Assembly: GCA_001938485.1 (NCBI GenBank)
Contig: MQRK01230191.1
Span: forward strand, 23,341-87,340
Source of the DNA: Girardia tigrina
Taxonomy: Eukaryota
Direction: 5' to 3'
Length of the DNA stretch: 64,000 bases
Shown: positions 1-64,000 of the stretch, piece after piece
Position numbering within the stretch: the stretch's first letter is position 1
Layout: the number at the start of each line of letters is the position of its first letter
Notes under the pieces: generated by a model
What the model was told of the DNA's origin: nothing
Database searches by the model: none
Seen by the model: the letters and a program-made list of their open reading frames with translations, nothing else
Program-made: the position numbers and the translations under genes

Positions 1-40
1 CTCTTTCATAATCTGATAGATCTTCACCTTTACCCATTAC
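1..40 (-). mobile_element. Possible start of a Tc1-like transposase running off the window edge
   Basis: Minus strand reads MGKGEDLSDYER, resembling Tc1 N-termini (MGK..dLsdfER); only 12 codons visible. Confidence 0.3.
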
Positions 41-522
41 AATCTATTACTTATATTTATATGAATTATAAGCCAAATATAAATAATATTACTTACAGTT
101 TCATAAATTTGCCAAATAACTGATAATTAAAACAATAGTTACGATCTAAACGTAATTTTTTGAAAAAGTGATAATTATCTGACTCAGCCTAAAATGGTGA
201 AAATAATGATTTTGTGTTTTTTTTCAATTATAGCTATCATATTNNNNNNNNNNNNNNNNNNNNNNNNNNNNNNNNNNNNNNNNNNNNNNNNNNNNNNNNN
301 NNNNNNNNNNNNNNNNNNNNNTTTATTTAAAATATTGTTATATAACATGAGTAATATATATATACTAAATTACAGAGATATATCTTAAATAATAGAAAAG
401 ATAGGGCTTTATTTAAAAAAGTGATAATTATATGACTCAGACTGTATATATAGTCTGTATATGTTTATGTTATATATTACCCTGTAGTTATATCTTTATC
501 TAAAATGATTCTTATTATTTAT

Positions 523-1362
523 CTTTCTTCTTCTTTTTGGCCTTACACGTTGGGCCGTGGGTGAACCCAATTATGCACATGCCTTCGCCACATCTCTCTA
601 TTTGTAGCCTCTTTTCTGAGATATTCCATACTCAATCCACTCCATTCTTTTAAATCGTCTGTCCATTGCCTCTGGTATTCCTCTTGGTCTTTCTCCGTCC
701 ACTTTTCCTTCAATCATAACCTTTGCTAGTGTTTGTTTTCTTATTTGATGTCCGTAGAATTTCAGCTTCCTTCTCTTGATGGTCTCTTCTATTGATTCCG
801 GTTTTTACTTAGTATTTCTGTCACTCTTCTACAGACAAAGTCGTTTGTCTTCTTTTTTTGTCTTCCACGTGATCTTCAGCATTCTCCTGTAGCACTTCCT
901 TTCAAACGCTTTAAGTCTATCCTTAAAGTCTATCCTCTTCTGATTTATTCCCCAACTCTCACATGCATATAAGTGTTGCCCAGACAATAGACTTAGTGAT
1001 CTTTAATTTGCTCTTGAGATGGATTTTTTTGAGGTTAGAAACTGTGCTAAGTTTAATCATTGCGCTTGTTGAAATACCAATTCGACTTCTGATTTTTTTC
1101 TTCGCTTCCCCCTTTCTCTGTGATAGTAGAGCCTAGTATTTGAAACTCTTAACTTGTTCCAGCTTCTCCTCTTCAATGTCGATCTCAAGTTTAACCTCAT
1201 TGTTATGGTTTTCTGAAACCATTATTTTGCTTTTTTGTCTGTTGATTTCCATTCTAAATTTCTTTGACGCTTTGTGTAATCTATTCGTAAGCTCCTAAAT
1301 CTCTGCCTCATCTTTACCGATTAGGTCTATATCGTCAGCAAATCATAGGTTGGTTATTCTTG
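523..1362 (-). mobile_element. RTE-clade LINE, 5'-truncated 3' end, decayed
   Basis: Minus strand gives NL*FADDIDL (RT motif) and a frameshifted RTE-type C-terminus IEGKVDGERPRG..WTDDLKEWSG..NREMWRRH, then a short GAA-repeat tail; similar to the copy at 8985-10745. Confidence 0.85.
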
Positions 1363-1867
1363 TAACACTATATAAAAACGAGTGCTTATCTGAATAAGTT
1401 GAATTTTATAGCAGATATTACTTATTAACGTTGTTGTTACCAGTTAGTTGGGTGAACGTTTAAAGGAATAATAAATGAGTTACAATAAATTGATAATTTG
1501 GATAAAAATAACACTGAGGAATCCACCGAAATTAACTGCAATAAATTCTAAATTTATAAATTAAAATGTGACATTGCAAATTCTTAATCAACGAAAATAG
1601 ATTATACGAGTAATAATAAAACTTTTAAGACATGTCTTGCATATTAAAAGCTTGATAAAAAATTGACTGTTACGAATTTTGTGTCAATTAAATCATAGTT
1701 GATAATTTTACAACTCAATAAAACTAATTAGCATCAATTTGAAATTGTAAATATACATATTTAATCGTAAATTTCCATAAAAATTTCTTAGTTAAAATGA
1801 CATTCTGTAAAAAAAATAAGTAAAAAATAGTAATCAGAAGAATCTTTGAATTAAACCCATAAATAAC

Positions 1868-4800
1868 CTTTCAGATTTTTGACTTTTTGAGATAATTGAC
1901 GACTTTTTGTTCCTTTCGTGATGTTTGGGTTTATTGGTCCGGTGTTCTGGTATCGATGATGGACGATTATTGATTTGATTAGAGTACTGAAATTAGATTA
2001 AAAGTTATAATATGTGTAAAAAAATTATAACATGAGACTCAGACGTTTTAGAGAAATCAACAATTTCTTCTTCAATTTCACTGGCCTCAGATTCCGTACT
2101 GCTTTTGTCTAAATGTAATTTTAATTAATAAAAATTAAATATTTATTTCATATATATACATGATAAAAATGATTAAATTATTGTATTACAAACAGAAAAA
2201 TATATCAATATAAAAATTTAACCCACAATCCATAATACTACTTTCGTGAGAAGTCATGCCTATTCTGGTTATAAAACACTGAATAATTTCGATTACTTAA
2301 ATAATTAAAAATAGTGGGACATGTCTTTTAAAAATAAGACAACATTTAGAAAACCAATTTTTATTTTCATCTGGTATAACAATGCAATATGTATACATTT
2401 AATAAGTATATTGCCGCATAAATTGCAGGAACCTCCAGTCATCTCTGTAAGAGAATCTAAGAACACGGTCGTAAAGTTGGTGGAAGTAATATTGAAGAAC
2501 ACAGAAAGATTTGAAATTCAAATATAAATAAACATTAATAATTCCAAATTCCTGTCCACTTGTTTTAAAAATTATTGACAAAGTTGTCTGTGACTACATA
2601 TTAAACCCTTAAACTTTAAGAATAAAGTGAAACTGGTCACTTCACGACCTTATTGAACGCGTTTAGATGACATCATTATTCATTGATTTCACAATTACTA
2701 CGCAGATAAAAAAAATTATTATTTTCTTGACAACCTGAAGATGACGGCTATGTCGTCGAAATTAATTTTTGATAAAGATTAAAAATGAATTTCTAAATGG
2801 CATATTTATTTAATCAGCTATTTGTGTAAAATTTTGATATTTCAAATTTTAAAAAAATTAAAAGCTGAGCAAAAACATTTAATTATTATAATATCAATAA
2901 AATAAAAACTGTCTTTCAAGGTTTTTTCTTTGCGAATTTGACGTGAAACTTAATTTTTATCATTGTCAAATTCAAATCGTCTGTGAGACACATGGCATTT
3001 GTCTTAGCAACTCTCATTTGAAATGAGAAATCTTTAAATGCATTTTAAATATATCCAGATTTCTACGGGCATGATCAATATCAACGATGCACATGGTGTT
3101 TATTCACTTAATCGCATCACAGATAATCGCGTCACACTTAATCGGACTCAAATATTAGGGTGAACCAAAAGTCTTCGTATTTTTTATTAAAAATTTAAAC
3201 ATAATTTTACAACAAATAAAAAACATTTAAGTTTCAAAGTAAAGGCCATTTGAATCTATAGCTTGAACTCATGTATGGGCAAGTTGTGCGATCCCGCTGC
3301 GGTACCAATCCTTGTTCTTAGAAGAGAAGAACTGGTGACACCCGTTTTCGACCTCGGCCAGATTATTGAAGCTGCGACCACGAAGAAAATGTGCCATAGA
3401 GCGGTAAAGGTGATAGTCGGATGGCGCAAGATTCGGACTATATGCTGGGTGTGGAAGAAGTTCAAAGGCGTCGAAATTTTTGATTTTTTCCTTTGTTTGT
3501 TTGGCGGTGTGCGGTTTTGCATTGTCCTGTTGTAGAAGAACTCGCTTTCGATTGATCAAAGCGGGGTATTTCTCGCTAAGTGCCGCATACATTCGATCAA
3601 GTTGGGCGCAGTAAAGGTCATTGTCGATGGTACGACCATTTGGAACCAGATCGAAGTGAATCACGCCTTCGAAATTCCACCAAACACACAAAAGTGCCTT
3701 CCTTGAGAAACGATCTCGTTTAGCTACCGGTTTCACCATTTGTCCGGGTCTAACCATTGATTTTGTTGGTCTGGTTTACTGAAGTAAACCCACTTTTCAT
3801 CGCAAGTTACAATTCGACGGATGAAACGGTCATCGCGCGGATTTTCAAGCAATTTTTGATAGGTTTCGAAACGCTTTTTGGCTTGAATTTGTATCAATTC
3901 AAGAAAGAATATTATTAACTTATTTTCAGGATATTAATTAAAAAGATAACCTTCATTATAAATATTTATTTACTCGTAAAAAATACAGTTTCAAAAAAAC
4001 AAGTCCATTTAAAGTTTCTTCATTTAATTGATTCCGAATTTTTGTTTCGAAACTACCAGCTAAAGAGAATGTCCGCTCACTAGCTGTAGAAGTCGGTTGA
4101 AGAGTCATGAGAGCATTATACAATTTTTTAACATTTTCACTTCGCTCAATCCAGTGGCTTCAAATTTTTTTAATTCGCTTTCAATATCTTTGAAAGGTCT
4201 TTCCTGTAGCACAGATAGTAATGAATTAATTTTACATTGTATATCCGTATAAACAGATATATCTTCAACAGCCTCAGGAATTCCTTAAACTTCATCATCT
4301 TCTATTTCATATTAATGTTGGAAATTAATAAATAAGCGATTCCATATTTTATTCGCCAAAGATTTTACTGCAATTTTTGATGAATATGTGATTTCGGAAT
4401 GGGAATAATTTATTTGATTTTGGTATCTCTCGTTTTGTAAAAAAATGCAAAAGAAACTAAATTAATTTGACACCGTTCAGTAACACGTCTATGCAGAGAT
4501 TCAATCATTTCTTTTGAAAGACTAGTGTTTAGTTTGTTTAATTTTTTTCAATATAATTTTTTTGAAATAAAATTTTTATTTTTTGTAATACAATTATTAA
4601 TTTTTGAAATGCAATTTACGAATTTAAAATACAATTGTTATTATTTAAAAGACAATTTACGAAATTAAAATTCAATTGTTATTCTTTGAAATACATGTTG
4701 ATAATTTCAACTTGAAATGGTGTAGTAATCGGTTAATCGGCCCAAAAAGTCGATTAACCGAATTGACGAATATTAAGCAAAATTGGTGAATATCGGTTAA

Positions 4801-7800
4801 CCAGTTAACCGGTTTACACTCCCTAGACATTTGATGCTAAATTCATAACTGAGATTAGATAATTTAGAAAATTATTGAAAGACTCGAACTTCGTGCAGCT
4901 GTAACATTAAAAAGATTCACTTGAGCGAATTGAGTGTACCAAAACCTAGAAAGTGCAAATAGTTTCATCAAAATATTTCGGTTTACTTCGGACGCATCTC
5001 TTGTTTAAATTAGCATTTGTTTAAAAGCACTAATTTGAGTTTTATATTGCCCAAATTTTTTCCCCCAAAATAATAATAAATGATTATTAGCATGTTAATT
5101 TATTTAGCATATACCATCATTTAATCAGCGTAAATATTATTAAATTTATAAATTAAATATAAAATCCAAATTTATTATTTTTAGAATCATCGCAAAAAAA
5201 TATATTTACTTGAAAAACTTTGAGTTCTCGTATATTTACTTGAGCTGGAAAGATAAGAAGTTTTATTTTTCCGATTATTTTGTATGTTCTAGAAATTGAT
5301 TTGAAAAATATTTATTATTATTTAATGAAATTATTTACGTTGAGATTTTGAATTGCTTCAGTGAATATTTGTATATTTTTATTTGATTCATTTTCTTGGC
5401 TATCTTTCCATTGCCGGGATTTAAGAATCTGAGCTAAACTGAGGGTTTCTTGTTGAGCAAATCCGACCCCTTGAAACCTATCACTTTGAAGTAACTGTTC
5501 CATACTCACTTGAAGACTATCATAATAATGAAGTTCTACTAATAGTTGTCGTTCTAGAGAATTAGGAGACAAACGAGACTGTGAATCAGGGTAATTTAAA
5601 TTAACATCTGGAGGTCTTTTATTAATGATTTCTGGATGTGTAGAATTCCTTTTAATGGACTTTTCTAAAATAATATCTGATTCTGATAATTCAGGAGAAC
5701 TACGAACACTTTCAACATCGTTACTCTTAGCAAAAGAAATAGATTTTTTTCTGTCATTTATTACTGAAGGAAGATCACTCAATATTTGTGACGTCGGACT
5801 ATCTTGTCTGCTTTGCCTTGAAAGGCTTTGCTCTTGCACTGATTTATGACTTTCATCAACAACACTGAGAGGATTTGAAATGTTCGACTTATCTTTGTCT
5901 GTTTCAAGTGGTTTATGAATTTTAATTTTGTTATGATTCTTACATCGAAGATAAGTTCTCATAAAAGTGAGGGAGTCTTTATCTAAAATCTTAGTGATAT
6001 CTAATTTGTTTCTACCATTTCTAGAATCTGAAATATGGGGCTTGTGAGTAGATTTATGATACGGTAGCATTCTTGCTTGATATGTTTCAATTGTTCGGTC
6101 GTACCTGTTCTGCATTATTAAATTGTAATACAAACTTATATACCGTTAATCAAAGAAATTGCTAACTTGATTTTCTTCAAGTAATCTATCTATAAGATCA
6201 GCAGATTCAGAATCGCTTTCATTATCGTCATATGCATTCTAAACAAATATGAAATCGTAACAGAAGAATTAATAAATGAGTTAAATGTCACTTTTTAGAT
6301 AATAGATTGCATAAAACAACACAATTCTTTTGTAACAAGTTTTTCTAATTGAACGGATAGCAAATAATTTAGTAAACTTTAAAGTCAAGTCGGCGTACAT
6401 TAGAGAAACTCTAATTATCCGGATAACTTTATAGGGGTCAAAAAGAAACTGTGTGAAATAAAACAAAATAAAGTAAAATCAATTTTGTGTATTCCTATTA
6501 CAATACATTTTGCATTATTTGAAATACCGTTTTATTAAAAGCATTTAAAAGATAATTTAGTAATCATAAACTAATAGATAATTTGTATTGAAAGCTAATT
6601 TGAAAACTTTGGTTTATATTATTAGTAGTATGCTCTAAATCTGCTTATAATCACACGCTCATCCTTTAGGAGTAATAACTTAGAAAATTAAGGTTAACTA
6701 TTAAGAAATAAACTAAGAGTTAAGAATACAGAAGGTAGCAAGAGAAAATTTTGATTAAATTTGTTTTTCTGTTGAAGAAAATCCAATTTTCATTCTGATA
6801 TTGATCCATATCAGGATGACTAGAGTTCGGATAAATGGATTTTTACTGTACCACAATTAATAGTTATATCTCTCGTGAAAATTGTAAATTTTAAAAAATA
6901 TTTCAGATTTAAGATCTTAACCACCTTACCTTTGGGTGTTTCCACTAAATAAGTAAAAAAAATCGTCATTTTTTTGTTGGAAACACGATAATAATGATTA
7001 GTCTCAGTTCTTTTTGACAATAATTCTTCATAAAAAAATCATAAACAATAGATATGTACAACAGCAAATATTGCCTAAAAGCAAGGGAACTCATTCGTAA
7101 CACAAGATTTCTGTGGGTATTTTTTATATGAACCGTCTTTGTTATTGAAAGAGTGTGATTCGTCTTGTTGAGTTTTGGAACGTTTTTTATAGATGCTCGT
7201 TCAAAGGCGTAAAGCGGTCAACAAACCTTTAAGGTTTATCAATATCAGTTAAATATCCAATATTTCAAAGTATCGGACAAAGATCGAGAAAATCAACGCT
7301 CATTTTAATTGTGTTAAACTCTTTCTTTATAGTTCAATTGTCCAGAGTACCATTAACATTTTTTTTTCTTAAAAACATGAAATGAGTTTGTCAATGTTTT
7401 CATTTTTATAACTGAGAAAACAAAATCTGTTTGTTATTATAAAGAGAATGAAAATAAAACATTTCTGGGATCTTTAAGGTATTTAAATTGAATATTAATC
7501 ACATTTTACGGTGAAATATGGATGAAGAGATACTAACTACGCAGCATTTTCAAGGGCGTTCTCGTGTACTTAGAAGATATAATGATAAATGGAGTACAAT
7601 GGTGCAAGACATCTCAAATCCGGAAATTTTCGACGCAAGAATATTTCTAAGTGTACATGCTATGCCAAATTCACGAACGATACAAACATTTAAATAATTT
7701 TTAAAAAAACATTTTTAGAAATTCTCAATTTTTCATGAAAAAAATATTAATTTATTATGAAAAAAAATTAATTTATTTACTATTTAAGAACTATAAATAA

Positions 7801-10800
7801 TTGATCTAGGACCAATAATTTTGCGGAAGCTGTCCACAGAAAACTGAGTAGAATTCGGGGTAGATCATTCATCTATTTGGAATTTTATAGATGGATTGCG
7901 CATGATTCAAAAAGCAGTTGATCAATTATATGAAAAGACGATCGTGCCATAATCATATATTTGTGAATTAATTAAACGCGTCTATAATCTATATCTATTG
8001 TGAGTTTTGATACGACAAAAAAGATATAAAATGGATTATAAAAATATTCAAATACCAGTAGGATAATTTCTAGTGGCAAGGAATTCAAGAAACTATAAGA
8101 CGGTGTATCAACGAAAGAAACTCTATTACCACGAATAGTTACGTGGTGCGCCCAATTAGTCGTGAAACTAATATAGAAAGACTTAAGATATCAGCACAAC
8201 ACTTTTTATTTAGGACAAGCATGGTAAATAGACATCATTTCTCAAAATAATTTCTTTGTGCACTGCACATTTTACTGCACATTTTTACCAGCGAATAAAG
8301 AGGTTTTTAAAGAATTCTGAAGACTTTTCTCCCAGAAAAACTCTCCATTGCAGCTCTCAAATCATGTTTGTTGGCAGACACCTGGTCCCGAAGATACATC
8401 TTAAGATGGTTAAACAGGAAAAAATCGGAGGGAGCCAAATCTTGGCTGCATGGCGGATGGGGGAGCAAGTTGAGTCCGCAACGCTCAATTATGGCCATGG
8501 AAACGCTACTAGTGTGGATTGGAGTATTATCGTGTAAAAAATAGATATCACACAATACTCTTGCTTCGTGCTTTCCTTGCTTACTGCACGTTGTTGGAGT
8601 GGTAAGAACTATTGATCTTCACGCCGGATTCTGCAAAGTCAGTCAGAATAATGCCAATTGGAGGACCACATTTTCAGTGAGCTGCTTTTTCCTGCCCGTT
8701 TCTATTCTTGTGACTCTCTTTTAGACTCGGAACATAAAGGGACAATGGTCTATCGCCCACAGTGATGATTTTATCAATGAAACGGTCTCTAACATTGGTT
8801 CTGATCTGCAGATTCTCCAAGCAGCATTCGAAACGTCGTTGACGCATATCAACCGTTAAGAAACGTGGCACAAAACGGGAACATCGAATACCATTTTCAA
8901 TGAGAAGGATATGCAGAGTGCCTTTGCTCACATTTACACGGGTTGTGAGCTCTCTGGTCGTTATTCTTCTCTCGTGTATCACTTCATTTCAAACGCTTTA
9001 AATCAATCCATGATCTTCTGATTTATTGTCCAACTCTCACTTCCATATAAGAGTGTTCCCCAGACAATAGACTTAGTGATCTTTATTCTGCTCTTGAGAT
9101 GGGTTTCTTTGAATGTAAAAACTGTGCTAAGCTTAATCATTGCGCTTGTTGTAAAACCAAAACGGCTTCTTCTTCGGTTCCCCCTTTCTCTGTGATAGTA
9201 GAGCCTAAGTATTTGAAACTCTTAACTTATTGATTTCCAGTTTAACCTTGTTGATTGTCGAAAATTGGCATTTATTTTCTTTTCCGGTTTTATAATTAAA
9301 TCCGAAATCAAAAAGAGTTTTCATTACTAAAAATTTATTTTCAATCCACAGTTTTTTTAATTTCAAATTTGGCGCTTCTTTTTCCAATAAATTTGAAATA
9401 TTTAAACAACACACGTTTATTATAAAATATACATTAAATAAAAATACAATTAATATATACACTGAGAGAGTCATAAACACATCCAAACATCATACCAAAG
9501 TTACACGAATTAAATCAACAACAATCATAATTTACAAATCATCCTTACAAACCTCGTTGTTATGGTTTCCTGAAACCATTATTTTGCTTTTTTATCTGTT
9601 GATTTCCATTCTAAATTTCTTTGACGCTTTATGCCATCTATTCGTAAGTTCCTGAATCTCTGTCTCATCTTTACCGATTAGGTCTATGTCGTCAGCAAAT
9701 CGTAGGTTGGTTGTTCTTGTTCCTCGGCAGCTTATTCCAATATCATCTAGACCGTCTATTGCTTCTATAAGAATTCTCTCAAAGAAAAGGTTAAACAGTG
9801 TTTGTGAAAGAATGCAACCTTGTCTTACTCATGCTGATGATTTAAACTAGTCACTAAATTACTCACTTGTCAACACTTTTGTCTTTGCGTCTTCGTAAAA
9901 GCTTTTAATAATTTTCGTAATATGTTTTCCTATGTTGTGCTTATTCATATTGTGTCATAGTGCTTCGTACCACACCCTATCAAAAGCTTTTTTTGAAATC
10001 TATAAAGTTATGACAAATTATTCTTTTGTGGTTTCTAGTTTTCTAACAAATCAGTCTTAGGTTGGCTATCTGTTCCGTATTGCTGTGATCCCTTCTGAAG
10101 CATATCTGCATCTCGCTAAAAACTTGCTCAAATTTCGGTGTGATTCTCATGTGATTTGTAACACTTTCAACATAACCTTTGATGCGTGACTTATCAAATT
10201 AATTGTCTAAAGTCGCTGCACTTTTTACTATTTGCTTTCTTCGATATAGGAATGAGGATGGATTCAGTCCATTGTGAGGGCCAAACTCCACTATTTAAAA
10301 TTTTGCAGTATATTGCAAGAGGAATAGTTACTGTAGTTTCACCTCCATTCTGAATTAGTTCCGCGCTGATGTTGTTCATTCCTGAGTTTTTGTTCATTTT
10401 CAAACCTTTTATGGCAGCCTCTACTATGATCTTAAAATTTCACATTCATAATCTTCGTAATCTCCATTTGTTTCCACATATTCAGATATTACGCTCCTGT
10501 CGATATCTGCTTTGAAGTTTTATAGTTCACTGCTATATTCTTTCCACCTTTGAGCAATGTTTGTAAATCTTGTAAGTATGTTTCCATCAAGATCTTCAAT
10601 TACACTTATTTGTCTTCTTCCTTGCTCGGTCAGTTTCTTAATTATCTTGGATGCTTCTCTAGAATTGTTTATTTCAAAACTACTTTCTATCAATTTTGCT
10701 TGTTCTGCAGAATTGGATTTCCCCATATTTTGGAAATCCTCAAACATTATGACAAAAAGAGAAAAAAATATTTTAGAATTCGTTTGAGTCACCATTTGAT

Positions 10801-13800
10801 TCAGTTACAGATTAAACAAGAATTTAGCTCATTCTATAAACGTTGTGTTAGTACGCAAGATTCAAACTTAATCAGTAATATCAAAGTTAATATTTCATAT
10901 TTTCACTCACTTTTAAAATGGATTTAAAGAATAACATAACTTTATCATATCACTAATAATGCAGATCATGTATAGATATCAAACTTTTGGTAAGACAAAA
11001 CTGTAAATTGTTTTTAAATACAATTTATAAGGTACCGAATTATTTGGAGAAGGGAGTAGAATGTTTCATATTTCGATAAATAATAAATAAATATTTTTAA
11101 TATTAATAGTAATTGTAGTGGAACTGTTTTAAGTATTAAAATGATAATAATGTGATAATATGGGAAAAAATGAGTTATAGATTGTTAAAAATTGTTAAAA
11201 TGCATTAGAAATTAGTTATAATATTAAAAGGTTTTCTTTTTAATTTTTAAACGGATTTTTAAAGTCAGTTTTAAACAAATGATTGAGGACCAATAATGAT
11301 CGTGACACCTCAACACTGGTGTCAGAAGTGGGATAGATCGATAGAAATTACTCTAACTCCACTTTAAAATATTTTAAATCATGACGACTAACTCAAAAAA
11401 ACAAAGTTTCGAGATCAGGTGATAATAAACATTCGTCTTTTATCAACCAGGGAAATTTAGCTAAAAGCACCCCTGGAAAAATTTATTTTCAACTACCCGA
11501 TTTTTCATTTGATAATCGCGGATCACCCTCCGAATAGATCACCTAAGACCAAACTCCGAGACTCAAAAGGTGTTGTTGACGAGGAGTTAGTGAAGTTTTT
11601 TTTTCTTTCGTGCAATATATAGTAATGTCAAAGGTATATTACTATCAAATAGGGACATCGACTTAAACGCGTTAGGTACTCTCGTCGTCAAGCTTTTGGC
11701 TGGGATTGGACAAGACATCAATAATCTTCACGACAAGACTTGTGATACAAAAACCTGGTAAATAACTGTGTAAATTGTAATCTATCAAAACTTACCAGAA
11801 AAAAAAATTAAAACAATCCTTTTTGTTGAGATGGACAAATCCGAACACATCCCTATGGACATAACTGAACCTTTACCAGTTAACAAATGCTATAGATACC
11901 TCTTAACTATTGTTGACAGGAAAACTAACTGGTTCGAGGTCATACCGATGAAAGAAATTACAACAAACGCCATTTGTCAGATGTTTGAGAAAGAGTGGAT
12001 CGCTCGTCATGGACCTCCAAAAAAGATCACGACAGATCAGAGACGACAATTTGAGTCCGAACAGTTTAGAATGCTATGTAACAATTACAACTTTAGGAGG
12101 ATCAGAACCAGTCCATATAATCTACAAGCTAATGGCAAGGCAGAAGTGTTCCATAGGTATTTGAAACATACACTTCGTACTAAATGTACTAATGAAAATT
12201 GACTCCATTACTTTGATGAAGTTTGTTTAGTCCTCAGAGTGATGGTATAATGTCTATTCGCATTTATATTCATATTTTTACACATTTTGTCCTGAATTGT
12301 GGATGACTTGTGTCAGTCATTGAAATTAGTTTAGATTTAAAGTTTCAACTCTGCAACTGTAAGTAATCTGGATTTACACTGAACTTGAAAATATGGAGCA
12401 TTCAAATAGACAAGATTTGAAGTAGAGTACATGAGATAAAATTACTTTTATATAAAATACAGTTCTTGCAGTAAATTTACAACATTTTTAAACCTTTGAA
12501 AAACCTAAAGAACTTATTAGGTAACCTAATATTACTTCAGATAGATCAAGATGTTTTTCATACATTTTTAATTCATGTTATCATAAATTTAAAGATGTCT
12601 TATTTTTATTGTCATACAAAAATATAGTATTCATAACATTGGAATAAGGTGTGTCCACTAAAAAAGTGCACAAGTTTTAAAACCATCGTAACTTTTTAAT
12701 TTAATATTATTTAATTTCGTAAATTTGAAATTTAAATATTTGTTTTAATAGATTAGAAATAGTAAAGCAGGTATTTAAAATTTTTGGTTTTTTTATGTTT
12801 TATTTTAGAGACAATTATAATGATTTCAAAACGACAGGAAGATATAATCAATTTTTTCAAAACGCACGGTAAAAGTGAGACTGTGACAAAGTTTACTGGC
12901 ATTCATTTTTCCAGAAGAGGTATATATGCAATAATACAACGCTATGAGAAGACCGGCAGCATTGAAAGAAAAGTAGGAAGGGGAAGGAAACCTGTTAAAA
13001 TGACGTCAGACAAAAGGAAGGACTTCTGCAGCGTGCAACTTTGATTGTTGGACAAAGTGTGAGAAGGTTAGGTAGAGAAATGAATGTTTCAAAGTCTTAC
13101 GTGCATAAGATGCTCAAGACTAATAACATAGTGTTTCGAAAGAGGAAAGAAGCCCCAAAGGTTACTCCGATACAGATTATTCGCCAGAAAGCCAGGTTGC
13201 AAAATCTCGCTAAAATTGTTGTGGAAAAGACCAAAACCGACTTTGTACTTGATGATGAGTCGTATTTTACACTCACCGGAGCAATGACATCAGGTTATTA
13301 TGTGGACCAAAAGAAGTTCATGATGTACCTGATAATATTCGCCTTAAATTTCGAGAGAAATTCACAGTAAAAGTTTTGGTTTGGGCAACTGTTTCCAGAC
13401 GAGGCATTTCAAACCTGTACATCAGGAAATGGAAATCTGTAGCTTCTAATTCGGATATTTATATCTCCGAGTGCTTAACGAAGCGTTTGCTTCCTTATCG
13501 GAATGAGAAATACCCAGCTGGTCACTTCATTTTTTGGCCAGATTTTGCTTCTTGTCACTACGCCAACAAAGCAAGTCTGAAGTGCTTAGAGGACAACAAA
13601 ATTCCATTTGTCAAAAAATATTCGAATCCACCTTGTGCTCCCCAAATACGCCCAATTGAAAAGTTTTGGGCTCATTTAAAGGAGAAGGTGTATGAAAAGG
13701 GTTGGACTGCCGATTCTGAAGACCAGTTGATTCGCAGAATCAAAACTAAAGCAAAGCAGTTTAACAATTTATATTTTAGGACATTTTTTTGCAAATTTTA

Positions 13801-16800
13801 GACAAAGAATAATGCTTGCTAACTCCTTGCTATGGCCTTAATAGTTTGATATAATAAAAAAGTTATTGTGTTATTATGATCTAGTCTTTGTTCAGATTTC
13901 CGTCAATTTGAAGGTCTAATTAAAAAGTTATGATGTTTTTAAAACTTGTGCACTTTTTTCGTGGACACACCTTAGATAATTAATAAAATAGGCAATTTGA
14001 TGCTTAAAGATTATTAAAATTTCTAGTTTATATTTTTTAATTTTTGTACATTTGAAAGACAGTTCTTAATCTAGTGATAATTAGAGTTAATAATTAAATT
14101 TTCTATCAATTGACAAAAATCTGCTCAATGAAAACTTTATAACTATAATTTCTTAATTATAAGTTAATAAAACCTTCAAAATTTATGGCACAAAAAAGTT
14201 ATTTACATCACTCTTCTCATCGATTGAAAGCTTCCTTCTTGCTCGATTCGCCAATATTATTGGAGTTACTTCTTTTTTTACATCAGTCTTAAATTTATAA
14301 TTTTCAAGTAGTTCTTTTCTGATAATTTAATTTTAATTTAGTAAGAATCATAACAATTTATTTACCTATCAGAAGAATAAGTATTTGTTTCACTGTCATA
14401 TTCATTTGTGGAATTGGAGTAAAAATTATTTGGAAAAGATTTTCTCTGTTTAGAATGAGGATGATTAGATTTCACTAAAAAAAGTAAAATAAGAATTAAA
14501 ACAAAACTATTATAAAAAAATACAATAAAAACGAATGGTGGTTCTCATTAATTTTTTTGACAAAGCAAATCAGTTTCACCATTACGAGACATTCAGAGTA
14601 ATTAAAATAAAATGATTAATTGCTATTCATACATGTAGATGTGTTCTTTAAAATCGATAGATACTGGAGATATTATTTTGAATAAGATATTGACGGCAAA
14701 AACTACCGGGAAAATTTCATTTAAAGTGTCGGCAGTTGATGCGAATAAATCGACAGCGAGTGATGTGTCGAGTGAGACCGAGGTCGTCACTAACGTGGAC
14801 GCTATCAACGATAATAGACCGAAGAGTTTAAGTCGAATCGGACGTCGGACAACGGGTCTGTGTTGATGATTAGGATTCGAGAAAACGAGCCGAGGCAGAA
14901 GTTTGTGGAGATTAAAGTGAACGATGAGGATTTGAGTGATAATGGCAAGGTGAATTGTGAATTGAAAGAATCATCGGTGTTGGAATTGAAGTCGATTGGC
15001 AGTAAAGATCTCGATTTGCCGGAAGATGAGGATGAAAAGAAAAGGTTGAAGGAAAAGACACAGAATTGCAGATATTCATAAAAACGCTTTCTGTCAAAAC
15101 AATTACCTTCGATGTGAAGAATCGAGAAACAATAAAACACATCAAAGCAAAAATTGAAAACAAGGAGGGAACTCCAAGTACCCTGCAAAAATTATGGTTC
15201 ACTGGGAAAGTTTTAAGAGATGAAATGTCAATAAAGGAGAGCAATATAATCAAGAATGCTACACTTCATCTTCTGTTTTGCCTGAAAGGAGGCATGGAAA
15301 TGGATGAAGATGAATTAGATAGAAAAATGCTTTGCCGAAGGAGTTCAAAAGATAAATTATTACAATTAAGAAGCAAGCTTGGACATGCGGAAATATCAAC
15401 TGAAGAACTCAATAGAACGATGGTTTCGTACAACGAAAGCTATATTGAAGTGCTGAAGTATTTCGAATCAATGGCAATTAATCCCAAGCGGTTAAAGAAA
15501 AAGGAGTATAGCTTAATAATCGACAAGGAGTTGACAAAATTAGAAGATCAAAAGGAATAGGTGCTGGCAACTGCAAAGCAGAGATTCAACATCAATCATA
15601 AACAGATCAAAGAGGAGGAACGAGTGCAGGCGGTGGAAGATAGAATTCCCATAAAATTCCAACCGGTAACATTACCCAATTTTTCTGGAAATGTGGGTGA
15701 GTATGAAAAATGAAAGCGAACTTTCGAGGCATGTGTCGATTCCTCGAAGATGTCAGATATTGTGAAGCAAATAATGTTGGATCAATGCCTTGTTGGCGAA
15801 CCAAAGACATTGATCAAAAATATCGATATAACCCAAGAATCCTACAAAATGATATTGGCCAAATTGGACAAACGATATGGAGGTGCTCAGAGGCAATACG
15901 CCAATTTAATGAGAGAAATAAATGAGTTCTTTCCAGTGAGGGCAAATAAATTAAAGGACCTAGAATGTTTCGTAGGATTGTTGGAAGCTATTATTTCCAG
16001 ATCAGAGAATAATAACAATGAAGTGGAGATTGAAGGAGGATTACTATACATTACTTTGTTGGCAAAATTACCTAAAGTTTTAGTCGAGTGTTGGGAGAGA
16101 ACTCGCCTTTCAAAAGGAAAACCTCAGAATTTATCAGTTTTAAACGATTGGCTGATAAATGAGGTAGAAATAAAGCGGACCGCTGCGGAAGCTGTTCGTG
16201 GTATCGGCATATTTAATCCCAAAAATCGAAAGAAACATATTCAAGAAATATGTAGTGGAAAAACCTTTTTTTCAAAAGGAAGAAAAAAGAGCAGCTCAAC
16301 CTGAAAGAGAATTTGGAAGGACACTATGTTGGGATTTTCAAAAAGGAGTTTGTAGAAGAGGAAATGCGTGCAGATACATACACGATTTAACAAAGGAAGA
16401 AAGTCCAATCAAATGCAAATATTTCGAATCCGGCAATTGTAGATTTGGGAGTAACTGTAGAAACCTACACTTGAAAAAGGATGTTTTAAATTCAGATCAA
16501 AATAAATACACGGAAGGTAAAGAAGAGCGAAAAGACAAAACACCAGAAGGAGAGTTTAATCAGATTCCGAGTGGTGGGACATTTGTCACTGATCTCATGG
16601 AGGAAAATGAATTCTCTGTGTCCTTGAGAACTGTGAGGAATATTTTAAATTTCGTATGTTGAAATTGGTTTGTTGAATTTTGTATGTTGAGTTTAGTATT
16701 TGGAAATGTGTTTCTCCCACCCAGATGGAAAATTGATATTTTAGATGTNNNNNNNNNNNNNNNNNNNNNNNNNNNNNNNNNNNNNNNNNNNNNNNNNNNN

Positions 16801-19800
16801 NNNNNNNNNNNNNNNNNNNNNNNNNNNNNNNNNNNNNNNNNNNNNNNNNNNNNNNNNNNNNNNNNNNNNNNNNNNNNNNNNNNNNNNNNNNNNNNNNNNN
16901 NNNNNNNNNNNNNNNNNNNNNNNNNNNNNNNNNNNNNNNNNNNNNNNNNNNNNNNNNNNNNNNNNNNNNNNNNNNNNNNNNNNNNNNNNNNNNNNNNNNN
17001 NNNNNNNNNNNNNNNNNNNNNNNNNNNNNNNNNNNNNNNNNNNNNNNNNNNNNNNNNNNNNNNNNNNNNNNNNNNNNNNNNNNNNNNNNNNNNNNNNNNN
17101 NNNNNNNNNNNNNNNNATTATCAATTTAGAACGATGTCGAATGACGAGAGTTTCGCTGAGAGTTGTCCAAAAGACAATTCTGATTGTAATGAAAATAAAA
17201 GTTTGAAAAGCCATGTTGGTGTTCTTAATAAGAACCATTCCCGTTTATCTAATAAATAAAGGAAATCGACTCAGAGTGAACCTGTTACTTGATGACGCTA
17301 ACACAAATTCTTTCATAATTAAAAATGTGGTTGACAAGTTGGGTTTAGTCGGAGAAACCAAAGAAATGAAAATTCGAGTTTTAAATGGTACCAAATCAGT
17401 AAAAGCTGATAGAGTAAATGTTGAACTGAATTCCACAAATGGATCGTTAAGACAAAGACTGAGTCTCTTAATCGTTGATGATGTAACTGAGACTAAAAAG
17501 TGTGTGATTGAGAAAAAATAAAATGCAAATGGCCACACTTGAAAGACATTCCGTTTGAAAATTTTGGAAAACAGAATCAGATTGATGGGCTTTTAGGAGC
17601 AGATTATTTAAATCTACAATATTCTATGAAAGAAGTTCAAGGACGATTAAATGAACCAATAGCTCGATTGATACCGCTCGGGTGGACCTGCGTTGGTAAA
17701 GTTTCGACAGAGAATTCATAAAAGGAGCAACTTTATGATGTGCTTCTTTACTGGAGAGAGACAACATAAGTCACAGGAATCAAGCGAGGCAAGTCGATTC
17801 AGGGCACATAATGGTGAACGACAGTTCAGAAAAGACCGAGTCAATGGAGAAGACTATAATCGAGTCAAATATTTTAAGGGTCAATCAAGTGTTAACTTTA
17901 ATCAAATTTTAAATGCTCCTCCGTACAGTAATAAAAATGATTTTGAAAACAACAAAATGGGTTACTTGGATGAAAATTGTAAAAATCGAGAATACAGAGG
18001 ACGAGATTGTTTTAAGGGAGAAAGAGGATTGTGTAGAGATCAAGGTGATTACCGACGACCAAGAGACGATGATCGAGGCAAAAATGCTAACGAAGGATTT
18101 TTTAACAATATGCCATTCGACAACCGTGAAATACCTATTACTGAAAAAGAGTCGGATTCATACAAAGATTATGTCGAGGCATCAGTCAAAAATGAAGCAA
18201 ATTATGAACCGAATGTTGTGGAAAATGAAACTATTGATATGACAAAATCGAGTTGGGGAGAAATTGAAGATGATACTGTGAAAATAAAAACCACTGAGAT
18301 TAAATTCCTTGGACAGTGGAAGGCTCACCATGGGAAAGATCAGCTAATGAATCAGAATAGTAAAGAAATTCGAAAAGCTAATGATGGTCCAGATGTTTTC
18401 AGTGGAACAGAGGAATACAGAAATGAGAGTTCTACTAAAGAACATACTGATGAACATGATGCTCATAAAAATCAATACGGTCGTCAAAAGCAATCGCTTA
18501 AAATGTTAGTTCGTTTTAGACTAATATTTTGGCGAGGTGAGTGCAAGTGGTCATGGCGAGGAGAATGTGAGTGTTCATGGCGAGTTGAGTGCAAGTGGTT
18601 GTTACGAGGATGGTATGGAAGGACGCGGCGAGGAGAACACTGTCGGAACGAGCGAGGAGACGGCGAGCATAGAGGGTCAACAGAGTCAGGACAATTATAC
18701 GGTATTAAAATTTTTTTCAAACTTTACATACTTACTCATTCTCGATGACAATAAATGATTATATGAAAATTTGATCGGAAAAAACCTTTTAAGATCCCAA
18801 AATGGGATAAAAACGGAAAATTTGGAGTTCCAGAGCAATATTAATTGTAAGATATCTACTTATAATTTATAAGTAGTCTATATTATTTTTTTGTCTAAAT
18901 TAAAATTTTGCATTGTTTGTTAATGTTGCGGCAGTGTTTTTGAAGTGCCTTTTTAAAGATAACAACTTTGTAACTGAATGCGCTGATGAATAATGTCACC
19001 CTCCGTCAAAACACTCACTATGTCACATCTCTCGGCCCACGAATAATGGTTGTTCTATTCAGCATCAAAACATGAAGTGTCAAATAATACGGGTCACAAT
19101 TCACCATTGGCAAGCTGAGTCTCCATCTCGTGTGATTGTATGCGTGTGTGAGTGTAATCCATCACTGATTATTGTGCAATTACACTTTTATTTGTCCTCA
19201 ATTGCTGACAAATAAAGCGAAATTACGTGAAATTATTATTATCAAAATTAATTAATATTAAATTTTTATTAGTTTTTTAATTAAACTTTTTGAAATTTTA
19301 AAATCTTTGTCGGCAAAGTAGAGTTCTGTCTGCATAAAGAATGGATATAAAAAATTTAATTTTTTGATTTACTAGTTTTATATTGAAAAAATGTCTTCTA
19401 GTTAATTATTAATAAATAATTATGATTAGTTAAAGCAATAATTAAATCAAATAAAAGTTTGAAAAAACAAATAATTAAGATAAATCACATTAATCATTAA
19501 AATAATAATTATAGCTAAATTTACTCGAATGTTTTGGTTCAGAAAATCCTAAATTTTTTTGATCAGCTAATTTGGAGGACATTATCTTTTCGAGATTTTT
19601 CATTTTCTCCGACATTTTTATAATATTATTAAGAATATTGTCGGTTTGTCGATTAGTATTTATCGCATCTTTTATGTATTTTCTGCTTTCTAGATCGTGC
19701 ATTTGCAGTTCGTCAACAGTCATCGGCTCCCAAGCTGCCAATTGACGTTCTTGTTTGATCATTATAGTTCAATATTATAGATCAAGAGTTGTTAGAACTT

Positions 19801-20762
19801 ACTAACTGATGAACAGAAATGCTCTGATTCACTCGATGACTCTTCGTCAATTGTTCTTCTGCTAGAATTATCTGTCTGTGAGCTCGAGACACTCAATTCG
19901 TTCAATTCTTCAAGTTTTTGTTTCTTGATTTGTCTCGAATGATTATCCGTAGGTTTAGCATTTTTACTTTGCAGTTTAGCTTTATCTGACAATTGTTTCA
20001 ATCCATCTTTAACTTTGTTTTTCTTTTCTTCTTCTAGTAATTTACTTTCTATTTTTGCTTTTTTTAAATTATCGCGTTTATGTTTCATATAATCGGCAAT
20101 TTCTGCATTTTTCGAACTGTTTTTTAAATTTGATGTTTCATTTTTGTCATTTCCTGAGTTGGATTTATTTGGTCTCGACTGAGGTCGCGGGACATGACAT
20201 GTATCTCCGAGAAATGTTTGTGTACGTTGAATCGGTTCTGTCATAATAAAGTTACTAATTAAATTATCTTAAGAAAAAATAATAAATTAAGCATAATTAA
20301 TAATTATAAATATAGTAAAAAAAGTCCAACATTTTTATTTCCCATATTTATATTTATATTCAAATGAACGCATTAAATAGCGAGTTTGTTTGGGAAATGA
20401 AATTCAGAACAAAATCTATTTCGCCTGTGATTGATTGTTTAGCACAGACCGAATATGCTTGAATACTATCAACAGCTTTTAACTTGGTATAATTGAAAAA
20501 ACCTCGTCAAAGGAAAAGCCTGCCAGTTCATGATAGTCTTGCCAGGTGACGTCGTAGATCATTTACAGCAATAGTCCAGCGAACATCTAGTCACGTTTTC
20601 TTCATAATGCTGAGACACCTTTCACCATTTGTATTGCTGCCAAGTGGATCGAACTTTGATTTGTCAATTAAGTCCCAATGGGACTTAAGTTAACAAAAGT
20701 TATCTATGTCAGGTCCCTTCGACACAAAAAAGCCTGAAACACAACTGCTGCACAGATTTCAA

Positions 20763-20802
<40 letters not shown>

Positions 20803-23739
20803 TGTGTATCATTAATGTTGAATATATTGTTGTTGTAACGTTTATATTTTGTAACAAAATTAAAGTTTAATTATCTTTAAAATAAGTTCTGATTTTAATT
20901 GAAACATTTCTGATTTTAATTGAAAAACCTTAGTTTTTCTTGTGGCTGGGTTGATCTCCTCTAATAAAACTCTCAAATACTTGATCACGGCCTTTTTGAA
21001 CATTTTTAACTCATCAATTAGTTTTATTTTTTTTAATAAAATTGTAACTTTTATTCATTTCATAAAATGTTTGATGAATATTAAATTGCATGACATTTAT
21101 ACATTACATGTATTAAAATACTTGATTACAAATAAAAGTACTACTTTAATACACTTTATTGAGGCGCCCAATTAAACATTTTATCACGGCGCCCAAAACT
21201 TATCGAGCTGCATCCGATATTAGTAGTAGTATATTATTTATTGATATATCCAACATGCGAAGATTGTCATCGGCAATTTGAACGATAATATTGGCATTTG
21301 GACTAGAATCTATAGGCCTGCAATCAATAAGAGAGCACAAAGATGAAGTAGAAATATCTCCGATCAGTGTATTGAAATATTTTTGGTTCATCTATAATCA
21401 AGAAAACTTTTTGTTGGGAATTTTTTCCTTTAATAGTAATTTAATAATTAAATTCGACAAATTTGTTGGCGGCGTTTTGTTGTGATACCATTCAAAGTCC
21501 ACACTACACAGCAAAACTGCTAAATGTCATGAATATATATGTCAACATACACTAATGTTTTATAATTTTGATTTTAAGTAAGTTTTTGCTAAATTTTCAA
21601 AATTTGGGATTTGTCTCAATCATTTTGTCCATTGATTGAATTTCAAATGGTTTTGGATTTAATGAGAAGGTTAAAAATGAGACGTCGCATGTAGAGTGAA
21701 AGATCTCGTCTCAAAGATTGAGTATTGTTTAGTTGATAATTTCAATATACCTCCTCTTCCGTTAGTAATGAATTTGGAAGTAATATTGCTGGGCATATGA
21801 ATCTTTGTAAATGGGACATAAATATCCATAACTTTAAAATTGTGTACTTATCGCATTCTGAATGTTAATTGACAGGTTGTAGTGCCTTATTACACCCGTT
21901 TACAATTTATAAGGGCCCTTTTACATTGAATAAGGGCACTGGATGAATCTATTTATAGATTTGTGATATATTCTGATATTTTTTGTGATATATTTTGGAT
22001 TTATTTTGAATTACAATAAAAAATCAATAAGTTAGATTTTTTAATAAATTTATTTATACAACCTTTTACGATTTTTTTTACAAATATATAAAAATAAATT
22101 TTTAATCAATCTCCGTTTATGTCAATCTTCATAAGCGAAGAAGGAAAAAATTTTTGATGTGGCGATAGTATTCTTTCAGATAAGAATAATCGCCACTAGA
22201 TATTTGGCTTGTTATTAAGCCTGACAGCAGGTCCTGTCTTTGAGACGGGGTCATCTCCGAAATGCCCGGCGCTAATGTTAGTGCCGATCGAACGCTTCTC
22301 TTCAGTTAAATATATTATAAATATTTACGAATTTCGATTTGCTTTTTGTCGTAACGGTTCGCTTTTTTCAGAATCGTTCGATATACTCCTAAAATTGTAC
22401 ACTAAAAATTATTTAAAAGAAATTATTAATGCCTTGATTCAATTATTTGGGCATCTTCAGTTGCGCTGCTGATATACGAATATTGCGCATCCATTTTTCA
22501 ATAATTTTTTTTAAATAATTTTGAAAATTTATTAATTTAAAATTTACGTTTTACCCTTGTAAAACGTTAAATGCCCTTAACAATTGTAAAAAAATTTGTA
22601 TGTATGATGTGTGTTTTTCATTTTATTTGCGTGCTTGTATGTATGTAAAGGTGTATGTTTTTATTTTTTCTGACCTATCTATATTTTCATGCCCTAATCA
22701 AATTTTAATGCCTTTTTCAAATGAAAAACAGGTAAATTTTTATTGCTTGTTTTTCATTTTTTTGCATGCTTTAGTTGTTTATTTATATATATACACTTAT
22801 TCAATTTAAATTATCACTTATTATTTGTTAACAGGTGTAATAGAGATTAATAAAACTGCCGTTCGTACTGTGAGTGAAATCAGTTTTGTTGAAGAGAAAA
22901 CTCATCTTTTGAAATGGATGAGGTTCTATCCTTACAACATAACCAATGATCAAGAACCTTACTCGATCGACTCATTTGCGAGTGCTCACTAATTCGGGTT
23001 TAAAGTGTATTACAAATCTTTATCATAGTTTTTCTTATAAATCGATCGAAACAATTAGTAATTAAAAAGTTATTAAATTGATTGCAACGATAATTAAACA
23101 GATCGGGAATCCCTATCATAAAAAAACTACTCTATTATTAAATTAACACTCATAAAACATTAATAAAAACAAACAAACTTTCACGAGCTTCAAAATTTCT
23201 TTTCTCACATTTTCCTTGGTCTTTTTTCTGATTTGAATGATGATTAATATTATCGAAATTAGATTTAGTTTTCAGAACTTTTTTCCAACTAAACTCATCG
23301 ATTTTCCGCACGTTATTTGACGAATTACGAACTTTGCGCAACAGATTATACTTATCGACATTTCCCGATTCATCTGGACGAATTATTCGCGCATTATTAT
23401 TTGAATGATAAACAAATTGACGTTTTTTTTACTTTTATCTTCCGATAAAATCGCGGGTTTTTTCTGGTGTATCGAATAACCGTCGGCAATAGAAAACCCT
23501 GTTTTATAATTTTCGAGAATGATTTTTCAAAAAATTTTACATTTTTCAATTTAATTAACCCTTATAAGTCGGAATATCGACATTGTTGCTGATTTTTCGT
23601 TGATTGTTATTAGAAATCGGATAATTTTTCCCAATTATTCCCGTTACGTCAGTATCATTAACGTAATACGCGCTATTTAATTTAGTTTTAGGTGGTAAAA
23701 CGTACATTGAATTATCACAAAATGAAGTGTTATCAAAAT
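1868..23739 (-). CDS. CEP350: CEP350-like centriolar protein, multi-exon; 3' end probably beyond the left edge
   Basis: Exons, mostly GT-AG bounded, at about 23560-23739, 23185-23498 (further split), 19805-20245, 19530-19750, 14366-14474, 14207-14318, 6167-6238, 5339-6109, 5211-5288, 2045-2108, 1868-1986. CEP350-like motifs: RKISNNVDIPTYK|GF (cf. RKVATAPPAPAYKGF), EIADYMKHKR..EEEKK..LKQL, and LERQLLVELHYYDSLQVSMEQL..GVGFAQQETLSLAQILK (cf. GISLAQQESVSLAQIIK). Start codon and some boundaries uncertain. Confidence 0.8.
2330..2800 (+). mobile_element. Penelope-like element 3' remnant (GIY-YIG end plus pLTR)
   Basis: Degenerate A*IAGTSSHLCKRI*EHGRKVGGSNI..FKNY..TTLLNAFR aligns with the GIY-YIG ORF at 37366-37713; followed by a hammerhead-like motif. 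Confidence 0.75.
2731..2770 (+). ncRNA. Degenerate minimal hammerhead ribozyme motif (Penelope type)
   Basis: CTGAAGA-T-GACGGC-TAT-GTCGTC-GAAA-TTAA-TT; stem II intact, stem I decayed. Confidence 0.55.
3155..3900 (-). mobile_element. mariner (DD34D) transposon, 5'-truncated
   Basis: IVTCDEKWVYF, LQQDNAKPH and HPAYSPNLAPSDYHL motifs (ORF 3269-3757); TA then TIR-like TTAGGGTGAACCAAAAG at 3155. Confidence 0.92.
3960..4825 (-). mobile_element. hAT transposon remnant (dimerisation domain plus one terminus)
   Basis: LYNALMTLQPTSTASERTFSLAGSFETKIRNQLNE at ~4020-4125; terminus TAGGGAGTGTAAACCGG (minus) at 4825 with CGGTTAA subterminal repeats. Confidence 0.7.
4556..4722. repeat. Array of ~21-bp units (TTTTGAAATACAATT..) ending in TTGAAATGGTG|TA; transposon end shared with 59480-59645
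   Basis: Same array and terminus, each followed by TA, at both loci. Confidence 0.7.
7805..8030 (+). mobile_element. MULE transposase C-terminal remnant
   Basis: RTNNFAEAVHRKL..GVDHSSIWNFIDGLRMIQKAVDQLYE with a frameshift, matching the RTNN..E..H..HP.iwkFI motif. Confidence 0.7.
8142..8985 (-). mobile_element. mariner transposon, decayed
   Basis: RFVPRFLT, LHDNTPIH and HPPCSQDLAPSDFFLF; TA plus TIR CGTGGTGCG at 8142, same TIR start as 46069. Confidence 0.9.
8985..10745 (-). mobile_element. RTE-clade LINE fragment (RT region), interrupted at 9254-9549
   Basis: QRWKEYSSEL, ISAELIQ..WPSQWTESILIPISKK, RQGCILS, NLRFADDIDL. Confidence 0.88.
11062..12240 (+). mobile_element. Internally deleted Gypsy element: putative LTR 11062-11315, PBS, integrase remnant
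   Basis: TGTT...AACA then PBS; ORF 11831-12202 is an rve core (YLLTIVDRKTNW..ITTDQRRQFES..ANGKAEVFHR). Confidence 0.8.
11317..11334 (+). promoter_or_regulatory. Primer-binding site complementary to a tRNA-Leu 3' end
   Basis: TGGTGTCAGAAGTGGGAT, 1 nt after the LTR-terminal CA. Confidence 0.85.
12647..13972 (+). mobile_element. Full-length Tc1-superfamily transposon (ITmD37E-like), transposase frameshifted
   Basis: ~55-bp TIRs AGGTGTGTCCAC.AAAAAAGTGCACAAGTTTTAAAA, TA on both sides; LDDESYF, WPDFASCHY and NPPCAPQIRPIE across ORFs 12784-13801. Confidence 0.95.
14645..14965 (+). pseudogene. Intronless protocadherin-like extracellular-repeat fragment inside BEL/Pao A
   Basis: IDTGDIIL..FKVSAVDA..SSETEVVTNVDAINDNRP (DxNDNxP-like), then IRENEP..IKVNDEDLSDNGKVNCEL (xEN..DxDxxxNG.V.C.L); one frameshift. 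Confidence 0.75.
15066..15293 (+). CDS. Ubiquitin-like domain (76 codons, ends LKGG) fused in frame to Gag
   Basis: LQIFIKTLSVKTIT..IKAKIENKEG.P..QKLWFTGK.L..TLHLLFCLKGG|M; about half of positions identical to ubiquitin by hand alignment. Confidence 0.92.
16632..17230 (+). mobile_element. Solo LTR (TGTGAGG...CTTAATA) inserted at the start of the BEL/Pao A protease
   Basis: 5-bp TSD AGAAC at 16627-31 and 17231-35; excision restores SLRTIPV; internal N gap. Confidence 0.9.
18530..18680 (+). repeat. Degenerate 24-bp coding tandem repeat
   Basis: GGCGAGGTGAGTGCAAGTGGTCAT-like units (GEVSASGH, GEENVSVH, GELSASGC..). Confidence 0.75.
20764..20801. repeat. (TA)n microsatellite
   Basis: Direct; similar tracts at 31186-31217 and 58844-58887. 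Confidence 0.95.
20940..21900 (-). mobile_element. hAT-like (DUF659/CGGBP-type) transposase remnant
   Basis: QKYFNTLIGDI..CRPIDSSPNANIIVQIADDNLR..ILLLISDAAR, with scattered stops. Confidence 0.55.
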
Positions 23740-24617
23740 CTGGAATTTATTGATTTAGTAATTACTTAAATGAAAATAAATTTACCATTTTCTAATAACT
23801 CACTTACGAACATATATATATTTATGAATTTAACAATTATATGTTCAAAAAATATTTATCAAATAATTTGAATAATTTAATTAATGAAATGGATTTAAAC
23901 AAACGGGTATCTAACGAAAATAGGAGAAAAAAACAAACTTTAAGATTTAAAAAATTGAAAAAATGGTTTGTAAAAAAATTAAAAAAAATTTTCATGGTTT
24001 GTGACATCTGGTTTAGATAAAATGTATCAGTTAATATTTACGATATTCTATATAGAATGTACTTTTTTTGAAAAAAATGAGTTTACAATGGAATAATTAA
24101 CCAATAAAAATTTAATGTTTTAATAATTTTTATTTAAGTTTAATCATTTTTTAGGGAAAAAAATAACTATTTTATACTGAAAACATATTTTCATCGATGA
24201 CGACGTTAATTGAATACCAATTACCATTTGTGGATGGTCTAGATTAATTTAAAATATTGAATTGCAATTTTAATTTTTGTTTTAGATTTTTGTTGTTGAC
24301 ATTAATATGTATAAAAGCGTTTTTATTACCACGTTTTACTTAGCTTCGTTTCTTGTCTAGAACATGTGATTGTCTTGTGATTGATTTTTCGACCACTTTC
24401 AGTCATCCAATTGAGCTGAATTTTTTTATACAGGCTTGCTTCCGATGACAATACAATATTTTAAAACATTTACGGCTCTACATAAACCGCATATGCTATA
24501 ATTTAACTTTATGAAAAAAATCAATAATATTAATTAATACGTACAAAAAAATTATAATTTCTGTTATTCGAAATCAATCGAAAGATTTGAATTCCTAAAT
24601 GTTAACTAAAAATAGTT

Positions 24618-24953
24618 AAATAATATTATTAATAAAAAAAAATTTTATAAAAACAACCACGTTTTTCAAGCATTACTAAAAAGAGGAAAATAATTTTTTT
24701 TCTAGACATGTGAGAAATTTTATACCTAACCAAAAACGTGGGGCATAGAAATGATCGATTGTTACTAAAAAGCAGTAAAGAGGAAATAGCAGTTACTAAT
24801 AGCAGTAATTCAGAAATCCGACCTACGTTTTTGGTTAGGTATAAAATTTCGCACATGGCTAGAAAAAAAATATTTTCCTCTTTTTAGTGCATTGGTAATG
24901 CTTGAAAAACGTGGTTGTTTTTATAAAAAAATTTTTATTAATAATATTATTTT
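24618..24953. mobile_element. Foldback/MITE-like inverted repeat (~125-bp arms)
   Basis: AACAACCACGTTTTTCAAGCATTAC..ATACCTAACCAAAAACGT is mirrored at ~24826-24953. Confidence 0.8.
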
Positions 24954-25198
24954 TAATGGTTAAAAATAAAAAAAATGTAATTATGATAAATGAATTATAA
25001 TAATAATAAAGTCATACCTAAATAGACAAAAATTACGATAACCTATATAGGATGTACTTTTTTTGAAAAAAATGAGTTTACAATGGAATAATTAACCAAT
25101 AAAAATTTAATGTTTTAATAATTTTTATTTAAGTTTCATCATTTTTAGGGAAAAAAATAACTATTTTATACTGAAAACATATTTTCATCGATGACGAC

Positions 25199-28090
25199 TG
25201 TTGCAGAGAATGAATAACAGGTTCCTAAATTGTATGAAATAGAAAAAACACGTTTTTCACAAAATACCGAAATATTTAAACAAAATATAAAAATCGAATT
25301 AACGAGATTATTATTTTCGATTATCATCTCATCGCACATCCCCACCAGATTCGTCCGTACCCGAATCTTCATCTACGATGTAGTCATCCAAGTATTTAGG
25401 CCTTCTTCGCACACGCTTCATATGGGTAGTCGCTGGTTCATCGACTTCTAACTCTGTGTCCCAAGACAAAGCGGTGTTCTTCACGTTCTCGCATTCGACT
25501 CTTCTCGGCCGTAAATCAGCAACATGCCGAGGGAACCTCAACCCATTACAATCCCCTAAATATTTACAGTATGATAATTTTTTTAATACTTGACCCTTTA
25601 ACCCTTGTTGCGTGCACCCTGTGCTTCCCATTGGTTTCACCCAGACTAAATGATAGTCACAATACATTGTATCTTTTGTACTGCCCTCTATCTCATTGTC
25701 ACTTTTTTGGCTTACGGGTTTCATACATTTATAACTGTATATCATCCAACTCGGTGGTTCTTTGTTCTCCGACGGCGTATTGTTGTACCACCATACTGCT
25801 TCTGCAATTGTAATGTTTGATCTCGCCGCAATTCTTTTGATCGTCCTATGATTTCTTTCAACGATCCCGTTCCCACCAGGTCGATTGCTCGCTCGATGAA
25901 TTAACTCTACTCCCCATCGATTGCTAACCTCAACAAACTCCTTTGAGTAAAAAGTGGTGTAATTGTCTACTAACAATTCGCTGGGGGCTCCGCGTTAAAA
26001 AAATATAGAATCTATTACCGTGGAGATGGAGTACGAACTTTCGTCACCAATTTCTTTCCAAATTGCAAATCTGGATGGTCCACAATCGATTAAGCTTAAA
26101 TACTTCCTGTCGTTGTATTTTGTCACATCGATTGCCAATCTATACCAATTCTCCCTTACTGCACGCAACCGTGATTCCATTTAACCGGTGCGGGATCAAT
26201 TAACTGGCATTTTTGACATTTTGAAATCATGTTCGTGATATCTTTATCCGTTATTTGAATGTTTTCAATCCCACAGAGAAATTTCATTCGTTTCGCTTCC
26301 AAATGGCATTTCTTATGAAGGTTATCTAATCTTTCAATTTCACTTGTCGTGGCCACGCAGCATACATTTTTAGTTACTGCCTTCGGTATCCTGGTCATCT
26401 CATCCGCTTTATTCAGACTACTCGCTACGAACTCTATCTTTATCATTATGTTAAAATCATTACAAATTTCCTTAATGATTGATAACCGCCGTCTGATAAG
26501 CAATTCTGAAAAGGCGCTCGTATTCAACCTAGATTTACTTGTGATCACGTCATTCACCCAGGAGACTACTGATTTATTGTCACACTTTATCATGATGTCC
26601 GTCATTCCCCATTTCGCGCACAAATTAAGCCCTTTCACGACCGCTTCCAGCTCAGCGATATTTATATGCCTTTAATCGTCTTTTTTCCTCAACCATGACC
26701 CGTCTTCGATAATTTTACCATTAACCTCAAGTAATACACCCATCGCTATTGAACTTGCATCACACCACAAAGTGCCCACTTTACAATCGCCGATGCTCCA
26801 CGTGCACGACATGGGTCATTTTCTTCTACCCTTTCCAAAATCCATTTTACCTTCTCAACCACAGATTCGTCCACCGGCGAATCCCAATCCCCCACCGAAG
26901 TTCGTTAGAGGAAGGAACACGCCAATCGTAACCATAACGCTATGGGGTAAATGCCAGTGAGTTTCCCACACAGAAAATAAAGCTCTCGTCGCGACATCGA
27001 TTCAGATAAGTCTTTGACCCGTATTCGGTTCGATCGGTTCCACATGATGCTCCCGTCAATGTTTTTAACATCCACTCCGAGAACTCTTACTTTTCTGACA
27101 TCATTTACGCGCTCGGGCTGTTTGCACTCTAACCAAAATTTCTTGAACAAACATCTCACTTCATCCGTATTAACCTTGAACTCATCTACAAAAATATCAT
27201 CAACATAGGATCTAGTGGCAGCAATAATCGTTTGATCGGACGACAAGACTTTTCTCACAATTTCTGTCATGATGGTAGGGGCTGTATTTAGACCGAATCC
27301 CATCCGTGTTAACGCGAACTTTTTTCCGTTGATAATACATGACTGAAACCGCCACATGGTGGGATCAACATGAATTTGCATGTATGCATCAGATAAGTCC
27401 AAAATTGCAAAACTGTCACTCTTCCTTCTCCACTCACGTAACTTTTCTACACAAACGTCCGAAGAACCGCTGTAAACATCGATATATTTGTTCAATTCCA
27501 TGAAATCGAACACAGGTCTTATCTTATCCTTATTCAACTGGGCTATACCATAAATTGGGATCGACCCCACTGACGTGCCCATTTTCTCGTCGTCATACTC
27601 TATTAAGTACCCTTTTTCCATCCATTTATTTAAAATATCCATCGTTGATTCGTCTTTTGGTTTTGACTCTTTCAATACGGTTTTTTTCCACGGTAACTGA
27701 TCGGGGACATCCGATTTCCAATCCCAAGAAACTGTCCACACTTTGTCGAAATGAATCCTGAAATTATGTTTCTTCGTGCCTCCCTCTTCAGTAATTCTAG
27801 TCCCAGATAACTCGTCACTTGGACCCGACTACAAACATTTACTAGATCGGAATTCACCCCAAACTTTACACTTCCATTATGGAACACCATTCCTCCTAAT
27901 TTTGCAATCACATCAACACCCAACAATAAATCCAAATTTTCCGGCAACGTATTCATTACAATGCAATTTTCGGTTACCTCTTTATCATCCACATTGATCC
28001 TTGCTGTACCCACAAACACTCGAGACTCATTAGCCAGATCGCGTATTTCAACATCTGTTCCTTGAAGTTATCTAAGGATATGACAGGAGG
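25199..28090 (-). mobile_element. Ty3/Gypsy retrotransposon (PR-RT-RH-IN, 3' LTR 25199-25338), decayed
   Basis: LDLSDAYMQI, GFGLNTAP, SYVDDI; RNase H WCDASS..AELEAV..CDNKSV; integrase LVDN..GNGIVERNHRTIK; purine tract GGTGGGGA then a 140-bp TG..CA LTR. Confidence 0.92.
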
Positions 28091-28679
28091 GGGAGTGATT
28101 TGTTTATTCATTCCAGACTGGATTTAATTTCCTTTCAGGTTTTTCATTTTAGGTTGCTACCCGTATTCGCACATTGTATACAGGATGTCGCTGTCATTCA
28201 TCCATGCTTTTGTTTACCCAGATTTCATGCATCTAGCTGTTGGTGATTGTCGCGTCTACCAGTGATTGCAGGTAATATGTTATGCGGGTAATTCATGTTT
28301 ATGTAATGTTCGTTGCAGATTCTATTAGCATTTCCTCGACAGATTTCGTCTGTTTATTCGGAATGAGCAGACATATGATTCATGTTGAATCATTTTAGTA
28401 AGTTACTTAATAAATTAAGGGTTTTTAATTAACTTTTCCTTCTTTTTTAAGGGCTTCTACAAGGTTTTCTGGAGTTGAGCTCGACGGGATTATAACAGGA
28501 CTCAATCCAGGGAATCTTCCTCTTCATGTCCTTCGTTCCACGCACACTCGGAGCTTATTTAAACCTAACGGGGATAGTCGAGTTTGATTATCCCCAATCT
28601 CTACAATGCTTCCGTGTGTATGAGACGTTGTAAATGAAGAGGGGTTCTCTCAAAATGTAAGTGACGTGTATTCTATATT

Positions 28680-29473
28680 CGTATCGTAACAAATTATGTC
28701 ACACGAAAAATGACTTTTTTAATCCCATCCCCCCCTGTCACAAAATCTTAACCCCCCACCCCTCTTTCTGACGTCAAAAAAAGTCGTTAAAATCATTTAT
28801 GAATAGAAAATACTATAATTCACATTATTTTAGTATATAAATATCATTTTTTTCAAAATTCCATATATTTTTCAAGTGTGTTTCCAATATTAATCAAAGG
28901 AATATTTCCATCGAGTGTGCATAGATAAGGTTCAATGACTTGAGCATCGAGATATTCTTCATGTATTCATTCGACATCTACAACAATTTCAATCAAGATT
29001 TCTTTCTTTCACTTTACTATTACTTTTTTGGCTTCTTTTTAGTGTTGATAATACGATTATCGATGATCTTACAATGAATTTTTAACAATGCTAAAGCGCA
29101 ATATAAATTACAGTCTACACAGACTCGACTTGAAACAATTTGGCTGATAGAAGGACAATATTTATTGTAAGGAATATTTTGACTAGAAAATGCCTGATTT
29201 TTAAATAAATTAATAAACTTTGCACCACTATCTTATCATACATTTTAAGCAATAATTTAGTCAAAATAATAAAAAAATTAAATCATGAGAAACTCATTCT
29301 TCAAATTTTATCATTGATTACTCAAATATTTTAGGATTTGATACCATTGATTTTTATCTTAGAAAATCTTTGTAATGTCACAAATTATCATAACCCCCCC
29401 CCTGTTAGAAAATGTCACAAACTTCTAGACCCCTCCCCCTCTAAAAGTGTGACATTATTTATGAAAGGTCCTT
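28680..29473 (-). mobile_element. DNA-transposon remnant, tentatively Sola-like
   Basis: GTCACA and poly-C subterminal motifs at both ends; internal PYNKYCPSI..RVCVDCNLYC fragment. Confidence 0.35.
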
Positions 29474-29901
29474 TATGAAGATTCATTATTTATAATTATC
29501 CAGCTTAATTATTAGATAAATTATTACCAAAATACATATTTTTTATACTTACCAAGTTTTGACATCTTTAATTTATAAAAAAGGTTTTAGACATTATATT
29601 TTAAACATGAGCATTATAAAAGTATTTCTTTTTATGTTAATTATGAAGTTTACAAAGGTAAAATTTCAAAGCTTTTTTCGCAAAGTTTCTAACTTATTTT
29701 TTTGTTACGACAGACTATTTTTTATCAATATTCATTTTAAATTTAGAAAATTTTTTGATAGTTTATTATTATTGGAGTTTTAATTAGTTCGATACAAAAT
29801 AATTATTTATTAAATTTGATTAATAGAAAAATAAAATTAAAACTCAAGATTGTCATATTTCTATAAAAATATCAAAAGAATTTATTATACAATACAAACT
29901 A

Positions 29902-31182
29902 TTAATTTAAAATGTTTTGTTTTATTTCCATATCGCTACATGGAAGAAGTTTTGCAGATTCTAAAAATTTCAATGATTGAGCATAGTTTGCAAAGGATTT
30001 GTAGCAAAGCGAAATAAAATAATGATTTTCGGCGTATGTATTTGGTGCCAGAACTTCACACTATTATCACAATAAATAATAAGTTAGATGTAAATTATGC
30101 TTTACTTTTTGAAAACACTGGAACGCTTCTTCAATGGTCGAATTTGGAGGAGTTTCAAAAAGCAAAGAAGCTAATTTTCTTTCAACAAATCGTAGATTAC
30201 AGACCTAATTAGATAAAATGAAAAACATTATTTTTATAAAATAACATGTCATTTATATAAAAAAAGTTTAACTGTATTAATAAATTGAATTTCAAATATC
30301 TGTTCAAGAGGTACAAATAAGTATTCTATTCATCTTTATTTATCCTTAAATCCACATCCTTAACTCATCATACAGTTCCTCTGAGTTTTTTTTATTCAAT
30401 CATCTCAAGTAATCCCAACGTTATCAAAAAAGATTTACAATCAATGAACTTCTGGACGACAAAAGCTCAAATTTTATTTGAACTAGTTAAGAGTTTGTAA
30501 AAATATGTGACGGCTTTTAGAAACATAATTGAACCAAAAAATTCTATTTGTTTATTATTATAGATAAAAAGTTATTTTCAGATTGTCAAAGGTATTAAAT
30601 TTATTTATTAGGCAGATCACGTATATTCATAATTGAAGTTTTGATTTACATTTATCTAAAGCACTGAAGATAAGTAGCTTCTCTTTCGAATTTTAATAAT
30701 CTTAAGTCATGTCATTTCATTATGCTTACATACCTAATTAGACAAACGACGGATAGTATCAAGATGACCAAATATGTGTTAATATTATAAATCCAAAAGG
30801 GTGTTATTTATCTTCGATATATTAGATTAGGCATATTAAATAACATGTTTAATTAGAAAAAATTGAACTTTTGCAAAATGAAATTAAACTTCGGTATTAA
30901 GTGTCCCCGTACCAACCAACCGTAGATAATCTTTCGATTTTTTATTTATTCAATAATTCTCTATAAAAAAACTTTGAACTTTTTGCAAAAGTTCAATTTC
31001 ATTGTAAAAATGCTATATAATGGACTTGTGACTGTGTTATCTTTCTTAATTTTCTAATTAAACGTATTTTTTAATTTCATTCCATAACTTAACAGTACAT
31101 GTCAATGGTCAAAGAATATCAACATTGAGAATTTAAATAAAGGATTTTTAAATTTAATTAGGCTACTGTTTAGACTGGTCAT

Positions 31183-31223
<41 letters not shown>

Positions 31224-34200
31224 CTGTTATTCAATTCATAGTGACGTGATCCATCTAATGTTATACGCATCCCGATAATAACTTCGGCTGGACTAAACCC
31301 AGTTGAACTTTGTCTTGAAGCGTTTATGCTAAATTCAATCTCTGGTAAAATATCTACCCAATTATTTCTTCCTTCATCCTTTAATGATGCATTCAAGAAA
31401 TCCCGGATGGTGCGGAATTGGCGCTCTATCATCCCATTTGTATTGTGATGGTAAGGACTTGGATATTGTATGTCAATTAACATGGATTTTGTAAATTCAA
31501 GAAACGAGCGTGATTCGAAAACCTTTCCTCGGTCCACATGAATGCAAGCCGGAGCTCCGAACCTAAATATCCATTGTCGTAATATTGTCTGTATCGTTGT
31601 AGTCTCATCTTGATTACTGACAGCCGTTAAACTAATATANNNNNNNNNNNNNNNNNNNNNNNNNNNNNNNNNNNNNNNNNNNNNNNNNNNNNNNNNNNNN
31701 NNNNNNNNNNNNNNNNNNNNNNNNNNNNNNNNNNNNNNNNNNNNNNNNNNNNNNNNNNNNNNNNNNNNNNNNNNNNNNNNNNNNNNNNNNNNNNNNNNNN
31801 NNNNNNNNNNNNNNNNNNNNNNNNNTAACTTGTTCCATGAAATCTTCCATATCATATTCATTTCGCATAAATGAATACGTTTTCATAAATCCAGCATGAC
31901 ATAAGTATCTATGGAAAAAGATTATACAAGCATGTCATTCACTTTTTGGAATCCAAATCTTGTCATTTAGGGTTCTGACACATCCTTTGGATAATTTAAA
32001 TGTTTGACAAGTATTGTTCTTTATTTGTCCAAGAATTTCCATAATTTCCGTGCTCTTCTGTTGCCATGGTATGGGAGATCTCTCTTCATCTATTGCTAAC
32101 ATTCTCACTTTCTGTTTTGATAATTTTGGCTGCTCGTGTTGAATCATACACTGTNNNNNTACTGTACATTCATTCCGAGACAACGCATCTGCATTTTGAT
32201 GTATTTCTCCTTTTCTATATTCTAATTTCATATCTAGACTGCTTAAATAATTCATCCAGTTTTGAAATTGCGGAGTAATTGGATTTTTTGTTGTCATCAT
32301 AAAAACAATTTCATCATAAAAACCTTGTGATCCGTTCTCAGTTTAAAATGTGCACCGTAAAGAAAATGTTTAAAATGTTGAGTAAAATGAAATATTGCTA
32401 ATAATTCTTTCCTTGTTATACAATAACCAATTTCATGTTTCGACATCGACCTTGATCCATACACGATGACTCGCTCTTCACCTTTGTCAACTAACTGAGA
32501 CAGAACCGCACCAATTGTATCGAAAGATGCATCTGTATCTAAAATAAACTGCTTTTTAAAATTTGGATAGCATAATACAGGCAGTTGTCATGGCTGTTTT
32601 TAACTTTTTAAAAGCCTCTGAATGAGATACGTTCCAATAAAGTCTATCTTTAGAACTTCCACACATTGCTTCCAACGGTTTTGCTAGTTTTGAATAATCT
32701 ACAATGAANNNNNNNNNNNNNNNNNNNNNNNNNNNNNNNNNNNNNNNNNNNNNNNNNNNNNNNNNNNNNNNNNNNNNNNNNNNNNNNNTGGATTTTCTCC
32801 GGATCCGTTTTGATTCCTTCTCTATTTACAATATGTCCAAGAAAACGCATCTCCTTCTGGAAAAATTTACATTTTTCTGGGTTAATTCTTAGGCCTGCTG
32901 ATTGAATTCTCGAAAATAACCGGTCCAGTCTTTTTAAATGCTAGTCTTCTGTTTCTGAAAAAAACAACACGTCATCAAGATATACCACTGCCTCTTTCCA
33001 TAGCATATCCTTCAATATTTCATTCATTAATTTTTGGAAAGTAGCCGGTGCTGCTGCTATGCCGAATGGCATTCTTGTAAAACAAAATTGTCCGGTCCTT
33101 GTAGAAAAAGCCGTTTTCATCTTTGAAGATTTTTCCAATTCGACCTGGTAATATGCATTACCCAGATCTATGGAACTAAACCACTTCATTCCAATTAAAG
33201 AATCCAACATCTCATCAACATTTGGAATAAGGAAAGCTGGTCTCTCAGTTACTTGATTTAGGAGCCGAAAATCTAAACACAAACGAATTTCATTTTTCTC
33301 CTTTTTCCACACACAAATTATTGGTGTGTTCCAAGGGGAAGAACATTTTTCTATTATTCCATTTCTTTCTAAATTCAATATTGCTTTCTCGATGTGATGT
33401 TCCAAATGTGCCGGCTGTCTACGAGGCTTCTGTAAAATTGGCTCACTAGATGTTTTTATTTTATGTCTGGTTAATGTAGTTTTCCCGATATCCTATTTTC
33501 CAGCCATAAAAATGTTCTTGTACTTATCTATACATCTATATAAATTTGTACCATCACGTAGATTTAATGTTTCTTTGGCTTTCAAAAATCTGTCTTTGTC
33601 CGTATAAATAAGTTTATCGATATATGGATCTAAAGCACATATTTCCGCGCACACTATATCAGGTGTAAATGATTCTTGTTTTATATTTTTGGCACCAAAT
33701 CACCACCTTAAATCGAGACCTAACGATCGAATTAATTCAATTCCGAAGATTATAGATGGAAAAACTGTTTTCGCAATATAAAAGACTGGATATAGTGTTA
33801 AATTTTGAAATTTTACCTTAATTTGACATGTACCACTCATCTCCATCCCACTGCCATTTGCACATACAACTGATGTTACGGTGTGCTTACTCATCGGTAC
33901 TTGTAATTGTTTAATAGTCTTTTCATCTTCAAACGCATCACCAGTGGAAGCACAGGAACGTGAATTTAAAGAAGGAGATTTAGTATTAGTTAAAGTTGAA
34001 AATCGTCAGAAAGGATCTGATAGATATGAAGGACCATTACAAATTAGTCGCAGAAAACATGATAGAAGCTTCGAACTGAAAAATAAAACCGGACGAGTAA
34101 TCTATAGAAATATAGAATGGCTAAAGCCTTTTAAAGCAGGGGGGTGTGAGAATAATTAATAACTATATATTTATAAATTAAAATACATATAATTATTTAT

Positions 34201-37200
34201 AGCAATATCATATTATATCAAAGGATCCTGAATATATAAAAACTCCTGAGATTGTTTAAATCAATCAGTGTAATTAATTTTAGACGCGCATTTTTTGATT
34301 GTGTCATAAAAATAAACATTATCTATTTTCTTGGACTTCTATTATGGAAAAATCTTATAATTGTTCATTGACGATTCTAGATTTTTGACTGTACTGTACT
34401 ATTAATTGACCAGAAAGTGAGGTTTGGGTGACTCATTGTTTTGTGTAAACGGTGGTGGATGGCAGAAACCAAGGGTGGCGTGAATTCATACACTTTTACC
34501 ATTACAAGTCAAATGTACAGCATGATTTACTGGCGGAAAAGGAGGGTGGTTAGGAAACGATGGATGGGAAAACGAGGTTTGAGTGTATATTTGAAACATT
34601 ATAAGTCAATTAAACATTCTAAATAGATATTAAAAATAAAATCAAATAAAGTTAACCTCGTAACAAAAGCGGCCTTTCAATAAATATGCATAAGCATCAT
34701 TTGGATTTAATTCAATACATTTATCTATATGTTCCTGAAAATATAATAATCATTAAAAAATAAATTTTATACATTAAGCAAACTTGTTAGCAATAGATAC
34801 AATTTAAAAAAATAGTTTTGTAAAAATAAAAAATATTTTTTGTATGTACTGTTTAAATTAATAGTAGCATTTTTGTTTATAAAGATAGTGTAAAATTATT
34901 TTAATGTGTCTAATGTCCACCAGATTCATCTGAAGAGAAGTAAAGAAAAATGTTTACACATAGTCTAACAAAATAGTAATTTTATTCAGTCAAGATCATT
35001 CTTTTGTTTTAATACAAATAATTATTTTTGAAATAAATTCAAATGAATATAAAATATTAAATAAAATGTTGGAAAAAAATTAAATCAGTTAAAAGTTTTT
35101 ATCACTATAACAAATTATTATCAAAGGATATTCCTAACCAAATGATAAAAATATATATTGATAAAAAATTAAAGTCATGTTTACAGCAATAATAAGCAAA
35201 ATTTAATTTCTTTATTTAAATATCTTTATTAATAAAAAAGTATTTTACCAATTTAAGAGCACTTAAAGACGTATCTGATAATGTGATACGTAATTTTGTA
35301 CAGAAAAAAAGATGTTTCATTAGTGTTGTTGACAGATCAGTTGAAGTTTTTGTAAACTGGTTGAAGTTGTATAAAGAATTCATCAGATCAATTAACTGTT
35401 GATTTATTCTTAAATTGATATAATGATTAATGTTCGATAATAAAATCGCATTGATTTCTGCATCTTGAACCGATAGTTTTTGAACCATAAAATTGATAGC
35501 AATAATTGCCACTCTGAGATTAGCTTCTTCATCACTCATTGCATTAAGAGAAATTTCAACCACCTTAAGTGACAGTGCAATATGTTTCAATAAGTCCAAG
35601 TTTAAATCATCAAAAAATAGTACTAAGCCAATTTCATTCAATACTTCCTTGGTAACATTGTATAAATTGATAAAATCTTCTAACGAGTTTTTTTTAATTT
35701 TTCAGGACTTTTGGATTTGAAAGCATCTGCTCAGATGGCTGTTTATTTGAAAATTTTTTACAATATATCACGCATCAATGTTTTCTTTAAAAGATTAATT
35801 TTTAAATTCAATAGTTTCATCATCCATTTCATCTAAGTCATCAACAAATACACCATCAGAACTATTTTCTTCGTTTAATTCAATTTGGTTAAAATTTCCT
35901 TTGTAAAATGTCTTAGTTACAACAAAGTGTAATACATGATCTAAACAAGCTTGATAAAAAGGAGGCGATTTATTATTAAATTTGATCATAATACATGCTC
36001 CATCAACAGTACTTGCAACAATATTATGTTCAAAGGAAATGTCGAATAAATAAATAGTCTAATTTAGATATGAAAACACTAAAATTTTAATTTAAATGTT
36101 ACAATCTCACAACTTCTCAATTTGAGAGTTTTAACAATTTTAAATTATAACGTTCAAAAATTTTTGTTAGAACAAAATCCTGTCATACAGAGTTCATAGA
36201 TTTAAAATACACAATGTAAACACTAAATATATGCAAGTATTTCATATGTACTTCTTTAAAACTGAAAACATGATTCTTAAAATTAATTCAATGAAAATAT
36301 TTACCAGATTAAAATGCAAAAGTCTAAAAGCGTCATAGATTGGGTCTATTCATGGGTCCCTTATGAAAATCTAAAAAACATGTTTGATTGCTTTAATGAA
36401 ATTTGTTAAAAACACTATAGAACTCAAATTTTTAAATTAACGATTTTATTATGTATTTATATCAAATTATAAGTTTATATATTAAACAATCAAGACCAAA
36501 AAAATAATTTTAACAAAGTTTGAATTTAATTAATAATTCTATTTAATTAATTACGAAAAATTCAAAAATATATATTAATTATGTAATATTTTTACATATT
36601 TTAAAATCTGAACATAAAATTAAAATCTACCTTAAATTTAAAACCGTTTAGAATTTTCTTTCCAGTATCACTTAAAAGTCCAGTTACTCCATATAATATT
36701 GCTAACCATTTGTGTGCTTCCGACGATCTTGGAGATTTTTTCACTGCCATCAAAGCATTATTAAAAGCTCCAAATATTCTCTGTCTTTTAACTTCATTTT
36801 CTAATTCTTGAGTAGTAGTAGTACGATAAGCAATTTTGGCATACCGCCAAAGAAACTCTCCAGAATCTTGAAACTAAAATTATTTCATTTAAAATAATGA
36901 AATTAAAAATTAAAATTGATATTTAAGACAATACAAAACTAAAAGTAATTATAAATTTATTAAGAATAATTTCAAGTTAAAAATTCATTGTTAGTGTTTT
37001 AAAATCAAATATGCTTTTAATTACAATTGAAAATTTATTTTTTCGATGTCCTAATAAGTTTTTAATAGTTGCGATGTTGGTAACTTTATAACAGTTAATT
37101 GGGAAAAAATATTTTCATAAACAAAAAAAGCTAAGGATTTTGAGAGTTTTAAAAAAATTTATTTTAAATAAAAACATATTAATTGTGAATAAATTGAAAA

Positions 37201-40200
37201 AAAATTGGCAGATTATTAAAATCAAAATTCGAAAGCCAGTTGAAAATATTTATTAATTTCGACGGTTTAACCGTCATCAAATGATTTTTCAACAAATGAT
37301 TTTTCAAACGAAATTTACTTATATAGTGCAGTTAATGATTATGTAATCAATACATAATCAGTACATCATTTAAAAACTCTCAACAAAGTTGTAGAGAATG
37401 CAGTTTGAACGTTAATTTTAGGATCCAAAGATCTTATATATAACACTTCACATGTCACTCTCTCCCAATAATTTTTAAAATGAGTGCACAGAATTTTAAA
37501 GTGTTGTGAAGTTATATCTCCTTTACAATGTCTTCTATATCCTGCAATGTTATTTCCACCTTCATTGCGACTGTGTTCTTGGATTCTCTTACTGAGATGA
37601 CGTGAAGTCTCTCCAATGTATGTGGCGTTACACCCATTAACATGTATATTGGTAAATGAGATCCGAACACATTCCCAATGGCGTTGAAGATTTATTGCCA
37701 AACATACTTTCAATTTTCTGGGTACGGGATATTACTTTTAAACTTATTGCATTATCAACGCTTTCAAAATAGAATTTTTAAATATTTTAAACCCGTCTAA
37801 TATGGCACAGTTAACACAACCAATTCCCAAACTTTTATCATTAGTGTTGCAAGATTGCTCTTGATCTTGAACATCTAAAATTTTAGTATTACTTTTTTTG
37901 TCATACATATTAAGCAATTTAAATTTATAAGTATTTCTTAAAAAATCAAAAATTCGATTGACTATAAAAGAAAATTTAGTTTAACAATTTAAATATCGCA
38001 AATTTTAATACTTGAACTTTGGAGAGACAAGTCATTACTTTTGTACTAGAATTACTGATGTTGAGATAAAATAGTTCAATTATGGAATCTATTGATCCCT
38101 CTATGATAGGCATCAGTATATAAAGTTTTATATCACAATTTTACCGGCTTTTTAACTCTTCATTTAAATAATAAATATTTTTTTATAATCTAAAGGAAAA
38201 GAATTTCTCAAAGGCTAAGAACTTTTCTATCGAGGTTCAGAGAATTTCATTTAAATTATTTATGATAATTAAATATTTTTTTTGCAAAATAAAATCTACA
38301 TAGATCAAAAAGAAAACGGACCAAGGATAGACACAAATACAAAAACTCATAAGCATTCAGTTTTGAATAATTTGTTTCATATTAGATAATGATGATTTGT
38401 ATTCGTAAATATTATAATATGAATATTTAATATATAATAAGACATAAATATTAGTGTAGATTAAATAATGTCCAAAAATTCGAACTTAAATATTTATAAC
38501 GGAATTGTGGTACAACTTATTTCGAAATTGGAATTTAAAATGAACATTAAATTATTTTTAAATTATGAGATATACCTTTTGAGAAATACTTATAAAGATC
38601 ATAAGACTTGTTTCATCACCAGTACTTGCAACAATATTATGTTCAAAGGAAATATTAAATAAATAAATAGTCTAATTTAGATATGAAAACACTAAAATTT
38701 TAATTTAAATGTTACAATCTTACTGAATCACAGAACTGATAACACCATAAAGAAAAAGGTTCAAAGATTTTAAAGGTTTAATAATTTTAAATTTTATTGT
38801 TTTGCATTGTTAGATTTACTTATTGTCTAAATAGTTATTAAATAAAATAAAAAGGAACTTGTAGTAAACAGCATGACTTTTTGCAACAACTTATAGTTTA
38901 AATGTATTTCGTTAAGCAAAATAAAAGAAAAGTTAAAAAAATCGATATAAAATGAATAGTTAAGGAAAGCATTTTCCATTTGCCTTTCAATATAAACTTA
39001 AGCAATTAATAATAAAATAAAAATAATACTAATCTAAATTTAAATAAAAATAAAACAATAAAAATAACAATATCTTTCATAATGATTTTAAACCGAATTT
39101 CTTTTCATTCTTTGTGTAATTTAAAAATTAAAGATTAAAAATAAAATTGAAGACTACTTTATTTTTAACAGATTAAAATTTTAAGAAAAAAATCTATTAA
39201 TCAATTACTCTACATGGACTAAAAATTTAGCCAATCCATAAATAATATATTCATGGAACTCATAGTAAATATGTTCTTAACAGCAGTGACACTATTTTTC
39301 CCGAAAATAATCATAAAGGACAAATAAACGCGTGATCAAAATGAGTCGATTCTGCTGTAAATAAATACTTCGCAACTTTTTTTAATTTATTTTACGAAAG
39401 TTTGTTGATGAATTAATTTTTTTCTGTTTTTTTTAATATTTAATCAAATTAATTTATAAGATAATTTTTTAAAATGAAATATATAAAATAACTTTTGTTT
39501 GGTAGATCCAGAAAATTCGTCCTCAGAAAAAAATTTGTTTTTACTAGTGTTTTTAAAATTTTATTGATCAAAAATAAAAGAATTATGAGGGACAAATTTA
39601 TGGATCCAGAAAAATATAAATTATTATATTCGAAATTTTAAATTAAATTAAGTGCAAATCGAAAATTATAATAGATTCATAAGATGTATTGAGATTTGTT
39701 TCATTTTAATTTTGAATTTTAAGTGATTCCCTTCAAGAATATATCACAAGACTGCGTAAGTCTACGATCATTCTAACTGTGTTGCAAATTCAGATATTTT
39801 TCTAATTAATATTAAGAAAAGTTAATACTTAAAATAGTAAAAGAATTATAAGATTAGTAACTCTGATTGTAGACATCAGTTGCCTAAATCTTTAAAAACT
39901 TTGTACTTATGTGATAATGAATGTAAAAATTTATTGAACAGATTGATTTGATATCAAAATTACATTATGGTTGAAATTAATTTCATCGATTTACACATGA
40001 TGGAAACATAATATGATCCTTTTTTTAACAAAGCAATTAATAAATATTTATGCATTGGTTTAAATTTCAAAAAAAATCAAATTCGTATAATCTGAAGAAA
40101 AGCCCATTCCCAAGCTGTTCTAATAAAATCAATTAAAGCATACTTAAATGAATCATTATGGAATTAAGTATTAATGTTACTTTTCCAATAATTTTTATCC

Positions 40201-41378
40201 ACTTCTTTAACCCATTAACGCCTAAAAAGGAACTAGAGAGGGTATGACTACGCTCGTCTGCTCTAAGATATGATATTGCAGTGACTGTAAAATCTCAACC
40301 AGTCATATTTAAAGCAAAGTAATGTCATTGACTCATTACTTTGTTTATATAGACGCGATAAAACTTGAAAAGTTTCATAAACATTCTTCTCAAGTCATTG
40401 AATGTTAATTTTTTTCAAGCGTCCTCAAACATGGGCGGCCGGTGTAAATGGGTTTAAATTCTTTATCACACATTAAAATTTTTACATGTTTAAAAAATGA
40501 TTCATAAAAAAATCATATAAAATCAAAAAAAAAGTATTAAAATGTAAATTAAATGTTTATAAAATTTATGATTAGACAATTTATTTCTTTTATAATAAGA
40601 TTCTCATCAAAAATAAGACATTTAAATTAGAATTTAATTTTAAGATTTTTTTCTCAATTACACAATAACTTAAAATTATTCGACCAAAATGTTTAAAAGC
40701 TCAATTTTTTTCTCTGATAATTAATTTTTGTTTAAATTTCTATGAATATCTGCAATAAAAAAATTCAAAAATTAAATGAAAATAAAACATAAATTTAATG
40801 TCTATTACACAGTAATCTGTGACATTCATCGTTACTATCCTTTAAAAAACACAAAGCTAAACAGAACAAATTTTAGAGCAAATACAATCTTAATACCTTC
40901 CATGATTCATTTTCACAAAGTTCAAAGCACTTGCTATAATTTTCATCCGATTCATCCATCAATATTTCATCAATTTCTTTATTAAATTTATCTGCTTCAG
41001 CAATAACATCTTCCATTACAGAATAAAAGGATTCGGCATCGTCTAAACTTTAACATATTATTTCCTTTTTGGAACCTTATAACCGAATTACGAGCTTTGA
41101 CAATCTTCGAAGTTATCAGTATCTGCTATAAAATCTCCGTCAACAGAATGGAATGGTCTTTTACTTATATCCACCTTTTTCAATTTTGACTTTATTTTTT
41201 TTACCTCTGATTTTAAGTTCATTACTTCTTTCAGAATTTCATACAAATATCCTTCTTCGCGATTTCTCCTTAAAAGTAAATCTTTCAGAAAATATCCAAA
41301 GCCCACACCCAGTGCAAATCCGAAAACATGAGAAATTTTTCTCTGTGTAAAAGCGGTAGTAAATTTCGAAAAATCCAT
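29902..41378 (-). CDS. RMDN2: Regulator of microtubule dynamics (RMDN2/RMDN3/FAM82-like), 6 exons
   Basis: Exons ~41092-41378 (hydrophobic helix plus coiled coil), 40897-~41046, 36631-36873 (EFLWRYAK..EAHKWLAILYG..NGFKFK), 34657-34734 (EHIDKCIELNPND..GRFCYE), 30106-30204 (VERKLASLLFETPPNSTIEEA), 29902-30060 (CEVLAPN..); paralogue assignment approximate. Confidence 0.88.
31220..34359 (-). mobile_element. Ty3/Gypsy retrotransposon; pol on minus, integrase tail, PPT and LTR (33935-34359) on plus
   Basis: RLCLDFRLLN, IDLGNAYYQV, MPFG, VYLDD; ILDTDAS; HVDRG..NGMIERQFRT; plus strand GDLVLVK..YEGP, AAAGCAGGGGG, LTR TGTGAGA at 34145. Confidence 0.9.
35216..36050 (-). mobile_element. hAT transposase remnant
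   Basis: IVASTVDGA.. and QACLDHVLHFVVTKTFY (CxxH motif). Confidence 0.65.
37250..37800 (-). mobile_element. Penelope-like element 3' remnant (GIY-YIG endonuclease)
   Basis: GCNATYIGETSRHLSKRIQEH..E.LYIRSLDPKINVQ; downstream degenerate hammerhead GATGACGG-TTAAA-CCGTC-GAAA-TTAA-TA (37251-37280). Confidence 0.85.
40211..40452. mobile_element. piggyBac-type non-autonomous element
   Basis: TTAA|CCCATTAACGCC ... GGTGTAAATGGG|TTTAA; TIR match 10/12. Confidence 0.55.
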
Positions 41379-41702
41379 CTAAATGTGAAAATATTAAATT
41401 AAATTATTTTAATTGAATTAAACTCGTGTAAATTACATATTTAAATTATCAATGTTTACACTAATTCTATTGATTTATTTATATAAACAAAACTTTATGC
41501 TATTTGTGAAAGTAATTATGATTAAAAAACTCAAAATTTATTTAAAAAATTAAATATTGTTTGTTAGAATTTTGGGTAGTTCGCATAAAATTTTTATTTT
41601 TAGTATTTAAATCTCCTAAAGGAATTTTTTAAATATTTTAAATTAAAGTCTAAAATGGTAATCACAATATCGAAACATTATAAAAAATGAAAATGTATTG
41701 CT

Positions 41703-41890
41703 AGGTCGTCAAGAATGAAATTTATAGAACTAAAGTCAAAGTATAATTGATAATTTACCAATACAAATGTTTGTCATTGATCAAAGTATACACCCATATC
41801 ATCGACACACTTTTGCCATTTGAGCAGCAGCTTGTTGAGGCCTTTTGAGTAAAAAATTGGTGAGCAAGAATCTATAAAATGCTCTATTTG
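41703..41890 (-). mobile_element. mariner 3'-end fragment
   Basis: FYSKGLNKLLLKWQKCVDDMGVYFDQ*. Confidence 0.75.
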
Positions 41891-42060
41891 TGAAGTTATT
41901 ATTTGATTGTATCTTTGACTTGGACAATTAATCAATTAAAGTATTTAATTTAATGATTTGGGCAATCGAGGTGATTTAATAAATATTTGCAACAAGAAAT
42001 AAAACGAGTTCAAATAAAAATATTTATTTGTTATCGACAAATGTTTATAAGATTTACTTA

Positions 42061-42120
42061 CAGTCGAATCTCTATTTAACGAAGTGGAAGGGACAAAAAA
42101 ATACTTCGTTAAATAGAGGT
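42061..42120 (+). mobile_element. pogo/Tigger-type terminus
   Basis: TA|CAGTCGAATCTCTATTTAACGAA...TTCGTTAAATAGAG. Confidence 0.5.
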
Positions 42121-42397
42121 AAGTCTTTTTTTTCTATGTGATATCAGTGGCCAGGTTGATAGCTATTCACTAATTTAATTGTAATTGGGAACACTCGATA
42201 GTTTAATTAAATTTCATGTTCTCGTAACTGATAAATAATATTAAGTGATAAAAAATAAAAAAGGTTTTGTGAATTATTTATTTAACAATAGCAGCACAAG
42301 TACTGATCAGAATGAGGGGGACATTAAATGTAATACAATGTCATCATGAGAAAAAATCTGTGATTTTTGTCTGCTGCGTCCCATGATTAAATATAGT

Positions 42398-44239
42398 AAT
42401 GGTTTTAGTTTTATAAAAGTTTCTCGAAAAAAATGACAAAAATAATAGTAATTACAAAATAATGCATGTGTTTAAATAATATGTTCTTGTGCACTTTTAA
42501 ATAATTTTTTTCATAATAAACTTACAGTTCAAATAGACAATGGAGATCGTTAAGGTATGTGAAGTGGATATTATTTCTACAATTCCTCAGTCTACTACCC
42601 ATTCACACTTCTTTTACATTGATTACTTAAATACAAGTGCAATCTGTAAGATATGTCTTACCAAATTTGAGTATCACCAACAAAAGACGGGCACCCGTAG
42701 TTTGAAACGACATCTGGATAATAAACACCCGAACGTGTCCAGTGCGAAAGAGAAAACTAAGTCAACTTTGAGTCAACAACATTCTACTCTAATATCCTGT
42801 GGATTTATTGAACCTCGTACTAAAAAGTGTCATATTGAAATATATTTAAAGTTTTAAAAAATCTTTTTTTTTCACTCGCATGTAGTCGCCATATTCTACC
42901 TCTTCAATTCTTTGAAGATATAATCAATGCCAAAGGCTTTGGTCTGCCTTCAATCAGTCATCATGATGTTCGAAATGAATTGAGGAAAGTGACAGTTGAA
43001 ATTAAAAGTGATTTGATGGACAAGCATCGTGATGAGTGGGCATCAATTGTGCTAGATCGTTGGAAAAATCATGTATCCCGCCACAAACATTTAACAATCT
43101 TATTATTTTTCTCAAATGAACCCACGAAACCAGTATTTTTGCAGAGTGTCTTGTTACTTGACAATAGTGCACTGTCAATTTCAACGTGTGTATTTGATGT
43201 ACTGAACAATTTGGATTCTTGTGACATCAAGGTGATCAGTGCTATTACCGACAATGTCAGATGTATGGTTGCCGCGATGGAGCTCGTATTTCAATAGCGC
43301 CCTACCATGTTGCCTCTAAGATATGCTGCTCACAAAATCAACATTATAATTAAAGATGTGTTGAAAAATTTTGATTTCATAAGAGTTGGTTTTCAAATAC
43401 TCTCGAGCAACATAAAGTATTATAAAGCGCTCTTGTGAAATCAGATGGAATAGTGCCTTCGATCGTTTTATAGATCTGGTGAAATACCTTCGGAGACAAG
43501 ACTGGCTATCCAATTCTGATATGCTTGTTGGCATTGAAGCACACAATATCAGCTTTGTCTCCTTTCATTGATGCACTTAATGTTGCTCAAAAGGACGGTT
43601 GTGATTGGCTGACGTTGTACAATGAGTTCTCCAAAGCAGTAGCAAAGACCTCTGAATCCAGTCGGGACCCCTTGGCAGCGGGGGCTGAAAATCGCAGATA
43701 TTTACTACTGTATCCAGTTGTTCCCCTTGATATGTTTGTCAATGAGCAAAAGCAGTTATCTGAAGCTTTTGAAGGTAGGCTTCACTAGTGGTTGGAAGCA
43801 CTTGGAGTTCCTAAATTCTATCAATACGTTTGTGAACGCGAATTTCATTCAATTGCAATTATTCTGAGGCGATTACGTCTATTTATAGAACATAAACTCA
43901 AAACGATACTAGTATCCGAGGCAGCTGTGGAGAGGTGTTTTAGTGTCCAAAATTTTATTCATTCTCCTTTGATAGCGAGCATGTCCAATGAAGTTGTGGA
44001 TGACATTATTTTTATTCGATATAATAACTCCTTTAAATATGACATTTTCTCTCCATCAATTACTGAAGAATGCAGTGAATTTGATTGTCTCGCCATTGAT
44101 GAGGATGATAGTGACAAGAGAAATCCTTTTTTTCTTTTTTATGTGGATTTTGAAATAAGGATTTATATTTAGTTATTTTGTAATTACTATTATTTTTGTC
44201 ATAGTTATAAGACAAAACTTTGAAAAAACTAAAACCATT
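42398..44239 (+). mobile_element. hAT transposon (BED finger to dimerisation domain), pseudogenised
   Basis: CKIC..LKRHLDNKH; ITDNVRCM; EIRWNS; SEAAVERCFS..IFIRYN; ~65-bp inverted repeats at 42398-42462 and 44173-44239. Confidence 0.9.
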
Positions 44240-44767
44240 AATTTATTAAATTAATTTACATTGAATTTAAAATTAAATTAATATTTAATATCTTATATGG
44301 AGAGTTCTGAAAAAAGATTTTCAAATTTCGTAAACTAAAAAATATTTAAATTATTCAAAATAAAATAATGATATTATTAATGTTTCCAATTTACTTTATA
44401 AAAAAATTAATCCTTTAATTTTTTTATAAACTTAATTGTTTCTACGGGATTAAATGTTTTGGTATTAATTTGGAATAATTAGGTTATAAAACTTAAATAA
44501 AATAAATATAAAAAAATTTGTAATTCAATATTAATTTCCATTAGCAATAAAAAGTTAAAATAAAAAAATAATTATTTTAATTTTATAATCATTTTAATTT
44601 TTTTAATATTTAGGATTAAATATTTTGGTACTAAATTTCGTGGTATTACCTCTCGCATACTGTAATTATAAGTTCTTGCTATAACACGGTATTCAGTTTT
44701 TTAGTATTTAAAATTATGTGTATGTCCAAACAATATTGGAAAATGAAGAAACTAATTTATATTTTGG

Positions 44768-44945
44768 AGCCCGTGCTTCAGGCCAGGAGGCATGTTACAG
44801 GTTACGGGCCGTTAAATGATAACATCCCAATGATTTGAAATTCTTCCGATGACCGATAGCTAAAAATTTTAAGGCGCCATGTACTGTAGCCCGTAGTCCG
44901 TAGCCATAATTTGAAGCCCGTAGCCCGTAAATTGACGCCCGGCTC
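44768..44945. mobile_element. Small GC-rich MITE-like element
   Basis: GAGCCCGTGCTTCA...TGACGCCCGGCTC ends with GCCCGTA internal repeats. Confidence 0.4.
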
Positions 44946-45091
44946 ATACAGGTTCAACCCCAGGTTATCAGTCTTTCATTGTACATATAAAATTTCGCAA
45001 AAAATAGTCAATATTTATTAAATATTATTTAAAAAACTGTCTTTTTTATCAAATTCAGAAAAATTAAATTAATTTAATTTTATAGAAGATT

Positions 45092-46030
45092 TGTAAAAAC
45101 ATTTATTCTTTGGAAGAGTTCCTATTTTAATTCATATCATACAATCATGCATTTACAATAAACATTTCATACAACCATATATAATTTTAGTCATACCTTA
45201 CACTCCCTCTATTTAAATAGTTTGAACCCTTACACATTTCGTATCACTAATTTATAGTCTTTAAATTAAATTTCACAACTTCTTTTGTGCCAAAAATCAT
45301 TCCAGGGGAAGTTTGTATTAAAATTTGCCAGAACTTTCTTTAATGCCTTACCAAAAGAATTATTAAATCTTTATTATGTAATCCATCTTTCAGGCCATTT
45401 CTCGTTTTCCTTTCATTGGTATTGGTTGTAGAGTGAGCTGGGCTTTGCAGCCACGCAATGGCGAAGGATGGGAGGTTTGTGGGTCGTTGGGGGAAAAACT
45501 GCATCTCACTAGAACCTTTTATTCGGCCGTTCGGTTGGTTGTTGTCGGCAGTCTCTTTCCTCAGCCAGTCTCGCATTTCCCAGATCGACGATTCTCTCGG
45601 CTTTATAAGGCTGCTGAATTGATTGCTGCACGACTGATAAATGACGCTCTTGAATCCGGCGGATGTTATATTGACGAACTACTCGGTGAACGCAATGGAG
45701 ATCTTGACGTCAGAGTGATCTCCGATCCCCTGCATGTTTTCGATATTGATCGTCTGCGTACTCTGATTTGGAGTTTACACACATTTTCTTCGAGCAATAT
45801 TTTCAAGTCAAAATTTTTCTCATTTTCCACATAATTCGAAGGTGGTTTACATTTTGATAAAAGATTCAGATGATAATCAAATAAAGGTCGGATAAATTCG
45901 TCAGCACTTTGGTCGTTCGTTTTCATTTCATTAATATCGCTAGCGTTTTGATTATTCTTAGGATCTTTACAGTTCGATTTGACTTTGCTTTTCGCAAGAA
46001 ATATCGATGAAGGTCGAGAATTAGTAGGTA
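45092..46030 (-). mobile_element. Deleted LTR-element remnant with a short 3' LTR (45092-45202)
   Basis: Minus-strand AGAGGGAG purine tract then TGTAA...TTACA; upstream SR-rich ORF pieces. Confidence 0.5.
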
Positions 46031-46068
46031 AAATAAATCACAAAAAAATTTCATTAAAATATTATATA

Positions 46069-47310
46069 CGTGGTGCGATCAATAAGTCCTTAGACTCGAC
46101 AAGAAAGCAAGGTCCAATCAACTTTATTTTTTCAGAATCAGTACATGACATCAAAGTCGATCATTTCTCAATGTATGGACCGTGTACATCAACACACTTG
46201 TGCGAGCGAGCAACAAGCTCAGAGAACGCATTTTTGTAAAAATTGGGAGGCAAAGAATTGAGAATATCAAGGACTTTATCCTTGAGGACATCAATTGATT
46301 GAAAGTAGACACCTTTCAAATGTTTCTTTAGGTGTTTAAACAACGCAAAATGACCTGTGGCTAGGTCAGGGTTATAGAGGGGGTTGGAAACTAACTGAAA
46401 GCCTTAGTCATCCACAGCAGTCAAAGTTGCTCGCGAAGTATGAATGGGTGCATTGTCATTGTGAGGAATATTTTAAATTTGGTATGTTGAAATTGGTTTG
46501 TTGAATTTTGTATGTTGAGTTTAGTATTTGGAAATGTGTTTCTCCCACCCAGATGGAAAATTGATATTTTNNNNNNNNNNNNNNNNNNNNNNNNNNNNNN
46601 NNNNNNNNNNNNNNNNNNNNNNNNNNNNNNNNNNNNNNNNNNNNNNNNNNNNNNNNNNNNNNNNNNNNNNNNNNNNNNNNNNNNNNNNNNNNNNNNNNNN
46701 NNNNNNNNNNNNNNNNNNNNNNNNNNNNNNNNNNNNNNNNNNNNNNNNNNNNNNNNNNNNNNNNNNNNNNNNNNNNNNNNNNNNNNNNNNNNNNNNNNNN
46801 NNNNNNNNNNNNNNNNNNNNNNNNAAAAAATTATCAATTTAGAACGATGTCGAATGACGAGAGTTTCGCTGAGAGTTGTTCAAAAGACAATTCTGATTGT
46901 AATGAAAATAAAAGTTTGAAAAGCCATGTTGGTGTTCTTAATAGTCATGAAAGAGCCACAATGGTTTCCCTCTTGGTGTCCTACGGAACTTTCTCACATC
47001 TCGAAGTAATTCAACATAATACTCACTATTCATTGTCAGTCCTTTCTCAAGGAAATCAATTTTAATAATGCCATGGGAATCTCAGAACACAATCAGCATT
47101 GCTGATATCTTGTGCGAGGTGCCACTTCGAAGTTTTCGGGGAGCACTTTCACAGGGGAAACATCACTCAGAAGATTAACGCTTGCTCTCAGACACATACA
47201 AGCTCAACGGTTTCATCATGTGTAACTATGTTGTTAATGAAGCGATCATCATGAGTGCGAAGCAACTCCAAATTGGCAGTGCAACACTGCAAACGTTTAA
47301 ATTACATTTC
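46069..47310 (-). mobile_element. mariner transposon split by a solo LTR
   Basis: TA|CGTGGTGCG TIR; IVTHDET, HDNAPIHTS (after LTR excision), LFKHLKKHLKG..KCVDVHGPYIEK. Confidence 0.88.
46460..46943 (+). mobile_element. Solo LTR, same family as 16632-17230
   Basis: Near-identical sequence; 5-bp TSD GTCAT at 46455-59 and 46944-48. Confidence 0.9.
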
Positions 47311-47317
47311 AAGCAGT

Positions 47318-47644
47318 CTACCTAGCAGTCTGACCAACTCTGTGATGATAATCTTTGAAAGATTCCGGGTCATTGAAATTGATTACTAAACCCACACTAC
47401 GGAAATCTAAAGTACGACTGGCAACATCATTTATGACCAACCCCGACACCTTTCCTTTACTAAAACATTCTAATGCTTCTTCTCGGTCAGCTCTCATCAT
47501 ATCACTGTTGAGGGATACCGATGAAATATCGAAATCTTTTAAAACCCCACATAACAATTTTGACCAATGTTTTGATTCAACAAAAACTATTTCTCTTGAC
47601 AATTCTGTTTCGTCCGAGTTTAAAAAGTGCTTTGAGGTTTCCAC
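47318..47644 (-). pseudogene. DEAD-box helicase C-terminal domain fragment (DDX47/RRP3-like)
   Basis: IVFVES, DVASRTLDF, VINF..KDYHHRVGQTAR (degenerate motifs IV-VI). Confidence 0.85.
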
Positions 47645-50600
47645 ACGACAAAAATAATTCTATCGATATGTTACGATGCCACAATTATACTTAACACTAG
47701 ACCCCTTCCGTCATTTACACCACCCCGCGAGCATAAGATTGTTGTGAAATTTGAGAATAGTCAAACTCGACTATTCCCGTTACGTTTAAGTTCGTCGACG
47801 AGATGGCGAGTTCCGGATGGGATCTGTAAATACACCCCTGAGAGTGATCGTGAACCCGAAATCGATTAGTGGACGTTGCCGATACCTTTTAGAGACCCTT
47901 GAAGAATCTATAAAACAAGACTAAAATCATAATTAATTAACAAAATTAATTACCAACCGTGAATCATGGTGATTCAACCATCATCTGATTTTGAGACGTC
48001 TGTGGAGGCGAAATCCAAATCATCCTGAAGAAACAATGATGAAATGTCGGCCGAACGACAAGTAACTTACCGAGACGACACATACCGTCAGACAATTGTG
48101 ATGCATTCTGTTATAGATCCGAAAGGCCAGATGTCAGGCACGCAGACTAAAATCATCGCAGATGAGAAAAATTATTAAATGAAAATATACCGAAATCGAG
48201 AAAGTCTGCAGATATAGTAAGGGCACATCAACAACCACCGCATAGCGACATTTCGCTTCATAGACCGCATAAACAGATAACCCGGACGTCGGAATAACAA
48301 CTACATCCTGACAATTGCTAGACAAACGAGCCGGATGGTTGCAAGCAAGCTCAAATAAGGTAAATAAATAACCTGCATAACAGACGAACAATTATTCACT
48401 TACAGGATGTCGTGAATACGACGATTGCGGCCTAATATAAACATTGCAGATAGTTGCAATCGTTCTTCCCCCTCCCATCCTTTTCTTGGATAATTTCGAC
48501 GAACAAGCCGAAATTATCGTCGCGTACAGGATGCCCGAACATATCGGACGATGTATGCGTCCAACCGGGTATAAATACCCGATGTATTTCACACTCGCTC
48601 GCACAAAAAAGGCACTTTTTTATTTAAACAGTTCAGCACAATTTTTGAAGCAATTTTTCGCACATTATTGGCACGCTTTTCGACGCAAATTTTTGAGGCA
48701 CATTATTGACGCACATTTTACTGACACTAAATTTGTTGTTGTAATATCAACCGAGGTAAATTATATGCAGTAATTAATCCTATTTTATTCATGAATCTTT
48801 ATTGAATTATTATTTGTAATGTTGTATAACGTTTAATGTAGTTTTTATGTGCCTTTAGTTCTGTTCTAATGTTTATTATTGATAATGAATTTTACTCAAT
48901 AAGAATGAGCGTTATGATGAACACCCATGATCGAGATAAAAATTATGAGTTAATTAGGAAACCGATGATCGTCAGTCGTTTGATAATTACCAAAGGGGTC
49001 ATTATGGGGGTTAATGAGAGTAATTCTGATCTCCTGCTTGGGAGGAAATCTAAGGAGACGAACCCAAACTGAGAAATGCAACGTTCGGTGTAAATATTGT
49101 AGATAAAGGATAAGAGATTAGTATAAATGACAGTTATGGATAGAATAGAATCTATGTAATCATGGAAATATACTGAGCCTTAATGTAAATAATTCCTATC
49201 AATAACCTTAAGAAGGTGTAGTAGTGTATCAGAGTATATATTTCGAGAAGAAGTTGAAACAACTCGGAGTATGTAGATGATGTGAATAATGGTAATGTGC
49301 GCTCAATGTTAATAGATGCCTCTCAATTTGCTAGTGAAGAAATCTCTAACCGATTTATTAGTTAGGAAATTCGAGTGAACCCTTCGAATGTTATCGATTT
49401 TGTTGGGTTTAAAATGCGAGCCTGATATTCACTTAATGTAGCAAATAAATTCAGTAGTTTGACAGTTAACTTAGCATTTTTACGGCATGACGAATTTTAT
49501 TTTAATCGATTTTTTATTTTTATCTTTTAATTCTTAATTTTTAACTATCTCTTTCATTTTATTATTCATTTTTGATTTTAATCTTAAATTTAACTTTGAT
49601 TTGAGCGAGTGATAAAATGATAACAACAAAGTGATAAACAAGAATGATAATGAGGGTAATAGGAAGCCCCAGAGAACAGGTCTTGAAGTGATGCGTAAAT
49701 AAAGTAGTGTGTAAACGAAGGTGTTAGAGTTCTGAGTGTTATAATAATGAGAGCTTCGATTGTTACAAAATTCCTAACTATTATTAAAACTTATTAGCAA
49801 TATTCATTTTCATTTGGTTTAACCATTTTATTTAACCTTTTTGTTTCATTCATTTAATCAGTGTAATTAATTTTAATTTGCGATGTCACCGATATAATAT
49901 TTTGTTGATAATCTTCCATGATACATATACAAGTAAAACTTTTGTGCTCCAACTTTCGTACGTACAAATCGGTGATTTGTTCGGAGCGGTATAAATCAAA
50001 CTTATTATTATTATTACAATAATCAATTATTCCTGACATTTAAAACCACATTGGAGAGATCACAGATAAAAAGTAATGATGATCAATAAAATAACACGAC
50101 ATATATATTAAAATCAGAAAAATATAAAATGATATGAGTCTAAAATCAAAAAAGTATCAAATGGTGTGTACCTAAAATCAGATTTAAAGAGACGAGAATG
50201 ATGAGGTCGAAGGAGATATGGATTTACACGGGATCAGAATTCACTCAATTGTAAATTAATGTGAATGTAAATTCGATTAAATTTGAACAAAGCAACTGTC
50301 TGTAACTATAGTAAAGGTGGGTAAATAAGAGCTATATTTATATAATATTGTGAGAGGGATAGAAGATTCAAACGTTAAAGAGTATTGTTATATCATTGAC
50401 TGGGGCGAAGAACGTTTTGGAGGTGACGCAGGCCGACCGCAGTTTGCGAGGGTCATGCAGGTTGATCGACGTTTACTTCCTTGAGGCTTTATTGGTCTGA
50501 CGTAATTGATAAGCTGGTGTACTAAAATATTTAAGCAATGTGAAACAATATCAACCATTTCAGGCACTGAGGCCACCAGTCGGGCAATACTCGTTACTAG

Positions 50601-50769
50601 TTAGAACCCGAAGGCGCTCCGAAGCACACACAACTTGTTGATGTTCGTGGAGGAGGCACGTCTATTCCCTTAAACTATGAATAATTATTGAGAGGAATAC
50701 GAACTACATAGGAGTTGCCGTTGAACTCTAAAAATGTTGTCAAGAGAAGGAAACACGACAGATATCATC

Positions 50770-51300
50770 TGTCACCAAAACAAATTCGTGTATTAATTTT
50801 CCTATGGTCTGATGCTCGTGAGACACTTCGACTCGAATAGGATTTTTAATACAAACTGTTTCGAGTTTTTCCAACTTATTTGTCATCGCAGCAGAAAATA
50901 AACACGTTTGATGTACTTTCGGTAAAAACGAAACAATAGTCTCTATATCTGTGAGAAAATCATCATTCAACATTCGATCGGCTTTGTTGAGAATAAAAAA
51001 GTCAACGATTTAAAATTCAACAATTACGTTTTATTGATGTGAAGACAAACTCGCCCGAAGTACCGATCCGCATGTGAAATTTATTCGACTTTAACAGTTT
51101 AATTTGATCGTTAACAAAGTCACCTCCGAGCAAAGTGACGACTCTCAGATCGACTTCTTCGCCAAATTTCATAAATTCGTTCTTTATTTGCACCGCTAAT
51201 TCGTGTGTTGGAGTTAAAATCAATGCAAAATTATATTTCGGTTTGAGAAACAATTTTTGTAAAATCAGAAGGCACCGGTTCTTCGTCCCGACCCTCAGGT
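50770..51300 (-). pseudogene. DDX47: DEAD-box helicase N-terminal domain fragment (DDX47/RRP3-like)
   Basis: FALILTPTHELAVQI, LLGG, NKADRMLNDDF (DEAD degenerate), TCLFSAAMT..NPIRVEVSHEHQTIGKL; frameshifted. Confidence 0.75.
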
Positions 51301-52895
51301 TGCCCCGAGAATCGGACGGAGGTAGCGTCATTGCGCAGTAGTTCTTTGTTAATATCGTTCGTGTGCTGGGCCCATGTTAGAAAAGGATTATTTGAATGGT
51401 TTATTTTTGATTTATACACTTTTTCAATCAATTTTTAACCAAGGTAACAATCAAGGTAATAATTAATGAAAGAAAAAAATCAGTTAAATTTTATTTCTTA
51501 ATTATTAATTTTATTTAAAATAAAAGGTCGTGAGGATATATTATCCCGTCGCCCACGTTAAAATTAAATAAGTTACTAAGTTTTTACCTTTTCTGTAATT
51601 GTTACATAAAGATAAATATACCTTTTTTTAAATAATTTCTTTTGTTTTGAATTAAATCTATATCCTTATACATAAATTGCGAATAATTACCCAATACCCC
51701 AACATTAAAGTGACCTCAATATTCTTGACTTACAACTTTAAAATCACATTTAAGAAGCACATCGAAGGCAAATGATAGATGCTTTTGATTGAATGAGGTG
51801 AAATCCATTTCTTCAAATCCTGATCTTGCCGTCGAAAAAAGCTACTTTCGGTGCCGAAATTTCCGGTGTTGATTGAGAAAGTTTTACAAAAATTCAACTT
51901 CTTTCTTTCATTTTCGAAATTACACTGACATTCATTTTATTGTCTGATTGTAGTCACCATTAAAATCAGAAGAAATAACCATTTACAAAAATGAGGTATT
52001 TTTGACAGTAACTAATGATTATTTAAATAACCATCTAACTTTTATTTGTTTTTGAATGATTATTTTTTATAAATATAACATCGTAAATATCCATCCAACG
52101 ATCCACACATGAGGTTTTAAAATGTAGAAATCTCCCCGCAACATCATCAAAACCATAATTTTCATGTTTTGCCGCCATTAAATTTGGAACAAATGAATAA
52201 GAATAATCATTGAATTTCAGTAATCTATCCATCTATTTATCCCTTTCTATTGGCGAAAGAAATCATTTTAGATATGTCTAATAATAGTCAAAATAAATTA
52301 AAATTTATATTAAAAATTTTATTAAATATTTCAAATAAATTAAAGACAAAAGTCGTCATAAAAATTATGTAGGAGCATCGTAGTCGAACAAGAATATATA
52401 TAGAAGGATAAAATGAATTAATATAAAGCAATATAAAATAATATTAATATAAAATAATAATTAATAATATTGTTAGGTATATTAAAAAATATGAATTAAA
52501 AATAAAAGTATTTTGTTTTAATTAATTGATAAATAAAACTTTATTTATCCTTCTACTATAATAAATATAGAGTATTGGAGAAATTCAATAATTGTATATA
52601 TAATTAATTGTAACTGAAATTAAAATTAAAGAATTATATATATTTATAAAAAAATAACTGTTATAAAGAAAGAAAAATTATTACAAAAAAAATTACTTTT
52701 GTTAATTGTTAAGAAAAAAAAGAGAGAAAAAGAAACTTATAAAAAATATTATGTAAAGAATTATATTTGTTATAATGTGTTAAATTAAAATTACAGTTTT
52801 GATAACCAATAAAGGTTTAATAAGGATATCGATTTTTTTAATTATACTAATAAACAAATTATCCATCAGAATATTGTATAAGATACCATTTCAAC

Positions 52896-53300
52896 ATGCC
52901 TTGGCTTTTAACTAGGGAACTTTACGTTAATGGATCTCAAAAATTAATGATAAATGCATTTAAATTGGCAATAGCAAGTCAAGCTTTTTGGAATCTGTTG
53001 CAATCAGTTGGCAGAGATGGAAAATTGAATTTTAACTGTGATCATCCGAAAGACCTAGAAATAATACTTCGATATGCTCATATCGGCGAAGTAGATGTGA
53101 CTCGTCAAAAGGTGGAATATCATGTTCTATATACGAACGAACAAACTGTTACCGAACACAAACAAAGAGACCTAAAAATCTCGGAAGAAATCAACCAATT
53201 AATGGGCGCAAGAAATACGGTCCTCTTAAGGACCACAATTGACGATTGTAAGCTGGAGTTTTGGACTGCATCCTCATGGACCCGGGTGCTGGTGATTAAC
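52896..53300 (+). pseudogene. Divergent BTB/POZ-like ORF
   Basis: AFKLAIASQAFWNLL..DLEIILRYAHIGEV resembles the BTB pattern vLaa.S.yF..l..ll.y.YtG.i. Confidence 0.5.
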
Positions 53301-53332
53301 AAAAGTAATTTTCAAGTAAATAATTTTCCAAT

Positions 53333-53350
53333 TGGTAGCAGAGCGTGGTT
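53333..53350 (+). promoter_or_regulatory. Primer-binding site for initiator tRNA-Met
   Basis: CA-AT-TGGTAGCAGAGCGTGGTT. Confidence 0.85.
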
Positions 53351-53458
53351 GCTCTGTTGGGAGCAACCGCGCTCGGACCCGCTCTATCTTTCGTCGATAG
53401 AGTGTTATTTAATATTTAATAAAATTTATATAATATATATATATTTATTTATAATAAA

Positions 53459-54200
53459 ATGATTGATAATAAGGACTTAAACGAATTGTCCATCAGTAAG
53501 AGCGAAATGTTTTCGCCGGGGCAATTCTAATCGGAAAGCGTTATCGAAGAGAATTTTATCGATTGCGGTATAAAAGACGTCGCGAATGTTCGATTGAGAC
53601 CGAACATTTCGACATTGAACTTACACTGTAATTCAATCATTGTTATTAGAGAATTGGATAATCTGAGTAACTTGAAGCATCTGGATTTGTCGTCGAATGC
53701 AATCACGAAAATTAGCGGTCTCGATTCACTGATTCATTTGAGAATGTTAAACCTAGCGGTGAATCGAATGATAAAATTGAAAGGATTGTCTCAATTGCGA
53801 CAATTGGTTAAATTAAATGCATTGTATAATGAGATTAGTGATCTAATGGGACTTAATGAACTCGCCAATACTCGCGGACAATCTTTGGCGTCCCTTGAGT
53901 TACACGCAAACAGAATCAGATTAACCAGTGATATCATAATAGTTTGTCAGAGACTCGGCAATCTTAAGATATTGATTCTGTGCGATGCGTATTCCAAAAA
54001 TCCAGTCTGTGGGACACCAGATTACCGACAAAAAGTGTTTTCAAGTCTCCCTCATCTGCGAATCCTCGACGACAGAGACAAGAGTGGTAAGTCGGTTGAC
54101 GTGAAAATCCTATCTGATAATCCCGGACTGGAACAGTTCATGGATTATCTCTCCAGCTCAACTGATCAATGTTCAGAGTTTAATTCCACCGTTAAAAACC
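53459..54200 (+). pseudogene. LRRCC1: Intronless N-terminal LRR region of LRRCC1/VFL1, in frame with Ub-Gag
   Basis: FIDCGIKDV..LNLHCNSI..LKHLDLSSNAITKISGL..LELHANRI..NPVCGTPDYRQKVFSSLPHLRILD..LEQFMDYLSSS follows the LRRCC1 N-terminus; in-frame ATG 53459, one TAA at 53528. Confidence 0.8.
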
Positions 54201-54343
54201 ATTTCAATGAACAAAAACTGATAGGATGGATTGGGAAAGACATGAAGCCTAAAATCATGAAAGTGAAAATAACAACAGTCAGAGAAAATGAAATAAAATA
54301 CGACCTCTTTGAAGATGAAATTAATTCTGCTGGGAAAAATCTC

Positions 54344-54568
54344 ATGCCCGTCTTCATTCGATTGATGGATGGACGGATTATAAGCATTGATGGGGCTGTC
54401 AACACGATAGCAGATATTAAGGAAAAAATATGCGAAAAAGAGAGAGTACCCATTCATTTTCAACAATTGATATTCCAGGGGAAGTTTCTGGAGAATAACC
54501 AGTCAATAGTTGATTGCGGTCTCTCCAAATACGCTACAATTGAATGTGTGGGGAAATTGCTGGGTGGA
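54344..54568 (+). CDS. Ubiquitin-like domain (75 aa, ends LLGG) fused to Gag
   Basis: MPVFIRLMDGRII..TIADIKEKI.EKE.VP..QQLIFQGKFLE..TIECVGKLLGG|M. Confidence 0.9.
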
Positions 54569-57500
54569 ATGGATCTACCAGAAGAGGAACCACAGATCAC
54601 TCTGGAACAATCAGGGCAACTCAGTNCAATGAANTTNCGGAAGTTGGTCCGACAAAAAGGAGAAGACAAACGGCAACTAACCTTGGCCTATAAACGGCTA
54701 TTGGATTCTGACATCTCTAATGTACAATGGTGGGGTTTACACCAGGAATATCAAGATAAATACGAAGATTTATTGGCAAGTTTCAAGGTACTAATGGAGC
54801 ATTACGATCATGTCGGGGATCTGGAGAATGCGAACAAATTGCAGGAAGAGATGGAGAAACTGGACCAGAAAGAGGAGGCGGTGACGGTTTTATATGAAAA
54901 ACGAATGCAAGTGAAAGAAAAATTAACCTCAGGACGGGAATCAAAAAAGATACATTCTCTGCAGAAGTCAGAGAAAGTAGATTCGGAGGATGCATCATCC
55001 AATATCTCAGGAGATTCTGTCAGCTCTTCGAGAAAAAGGAGGAGCTTGGCCAGGATGGAGCGCATCCAATTACCCGTATTTGGAGGAGCCAACAATGAGT
55101 ATGAAGCTTGGAAAGCGGCCTTCAAATTATGCGTGGATGAAACCTCCGCATCGGATCACGAGAAGTTGTTGTACCTGAGGAAATAAACAAGCCGAAAACG
55201 TCAGTAATAATAGACAAGAGTCAATGAACGAAGGATAATGGACATGTTTCCGATATCAAAATAGCCATTGTAATCATAAGGACTGCCGCTATCAGCAAGG
55301 GAAAGAACCAACCGAGCGATCGGAGTGTTGGTTTTTTAAGAAAGGAAATTGTCGAAGAGGAGATAAGTGTTCCTTCATCCACATTCAACCGACAGATAAA
55401 GGCGAAAAGCCAGTTAATATTGATGGGAACTATTCGGGAAGATCGTTTTCTGGAATGACGCAATCGAGACAGTTGGTGATTAAGCAGATCAGTATCTGCA
55501 ATATAAAGACAAACGGGTGTTAGCAAACGCCTTACTGGATGCCGGCAGCTCTACTAGCTATGTGAGTGAAAATATAATGAGTTTCTTAAAAATTCAAGGA
55601 AGACTAAGACAGCTTACTGTGGATACCGTCGGAGGCCGGGAATCAAAGTTACAAGGAAAACTGGTGGAGGTAGCATTAGAGAGCACGGACGGCAAAGTGA
55701 GGATTAGTTTCGAGGCTCTGGCGGTAAAGAATGTAGTCGGCAATTTGAAGGTGGTCGATTGGCAGTATGAAGCCAAACATTGGGAGCATTTGCGAGCTGT
55801 CAAGTTTCTGTCGTTCCAACACGGGAGGAAGGTGGATGTATTGATTGGAGCTGATTACCCGGCATTACACGAGGTGATCAAGGAAATAAAAGGAGAAGTA
55901 GGAGAACCAATGGCCACTTTAACACCTCTCGGGTGGACGTGTATAGGTGCAGTTGCAAAGACATCGATGAGCAATGATTGTAGGTACTTCGTTCGCAGCT
56001 ATTTTGCGAATAGAAAATATCTAGATACCCAGTTGGAAAAGTTTTGGGCGATGGACGAGCTTCCTGAAGCAAGTCAACCAACAATGTCACCAGACGAACA
56101 GAAAGTATTCAATTATGCGAACGTCAACATCCGGTACATAGATGGGCGGTACGAGATACCAACGCCCTGGCGAGAGGAACGCGATAACATACCGTCCACT
56201 CAAGGGTTGGCTGAAAGTCGCTTATCATCTTTGATGAAAAAACTAGCGAAGGACGAAGATCTAAAAGTCAAATATTCCAAGATAATAGCGGATCATCAAG
56301 CCAAAGAATACATATCAGAGGTGGAAAAGAATGGGAGCGGGAGCAGCGAATGGTTGTTACCACACTTCCCGGTTGTACGTGATGACAAAGAAACCACCAA
56401 AGTGAGGATTGTCTTCGATGCAGCAGCAAAAGTATCGGGCCGGTGTCTTAATGACTATATTCATACCGGGCCGAAATTACAAGCTAATATTTTCGCGGTG
56501 CTCTTACGTTTTCGGAAGCACCAGGTGGCAGTCATCTGTGATGTAAAAGAGATGTACCTTCAGATTGCGATACCAGAAGTAGATAGACCATTTCATCATT
56601 TTTTATGGCAAGTGGATGACGAGTTGAAGAAATTTCAGTTTAATCGTGTGGTTTTTGGAGTCAATGCGTCATCGTTTATGGCTCAATTTGTAAGCAAAAA
56701 CAACGCACAACAGTTTGCAAAGGAATTAGATAGAGCGAAAGAGACAATCTTGAAATCTACATATATGGACGATTGTATGGACTCCGTTTCAACAGTGGAA
56801 GAGGCCATTGAGCTAGTACGAGGATTAACTGAGATTGGGGAACATGCTGGAATGGAGGATCACAAATGGCTTACTAACAAACCAGCTGTGATGGAGGTGA
56901 TTTCAGTGGAGAAACGAGCGAAAGAGTTTCTATTAGAAGAAGAGTCGGAAGTTGCAGTCAAAACACTTCGGTTGAAGTGGTTAGCGTCGTCTGACTGTTT
57001 CACATTCGACGCATTGTCTAAGTTGCCTACGAAGATCACCAAACGTACATTCCTCAGTACACTAGCGAGAATATTTGACCCACTTGGATTTTTGGCTGCT
57101 TTTGTAATTCGAGCAAAGGCAATTACACAGAACATGTGGTTAGCCGGCGTAGGCTGGGACGATATACTCGCACCGGAGATCAATAAGGCGGCTCAAGACT
57201 GGATTTCAGAAATTCCTTATTTAAAGGATGTCAAGATTGACAGGTGTCTGATGAAGAGTGTGAGCAAAGAGATCGAGGTGCATTGCTTCGCGGATGTGTC
57301 TCAAATGGCATACGACACAGTTGCCTATTTGCGACAATTAAAAAATGGGTTATATGAAACAACAATAATAGCAGCGAAGAGTCGTGTTGCACCGTCCAAA
57401 GCGGTGAGTATACCGCGGTTGGAGTTGATGGCTGCTTGTTTAGCAGCACAATTGGCGGAAAAAATAACAAAGGCGCTGGAATTACCAATGAAGCAAGTGA

Positions 57501-58836
57501 CATTATGGTCCGACAGTTTTGACGTATTATTCTGGGTGCGAGAACAGTCAAGACGCCATAAGACGTTTGAAGCTAACCGAATTGGGACCATTCAAACGCT
57601 GAATCAGGCGGAACAGTGGCAGTACGTTCCGACGGAGGAAAATCCATCTGATCTGCTATCACAGGGAGTATCAGCGAAGGAGTTAACGGAACGTGAATTA
57701 TGGTGGCATGGGCCTACATTCTTAAAAACGACCGAAAATTGGACTGTTCAAAATGTGGAATGTCATTTTGCTCATAAGGAAAGACGAAAGAACGTCACAT
57801 TCTTCAATCAGGTAGAGTTGCGACAAGACAGGGTGTACAATAGATCAATGTGAAATCCAGAGACGTTTTCAAAATGGATGGATTTCGTACGTATACGGGC
57901 TTGGTGAGACGGTTTTTACATTGTTGCCGAAACAGAGTACGTTCGAATTCCAAAGAGCTAACGGCGGCCGAATTGGAGAAAGCAGGATCAGATATAGTCA
58001 AGGACGATCAAATGAAGTATTTGGGTACCAGCGAGAAGAACATTGACTGGACACGAAAAGTGAAATCAGATCATCCGTGGGGAAAGATGACGCCTCGGAA
58101 AGATGATTTTGGAATAATTAGAAGTGATTCTCGATTAGAGCTGCAAGGCAATTTCGAGTGGGAATTTCGACATCCAATCTTACTAGTTCCAGGATCGTGG
58201 GTCACACATCTTATAATTGGTCACTACCACTGTCAGAGAAAGCATTGTGCAAGAGTGAATCAACTATTTGGTGAGATTAGTCAGAAGTATTGGATTCCTA
58301 AATTCAGACGCGCGATCCGTAACTATGAGAGCAAGTGTATGGTTTGTCAAAGAAGGACAAGAAAACCTTTTGAAATCGTGATGGCACCGCTTCCAAAATT
58401 TCGATTGGAAGAGGGCGCTCGAGCTTTCCTACGAATAGGAATCGATTTCGCGGGACCCTTCGTTACATCAAATAGAATAGATAAGTCTTTAAATATCTAA
58501 CAGATTTGTATCGTGTACATAAATAAATACATTTTTGAAAATATAAACCTTCGTGTTTTGATTTCCTGTTGAACTATTTTATAAATCACCAATATCCCAA
58601 CAATACACACAGTGAAATAAAATAAGACTGGATTTTTAATACCGGAGCTGGGTACGTCCCTTACTTTCAGTATAGCGTCTCATGCTGAGTTAAGATAAAT
58701 TTTTTTTAAATAAATGTCTCATAAATTAATATATTAAAATTTATAATTCAATATTTATTAATTATAAAAATGAATGAAAGTTTTTATCACTACTTTTATA
58801 AGTGAAACAGAAGTATTTGTTAAAAATAAAGGTTTT

Positions 58837-58890
<54 letters not shown>

Positions 58891-59009
58891 ATATAAATAT
58901 AGAAATAATTATTATTTGAAAAAAGGTGTTTAAATGAATGAATAACATTATAATTAAATAGCAAATAAAGATACAAAATATATACAATATTTCACAAAAA
59001 ATATGCTTA

Positions 59010-59645
59010 CTATCGCCTGGCGTTCTTCATTATTCAGCTTCACTGGTCTCGTCCCACCTTTTCGTTTTGATTTTACCTCACCAGAACGTACTCATGAATA
59101 CGCTGTATTGAACCGCACGCCCAAGGGATTTTGCCAGTGGTATCCAATCATCCCATCTGTTTGAGGCCTCCACAATGAGTCGACGGTCCTTATCGGAGTA
59201 TCTTGTATACGTTTGCCTCTTAATTACTTCCCTTTCTGTAAGCAGTGAGCGACAGTTTGGGCAAGTTGCTTCCCTATTGGTGAATAAGACCTCACAGTAC
59301 TTCTCATGTAAGAGATGACAGCATGGGTCACATCTCACAACCGATTTCCGTAGCATATGCTGCATTTGTCTTGTAGATTCATTTCTAAAACTGAAGATTA
59401 AAATAAAACTAAAATAATATCAAAAAGTACCTCAGAAATTTAAAATGTAAAAATTAAATTAAAGTTAAAACAATTATGAAATATTTTTGTTATTCTTTGA
59501 AATACAATTTTTATTTTTTGAAATATAATTGATAATTTTTAAAATACAATTTTTATTTTTTGAAATACAATTGTTAATTTTTGAAATACAATTTTTATTT
59601 TTTGAAATTCAATAGTTATTCTTTGAAATACAAGTTGAAATGGTG
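59010..59645 (-). mobile_element. IS630/Tc1-like transposon 5' end with RING-H2 plus HTH, decayed
   Basis: TA|CACCATTTCAAC terminus, 21-bp array, ATG at 59382: CSIC / PCCHLLHEKYC..CPNCR..YSDKDRRLIVEA..LAKSLG / VRFNTAYS*VRSG..KGGTRPVKL. Confidence 0.7.
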
Positions 59646-59719
59646 TAGAATGTAAAAATGGTGTTGTAATATTTTATTTTATAAAGATAGTGTTATTTTT
59701 GTTAAAATATAAATATACC

Positions 59720-60179
59720 TGTGAGGAATATTTTTGAGTGGTGTTTATTGTGTGTTGTTTGGTATGTTGTTTTAGGATTGTGTTTCTCCCACCCAGATGG
59801 AAGATTGATATTTTGAATATTTTAAAACGTCGGGTTTTTTAATCAAGTATTACTATTTAAATAATCACTTTAAAATTAAACTAATATTTCATAAATAATA
59901 TTTTAATAATATTTTCTTAAAATAAATAAAAATTATATCAAATTTAAAGTATAAATTATTTTTGTAATAATGAAATTATAATTTAAAGTATAAATTATTT
60001 TTGTAATAATTAAATTGTAATTTAAATTTGTTTGAATAATAAGACGTTAAAGAATATTATTAAAGATTATCAATCAAGAACGATGACGAGCTACGCAAGT
60101 TTTACGGAGAATTGTTCTAGTGGCAATTCAAATTGTGATATAAATAAATGTAAAGAAAACCCACTTAATGTTCTTAATA
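59720..60179 (+). mobile_element. Complete 460-bp solo LTR, diverged member of the TG...TA family
   Basis: TGTGAGGAATATTTT...TGTTCTTAATA; shared TTTCTCCCACCCAGATGGAA; TSD ATACC at 59715-19 and 60180-84. Confidence 0.9.
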
Positions 60180-60788
60180 ATACCAAAGTTTTTTTTTAAT
60201 CACAGAGTATTTACCAATTAGTAATTTATTCGCTTTTCTTTGGTTTGCATAAATTTAGTAAATTTTATTTTCATTAGAGATACGATTTTTGCAAGTTAAA
60301 TTAAAATAAATTTCTATTAATTTGTAGACATCTTTCCGTTGTAAAAAGTAATGGATATAAATTAATCGAAAATTTTAACCTTCTCTTTTCATATTATTTT
60401 ACTAAAATTTTCAAAAAAAATATTTTAAGTAAACTCAAATAAAAAATTATTTTTCTAACGGTAAAAAATATCACAGTAAAACTAAATTTGATATGTTTAA
60501 ATGAAAAAAAAATAAAACTAAAAAATAATACAGTTATTGATTTTATTTCTCATGATAATTGACTTTTTCTTTTTCCACATAAAAAAATTAAACAAAAATA
60601 TGTTTCAACGTTAAAAATAATAAATGAAAAATAAATGATTGACTTAATTATTTAGCGGAATCTGTAATAATAATTTTAAAAATTTAAAATTCGAACTTTT
60701 ATCAACTGAAATATTTGTTTAAATATTCCAACCAAACTAATAATATTTAAAAAACAAGATTTATTTTATTTTTTACTTTTTCTATCAC

Positions 60789-61493
60789 ATGAAAACCTCG
60801 CAATCATTAACGATTCCTCCAACAGAATTTCATGCGATAAATTATCCTCTAATTATCGAAAATGAAGAATTGGCTTTTAAAACATTAGGAGGTTTGAATA
60901 CAGTTTCAGAAATTTTAAAACTCAACTCGTTTGGAGAAGCCAAAAAACGCATCCCTTTGTATTTACGACCCGATAACGTTTATTCTAAGCCTCTGTATGG
61001 TGAGTGTCACGAAACCAAAGGAATATTAATGAGAATGAAACAACTGAAAAACAAAAAAAACGGTGAAATCAAATTCGTCTCTGAAGCTTTGGGATTTGTG
61101 AAAAATATATACGAGTACAGTGACCTCTGTGACTATCAATATAATCCCCACCCACCTATAAAGAATTCCCTAAGCCAAACAGACGGTGACGCTTTCTATG
61201 ATAAACTGGTTCCTAAATCACAAATTTTCTCGATCAAACAATTCGACGATTACATTAACTCCAACAACGAAATTTTTCTCCCTCCGATTTCTTTCACGAA
61301 ACCTGAGCATCCGGCAGAGCCGCGAATCTTTTCCACTTCAAAAGGTTTTTGTTTGATAAGAAAAAGAAAACTTTTAATTAAATTATTACATTGTTTTCGG
61401 TGATTAAATCAGAATCAACGTCAAATTTATTGAAGAAAAAAAGTAATTTGAGAACAGAATTACCGAATAAAGAGTTCGAAGCAGTTGAAGAAG
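60789..61493 (+). CDS. GTF3C5: TFIIIC subunit 5 (Tau95/Tfc1), first exons; rest not seen in window
   Basis: INYP..KTLGG..LYLRPDNVYSKPL..ALGFVKNIYEYSDLCDYQY; exons 60789-61344 and ~61413-61493 (GTGAGT donor). Confidence 0.88.
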
Positions 61494-61629
61494 TGAGTAT
61501 AATTTTGTATTTTATTTGTTAGTTGATAATTAAGTCGATTTTGAAGAACGAAAGAAGGCTGAAGTCTACTTTGCACCGATACTGGTTTTATGATTACATA
61601 ATTTTTAAAATATGGAAACAAAAAATTAA

Positions 61630-62256
61630 ATAATTAAGAACGCCATTAAAATCAAATTTATTGCAATATATTTCGGTGTATTTTCCACTATCTTCAGGCT
61701 GAATTAACAACAATTTCGCTGTCTTATATATAGCAAATTGATGATTATGTAAACATCTTGCGTAATAACTAATTAAATTTTTTCAACAAATTGGAAGAGA
61801 GACTTGTTTGTACATTAATGGACGGATTAAGTGATTTAATCAATAATGCCTCACAAGTAACTCTTTCCCAAAAATTTTTAAAATTACTGCACAATATTTT
61901 AAAATTAGTTGTTTTCACCTCCGACTTACAACCCTTAATACATATATGAAGGGTTGTAAGTCGGAGGTGAAAACAACTAATTTTAAAAGATTGTGCAGTA
62001 ATTTTAAAAATTATTGGGAAAGAGTTACTTGTGAGGCATTATTGATTAAATCACTTAATCCGTCCATTAATGTCCAAACAAGTCTCTCTTCCAATTTGTT
62101 GAAAAAAATTAATTAGTTATTACACAAGATGTTTACATAATCATCAACTTGCTATATATAAGACCGCGAAATTGTTGTTAATTCAGCCTGAAGATGGTGG
62201 AAAATCCACCGAAATATATTGCAATAAAATTTGATTTTAATGGCGTTCTTAATTAT
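61630..62256. mobile_element. Palindromic pair of Penelope 3' ends/pLTRs
   Basis: ~310-bp near-perfect arms centred ~61943; right arm encodes FKNYWERVTCEALLIKSLNPSINVQ. Confidence 0.9.
62186..62222 (+). ncRNA. Minimal type-I hammerhead ribozyme motif (mirror copy 61663-61699, minus)
   Basis: GC-CTGAAGA-T-GGTGGA-AAA-TCCACC-GAAA-TATA-TT-GC, followed by AATAAA. Confidence 0.7.
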
Positions 62257-63354
62257 AAAATTTTGCCATTATTTTTGAAATTTCTTATTAAAAAATTAAA
62301 TAGATAATTTTTCTTAAATAGTGAAAATAAGAGATATAAAGTTTATTTTAGATAATATTTAAATGAGAGATAAACATTACTATTACTATATTTACTATTT
62401 TTAATATCATTACAACAATATATAAAAAATTTCGTGTACAGTGTTTTTCGATCTTTTACTTCGTTATTGCAATCAATTACGATATGATTATAATTAAAAA
62501 AATTTTAACTTTAAAAATTCAGAAAAAATCGATGCAAAACTATTCATTAACAGTCGATATTTTGTCGATTTTTGTAAGTCTGCACATTTATTCTTTTTGT
62601 TGGACAGATAGTTTTCCGCTACGATATCCTCCCTTTGTGAAACTTCTTCATGTCCGATAGAAAAGAACTTAGCAAGACTAGTTTGTACGATTGTTCTTGG
62701 CAGTGCAAGAATCCTAGCTATTTTTGTATTTCTAGCAGGAGTCTAAAATTTTCCGACTTCTCTTTTGATCAATTTTTACAGTCGGCTATTTTTTCGGTTA
62801 TTTTTAATTAAATAGAAACATATAAAAACTTTATATTTAATTTTCGAGGTACAAAAAAATACATTTGTATAGCAAATAAAAAAATTTATTTATTTATCGT
62901 AATGCCTATTATGTTTTTATATGCCCTAAAATAACCAAACTAAATGTTATCCAATCATCCAAATATTTATTTATTCTTAAAAACAATTTTTATGAAAGCA
63001 AATCATTACAAATTGGTCCTTAAAAACAAAATTGCCTATGACAAATCCTGCTTAATAGAAGCCCGTAAATCTGATTTTATAATTTTTATAGCACTAATTT
63101 TTAATTATTATTATAATATATTTATTATTACTGTATTATATTTTTTAAATACAATGGTTAATTTTTGAAAAACGATTGTTAATTTTTTTTTAATTCAATT
63201 TTTCTTTGTTAAATCTTGAAATAAAATTTTTCTTTTTGAAATACAATTTAATAAATAGAACGTAATAATTAATGATAAGACAAAATTATAATTAATAACA
63301 CTAAATTAAAAATAATTTTCAAAAAGTTTGCGGTTCAGAAATTAAAAAAAATGG

Positions 63355-63474
63355 TCGGAGTCGCAGTCGTTTTCGAGTTTCATGACTCCGACTTATACTT
63401 CGACCCCGACTCTAACTTCCTAAAAAATCCTTCAACTCCGTCTCCTTGACTCCGACTCCAATTCCGCAGCCCTG
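63355..63474. mobile_element. hAT-type MITE end
   Basis: GACTCC repeats ending CCGCAGCCCTG (CAGGGCTGCGG terminus). Confidence 0.55.
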
Positions 63475-63635
63475 ATTTCTAGTGCCTCTGTTACGAGATG
63501 GATTACTCTTTTTCGCAATTCAGCTGCACCTGGTGTTGCTGCACCAAACACCGTGTCAGTTTTCTCAGTTCTAGTTGATCATTTCGTTCTTCATTGTTAA
63601 TCATTTTGATTTAAATGTAACATCGGTTTAAAATA

Positions 63636-64000
63636 CAGTATCCCTCGTTAAGCCGCCACAATTGGTTCCAGAAAAAAATCGCGGTTTAACGAAACCTCTT
63701 TAAACCACTATAATTTGGCGGCTTATCGAGATTTCAATGAATTATCTACTACCATTTATTGGTTCCATGACAATTCGAGACAAGACAATTCGACACAGAC
63801 AATTCGACACAATACAATGCGAAACAAGACAATTCGACACAAATTTTTTAATTCGACACATTTTTTTAATGGGACAAATATTTTATTTCGACATTTTTAA
63901 ATTTCGATTAGTTTTTTTTTAATTCAACACTTTTTTTTAATTCGACCAATAACTAAAATGAAATATTTTCATTATTACTATACATTTTTTGAAACTCGAC
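63636..64000 (+). mobile_element. Tigger-like terminus followed by a MULE-like terminal array (GACAATTCGACAC)n
   Basis: TA|CAGTATCCCTCG at 63636; GGTTCCATGACAATTCG at 63761 with repeated AATTCGACAC. Confidence 0.5.

Follow-up and report, generated by a model that had tools for sequence, protein, structure and literature searches.

A ubiquitin module ending in Gly-Gly precedes Gag in nine sampled lineages of BEL/Pao-type retrotransposons of Girardia tigrina

Cellular ubiquitin captured inside a viral polyprotein has been described for the cytopathogenic pestiviruses BVDV Osloss, CP1 and CP Rit. There the inserted ubiquitin sometimes lacks its first residues, can have a piece of another host mRNA ahead of it, and is cut by cellular UCHs, which provides the downstream protein with an authentic N-terminus (PMC8310069). 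According to the same account, these insertions are sporadic, occurring in single strains of an RNA virus and before NS3. Pieces of host mRNA, also of several genes and often in frame, are likewise found in LTR-mediated retrocopies, which are young host-gene insertions (Tan et al. 2016, PMC5131818). Among flatworm LTR elements, the giant planarian Gypsy elements Burro/GYPSM1 (>30 kb) carry captured domains including a Ubi2/SUMO-like motif; their Gag is N-terminal, their UBL internal, and section 7 of that report describes no GG-Gag junction (PMC6431247). It is therefore already known that LTR elements capture genes, that viruses use ubiquitin as a processing signal and that planarian Burro elements contain a UBL. 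BEL/Pao LTR retrotransposons are characterized by short LTRs, the order PR-RT-RH-IN, a DUF1759 Gag, Peptidase_A17 and a length of 4.5-7 kb, all shared with the elements described here, and the main text of the survey of this family does not contain the word ubiquitin (PMC3118150).

The BEL/Pao-type elements of G. tigrina analysed here do carry ubiquitin. They resemble the pestiviruses in the ubiquitin within a longer protein, in the missing first residues and in the host pieces ahead of it, and cleavage at its end is predicted. Unlike in the pestiviruses, the ubiquitin is a fixed module, present in at least nine LTR-retrotransposon lineages, at identities to host ubiquitin down to 36%, and positioned before Gag. 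Unlike the LTR retrocopies, the captured host pieces fill a standing slot before a conserved module of cleavable type. Our literature search, which covered titles and the beginnings of abstracts of papers other than Repbase reports and those in subscription journals, found no Ub-Gag arrangement in BEL/Pao elements, and found captured ubiquitin as a cut-site before a downstream protein for some cattle viruses only.

The window, that is the whole analysed stretch of 64,000 nucleotides of contig MQRK01230191.1 (positions 23,341 to 87,340), contains remnants of two such elements, A and B. The features of element A are as follows.

14641..18698 (+): remnant of element A, a decayed, LTR-flanked, Pol-less subfamily of BEL/Pao type, both ends missing (DNA identity to copies)
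14641..15065 (+): leader derived from a cadherin-repeat gene, frameshifted in the window copy (three-frame reading; homologous stretch of copy L072, Pfam Cadherin E=1e-8)
15066..15293 (+): Ub-A, ubiquitin-like, 76 codons, without Met1, ending LKGG (alignment, Pfam, predicted fold)
15288..15296 (+): Gly-Gly/Met junction A, GGA GGC ATG, with Met at 15294-15296; predicted cleavage site
15294..16304 (+): Gag A, a helical N-terminus followed by DUF1759 (reading frame; Pfam E=8e-11)
16312..16470 (+): two CCCH zinc fingers (Pfam zf-CCCH E=1e-10)
17207..17720 (+): aspartic protease region, broken (Pfam Asp_protease_2 E=8e-4, below cut-off; tblastn)

Element A is 88-93% identical in DNA to copies L071-L076 over 14641-16631 and 17231-18698, and LTR pairs of its relatives are seen in L073/L074 and L075/L076. 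The protease region is followed by a non-Pol tail common to other A copies. Pol is present in A copy L080; the window copy of A, like a number of other A and B copies, has none. The intervening 16632-17230 is an insertion, partly an assembly gap, whose 115-bp end recurs at 46830 and 60066. Two A copies have an ATG some 10 nt short of the 5' LTR end (L075:7895-7935, L079:7612-7655); in L079 its frame runs open for about 100 codons across the primer-binding site, and in both copies its continuity to the ubiquitin is broken.

Element B has the following features.

52582..58470 (+): remnant of element B, BEL/Pao type with Pol, ends approximate (Pfam, tblastn, copy comparison)
52854..53462 (+): captured leader piece resembling BTB, also present in other B copies (Pfam BTB, E=0.0055, which is below cut-off; tblastn to L062, L064, L065, L067)
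53575..54222 (+): piece of a leucine-rich-repeat host gene, without introns, in the frame of Ub-B (Pfam LRR_4 E=5e-9)
54344..54568 (+): Ub-B, ubiquitin-like, 75 codons, ending LLGG (alignment, Pfam, host comparison)
54563..54571 (+): Gly-Gly/Met junction B, GGT GGA ATG, with Met at 54569-54571; predicted cleavage site
54569..55186 (+): N-terminal part of Gag B (frame translation)
55326..55382 (+): CCCH finger (direct reading of the frame translation)
55484..58470 (+): Pol, comprising protease, RT (YMDD), the Peptidase_A17/RNase H region and a truncated integrase (Pfam)

The Pol of element B matches Peptidase_A17 (E=4.5e-45), RVT_1, DUF1758 and Integrase_H2C2 and is 41% identical to that of database protein P0004. 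Contigs of 1955 and 2752 nt (runs X1 and X6) match the leucine-rich-repeat piece at about 92% and then diverge in its continuation. In Pol-less B copies (L070:402-1532, L062, L063, L068) the Gag frame runs on into a captured piece of CCDC149 (Pfam E=3e-22), and the database relative P0017 runs into a CFAP58 piece; capture is thus seen at the 3' end of the ORF too. Both window copies are broken: element A by frameshifts before Ub-A and by in-frame stops in Gag at 15558-15560 and 15711-15713, element B by a stop at 55184, next to 55185, where about 0.5 kb of the Gag present in copy L050 is missing. When RNA runs were searched for expression, no run matched half of the query words. One RNA-library contig spans the B junction at a depth of about 6; multicopy DNA could explain it, so it was not counted as expression.

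Elsewhere in the window we observed a broken RT element at 25329-28067 (-) with DUF7047 and RVT_3 matches, and transposon remnants at 3269-3775, 11774-12202, 12766-13801, 31163-33492 and 42839-43297 (mariner-type transposase, integrase cores, one RT and a DUF659 piece). At 60744-61403 and 61654-62231 there is a Tau95_N-like reading frame (E=9e-20) adjoining a 287-bp inverted repeat of 96% identity.

Ub-A and Ub-B each lie directly 5' of a helical segment that runs into the DUF1759 Gag. Ub-A aligns with ubiquitin without gaps and matches the Pfam ubiquitin family at E=5e-19 (Ub-B: E=5e-14). A preliminary description of the window gave Ub-A about 50% identity to ubiquitin, all seven canonical lysines and the substitutions I44W and R72C; our comparison agrees, with 38/76 residues identical to host ubiquitin and K6, K11, K27, K29, K33, K48, K63, W44 and C72 all read in the window copy, together with Leu at position 1 and Lys at positions 42 and 74. 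C72, carried by 4 of the 31 sampled A copies, is a minority state (Gly in 19/31) and is ruled out as a trait of the family, and K48 is replaced by Leu in 10/31. Ub-B is more diverged, as had been described (27/75). Both domains are nearer to host ubiquitin than to NEDD8 (30/76 for Ub-A, 24/75 for Ub-B) or FUBI (18/76 and 16/75) of the same genome (references L132, L298 and L131, the last being FUBI-S30); an origin from NEDD8 is accordingly not favoured. The named proteins nearest to this FUBI-S30 come from flatworms. The structure predicted for Ub-A and the residues that follow is a beta-grasp fold, a low-confidence linker at GG and then the Gag helices; the mean pLDDT is 85.7 and TM, calculated for the length of single ubiquitin chains, is 0.90-0.96, in a prediction for Ub-A only whose input alignment holds host ubiquitin.

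The tail of Ub-B, TIECVGKLLGG, had been likened to that of FUBI/FAU, which in human reads TLEVAGRMLGG. This likeness did not extend to the host protein. The host FUBI tail is TVDVEVSLKGG/K, its identity to Ub-B is the 16/75 given above, and FUBI forms the longest, separate branch of the ubiquitin tree, which together rule out FUBI as the source of Ub-B.

Several features place the elements in the BEL/Pao family. A DUF1759-type Gag is present in window A and in B copy L062 (E=3e-13), and the Pol order PR-RT-RH-IN with Peptidase_A17 in window B and A copy L080. Direct repeats of 223-317 bp, 88-97% alike, surround five of the nine copy pairs examined and are not intact in the window copies. A purine tract lies ahead of the 3' repeats in copies, and the repeats fall within the 0.2-1.2 kb of BEL/Pao LTRs. 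In the four clear repeat-flanked cases the element is 4.5-7.1 kb long. BEL/Pao Gag typically has three CCHC-type knuckles. Such knuckles are present in P0004, of lineage E2; lineage A differs in its CCCH fingers, which in window A stand in tandem in place of the knuckles, the same swap as in P0017, and window B has one CCCH finger. The closest relatives lacking ubiquitin (P0005-P0007) differ in that their Gag begins with its own Met. In a Gag tree built with unnamed DUF1759/Peptidase_A17 relatives, we found no supported split of the ubiquitin-less relatives from the ubiquitin-bearing lineages, and the ubiquitin tree was largely without resolution.

We searched the 1.43 Gb genome with A and B and obtained at least 150 matches with A (the best 150 of 2,520 candidates scored) and at least 151 with B (the best 150 of 1,789 candidates scored). 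A set of 319 loci gave 288 distinct ubiquitin-like matches; of the matches assigned to element lineages, we removed 31 that fell short of full length and retained 226, of which 219 fall into nine lineages (A 31, B 33, C 28, D 26, D2 11, E 25, E2 16, F 34 and G 15 copies). This sample consists of top-scoring matches, which favours intact tails. Median identity to host ubiquitin ranges from 36% (B) to 96% (G). Ub-A and Ub-B thus belong to two of nine sampled lineages with the layout captured leader, ubiquitin, GG, Gag. The segment after GG can be aligned across lineages into DUF1759, so the junction is homologous. The leaders differ in kind (cadherin, coiled-coil, BTB, LRR and HSP90-family pieces). 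HSP90-family pieces stand before the ubiquitin in lineages E, E2, F and G and in P0018 (L100, L139-L146, P0004, P0018), and B leaders (L062) hold a different HSP90-family piece. P0004 joins HSP90 piece, ubiquitin, Gag and Pol in a single frame; a 2052-codon frame in L054/L061 was discarded, being mostly assembly gap. Of 159 database proteins examined, seven have ubiquitin or a ubiquitin tail directly before such a Gag, two of them 93-95% identical to lineages D and E2 and five divergent (34-48% where measured). No Ub-Gag was found in the other examined proteins, many of them partial; four were polyubiquitins.

The preliminary description had also held that GG followed by Met is conserved in both domains. 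In Ub-A and Ub-B it is present, and the Gly-Gly part holds beyond them; Met is the following residue in seven lineages, Ser takes its place in F (33/34) and G (15/15), and the five divergent database relatives have Ser or Gly, so that Met is excluded as a conserved feature. With Ser after GG the junction offers no start codon, and Gag must either stay fused or be cut free. Met1 of ubiquitin is absent from six lineages, A included, where translation must start upstream. Neither the ubiquitin nor Gag thus has a universal start of its own. The copies that have decayed least show open frames of 100-500 codons 5' of the ubiquitin, and the leader codons beside it are near-neutral (shared dN/dS 0.76 in 124 copies; three shared stops, all in D). 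Across lineages, the part that is kept is a ubiquitin fold carrying L-x-G-G in a constant position ahead of Gag.

This arrangement suggests that host deubiquitinases probably cut after GG, giving Gag a defined N-terminus and discarding the leader. The ORF would be translated through leader and ubiquitin, a host USP or UCH enzyme would cut after GG, the freed Gag would start with Met or Ser, and the leader-ubiquitin piece would be mostly waste. The dependence of deubiquitinase cleavage on the last glycine is illustrated by G76V, which blocks it (PMC7047443). Recognition is predicted, and not assured, for Ub-A, whose weakly constrained body carries W44, and for Ub-B at 36% identity.

Conservation of the module was examined between lineages. 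GG is kept in 189 of the 219 sampled full-length copies. Only 13 of the 76 host residues are kept in at least 60% of the copies of all nine lineages, namely F4, G10, I13, K27, I30, E34, P37, Q41, K48, K63, L73, G75 and G76. Eight of these we take to be residues of the fold, the rest being K48, K63 and L73, G75, G76; among the other four glycines of ubiquitin G10 alone is kept across the nine lineages. The two surface lysines are part of this set, K48 being found in just 20/31 A copies. The glycine codons turn over synonymously between lineages (GGA or GGT at 75, all four at 76), and the five divergent database relatives end in LRGG/S, LRGG/S, LRGG/G, LKGG/S and LYGG/S. In lineage F an upstream ubiquitin tail or a whole second ubiquitin is present in 19 of 34 copies; GG is kept there in 0/19 and next to Gag in 32/34. 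An upstream RLRG/RLRV remnant, likewise lacking GG, is present in E and E2. This upstream comparison rests on about two ancestral events. In the di-ubiquitin F copies L208, L217 and L221 the older ubiquitin ends Gly-Ser (with the Gly codon a stop in two) and is followed by a near-host ubiquitin ending GG/S.

Within families the picture differs. The proposal that GG is better kept than its neighbours across family copies was not borne out: non-Gly cells amount to 23/360 (6.4%) at positions 75-76 against 69/766 (9.0%) at other ubiquitin glycines (p=0.16, no significant excess in a test of low power), and to 25/237 at Gag glycines. Per site, GG shows 0.23 shared non-synonymous changes and the ubiquitin body 0.19. 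Private changes have a dN/dS of 0.66-1.0, which implies that most within-family change is decay after insertion and that the within-family test is weak. For shared changes dN/dS is 0.34 in the ubiquitin body and 0.46 in Gag, as against the leader value given above, and 0.72 in the Ub-A body; the lineage D figures of this analysis are inflated by two mis-binned near-identical copies, which were removed for the glycine test. An E subclade multiplied with Val75 (four tallied copies, 1.4-3.4% apart except for a tandem pair), pairs in A and C are possible common losses of GG, and GG is found in 0/3 old B-like copies, which have many stops. We also observed that, within families, the GG codons have nearly no synonymous variation (over 18 columns there is 1 extra codon, versus 28 over 38 columns for other ubiquitin glycines), which could be due to mutation bias or to a nucleotide-level constraint.

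These data bear on whether GG is selected at all. It could simply have been inherited from polyubiquitin mRNA with its GG/M junction and reset by repeated re-capture, as the GG/M of both host polyubiquitin and the host NEDD8 precursor (L298:970-1245), the re-capture found in G, F and E (see below) and the non-significant within-family tests would allow. We consider this improbable, since lineages A, B, D and D2 keep GG at 36-51% identity to host ubiquitin and with synonymous sites saturated against it (as they are between A and B), and since upstream junctions captured in the same way lost GG. The claim of selection on the di-Gly thus finds its backing between lineages, in nine of nine lineages, five of five relatives, the codon turnover and the upstream loss, and not within families; selection between lineages is likely, short of formal proof.

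A second question is what the cut would serve. The preliminary description suggested that released ubiquitin variants might be conjugated or act as decoys, so that a variant charged by E1 and conjugated, or occupying the host ubiquitin or NEDD8 enzymes, would be the working product. E1 needs GG as well, K48 and K63 are among the 13 kept positions, R72 is kept in six lineages, and phage selections showed that the NEDD8 E1 tolerates Q72, the residue of D2 (PMC3731359). As reported there, however, UBA1 substrates require Arg72 and Arg74 besides GG; UAE strictly needs Arg72, NAE rejects Lys72, and a non-native residue 74 blocks E2-to-E3 transfer. R72 is lost in A (G/C72), B (K72) and D2, and R74 is kept in F and D2 only (2/9), with K74 in A and L74 in B, so that A and B have both arginines replaced. 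Moreover, the L8/I44/H68/V70 patch and R42 vary freely among the nine lineages, and in the six lineages without Met1 the product would be leader-ubiquitin and not free ubiquitin. The proposal is therefore poorly supported and, in our judgement, unlikely.

The ubiquitin might instead stay attached, or be a folding or expression aid or a degradation tag, with any cleavage incidental. The main set of kept residues is indeed that of the fold core, small clades multiplied without GG, and K48 is kept. But such a role gives no reason why L73, G75 and G76 are kept while 72 and 74 drift, and the ubiquitin is internal, behind the long leader frames of the least decayed copies; chaperone-type ubiquitin fusions have ubiquitin at the N-terminus. 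We give this explanation only a small chance. Cutting near the junction by the element's own aspartic protease, in place of a host enzyme, appears highly unlikely: the elements do encode one, and Pol-less A copies retain it, yet Pol-less B copies have no protease and still keep GG. An intact beta-grasp fold with LxGG is the signature of host deubiquitinases, and retropepsins prefer hydrophobic junctions. Cleavage by host deubiquitinases is thus the reading we prefer, based on a layout present in nine lineages, a kept fold core with L73-G75-G76 and a nearly unconstrained leader.

Codon comparison with host genes addressed the origin of the module. The preliminary description held that Ub-A and Ub-B may be independent acquisitions; between the two, synonymous sites are saturated, and a common or a separate origin may apply. 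The ubiquitin of lineage G matches unit 1 of a single host polyubiquitin gene at 81% of its codons, against 46-51% for the other two units of that gene and 29-43% for nine other host units; sharing with host polyubiquitin is 64% for E and 63% for F. By comparison, the Gags of G, F and E are 23-28% identical, at 36-38% codon identity. Host-like ubiquitin codons combined with distant Gags imply that the Gags had long separated when the ubiquitin, or a leader-ubiquitin cassette, was replaced. These patterns show that the younger lineages G, F and E repeatedly re-acquired ubiquitin at the same slot, from one host polyubiquitin gene. The end of the leader in four F copies is that of G, although Gag identity is 24%. 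Such replacement is consistent with template switching onto host mRNA, through which LTR retrocopies capture host transcripts (PMC5131818).

We tentatively extend this to a broader proposal, which we hold as possible and with some reserve: a whole clade of flatworm BEL/Pao elements may leave the initial step in maturing Gag to host deubiquitinases, the ubiquitin module acting as a recombination hub and the N-terminus as an open slot that takes up captured host genes as cargo. The module would remain homologous to the polyubiquitin mRNA of the host and to its counterparts in sister lineages, so that leaders and ubiquitin units could be swapped there. Should this hold, the capsid protein of a retrotransposon lineage matures only with the help of host deubiquitinases, and the stability of the cleavage module would explain how constant in-frame capture of host mRNA ahead of Gag is tolerated. 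The elements would also present a natural series of ubiquitin variants, 36-96% identical to the host protein and apparently selected for cutting and not for conjugation, which could map the minimal determinants of precursor processing by deubiquitinases.

What the first reader, a model, noticed from the sequence alone, without database searches (positions are those of the whole stretch)
14639..17720. Second, divergent BEL/Pao with the same layout but protocadherin cargo
Seen: cadherin-repeat motifs (DAINDNRP; IRENEP..NDEDLSDNGKVNCEL) directly upstream of a 76-codon Ub ending LKGG|M, then DUF1759 Gag, CCCH fingers and protease. Frameshifts now separate the pieces. Two divergent elements 39 kb apart, each with a different intronless host fragment in the same slot, suggest a family property with variable cargo rather than a one-off rearrangement (inference). 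No PBS was found for this copy, so its 5' boundary is unproven.
Basis: partly seen in the sequence, partly recalled or inferred. Interest (0 to 1): 0.85.

Follow-up and report, generated by a model that had tools for sequence, protein, structure and literature searches.

The report
Retrotransposon family carrying a stolen protocadherin piece
This stretch is a dead, truncated copy of a helper-dependent BEL/Pao-type retrotransposon family that picked up about 1 kb of a host protocadherin gene, placed it in frame ahead of a ubiquitin-like domain and its capsid (Gag) gene, and then multiplied to well over 100 copies in the genome.

Summary

**What the window holds.** Window 14641-18698 is a decayed fragment cut off at both ends. 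It has no LTRs and no primer-binding site (PBS). It belongs to a multi-copy LTR element family laid out as cargo, ubiquitin-like domain (Ub), Gag (DUF1759), two CCCH fingers, protease, then about 330 aa of unknown sequence. The family has no reverse transcriptase or integrase.

**The assembly gap.** It lies wholly inside a nested insertion (16632-17231, 5-bp target duplication). Sister copies lack this insertion, so the gap hides no element sequence.

**The cargo is real.**
- A natural sister copy has one 575-aa open frame with Cadherin (2e-14) and ubiquitin (1e-16).
- The donor is a 943-aa single-exon host protocadherin, 93-95% identical in DNA over 771-1015 bp.
- All copies share one 3' junction, at a 5-nt microhomology (TGGCA).
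- A sibling subfamily with 94-96% identical Ub-Gag has unrelated sequence upstream of that same point.

**Mechanism (inferred, untested).** Host deubiquitinases cut after LKGG and release Gag, which would make the position upstream of Ub tolerant of foreign sequence.

**Other points.** Cargo pN/pS is 0.51, against 0.78-0.96 out of frame, which hints at constraint. First-stage readers of this scan had already noted cadherin-Ub-Gag and HSP90-Ub-Gag chimeras on other DNA of this genome.

The parts
14641..15001 (+). Remnant (3' 361 bp) of the protocadherin-derived cargo. It covers the end of one cadherin repeat, a DxNDN linker and the start of the next repeat. The copy is 5'-truncated at 14641, and there is a frame change at about 14821-14836.
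   Evidence: 93% DNA identity to donor L052:2296-2665. Sisters continue upstream of 14641.
14997..15001 (+). Capture junction. TGGCA is shared by the donor gene, the cadherin family and the cadherin-less sibling subfamily.
   Evidence: Donor homology ends at 15001. Sibling homology starts at 14995/14996.
15002..15065 (+). Acidic linker (DLDLPEDEDEKK...) between cargo and Ub. It is shared with the cadherin-less sibling. A frame change falls at about 15036-15066.
15066..15296 (+). Ubiquitin-like domain of 76 codons ending LKGG, followed by the Gag Met (15294-15296). Codon 1 is TTG (Leu).
   Evidence: PF00240 4.7e-19. 52% identity to a polyubiquitin unit. LKGG|M is kept in 14 of 18 scorable copies.
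15294..16300 (+). Gag: an N-terminal helical region plus DUF1759. In-frame stops at 15558, 15711 and 16302.
   Evidence: PF03564 8.7e-9. One ORF in P0163.
16312..16470 (+). Two CCCH zinc fingers at the C-terminus of Gag, reached after a frame change at about 16219-16343.
   Evidence: zf-CCCH families at about 1e-12 to 1e-10.
16632..17231 (.). Nested insertion of an unrelated repeat with a 5-bp target duplication (AGAAC). It contains the whole assembly gap 16749-17116.
   Evidence: Sisters and ENA contig L058 join 16631 to 17231. Both flanks match one repeat in L020. The duplication is read.
17232..17720 (+). Aspartic protease, homologous to the BEL/Pao protease of element B up to PLGWTC[VI]G. 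It is broken by several stops and frame changes. The motif reads LLDDA(N/S)T where D[ST]G is expected.
   Evidence: Asp_protease_2 7.8e-4 and 1e-4. 32% identity, E 1e-25, to window:55517-57853..
17721..18698 (+). Low-complexity coding region of about 330 aa that stands where RT, RNase H and integrase should be. The copy is 3'-truncated at 18698, 30 bp before the polypurine tract and 3' LTR seen in sisters.
   Evidence: No Pfam hit and no Atlas hit. In frame with the protease in L022 and L025. Sisters continue past this point.

Best explanation
**Shown.**
- Window 14641-18698 is a decayed fragment, truncated at both ends, of a multi-copy non-autonomous LTR retrotransposon family derived from BEL/Pao.
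- Complete copies read: LTR of about 240-330 bp, PBS TGGTAGCAGAGCGTGGTT, a leader of about 400 nt, then one long ORF, then a polypurine tract and the 3' LTR.
- The ORF runs: protocadherin fragment, acidic linker, ubiquitin-like domain ending LKGG, Gag (DUF1759 plus two CCCH fingers), aspartic protease, and about 330 aa of unknown low-complexity sequence.
- No copy examined has RT, RNase H or integrase. Copies must therefore be mobilised in trans by an autonomous relative.
- The cargo is 771-1015 bp of a single-exon host protocadherin (G000:C18981; residues about 80-417, cadherin repeats without signal peptide or membrane anchor).
- It was captured once. The join is at a 5-nt microhomology (TGGCA) to a pre-existing Ub-Gag-protease element, and the chimera then amplified to well over 100 copies.

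**Inferred.**
- The join arose by template switching or illegitimate recombination, as in retroviral oncogene capture.
- The Ub-like domain is cut after Gly-Gly by host deubiquitinases. This would release Gag with its own Met and discard whatever lies upstream. That would explain why the position ahead of Ub tolerates different foreign segments in related elements.
- I put cleavage at about 0.5.
For: **Family and boundaries**
- 40 of 40 scored DNA matches (356 candidates) carry the cargo-Ub region at 88-94% identity.
- 135 protein matches to the cargo were found.
- Sisters are homologous to one another beyond both ends of the window copy.

**LTR element features**
- An LTR pair lies in contig C250234 (46383-46621 and 49262-49522), about 95% identical outside one indel.
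- The PBS is conserved in 10 loci and in element B at window 53333.
- The polypurine tract is followed by an LTR starting TGGAAG.

**Single ORF**
- L009 has a 575-aa frame with Cadherin 2.1e-14 and ubiquitin 1.1e-16.
- P0163 is a 492-aa Ub-Gag-CCCH protein.
- L025 and L022 read CCCH, protease and the unknown region in frame.

**Donor**
- L052:1414-4242 is a 943-aa open frame with six Cadherin domains (2.2e-65), a hydrophobic N-terminus taken as a signal peptide and a hydrophobic stretch taken as the membrane anchor, both read by eye from the translation.
- It aligns end to end with a 928-aa relative from another data set.
- L009:1100-1870 matches L052:1895-2665 at 92.9% with no gaps.
- Other host paralogues are only 36-39% identical in protein.

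**One capture**
- All copies share the 3' junction at donor nt 1252, while the 5' end is at nt 238, 425 or about 480.

**No RT or integrase**
-. Sibling contig L058 shows the same.

**BEL/Pao kinship**
- Ub-Gag is 25% identical and the protease 32% identical to element B.
- Element B has Peptidase_A17 at 4.4e-45.

**Gly-Gly**
- LKGG|M is kept in 14 of 18 copies and in the divergent element B.
Against: - Cleavage at Gly-Gly is untested. The tail reads G-L-K-G-G rather than R-L-R-G-G, and position 44 is Trp, so recognition by deubiquitinases is not assured.
- No autonomous partner with matching LTR ends was identified.
- One LTR pair lacks clear TG...CA ends and a clear target duplication.
- In one contig the two flanking LTRs are only 81% alike, probably because two copies are juxtaposed there.
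- In the runs laid, no listed contig bridges the cargo-Ub junction, so transcription of the chimera is not shown.
- Copy numbers are lower bounds taken from capped searches.
Confidence: 0.88

Rival explanations
1. The Ub-like domain is not cleaved. It stays on Gag as a cis-acting ubiquitin-like module, for example recruiting ESCRT or proteasome-shuttle factors as UBL domains do in DDI1-type proteins. The cadherin fragment would then remain attached to Gag.
For: - The tail and hydrophobic patch differ from ubiquitin (G72, K74, W44).
- Ub-like domains next to retropepsin-type proteins, and ubiquitin's role in retroviral budding, are established knowledge. This is recalled, not tested here.
- The Ub-like domain shows only weak constraint: pN/pS 0.63, with an interval overlapping the out-of-frame controls.
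Against: - Gly-Gly directly followed by the Gag Met is kept across elements that are only 25% identical. It is also kept in a Ty3/gypsy Ub-Gag.
- Different bulky N-terminal segments are tolerated (cadherin, LRR, an unrelated 90 aa). That is easier to explain if they are removed.
Confidence: 0.3
2. The cadherin cargo is not a neutral passenger. It has been kept because its protein benefits the element, for example through folding or stability of the polyprotein, or interference with a host process.
For: - In-frame pairwise pN/pS among 24 copies is 0.51 (0.42-0.63), against 0.78 and 0.96 in the two other frames. This resembles Gag: 0.40 against 0.75 and 0.91.
- Long open cargo frames persist in several copies.
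Against: - The cargo lacks a signal peptide and membrane anchor, and it starts and ends inside cadherin repeats.
- Its 5' part was shortened twice in derived subfamilies.
- A sibling subfamily thrives without it, with at least 150 matches.
- Pairwise statistics on related copies are not independent.
Confidence: 0.25
3. The cadherin-like stretch is only flanking host DNA (a pseudo-exon) next to an unrelated insertion, or an assembly chimera.
For: The window copy alone gives only a weak Cadherin hit (0.016) and has no LTR or PBS to define its edge.
Against: - The same cargo-linker-Ub junction occurs in more than 100 loci on different contigs.
- It also occurs in an independent ENA assembly (P0067).
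- It lies inside LTR-PBS boundaries in sisters.
Confidence: 0.01
4. These are members of a host gene family (domesticated Gag fused to cadherin and ubiquitin), not transposon copies.
For: Some copies keep long open frames, and pN/pS is below the out-of-frame controls.
Against: - LTRs, a PBS and a polypurine tract are present.
- There are hundreds of dispersed copies at 88-94% identity. Most have stops, frameshifts, internal deletions and nested insertions.
Confidence: 0.03

Closest known systems
BEL/Pao (Belpaoviridae) LTR retrotransposons
   Same: - LTR-PBS-gag-protease order.
- Gag with DUF1759.
- A protease homologous to that of a bona fide BEL/Pao in the same window (element B, Peptidase_A17 4.4e-45).
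- The same PBS as element B.
   Different: - No RT, RNase H or integrase; about 330 aa of unknown sequence stands there instead.
- CCCH rather than CCHC fingers.
- A ubiquitin-like domain and a host gene fragment ahead of Gag.
- I found no paper describing Ub-Gag in BEL/Pao. This library misses most subscription journals.
Gene-transducing retroelements: acutely transforming retroviruses and the maize Bs1 LTR retrotransposon (recalled from general knowledge, not checked in a paper here)
   Same: - A host coding fragment sits inside the LTRs and is fused in frame to the Gag ORF.
- The element lacks pol and depends on a helper.
- The junction lies at a short microhomology.
   Different: - The cargo is N-terminal to Gag and separated from it by a ubiquitin-like domain.
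- The loss of pol predates the capture, because the cadherin-less sibling also lacks RT.
- The chimera amplified to well over 100 genomic copies in an invertebrate.
Cytopathic pestivirus (BVDV) strains with host ubiquitin inserted upstream of NS3 (recalled from general knowledge)
   Same: A host-type ubiquitin unit with C-terminal Gly-Gly is placed directly before a viral protein whose authentic N-terminus would be produced by cellular ubiquitin hydrolases.
   Different: - Here the carrier is a retrotransposon, not an RNA virus.
- The Ub unit is old and diverged: 52% identical to ubiquitin, and 25% identity across Ub-Gag between the two window elements.
- Cleavage is not demonstrated.
Natural ubiquitin-fusion genes (polyubiquitin, UBA52, RPS27A)
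   Same: A 76-residue Ub unit ending Gly-Gly is followed directly by the next protein.
   Different: The unit is internal, with foreign sequence upstream. Residue 1 is Leu or Trp, and the tail is GLKGG.

Membership tests
BEL/Pao LTR retrotransposon (autonomous) | Two LTRs, with a PBS after the 5' LTR and a polypurine tract before the 3' LTR | tested here: met
   Met for the family: the LTR pair in C250234, the PBS in 10 loci, and a polypurine tract followed by TGGAAG. Not present in the window copy, which is truncated at 14641 and 18698.
BEL/Pao LTR retrotransposon (autonomous) | Gag of the DUF1759 type | tested here: met
   PF03564 at 8.7e-9 in the window and 2.8e-13 in P0163.
BEL/Pao LTR retrotransposon (autonomous) | Pao-type aspartic protease | tested here: inconclusive
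   Homologous to the protease of element B (32% identity, E 1e-25) and a weak Asp_protease_2 hit. The expected D-[ST]-G reads D-D-A, so activity is doubtful.
BEL/Pao LTR retrotransposon (autonomous) | Reverse transcriptase, RNase H (Peptidase_A17 model) and integrase downstream of the protease | tested here: not met
   No such Pfam hit in the window or in sister ORFs, and no alignment to element B pol beyond the protease. Sibling contig L058 lacks them as well. The family is therefore a non-autonomous derivative.
Ubiquitin family (PF00240) | Ubiquitin-type domain of 76 residues with C-terminal Gly-Gly | tested here: met
   PF00240 at 4.7e-19 above its cut-off. 52% identity to a polyubiquitin unit. 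LKGG kept in 14 of 18 copies.
Ubiquitin family (PF00240) | Processing after Gly76 by deubiquitinases | not testable with these tools
   Inferred only from the conserved Gly-Gly followed by Met.
Protocadherin / cadherin superfamily | Cadherin repeats with calcium-binding linker motifs (DxNDN) | tested here: met
   PF00028 at 2.1e-14 over the full profile in L009. 4757 cadherin hits. DxNDN motifs are visible.
Protocadherin / cadherin superfamily | Complete receptor: signal peptide, full ectodomain, transmembrane helix | tested here: not met
   The cargo covers only donor residues about 80-417 or less. The donor L052 has all of these parts, but the cargo does not.
Gene-transducing, helper-dependent retroelement | Host-derived coding sequence inside the element with an identifiable donor, no pol, and propagation as part of the element | tested here: met
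   Donor at 93-95% DNA identity. The same junction occurs in more than 100 loci. No RT or integrase.

The most novel reading that the evidence does not exclude
In this animal lineage, LTR retrotransposons of at least two superfamilies (BEL/Pao and Ty3/gypsy) use an N-terminal ubiquitin unit as a release module cut by host enzymes. This would create a permissive slot upstream of Gag into which host coding fragments are repeatedly recruited and then amplified genome-wide. Candidates seen so far are protocadherin, LRR, possibly HSP90 and others. At least the cadherin cargo would be kept under purifying selection, so it would act as an element-encoded accessory protein rather than junk.
Probability: 0.3. 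Interest if true: 0.85.

Novelty: new variant of a known kind. Interest (0 to 1): 0.68.

Why it matters
Capture of host genes by LTR retrotransposons is well documented for retroviruses and a few plant elements, but rarely for invertebrate elements. I also found no description of a ubiquitin unit fused ahead of Gag.

This locus offers four things together:
- an identified donor gene;
- a mapped microhomology junction;
- a sibling lineage without the cargo;
- more than 100 amplified copies.

Together they make a natural experiment on how retroelements acquire and carry host coding sequence. They also give a directly testable idea: a ubiquitin unit lets the element tolerate, or exploit, N-terminal additions, because host deubiquitinases restore the native Gag.

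The family also matters for genome annotation. Its many copies hold cadherin-like open frames that gene predictors could miscall as protocadherin genes.

Tried and rejected
- **Window boundaries as element ends.** I first read the sharp homology boundaries at 14641 and 18698 as the element's true ends, with no LTRs. I rejected this: sisters are homologous to one another beyond both points, so the window copy is truncated.
- **LTR holding the cadherin-like sequence.** I looked for an LTR starting TGTG at 14640. There is no matching direct repeat in the window.
- **A 1275-aa ORF in L045.** It is an artefact of an N run.
- **LTR pair in C236244.** The two flanks are only 81% alike over 130 bp, probably two juxtaposed copies, so I did not use it.
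- **The region after the protease.** No Pfam hit, no Atlas hit, and no similarity to element B pol.
- **Literature.** Four searches found nothing on Ub-Gag in BEL/Pao or other LTR elements.
- **Transcription.**
  - Contigs of four runs (three only guessed to be RNA) show the donor's own continuation at 15001.
  - They also show the cadherin-less junction at 14996.
  - No listed contig bridges the cargo-Ub junction, so expression of the chimera is not shown.
- **Consensus.** None was built. Natural intact sister ORFs were used instead.
- **Gap.** Its letters were neither filled nor looked up.


Full report
**Setting.** The window comes from an AT-rich genome (about 30% GC) of 1.43 Gb in 255,254 contigs. 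The closest named homologues of the donor gene are flatworm cadherins, then mollusc and fish protocadherins. Near-identical sequence occurs in freshwater, sediment, biofilm and leaf-litter data sets. The host is therefore probably a free-living invertebrate, possibly a flatworm. This was not established.

**Observation.**
- Pfam on the window's own open frames confirms ubiquitin (4.7e-19), DUF1759 (8.7e-9), two CCCH fingers (about 1e-12) and a weak aspartic protease (7.8e-4). Cadherin reaches only 0.016 on the broken pieces.
- The Ub unit is 76 codons (15066-15293) ending LKGG, followed by Met. Its first codon is TTG (Leu; Leu or Trp in sisters), so it cannot be the start of translation.
- The copy is broken by:
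  - frame changes near 14821-14836, 15036-15066 and 16219-16343;
  - in-frame stops at 15558, 15711 and 16302;
  - several stops in the protease.

**The gap.**
- In at least a dozen sister copies, and in an independent ENA contig, window 16631 joins 17231 directly with a 5-bp overlap.
- AGAAC flanks both sides.
- The stretches on either side of the N run (16632-16748 and 17117-17230) match the two ends of one unrelated repeat that is also present in L020.
- The gap therefore lies wholly within a nested insertion and hides no element sequence.
- In natural sisters (L025) the CCCH-to-protease frame is continuous across this point.

**It is a family, and the window copy is a fragment.**
- A DNA search of the genome with 14600-15300 gave 40 of 40 scored matches (356 candidates) at 88-94% identity. 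All start at query base 41-42 or later.
- The 3' part gave matches that all end at window 18698.
- These sharp edges are truncations of the window copy. Sister copies are homologous to one another for 0.4-1.1 kb upstream of 14641 and 90-300 bp downstream of 18698.
- Neither the missing 5' part nor an LTR is found elsewhere in the window.

**LTR element features.**
- Upstream and downstream flanks of different copies match each other.
- One copy (contig C250234) has a direct repeat pair about 95% identical outside one indel.
- The 3' LTR starts TGGAAG directly after a polypurine tract (GCGGGGGAGGAA).
- The 5' LTR is followed by TGGTAGCAGAGCGTGGTT, conserved in 10 loci. The identical 18-mer stands at window 53333 in element B.
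- From memory this resembles the complement of the 3' end of initiator tRNA-Met. I did not test that.
In sister L009 the PBS lies about 0.9 kb upstream of the point where the window copy is truncated.

**Coding capacity.**
- L009 has one 575-aa frame with Cadherin (2.1e-14, full profile) and ubiquitin (1.1e-16), running into Gag.
- P0163 is a 492-aa Ub-Gag-CCCH protein.
- L025 and L022 read CCCH, protease and about 330 aa of low-complexity sequence in one frame, up to the polypurine tract.
- That last region has no Pfam or Atlas match and does not align to pol of element B.
- No copy examined, in either subfamily, has RT, RNase H or integrase. The family is non-autonomous.
- Its Gag and protease are homologous (25% and 32% identity) to those of element B, which is a true BEL/Pao with Peptidase_A17 (4.4e-45), RVT_1 and Integrase_H2C2.
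- The protease motif reads D-D-A where D-[ST]-G is expected.

**Donor.**
- A protein search of the genome with the cargo found, besides more than 100 element copies, a 943-aa uninterrupted frame in contig C18981 at 84% protein identity. The next host paralogue is at 39%.
- A 928-aa relative from another data set (P0112) aligns to that frame end to end at 54%.
- The frame has a hydrophobic N-terminus that I take as a signal peptide, six Cadherin domains (2.2e-65), a hydrophobic stretch that I take as a transmembrane helix, and a short tail. The domains are a Pfam result; the signal peptide and helix are read by eye.
- L009:1100-1870 equals L052:1895-2665 at 92.9% with no gaps. Window 14641-15001 matches at 93%.
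- Subfamily L002/L003/L005 carries 1015 bp (donor nt 238-1252) at 94.3-94.8%. L010-12 start at nt 425, and most copies start at about nt 480.
- All copies end at donor nt 1252. This points to one capture followed by loss of 5' cargo.
- Because the donor region is a single exon, the absence of introns does not tell RNA capture from DNA capture.

**The slot.**
- Two ENA contigs (L051, L058), and at least 150 matches in this genome, carry Ub-Gag 94-96% identical to the window. Their homology begins at 14995/14996, and the sequence upstream is unrelated.
- Donor, chimera and sibling share TGGCA at the crossover. This fits template switching or illegitimate recombination.
- L058 also lacks RT, so the loss of pol came before the capture.
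- Element B has an LRR segment, Ub and Gag in one ORF behind the same PBS. Its first 130 residues recur in at least 60 loci, some with open frames up to 2466 aa.
- A Ty3/gypsy element in an ENA contig also encodes Ub-Gag.
- First-stage notes of this scan list further Ub-Gag chimeras in this genome, including a cadherin one and an HSP90 one. Those notes are unchecked leads.

**Constraint.**
- Pairwise pN/pS among copies, in frame against the two other frames:

| Region | In frame | Out of frame |
|---|---|---|
| Cargo | 0.51 (0.42-0.63) | 0.78, 0.96 |
| Gag | 0.40 | 0.75, 0.91 |
| Ub | 0.63 | 0.80, 0.75 |

- The result is suggestive only, because the pairs are not independent.
- LKGG|M is kept in 14 of 18 scorable copies.

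**Mechanism.**
- Shown: the architecture, the donor, the junction, the amplification and the lack of pol.
- Inferred: mobilisation in trans by an autonomous relative, and cleavage after Gly-Gly by host deubiquitinases. The latter draws on polyubiquitin, ribosomal Ub fusions and ubiquitin-carrying pestiviruses, which is general knowledge.
- Cleavage would free Gag and would explain the tolerance for varied upstream segments.
- The tail (GLKGG) and Trp44 differ from ubiquitin, so cleavage is about even odds.

**Expression.** Contigs of four runs (three only guessed to be RNA) cover the region. They show the donor's own continuation at 15001 and the cadherin-less junction at 14996. No listed contig bridges the cargo-Ub junction.

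**Verdict.** The finding is real and the core reading is right. The window copy itself is a dead fragment. The family is a new variant of gene-transducing, helper-dependent retroelements with an undescribed ubiquitin-Gag layout. Following the rules for proviral sequence, I built no consensus and proposed no repair.

Noticed in passing
window 16632-17231: A nested insertion of an unrelated repeat with a 5-bp target duplication (AGAAC). It starts TGTGAGG, so it may be a solo LTR. Its two ends recur in L020:2434-2550 and 2851-2964.
   Followed up: partly
window 17721-18698; L035:2041-3036; L022:1378-2772: An Arg/Gly/Asp/Asn-rich coding region of about 330 aa, in frame after the protease, replaces RT and integrase in this family. 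It has no Pfam or Atlas match, and its origin is unknown. It may be another captured segment.
   Followed up: partly
window 17267-17300 and sister L025: The protease active-site position reads LLDDA(N/S)T instead of D-[ST]-G. Element B has LLDAGS. The family's protease may be inactive.
   Followed up: no
G000:C195327:12502-12621: A 1243-aa open frame holds a 40-aa, 90% match to the N-terminal segment of the cadherin-less sibling subfamily. It may be a second host donor. It could not be fetched.
   Followed up: no
window 53594-54343 (element B): The first 130 residues of the LRR segment ahead of Ub recur in at least 60 loci at 71-89% identity. Several have uninterrupted frames of 1200-2466 aa. 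In that clade the LRR part looks like an old, stable N-terminal module rather than a recent cargo.
   Followed up: partly
L059 (ENA contig, 5653 bp): A Ty3/gypsy-type element (RT_RNaseH, rve, SH3_Tf2-1) whose Gag ORF starts with a ubiquitin-like domain ending RLIGG. The 5' end of the contig (L059:3-419) reads like a Rab GTPase fragment (GIIVVYDV...DSFDNVKNW).
   Followed up: partly
window 15005 (runs X9, X13): Contig ends carry a third, different sequence upstream of the linker (ending ...CACTAAAG). This hints at yet another upstream variant in related organisms.
   Followed up: no
window 12784-13801: Three consecutive open frames give weak HTH and DDE_3 hits. They look like a decayed Tc1/mariner-type transposase just upstream of the truncated element.
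   Followed up: no
window 18709-18917 and 19230-19378: Other repeats directly follow the 3' truncation point. They match L049:9543-9849 in inverted orientation.
   Followed up: no
window 14976-15042: Summed contig depth in runs X9 and X11 spikes about 100-fold over the GA-rich linker. This is probably an unrelated abundant sequence sharing the low-complexity words.
   Followed up: no

Follow-up and report, generated by a model that had tools for sequence, protein, structure and literature searches.

The window analysed here, a 64,000-nt stretch of the Girardia tigrina genome, contains a decayed BEL/Pao copy in which an LTR, an initiator tRNA-Met primer-binding site (PBS), a fragment of LRRCC1, a ubiquitin-fold domain ending in Gly-Gly, Gag and pol follow one another (Table 1). 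As the original prediction had read it, a single open frame of 551 codons (53531-55186) leads from the LRR part (Pfam LRR_4, 5e-9) through ubiquitin and a Met into Gag, with pol behind; the frame, the Pfam matches and the tRNA complement all bear this out. The copy is damaged: the first ~55 nt of the 5′ LTR are unrecognisable, an in-frame stop (53528-53530) lies just past the LRR start codons, ~0.5 kb of gag is gone after 55185, and more frame breaks lie near 55480 and 57850. It ends inside integrase (about 58470), and no 3′ LTR, PPT or second LTR end was found within the window.

Table 1. Features of the BEL/Pao copy in the window
Feature	Position	Strand	Basis or detail
5′ LTR	52582..53330	+	84-91% match to 5′ and 3′ LTRs of sister copies; ends ...TTTTCCA
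BTB/POZ-like coding fragment within the LTR	52923..53120	+	PF00651 E 0.0055, below cut-off (weak)
Primer-binding site, initiator tRNA-Met	53333..53350	+	TGGTAGCAGAGCGTGGTT; complement of host tRNA-Met(CAT) 3′ end
Element leader, first in-frame ATG to start of captured mRNA	53462..53504	+	translation
Captured spliced LRRCC1 mRNA, start codon region and LRR domain	53505..54222	+	host exon comparison; 38% to mammalian LRRCC1
Microhomology, 9 nt, at the 3′ junction	54214..54222	+	AAAACTGAT; three-way comparison of window, host exon and L066
Earlier-cargo remnant (HSP90-family fragment) and linker	54223..54343	+	within 82% match to L066 from 54213 on
Ubiquitin-fold domain, 75 aa, ending KLLGG	54344..54568	+	PF00240 5e-14
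Gag N-terminal part, starting Met-Asp	54569..55185	+	DUF1759 in same frame of sister copy
Gag C-terminal remnant with CCCH zinc finger (about 55317-55385)	55186..55483	+	zf-CCCH PF00642 4.5e-7
pol: aspartic protease, reverse transcriptase (YMDD at 56762), RNase H region	55484..57853	+	DUF1758, RVT_1, Peptidase_A17; motif positions
Integrase: zinc-binding domain and start of core only	57844..58470	+	Integrase_H2C2 1.3e-5

Membership in a multi-copy BEL/Pao family

The window element belongs to a multi-copy family (F1) with paired LTRs. Its Ub-Gag DNA retrieved 130 candidates from the genome, 40 of which were scored and are 89-97% identical to it (the window itself excepted), and its PBS-LRR DNA retrieved 248, of which 40 were scored. 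Sister LTRs begin with TGTTC, end with TTTCCA and are flanked by 5-bp target duplications. In the sister copies C223407 and C192323, the LTR pairs are 96-99.6% identical, the duplications are ATTTG and AAAGT, and the PPT is GGGGGGAGAA, so that the paired TG...CA LTRs, PBS, PPT and short target duplication of the group are all present there. The BTB/POZ-like stretch, which is probably a captured host piece, recurs in both LTRs of C192323. The LRRCC1-ubiquitin junction is shared by dozens of independent contigs, and in sister copies LRR-Ub-Gag lies between paired LTRs flanked by target duplications, which rules out a single-copy or artefact origin. Contigs of the sequencing runs X4, X6 and X19 cover pieces of the LTR, ubiquitin and Gag; X6 is the only run recorded as RNA, and transcription cannot be read from contigs.

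Once CCA is added, the 3′-terminal 18 nt of a host tRNA-Met(CAT) found in the genome pair exactly with the PBS. The tRNA-Met(CAT) pattern has 13 matches in the host genome and none in a reversed control; of three pattern regions examined, ARAGORN called a tRNA in one and none in the other two, and one gave no Rfam match. The site belongs to the element itself, and families F1, F2 and F5 have the same PBS.

After gag, the pol order is PR-RT-RH-IN (domains at 55511, 56495, 57038 and 58207), and the Pao-specific profiles Peptidase_A17 (4.5e-45) and DUF1758 (9e-4) match in the window, while DUF1759 (5.5e-14) lies in a sister copy in frame with LRR and ubiquitin. BEL/Pao Gag usually has CCHC-type knuckles, a triple Cys/His knuckle being a typical marker, instead of which F1 and F2 carry CCCH fingers; the related F6 and F7 retain the knuckle array, judged by eye. 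The knuckle is treated as a variable marker in the relevant text of PMC2774666, and the CCCH fingers are taken as a derived change that does not exclude these families from BEL/Pao.

Spliced host mRNA ahead of ubiquitin

The LRRCC1 piece is captured spliced host mRNA, because a host intron of 5,670 nt has been removed from it exactly. The host exons on C216175 have AG/GT ends and match the cargo at 90% and 93%, and both exon joints (53799|53800 and 54020|54021) are spliced exactly; the host region is split by that intron and is not one exon duplicated at the DNA level. Mammalian LRRCC1 matches the cargo with an E value of 4e-33, and a host-mRNA-like contig (X19 record 10) begins to match the window at 53505. 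The first host LRRCC1 exon or exons were searched for in the genome and not found. Two marks of an LTR-mediated retrocopy are present, namely the loss of parental introns at exact splice sites and microhomology at the 3′ fusion point, the 9 nt being common to host LRRCC1 and the older cargo of L066.

The slot ahead of ubiquitin has held different in-frame cargoes, as the original prediction expected, and they turn over: LRRCC1, two HSP90-family fragments and one unidentified ORF were found. In F1 the slot has held an HSP90-family fragment, the ORF and LRRCC1, and in F4 it holds another HSP90 fragment. The upstream ORF of L066 matches PF00183 at 3e-7, and we take the HSP90-family remnant in the window to be TRAP1-like. 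The type-B cargo (603 nt) has no Pfam or Atlas match on either strand. A resemblance of the sequence upstream in L079 to LSm proteins was considered and dropped, there being no Pfam match.

The same elements have also captured host fragments, in frame and where there is no ubiquitin, both downstream of gag (on its 3′ side) and at the LTR end or ahead of it; ubiquitin is therefore not required for capture, and the idea that it permits capture is not supported. Housekeeping mRNAs captured by such elements include HSP90, HSP70, PRMT, PRS7, SMC, CCDC149 and USP9X-like. The LRR cargo has an omega of 0.56 (p 0.019) over F1 variants common to three or more copies, and of 0.22-0.45 for type A copies against the host gene, a figure that includes the host branch. 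Most likely the cargo merely travels along as a passenger and is not the reason for which ubiquitin is retained.

Ubiquitin and Gly-Gly in seven families

Seven diverged families in the genome have ubiquitin ending in Gly-Gly directly ahead of Gag; its identity to host ubiquitin is 34-96%. The Gag N-termini behind it are homologous, and only 16-39% identical to that of the window family. Ubiquitin is an old lineage trait, not something acquired along with LRRCC1, and the arrangement originally described is confirmed as real and as larger than that description. Among six control regions selected by protease, two carry ubiquitin, one has a broken Gag start and three are uninformative; both elements with an intact Gag start therefore have it. 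The Gag of the region with the broken start resembles, by eye, that of the ubiquitin-bearing L075.

Both glycines are retained in all seven families and are followed by Met or Ser; Pro, which would block cleavage according to the part of PMC5381556 that treats this point, follows in none of the family representatives. Since Ser takes this place in three of the seven families, and Met after GG is also the state of polyubiquitin, the release of a "native Met-Gag" was too narrow a wording. Gly-Gly is among the 13 of 76 host positions retained in all five diverged families. At the domain-average rate of change and with independent families, the chance of both glycines being retained is ~0.003, a value that is too small because the families share ancestry. 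In close F1 copies GG is intact at 32/37 loci, no more than expected of young neutral copies. The loci compared had been selected for long frames and long contigs. Five older F1-like copies, mostly with stops, all lack it (GR, GE, VG, SW, CG), as do L071 and L088; the source of L067-L069 may have lacked Gly75, because all three related copies differ there.

The F1 domain is identical to host ubiquitin at 27/75 positions. It retains Ile44, Val70, Lys48 and Lys63 and carries the substitutions R42Q, H68E, L71G, R72K and R74L, four of which (R42Q, H68E, R72K and R74L) alter residues contacted by USP enzymes, as described in the available text of PMC10611586. The tail and deubiquitinase-contact residues are canonical in F5 and nearly so in F3 and F4. 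Position 74 is other than Arg in five of the seven families, and is Cys in 5/5 copies even of the freshly renewed F4; R74C is a single CpG-type transition and may stem from drift. A model of the F1 domain built from an 11-row alignment is a whole beta-grasp (pLDDT 84.6, TM about 0.8 / 0.9 to ubiquitin), a likeness partly built in because the alignment includes host ubiquitin; the single-sequence model is poor (pLDDT 59.7). An origin from FUBI was rejected: aligned together, the domain is 19% identical to host FUBI (the host FAU was located), as compared with 33% for ubiquitin. The ubiquitins of F2, F3, F6 and F7 have no Met1 of their own and therefore must be read as internal domains. In F5, a ubiquitin remnant precedes the full domain; its junction is GS or GN in 6/6 copies having it, which may be one inherited mutation, and the Gag junction of these copies is GG in 5/6.

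Ubiquitin is under purifying selection. Over variants common to three or more copies, F1 ubiquitin has an omega of 0.27 (7 synonymous, 7 nonsynonymous; p 0.017) and F1 Gag one of 0.25. The ubiquitins of F4 and F5 share 70-73/76 amino acids and 83-92% of nucleotides with a host polyubiquitin unit, while their Gags are not one clade (p-AU 0.007, or 0.010 with a frameshifted row). The ubiquitin and Gag trees conflict, and on two or more occasions ubiquitin was replaced afresh from the polyubiquitin of the host.

Proposed processing, alternatives and known systems

The usual view of LTR retrotransposons is that an element's polyproteins are cut by the protease it encodes. We consider it probable that this BEL/Pao lineage holds ubiquitin as a fixed processing module directly before Gag, that a host deubiquitinase frees Gag, and that cargo is tolerated. 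Translation would begin upstream of ubiquitin, in the variable leader, and a host deubiquitinase would cut after Gly-Gly, so that the freed Gag would always begin at a fixed residue (Met or Ser). In-frame host mRNA fragments would be gained by template switching in reverse transcription and turn over, tolerated ahead of ubiquitin because, as proposed, anything there is cut away; ubiquitin may be refreshed through the same switching from polyubiquitin mRNA, which is abundant. Cargo would be expected to be in frame whether or not cleavage takes place, which counts against this reading. The predicted cleavage is least certain in the window family, because Arg42, His68, Arg72 and Arg74 are lost. 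In FUBI a non-polar residue before GG, as in the window family, is compatible with cleavage by USP16/USP36, according to the available text of PMC10611586.

Ubiquitin might instead remain on Gag, at least in the window family, as a built-in signal or folding aid that recruits ubiquitin-binding or ESCRT proteins or sets Gag turnover. We regard this as rather unlikely. The non-canonical F1 tail, its altered deubiquitinase contacts and the retained Ile44, Val70, Lys48 and Lys63 would suit such a role; a non-Arg residue 74 in 5/7 families would slow or restrict cleavage, and ubiquitin on retroviral Gag drives ESCRT-dependent budding (PMC3751857). However, a retained ubiquitin does not need Gly-Gly, which is kept in 7/7 families, the F5 remnant has lost GG where the Gag junction has kept it, and R74C may be drift. 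Alternatively, cleavage may occur with freed ubiquitin or cargo-ubiquitin as the selected product, a decoy or conjugate to host proteins like viral ubiquitins, and the freeing of Gag secondary. Such release would leave a free GG end, among single-domain PDB sequences F1 ubiquitin matches 6kna "Viral ubiquitin" best (5.7e-13; ubiquitin scores about 1e-9), and the LRR cargo is mildly constrained. Yet ubiquitins ranging from 34% to 96% identity to the host have no common decoy signature, the cargo turns over freely and the host branch contributes to the omega against the host gene; we judge this an improbable reading.

That ubiquitin is one more passenger without a role accords with the abundance of polyubiquitin mRNA and the many housekeeping mRNAs captured, but it is already largely refuted and highly improbable: position and register are the same in seven families, constraint equals that on Gag, GG survives at 34% overall identity, and the domain is present in both protease-selected elements whose Gag start is intact. 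An assembly artefact, or a host exon duplicated at the DNA level beside an unrelated element, has next to no probability. The assembly is fragmented (255,254 contigs) and no long read spans the stretch, but the shared junctions, the exactly spliced joints and the LTR-bracketed copies all speak against it.

The processing-module reading can be widened, with what we hold to be an even chance of being right: an LTR-element clade would mature its Gag N-terminus via host deubiquitinases, maintain the site by re-capturing ubiquitin from polyubiquitin mRNA and tune it by residue 74, and would thereby run an insulated N-terminal slot that continually samples, translates and releases host protein fragments. 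If a host deubiquitinase does make the first cut, these elements would depend on their host in a new way and would amount to a natural, heritable counterpart of the ubiquitin-fusion technique. Across the seven families the ubiquitins form a graded series (34-96% of host) in which GG does not vary, so that the requirements of deubiquitinases could readily be tested on them. Gene capture by LTR elements is of unusual scale in this genome, with a datable cargo succession in one slot, which makes it directly testable whether captured fragments are passengers or selected.

The element resembles known BEL/Pao elements (Belpaoviridae), as outlined in PMC3118150, in its LTR-PBS-gag-PR-RT-RH-IN order, DUF1759, DUF1758 and Pao peptidase, TG...CA LTRs and 5-bp duplication, and differs in the ubiquitin before Gag and the CCCH fingers of F1 and F2. 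A term search of the main texts of PMC3118150 and PMC2774666 found "ubiquitin" 0 times, and no earlier report of a ubiquitin-capped Gag was found in the open literature, Repbase, Dfam and GyDB lying outside that search. Searches elsewhere gave weak negatives: a cross-species Ub-Gag query (0/356 candidates), a metagenome scan (125 pattern matches, none confirmed) and the ESM Atlas (no usable match). The representative protein search was swamped by polyubiquitins, and among the 168 proteins compared only P0060, a 92% fragment of the window family, matched Gag; a Gag profile found one protein, P0169, again of that family; both are likewise weak negatives.

Among planarian elements, BEL1-I_SM of Schmidtea mediterranea also has a host gene fragment early in frame 1 (aa 115-194), from another gene, the FBgn0024733 / YLR075W homologue (PMC3597677, in part); neither PF00240 nor a ubiquitin gene is listed in its supplement 3. 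The giant Burro / GYPSM1 elements carry captured host domains in their polyprotein, including a Ubi2/SUMO-like PF11976 motif, but they are gypsy, not BEL/Pao, and the motif is found behind Gag, flanked by MATH and BCL-2; the available text of PMC6431247 proposes no processing role for it. LTR-mediated retroposition in animals, as summarised in PMC5131818, likewise yields spliced sense-strand mRNA in LTR elements, with junction microhomology, several parental genes and often in frame; those chimeras are single young retrocopies, whereas the cargo-bearing elements here have multiplied to tens of copies, and a conserved ubiquitin closes off their slot. In Ub-eL40, Ub-eS31 and FUBI-eS30 an N-terminal ubiquitin or UBL is removed after GG (PMC10611586 and PMC8354635, in the parts available). 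These are host genes with nothing ahead of the UBL, and the element domain does not derive from this host's FUBI. In pestivirus insertions, as described in part of PMC5381556, captured ubiquitin, often partial plus whole units, gives a polyprotein site cut by the host and tolerates varied upstream sequence. Pestiviruses are RNA viruses and these are sporadic recombinants, whereas ubiquitin here is a heritable, lineage-wide trait of a retrotransposon, renewed over time.

Structure and copy number of the element

The arrangement originally predicted for the window, host cargo joined to Gag through ubiquitin (Ub) in a BEL/Pao retrotransposon, is real and multi-copy, and its cargo is RNA-captured. 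The window copy carries the claimed PBS, complementary to host tRNA-Met(CAT), the claimed single frame through LRR, Ub and Gag, and the claimed downstream pol, with domains ordered PR-RT-RH-IN. This copy is dead: it has a stop codon at 53528 and additional frame breaks, gag lacks about 0.5 kb downstream of 55185, and the element terminates within the integrase near 58470 with no 3′ LTR.

The junction is not confined to a single copy: in the 1.43-Gb assembly, Ub-Gag DNA gave 130 candidates (40 scored) and PBS-LRR DNA gave 248 (40 scored). The 3′ LTR was reached in three sister copies, two of them with clear 5-bp target duplications (ATTTG and AAAGT); in these two the LTR pairs are 96-99.6% identical, and a polypurine tract is present. 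These features indicate recent insertion and join PBS, cargo and Gag in one element, so that the PBS does not belong to an unrelated one. The close copies examined are mostly non-autonomous, with a short RT stub after gag, and few carry the window-type protease. A CCDC149 fragment follows the RT stub in frame (PF09789, 2.6e-18, in the only copy scanned), and likewise in P0169, a protein of the window family.

Features of the window and of loci fetched from the genome (L numbers)
Feature	Position	Details
5′ LTR, start eroded	window 52582-53330	sister-copy LTR comparison
PBS	window 53333-53350	
Open frame, LRR + Ub + Gag	window 53531-55186	551 codons
LRRCC1 exon before host intron	window 53800-54020	90%; AG and GT ends in host
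LRRCC1 exon after host intron	window 54021-54222	93%
CCCH zinc fingers, nucleocapsid position	window 55317-55385; L099:1786-2400	F1 (one), F2 (two)
Type-B cargo ORF	L014:2133-2735 (minus)	603 nt
CCDC149 fragment in frame with Gag, in place of most of pol	L007:2814-3599; L052:1-196; P0169	non-autonomous F1
Intron-free host fragments upstream of PBS/leader	L086:1-225; L089:575-1315; L088:573-1349; L087:3-200; L083:212-343; L061:174-965	F5 and F2 copies
DEAD-box helicase exon upstream of element, opposite strand	window 51017-51376 (minus)	PF00270, 2.5e-9
Inverted repeat, near-perfect	window 61654-62231	287 nt, 4-nt spacer
Arm related to inverted repeat	window 37370-37500	
Short ORF, weak RING match	window 59078-59419 (minus)	0.019
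Pieces related to repeat adjoining this ORF	window 16699-17231; 46527-46944	

Elsewhere in the window, the inverted repeat within a Tau95/GTF3C5-like gene region is probably a MITE or foldback element. The RING-like ORF and its adjoining repeat family, which occurs three times in the window, are likely another transposon remnant.

Origin and turnover of the cargo

The LRR cargo is spliced host LRRCC1 mRNA rather than one exon duplicated at the DNA level. In the host gene, located on contig C216175, a 5,670-nt intron separates two exons whose junction in the element is exact, the intron being precisely removed. At 5.67 kb, this intron also shows that host introns are not limited to the ~50-bp kind noted originally. 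Gap-free matches to 53575/53625-54222 were found in contigs of two further sequencing runs, of which the X19 contig runs on into host sequence past 54222. At the 3′ capture end, nine bases are common to the host exon and the older cargo of locus L066, matching the junction microhomology that PMC5131818 gives as a signature of template switching.

The cargo slot upstream of Ub has turned over. The window family shows four arrangements: the commonest, type B, with LRRCC1 codons to window 53979 and a 603-nt ORF; type A, that of the window, with a longer LRRCC1 piece; a longer HSP90-family fragment in L066 (PF00183, 3e-7), probably TRAP1; and, in L063, an ORF together with that same HSP90-family fragment. 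The LRR and Ub frames agree in 18 of 28 loci, with modal spacings of 783 and 1098 nt, and no stop interrupts them in 9 of 28; a single 798-codon frame of one sister copy spans LRR, Ub and DUF1759. The F4 cargo is HSP90, again in frame (PF00183, 2e-28). The 603-nt ORF had neither a Pfam nor an Atlas match; its reading frame stays open in register with Ub, and in part on the opposite strand as well.

Conservation and renewal of ubiquitin before Gag

Ub ending in GG before Gag is a conserved, renewed trait of a BEL/Pao lineage, found in seven Girardia tigrina families (F1-F7, with the window copy in F1). Searches with the window Ub and with PF00240 gave 1,743 and 3,445 candidates (150 scored in each), from which 20 and 13 were fetched, picked by long contigs or long frames. 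Ub was followed by Gag-like sequence, called by eye from the translated sequences, with DUF1759 or BLAST confirming part of the calls, in 20/20 and 9/13, the remaining four being host-type polyubiquitin. GG was intact in 13/20 and 8/9 of these, and in both informative loci among six fetched as a protease-selected control. The exceptions are six first-set copies, of which five are F1-like and older and the sixth belongs to F2, together with L088 and a truncated copy.

Junction residues and Ub identity to host Ub by family
Family	Last Ub residues	First Gag residue	Ub identity to host
F1	KLLGG	M	34%
F6	RLKGG	M	50%
F3	RLRGG	S	59%
F7	RLQGG	M	69%
F2	RLKGG or RLRGG	M	73-81%
F4	RLCGG	S	96%
F5	RLRGG	S	96%

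Ub is under selection. In F1, omega from shared variants was 0.27 for Ub, 0.25 for Gag and 0.56 for LRR, and 0.66-0.79 for the three from private variants; Gly75 and Gly76 belong to the 13 host positions retained in all five diverged families. Arg74 is replaced in five of the seven families (F1 Leu, F2 Lys, F4 Cys, F6 Lys, F7 Gln), in F4 despite an otherwise host-like Ub; cleavage tuning or a conjugation block is possible, or the changes may be drift.

The Ubs of F4 and F5 share 83-92% nucleotide identity with one host polyubiquitin unit, host units being ~15% apart from one another. Their Gags do not form a single clade (p-AU 0.007 on a short alignment with long branches, frameshifted row L043 left out), and within F5, L084 versus L083/L089 gives a dN of 0.035 for Ub and 0.46 for Gag. 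This combination indicates at least two Ub replacements from host mRNA, or exchanges between elements, always in register. Six F5 copies contain an upstream Ub C-terminal remnant, where the junction is GS or GN. In loci L081 and L093, host-type ubiquitin is followed by a second, diverged Ub unit and then by a tail of unique sequence; their codons differ from those of polyubiquitin locus L092 (75% nucleotide identity).

Capture outside the slot and known systems

mRNA capture by these elements occurs everywhere. Upstream of the PBS or leader, F5 and F2 copies contain fragments of PRMT_C (two different parts), PRS7_OB, HSP70, SMC_N and a USP9X/FAF-X-like gene; a BTB-like piece lies in the F1 LTR, the one fragment with a demonstrated location inside an LTR, and CCDC149 lies 3′ of gag. 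Since host fragments occur at all these places, the proposed Ub cut would not explain capture itself. At the nucleocapsid position, F6 and F7 retain a knuckle array; CCCH zinc fingers take its place in F1 and F2, which looks like an exchange of the RNA-binding module.

The simplest reading is that a host deubiquitinase (DUB) would cut after GG by the ubiquitin-fusion rule, freeing Gag. Gag would thereby be shielded from the leader, and this would account for the turnover of cargo there. Ub is most plausibly a module for processing Gag, and cargo tolerance a side effect of it.

Searches of the open literature, a scope that takes in neither subscription papers nor bioRxiv supplements and none of the databases Repbase, Dfam and GyDB, turned up no account of Ub preceding Gag in BEL/Pao, and a Repbase entry could exist. 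Protein, metagenome and Atlas searches established no Ub-Gag beyond Girardia tigrina. The nearest precedents are the captured host fragment of BEL1-I_SM (PMC3597677) and the internal SUMO-like motif of Burro polyproteins (PMC6431247). Putative cleavage is least certain for F1, which has a non-polar residue before GG as in FUBI, where, according to PMC10611586, this residue restricts cleavage to USP16 and USP36. The same source describes maturation of FUBI-eS30 by a DUB cut after GG, and pestivirus Ub insertions operate by the same rule (PMC5381556).
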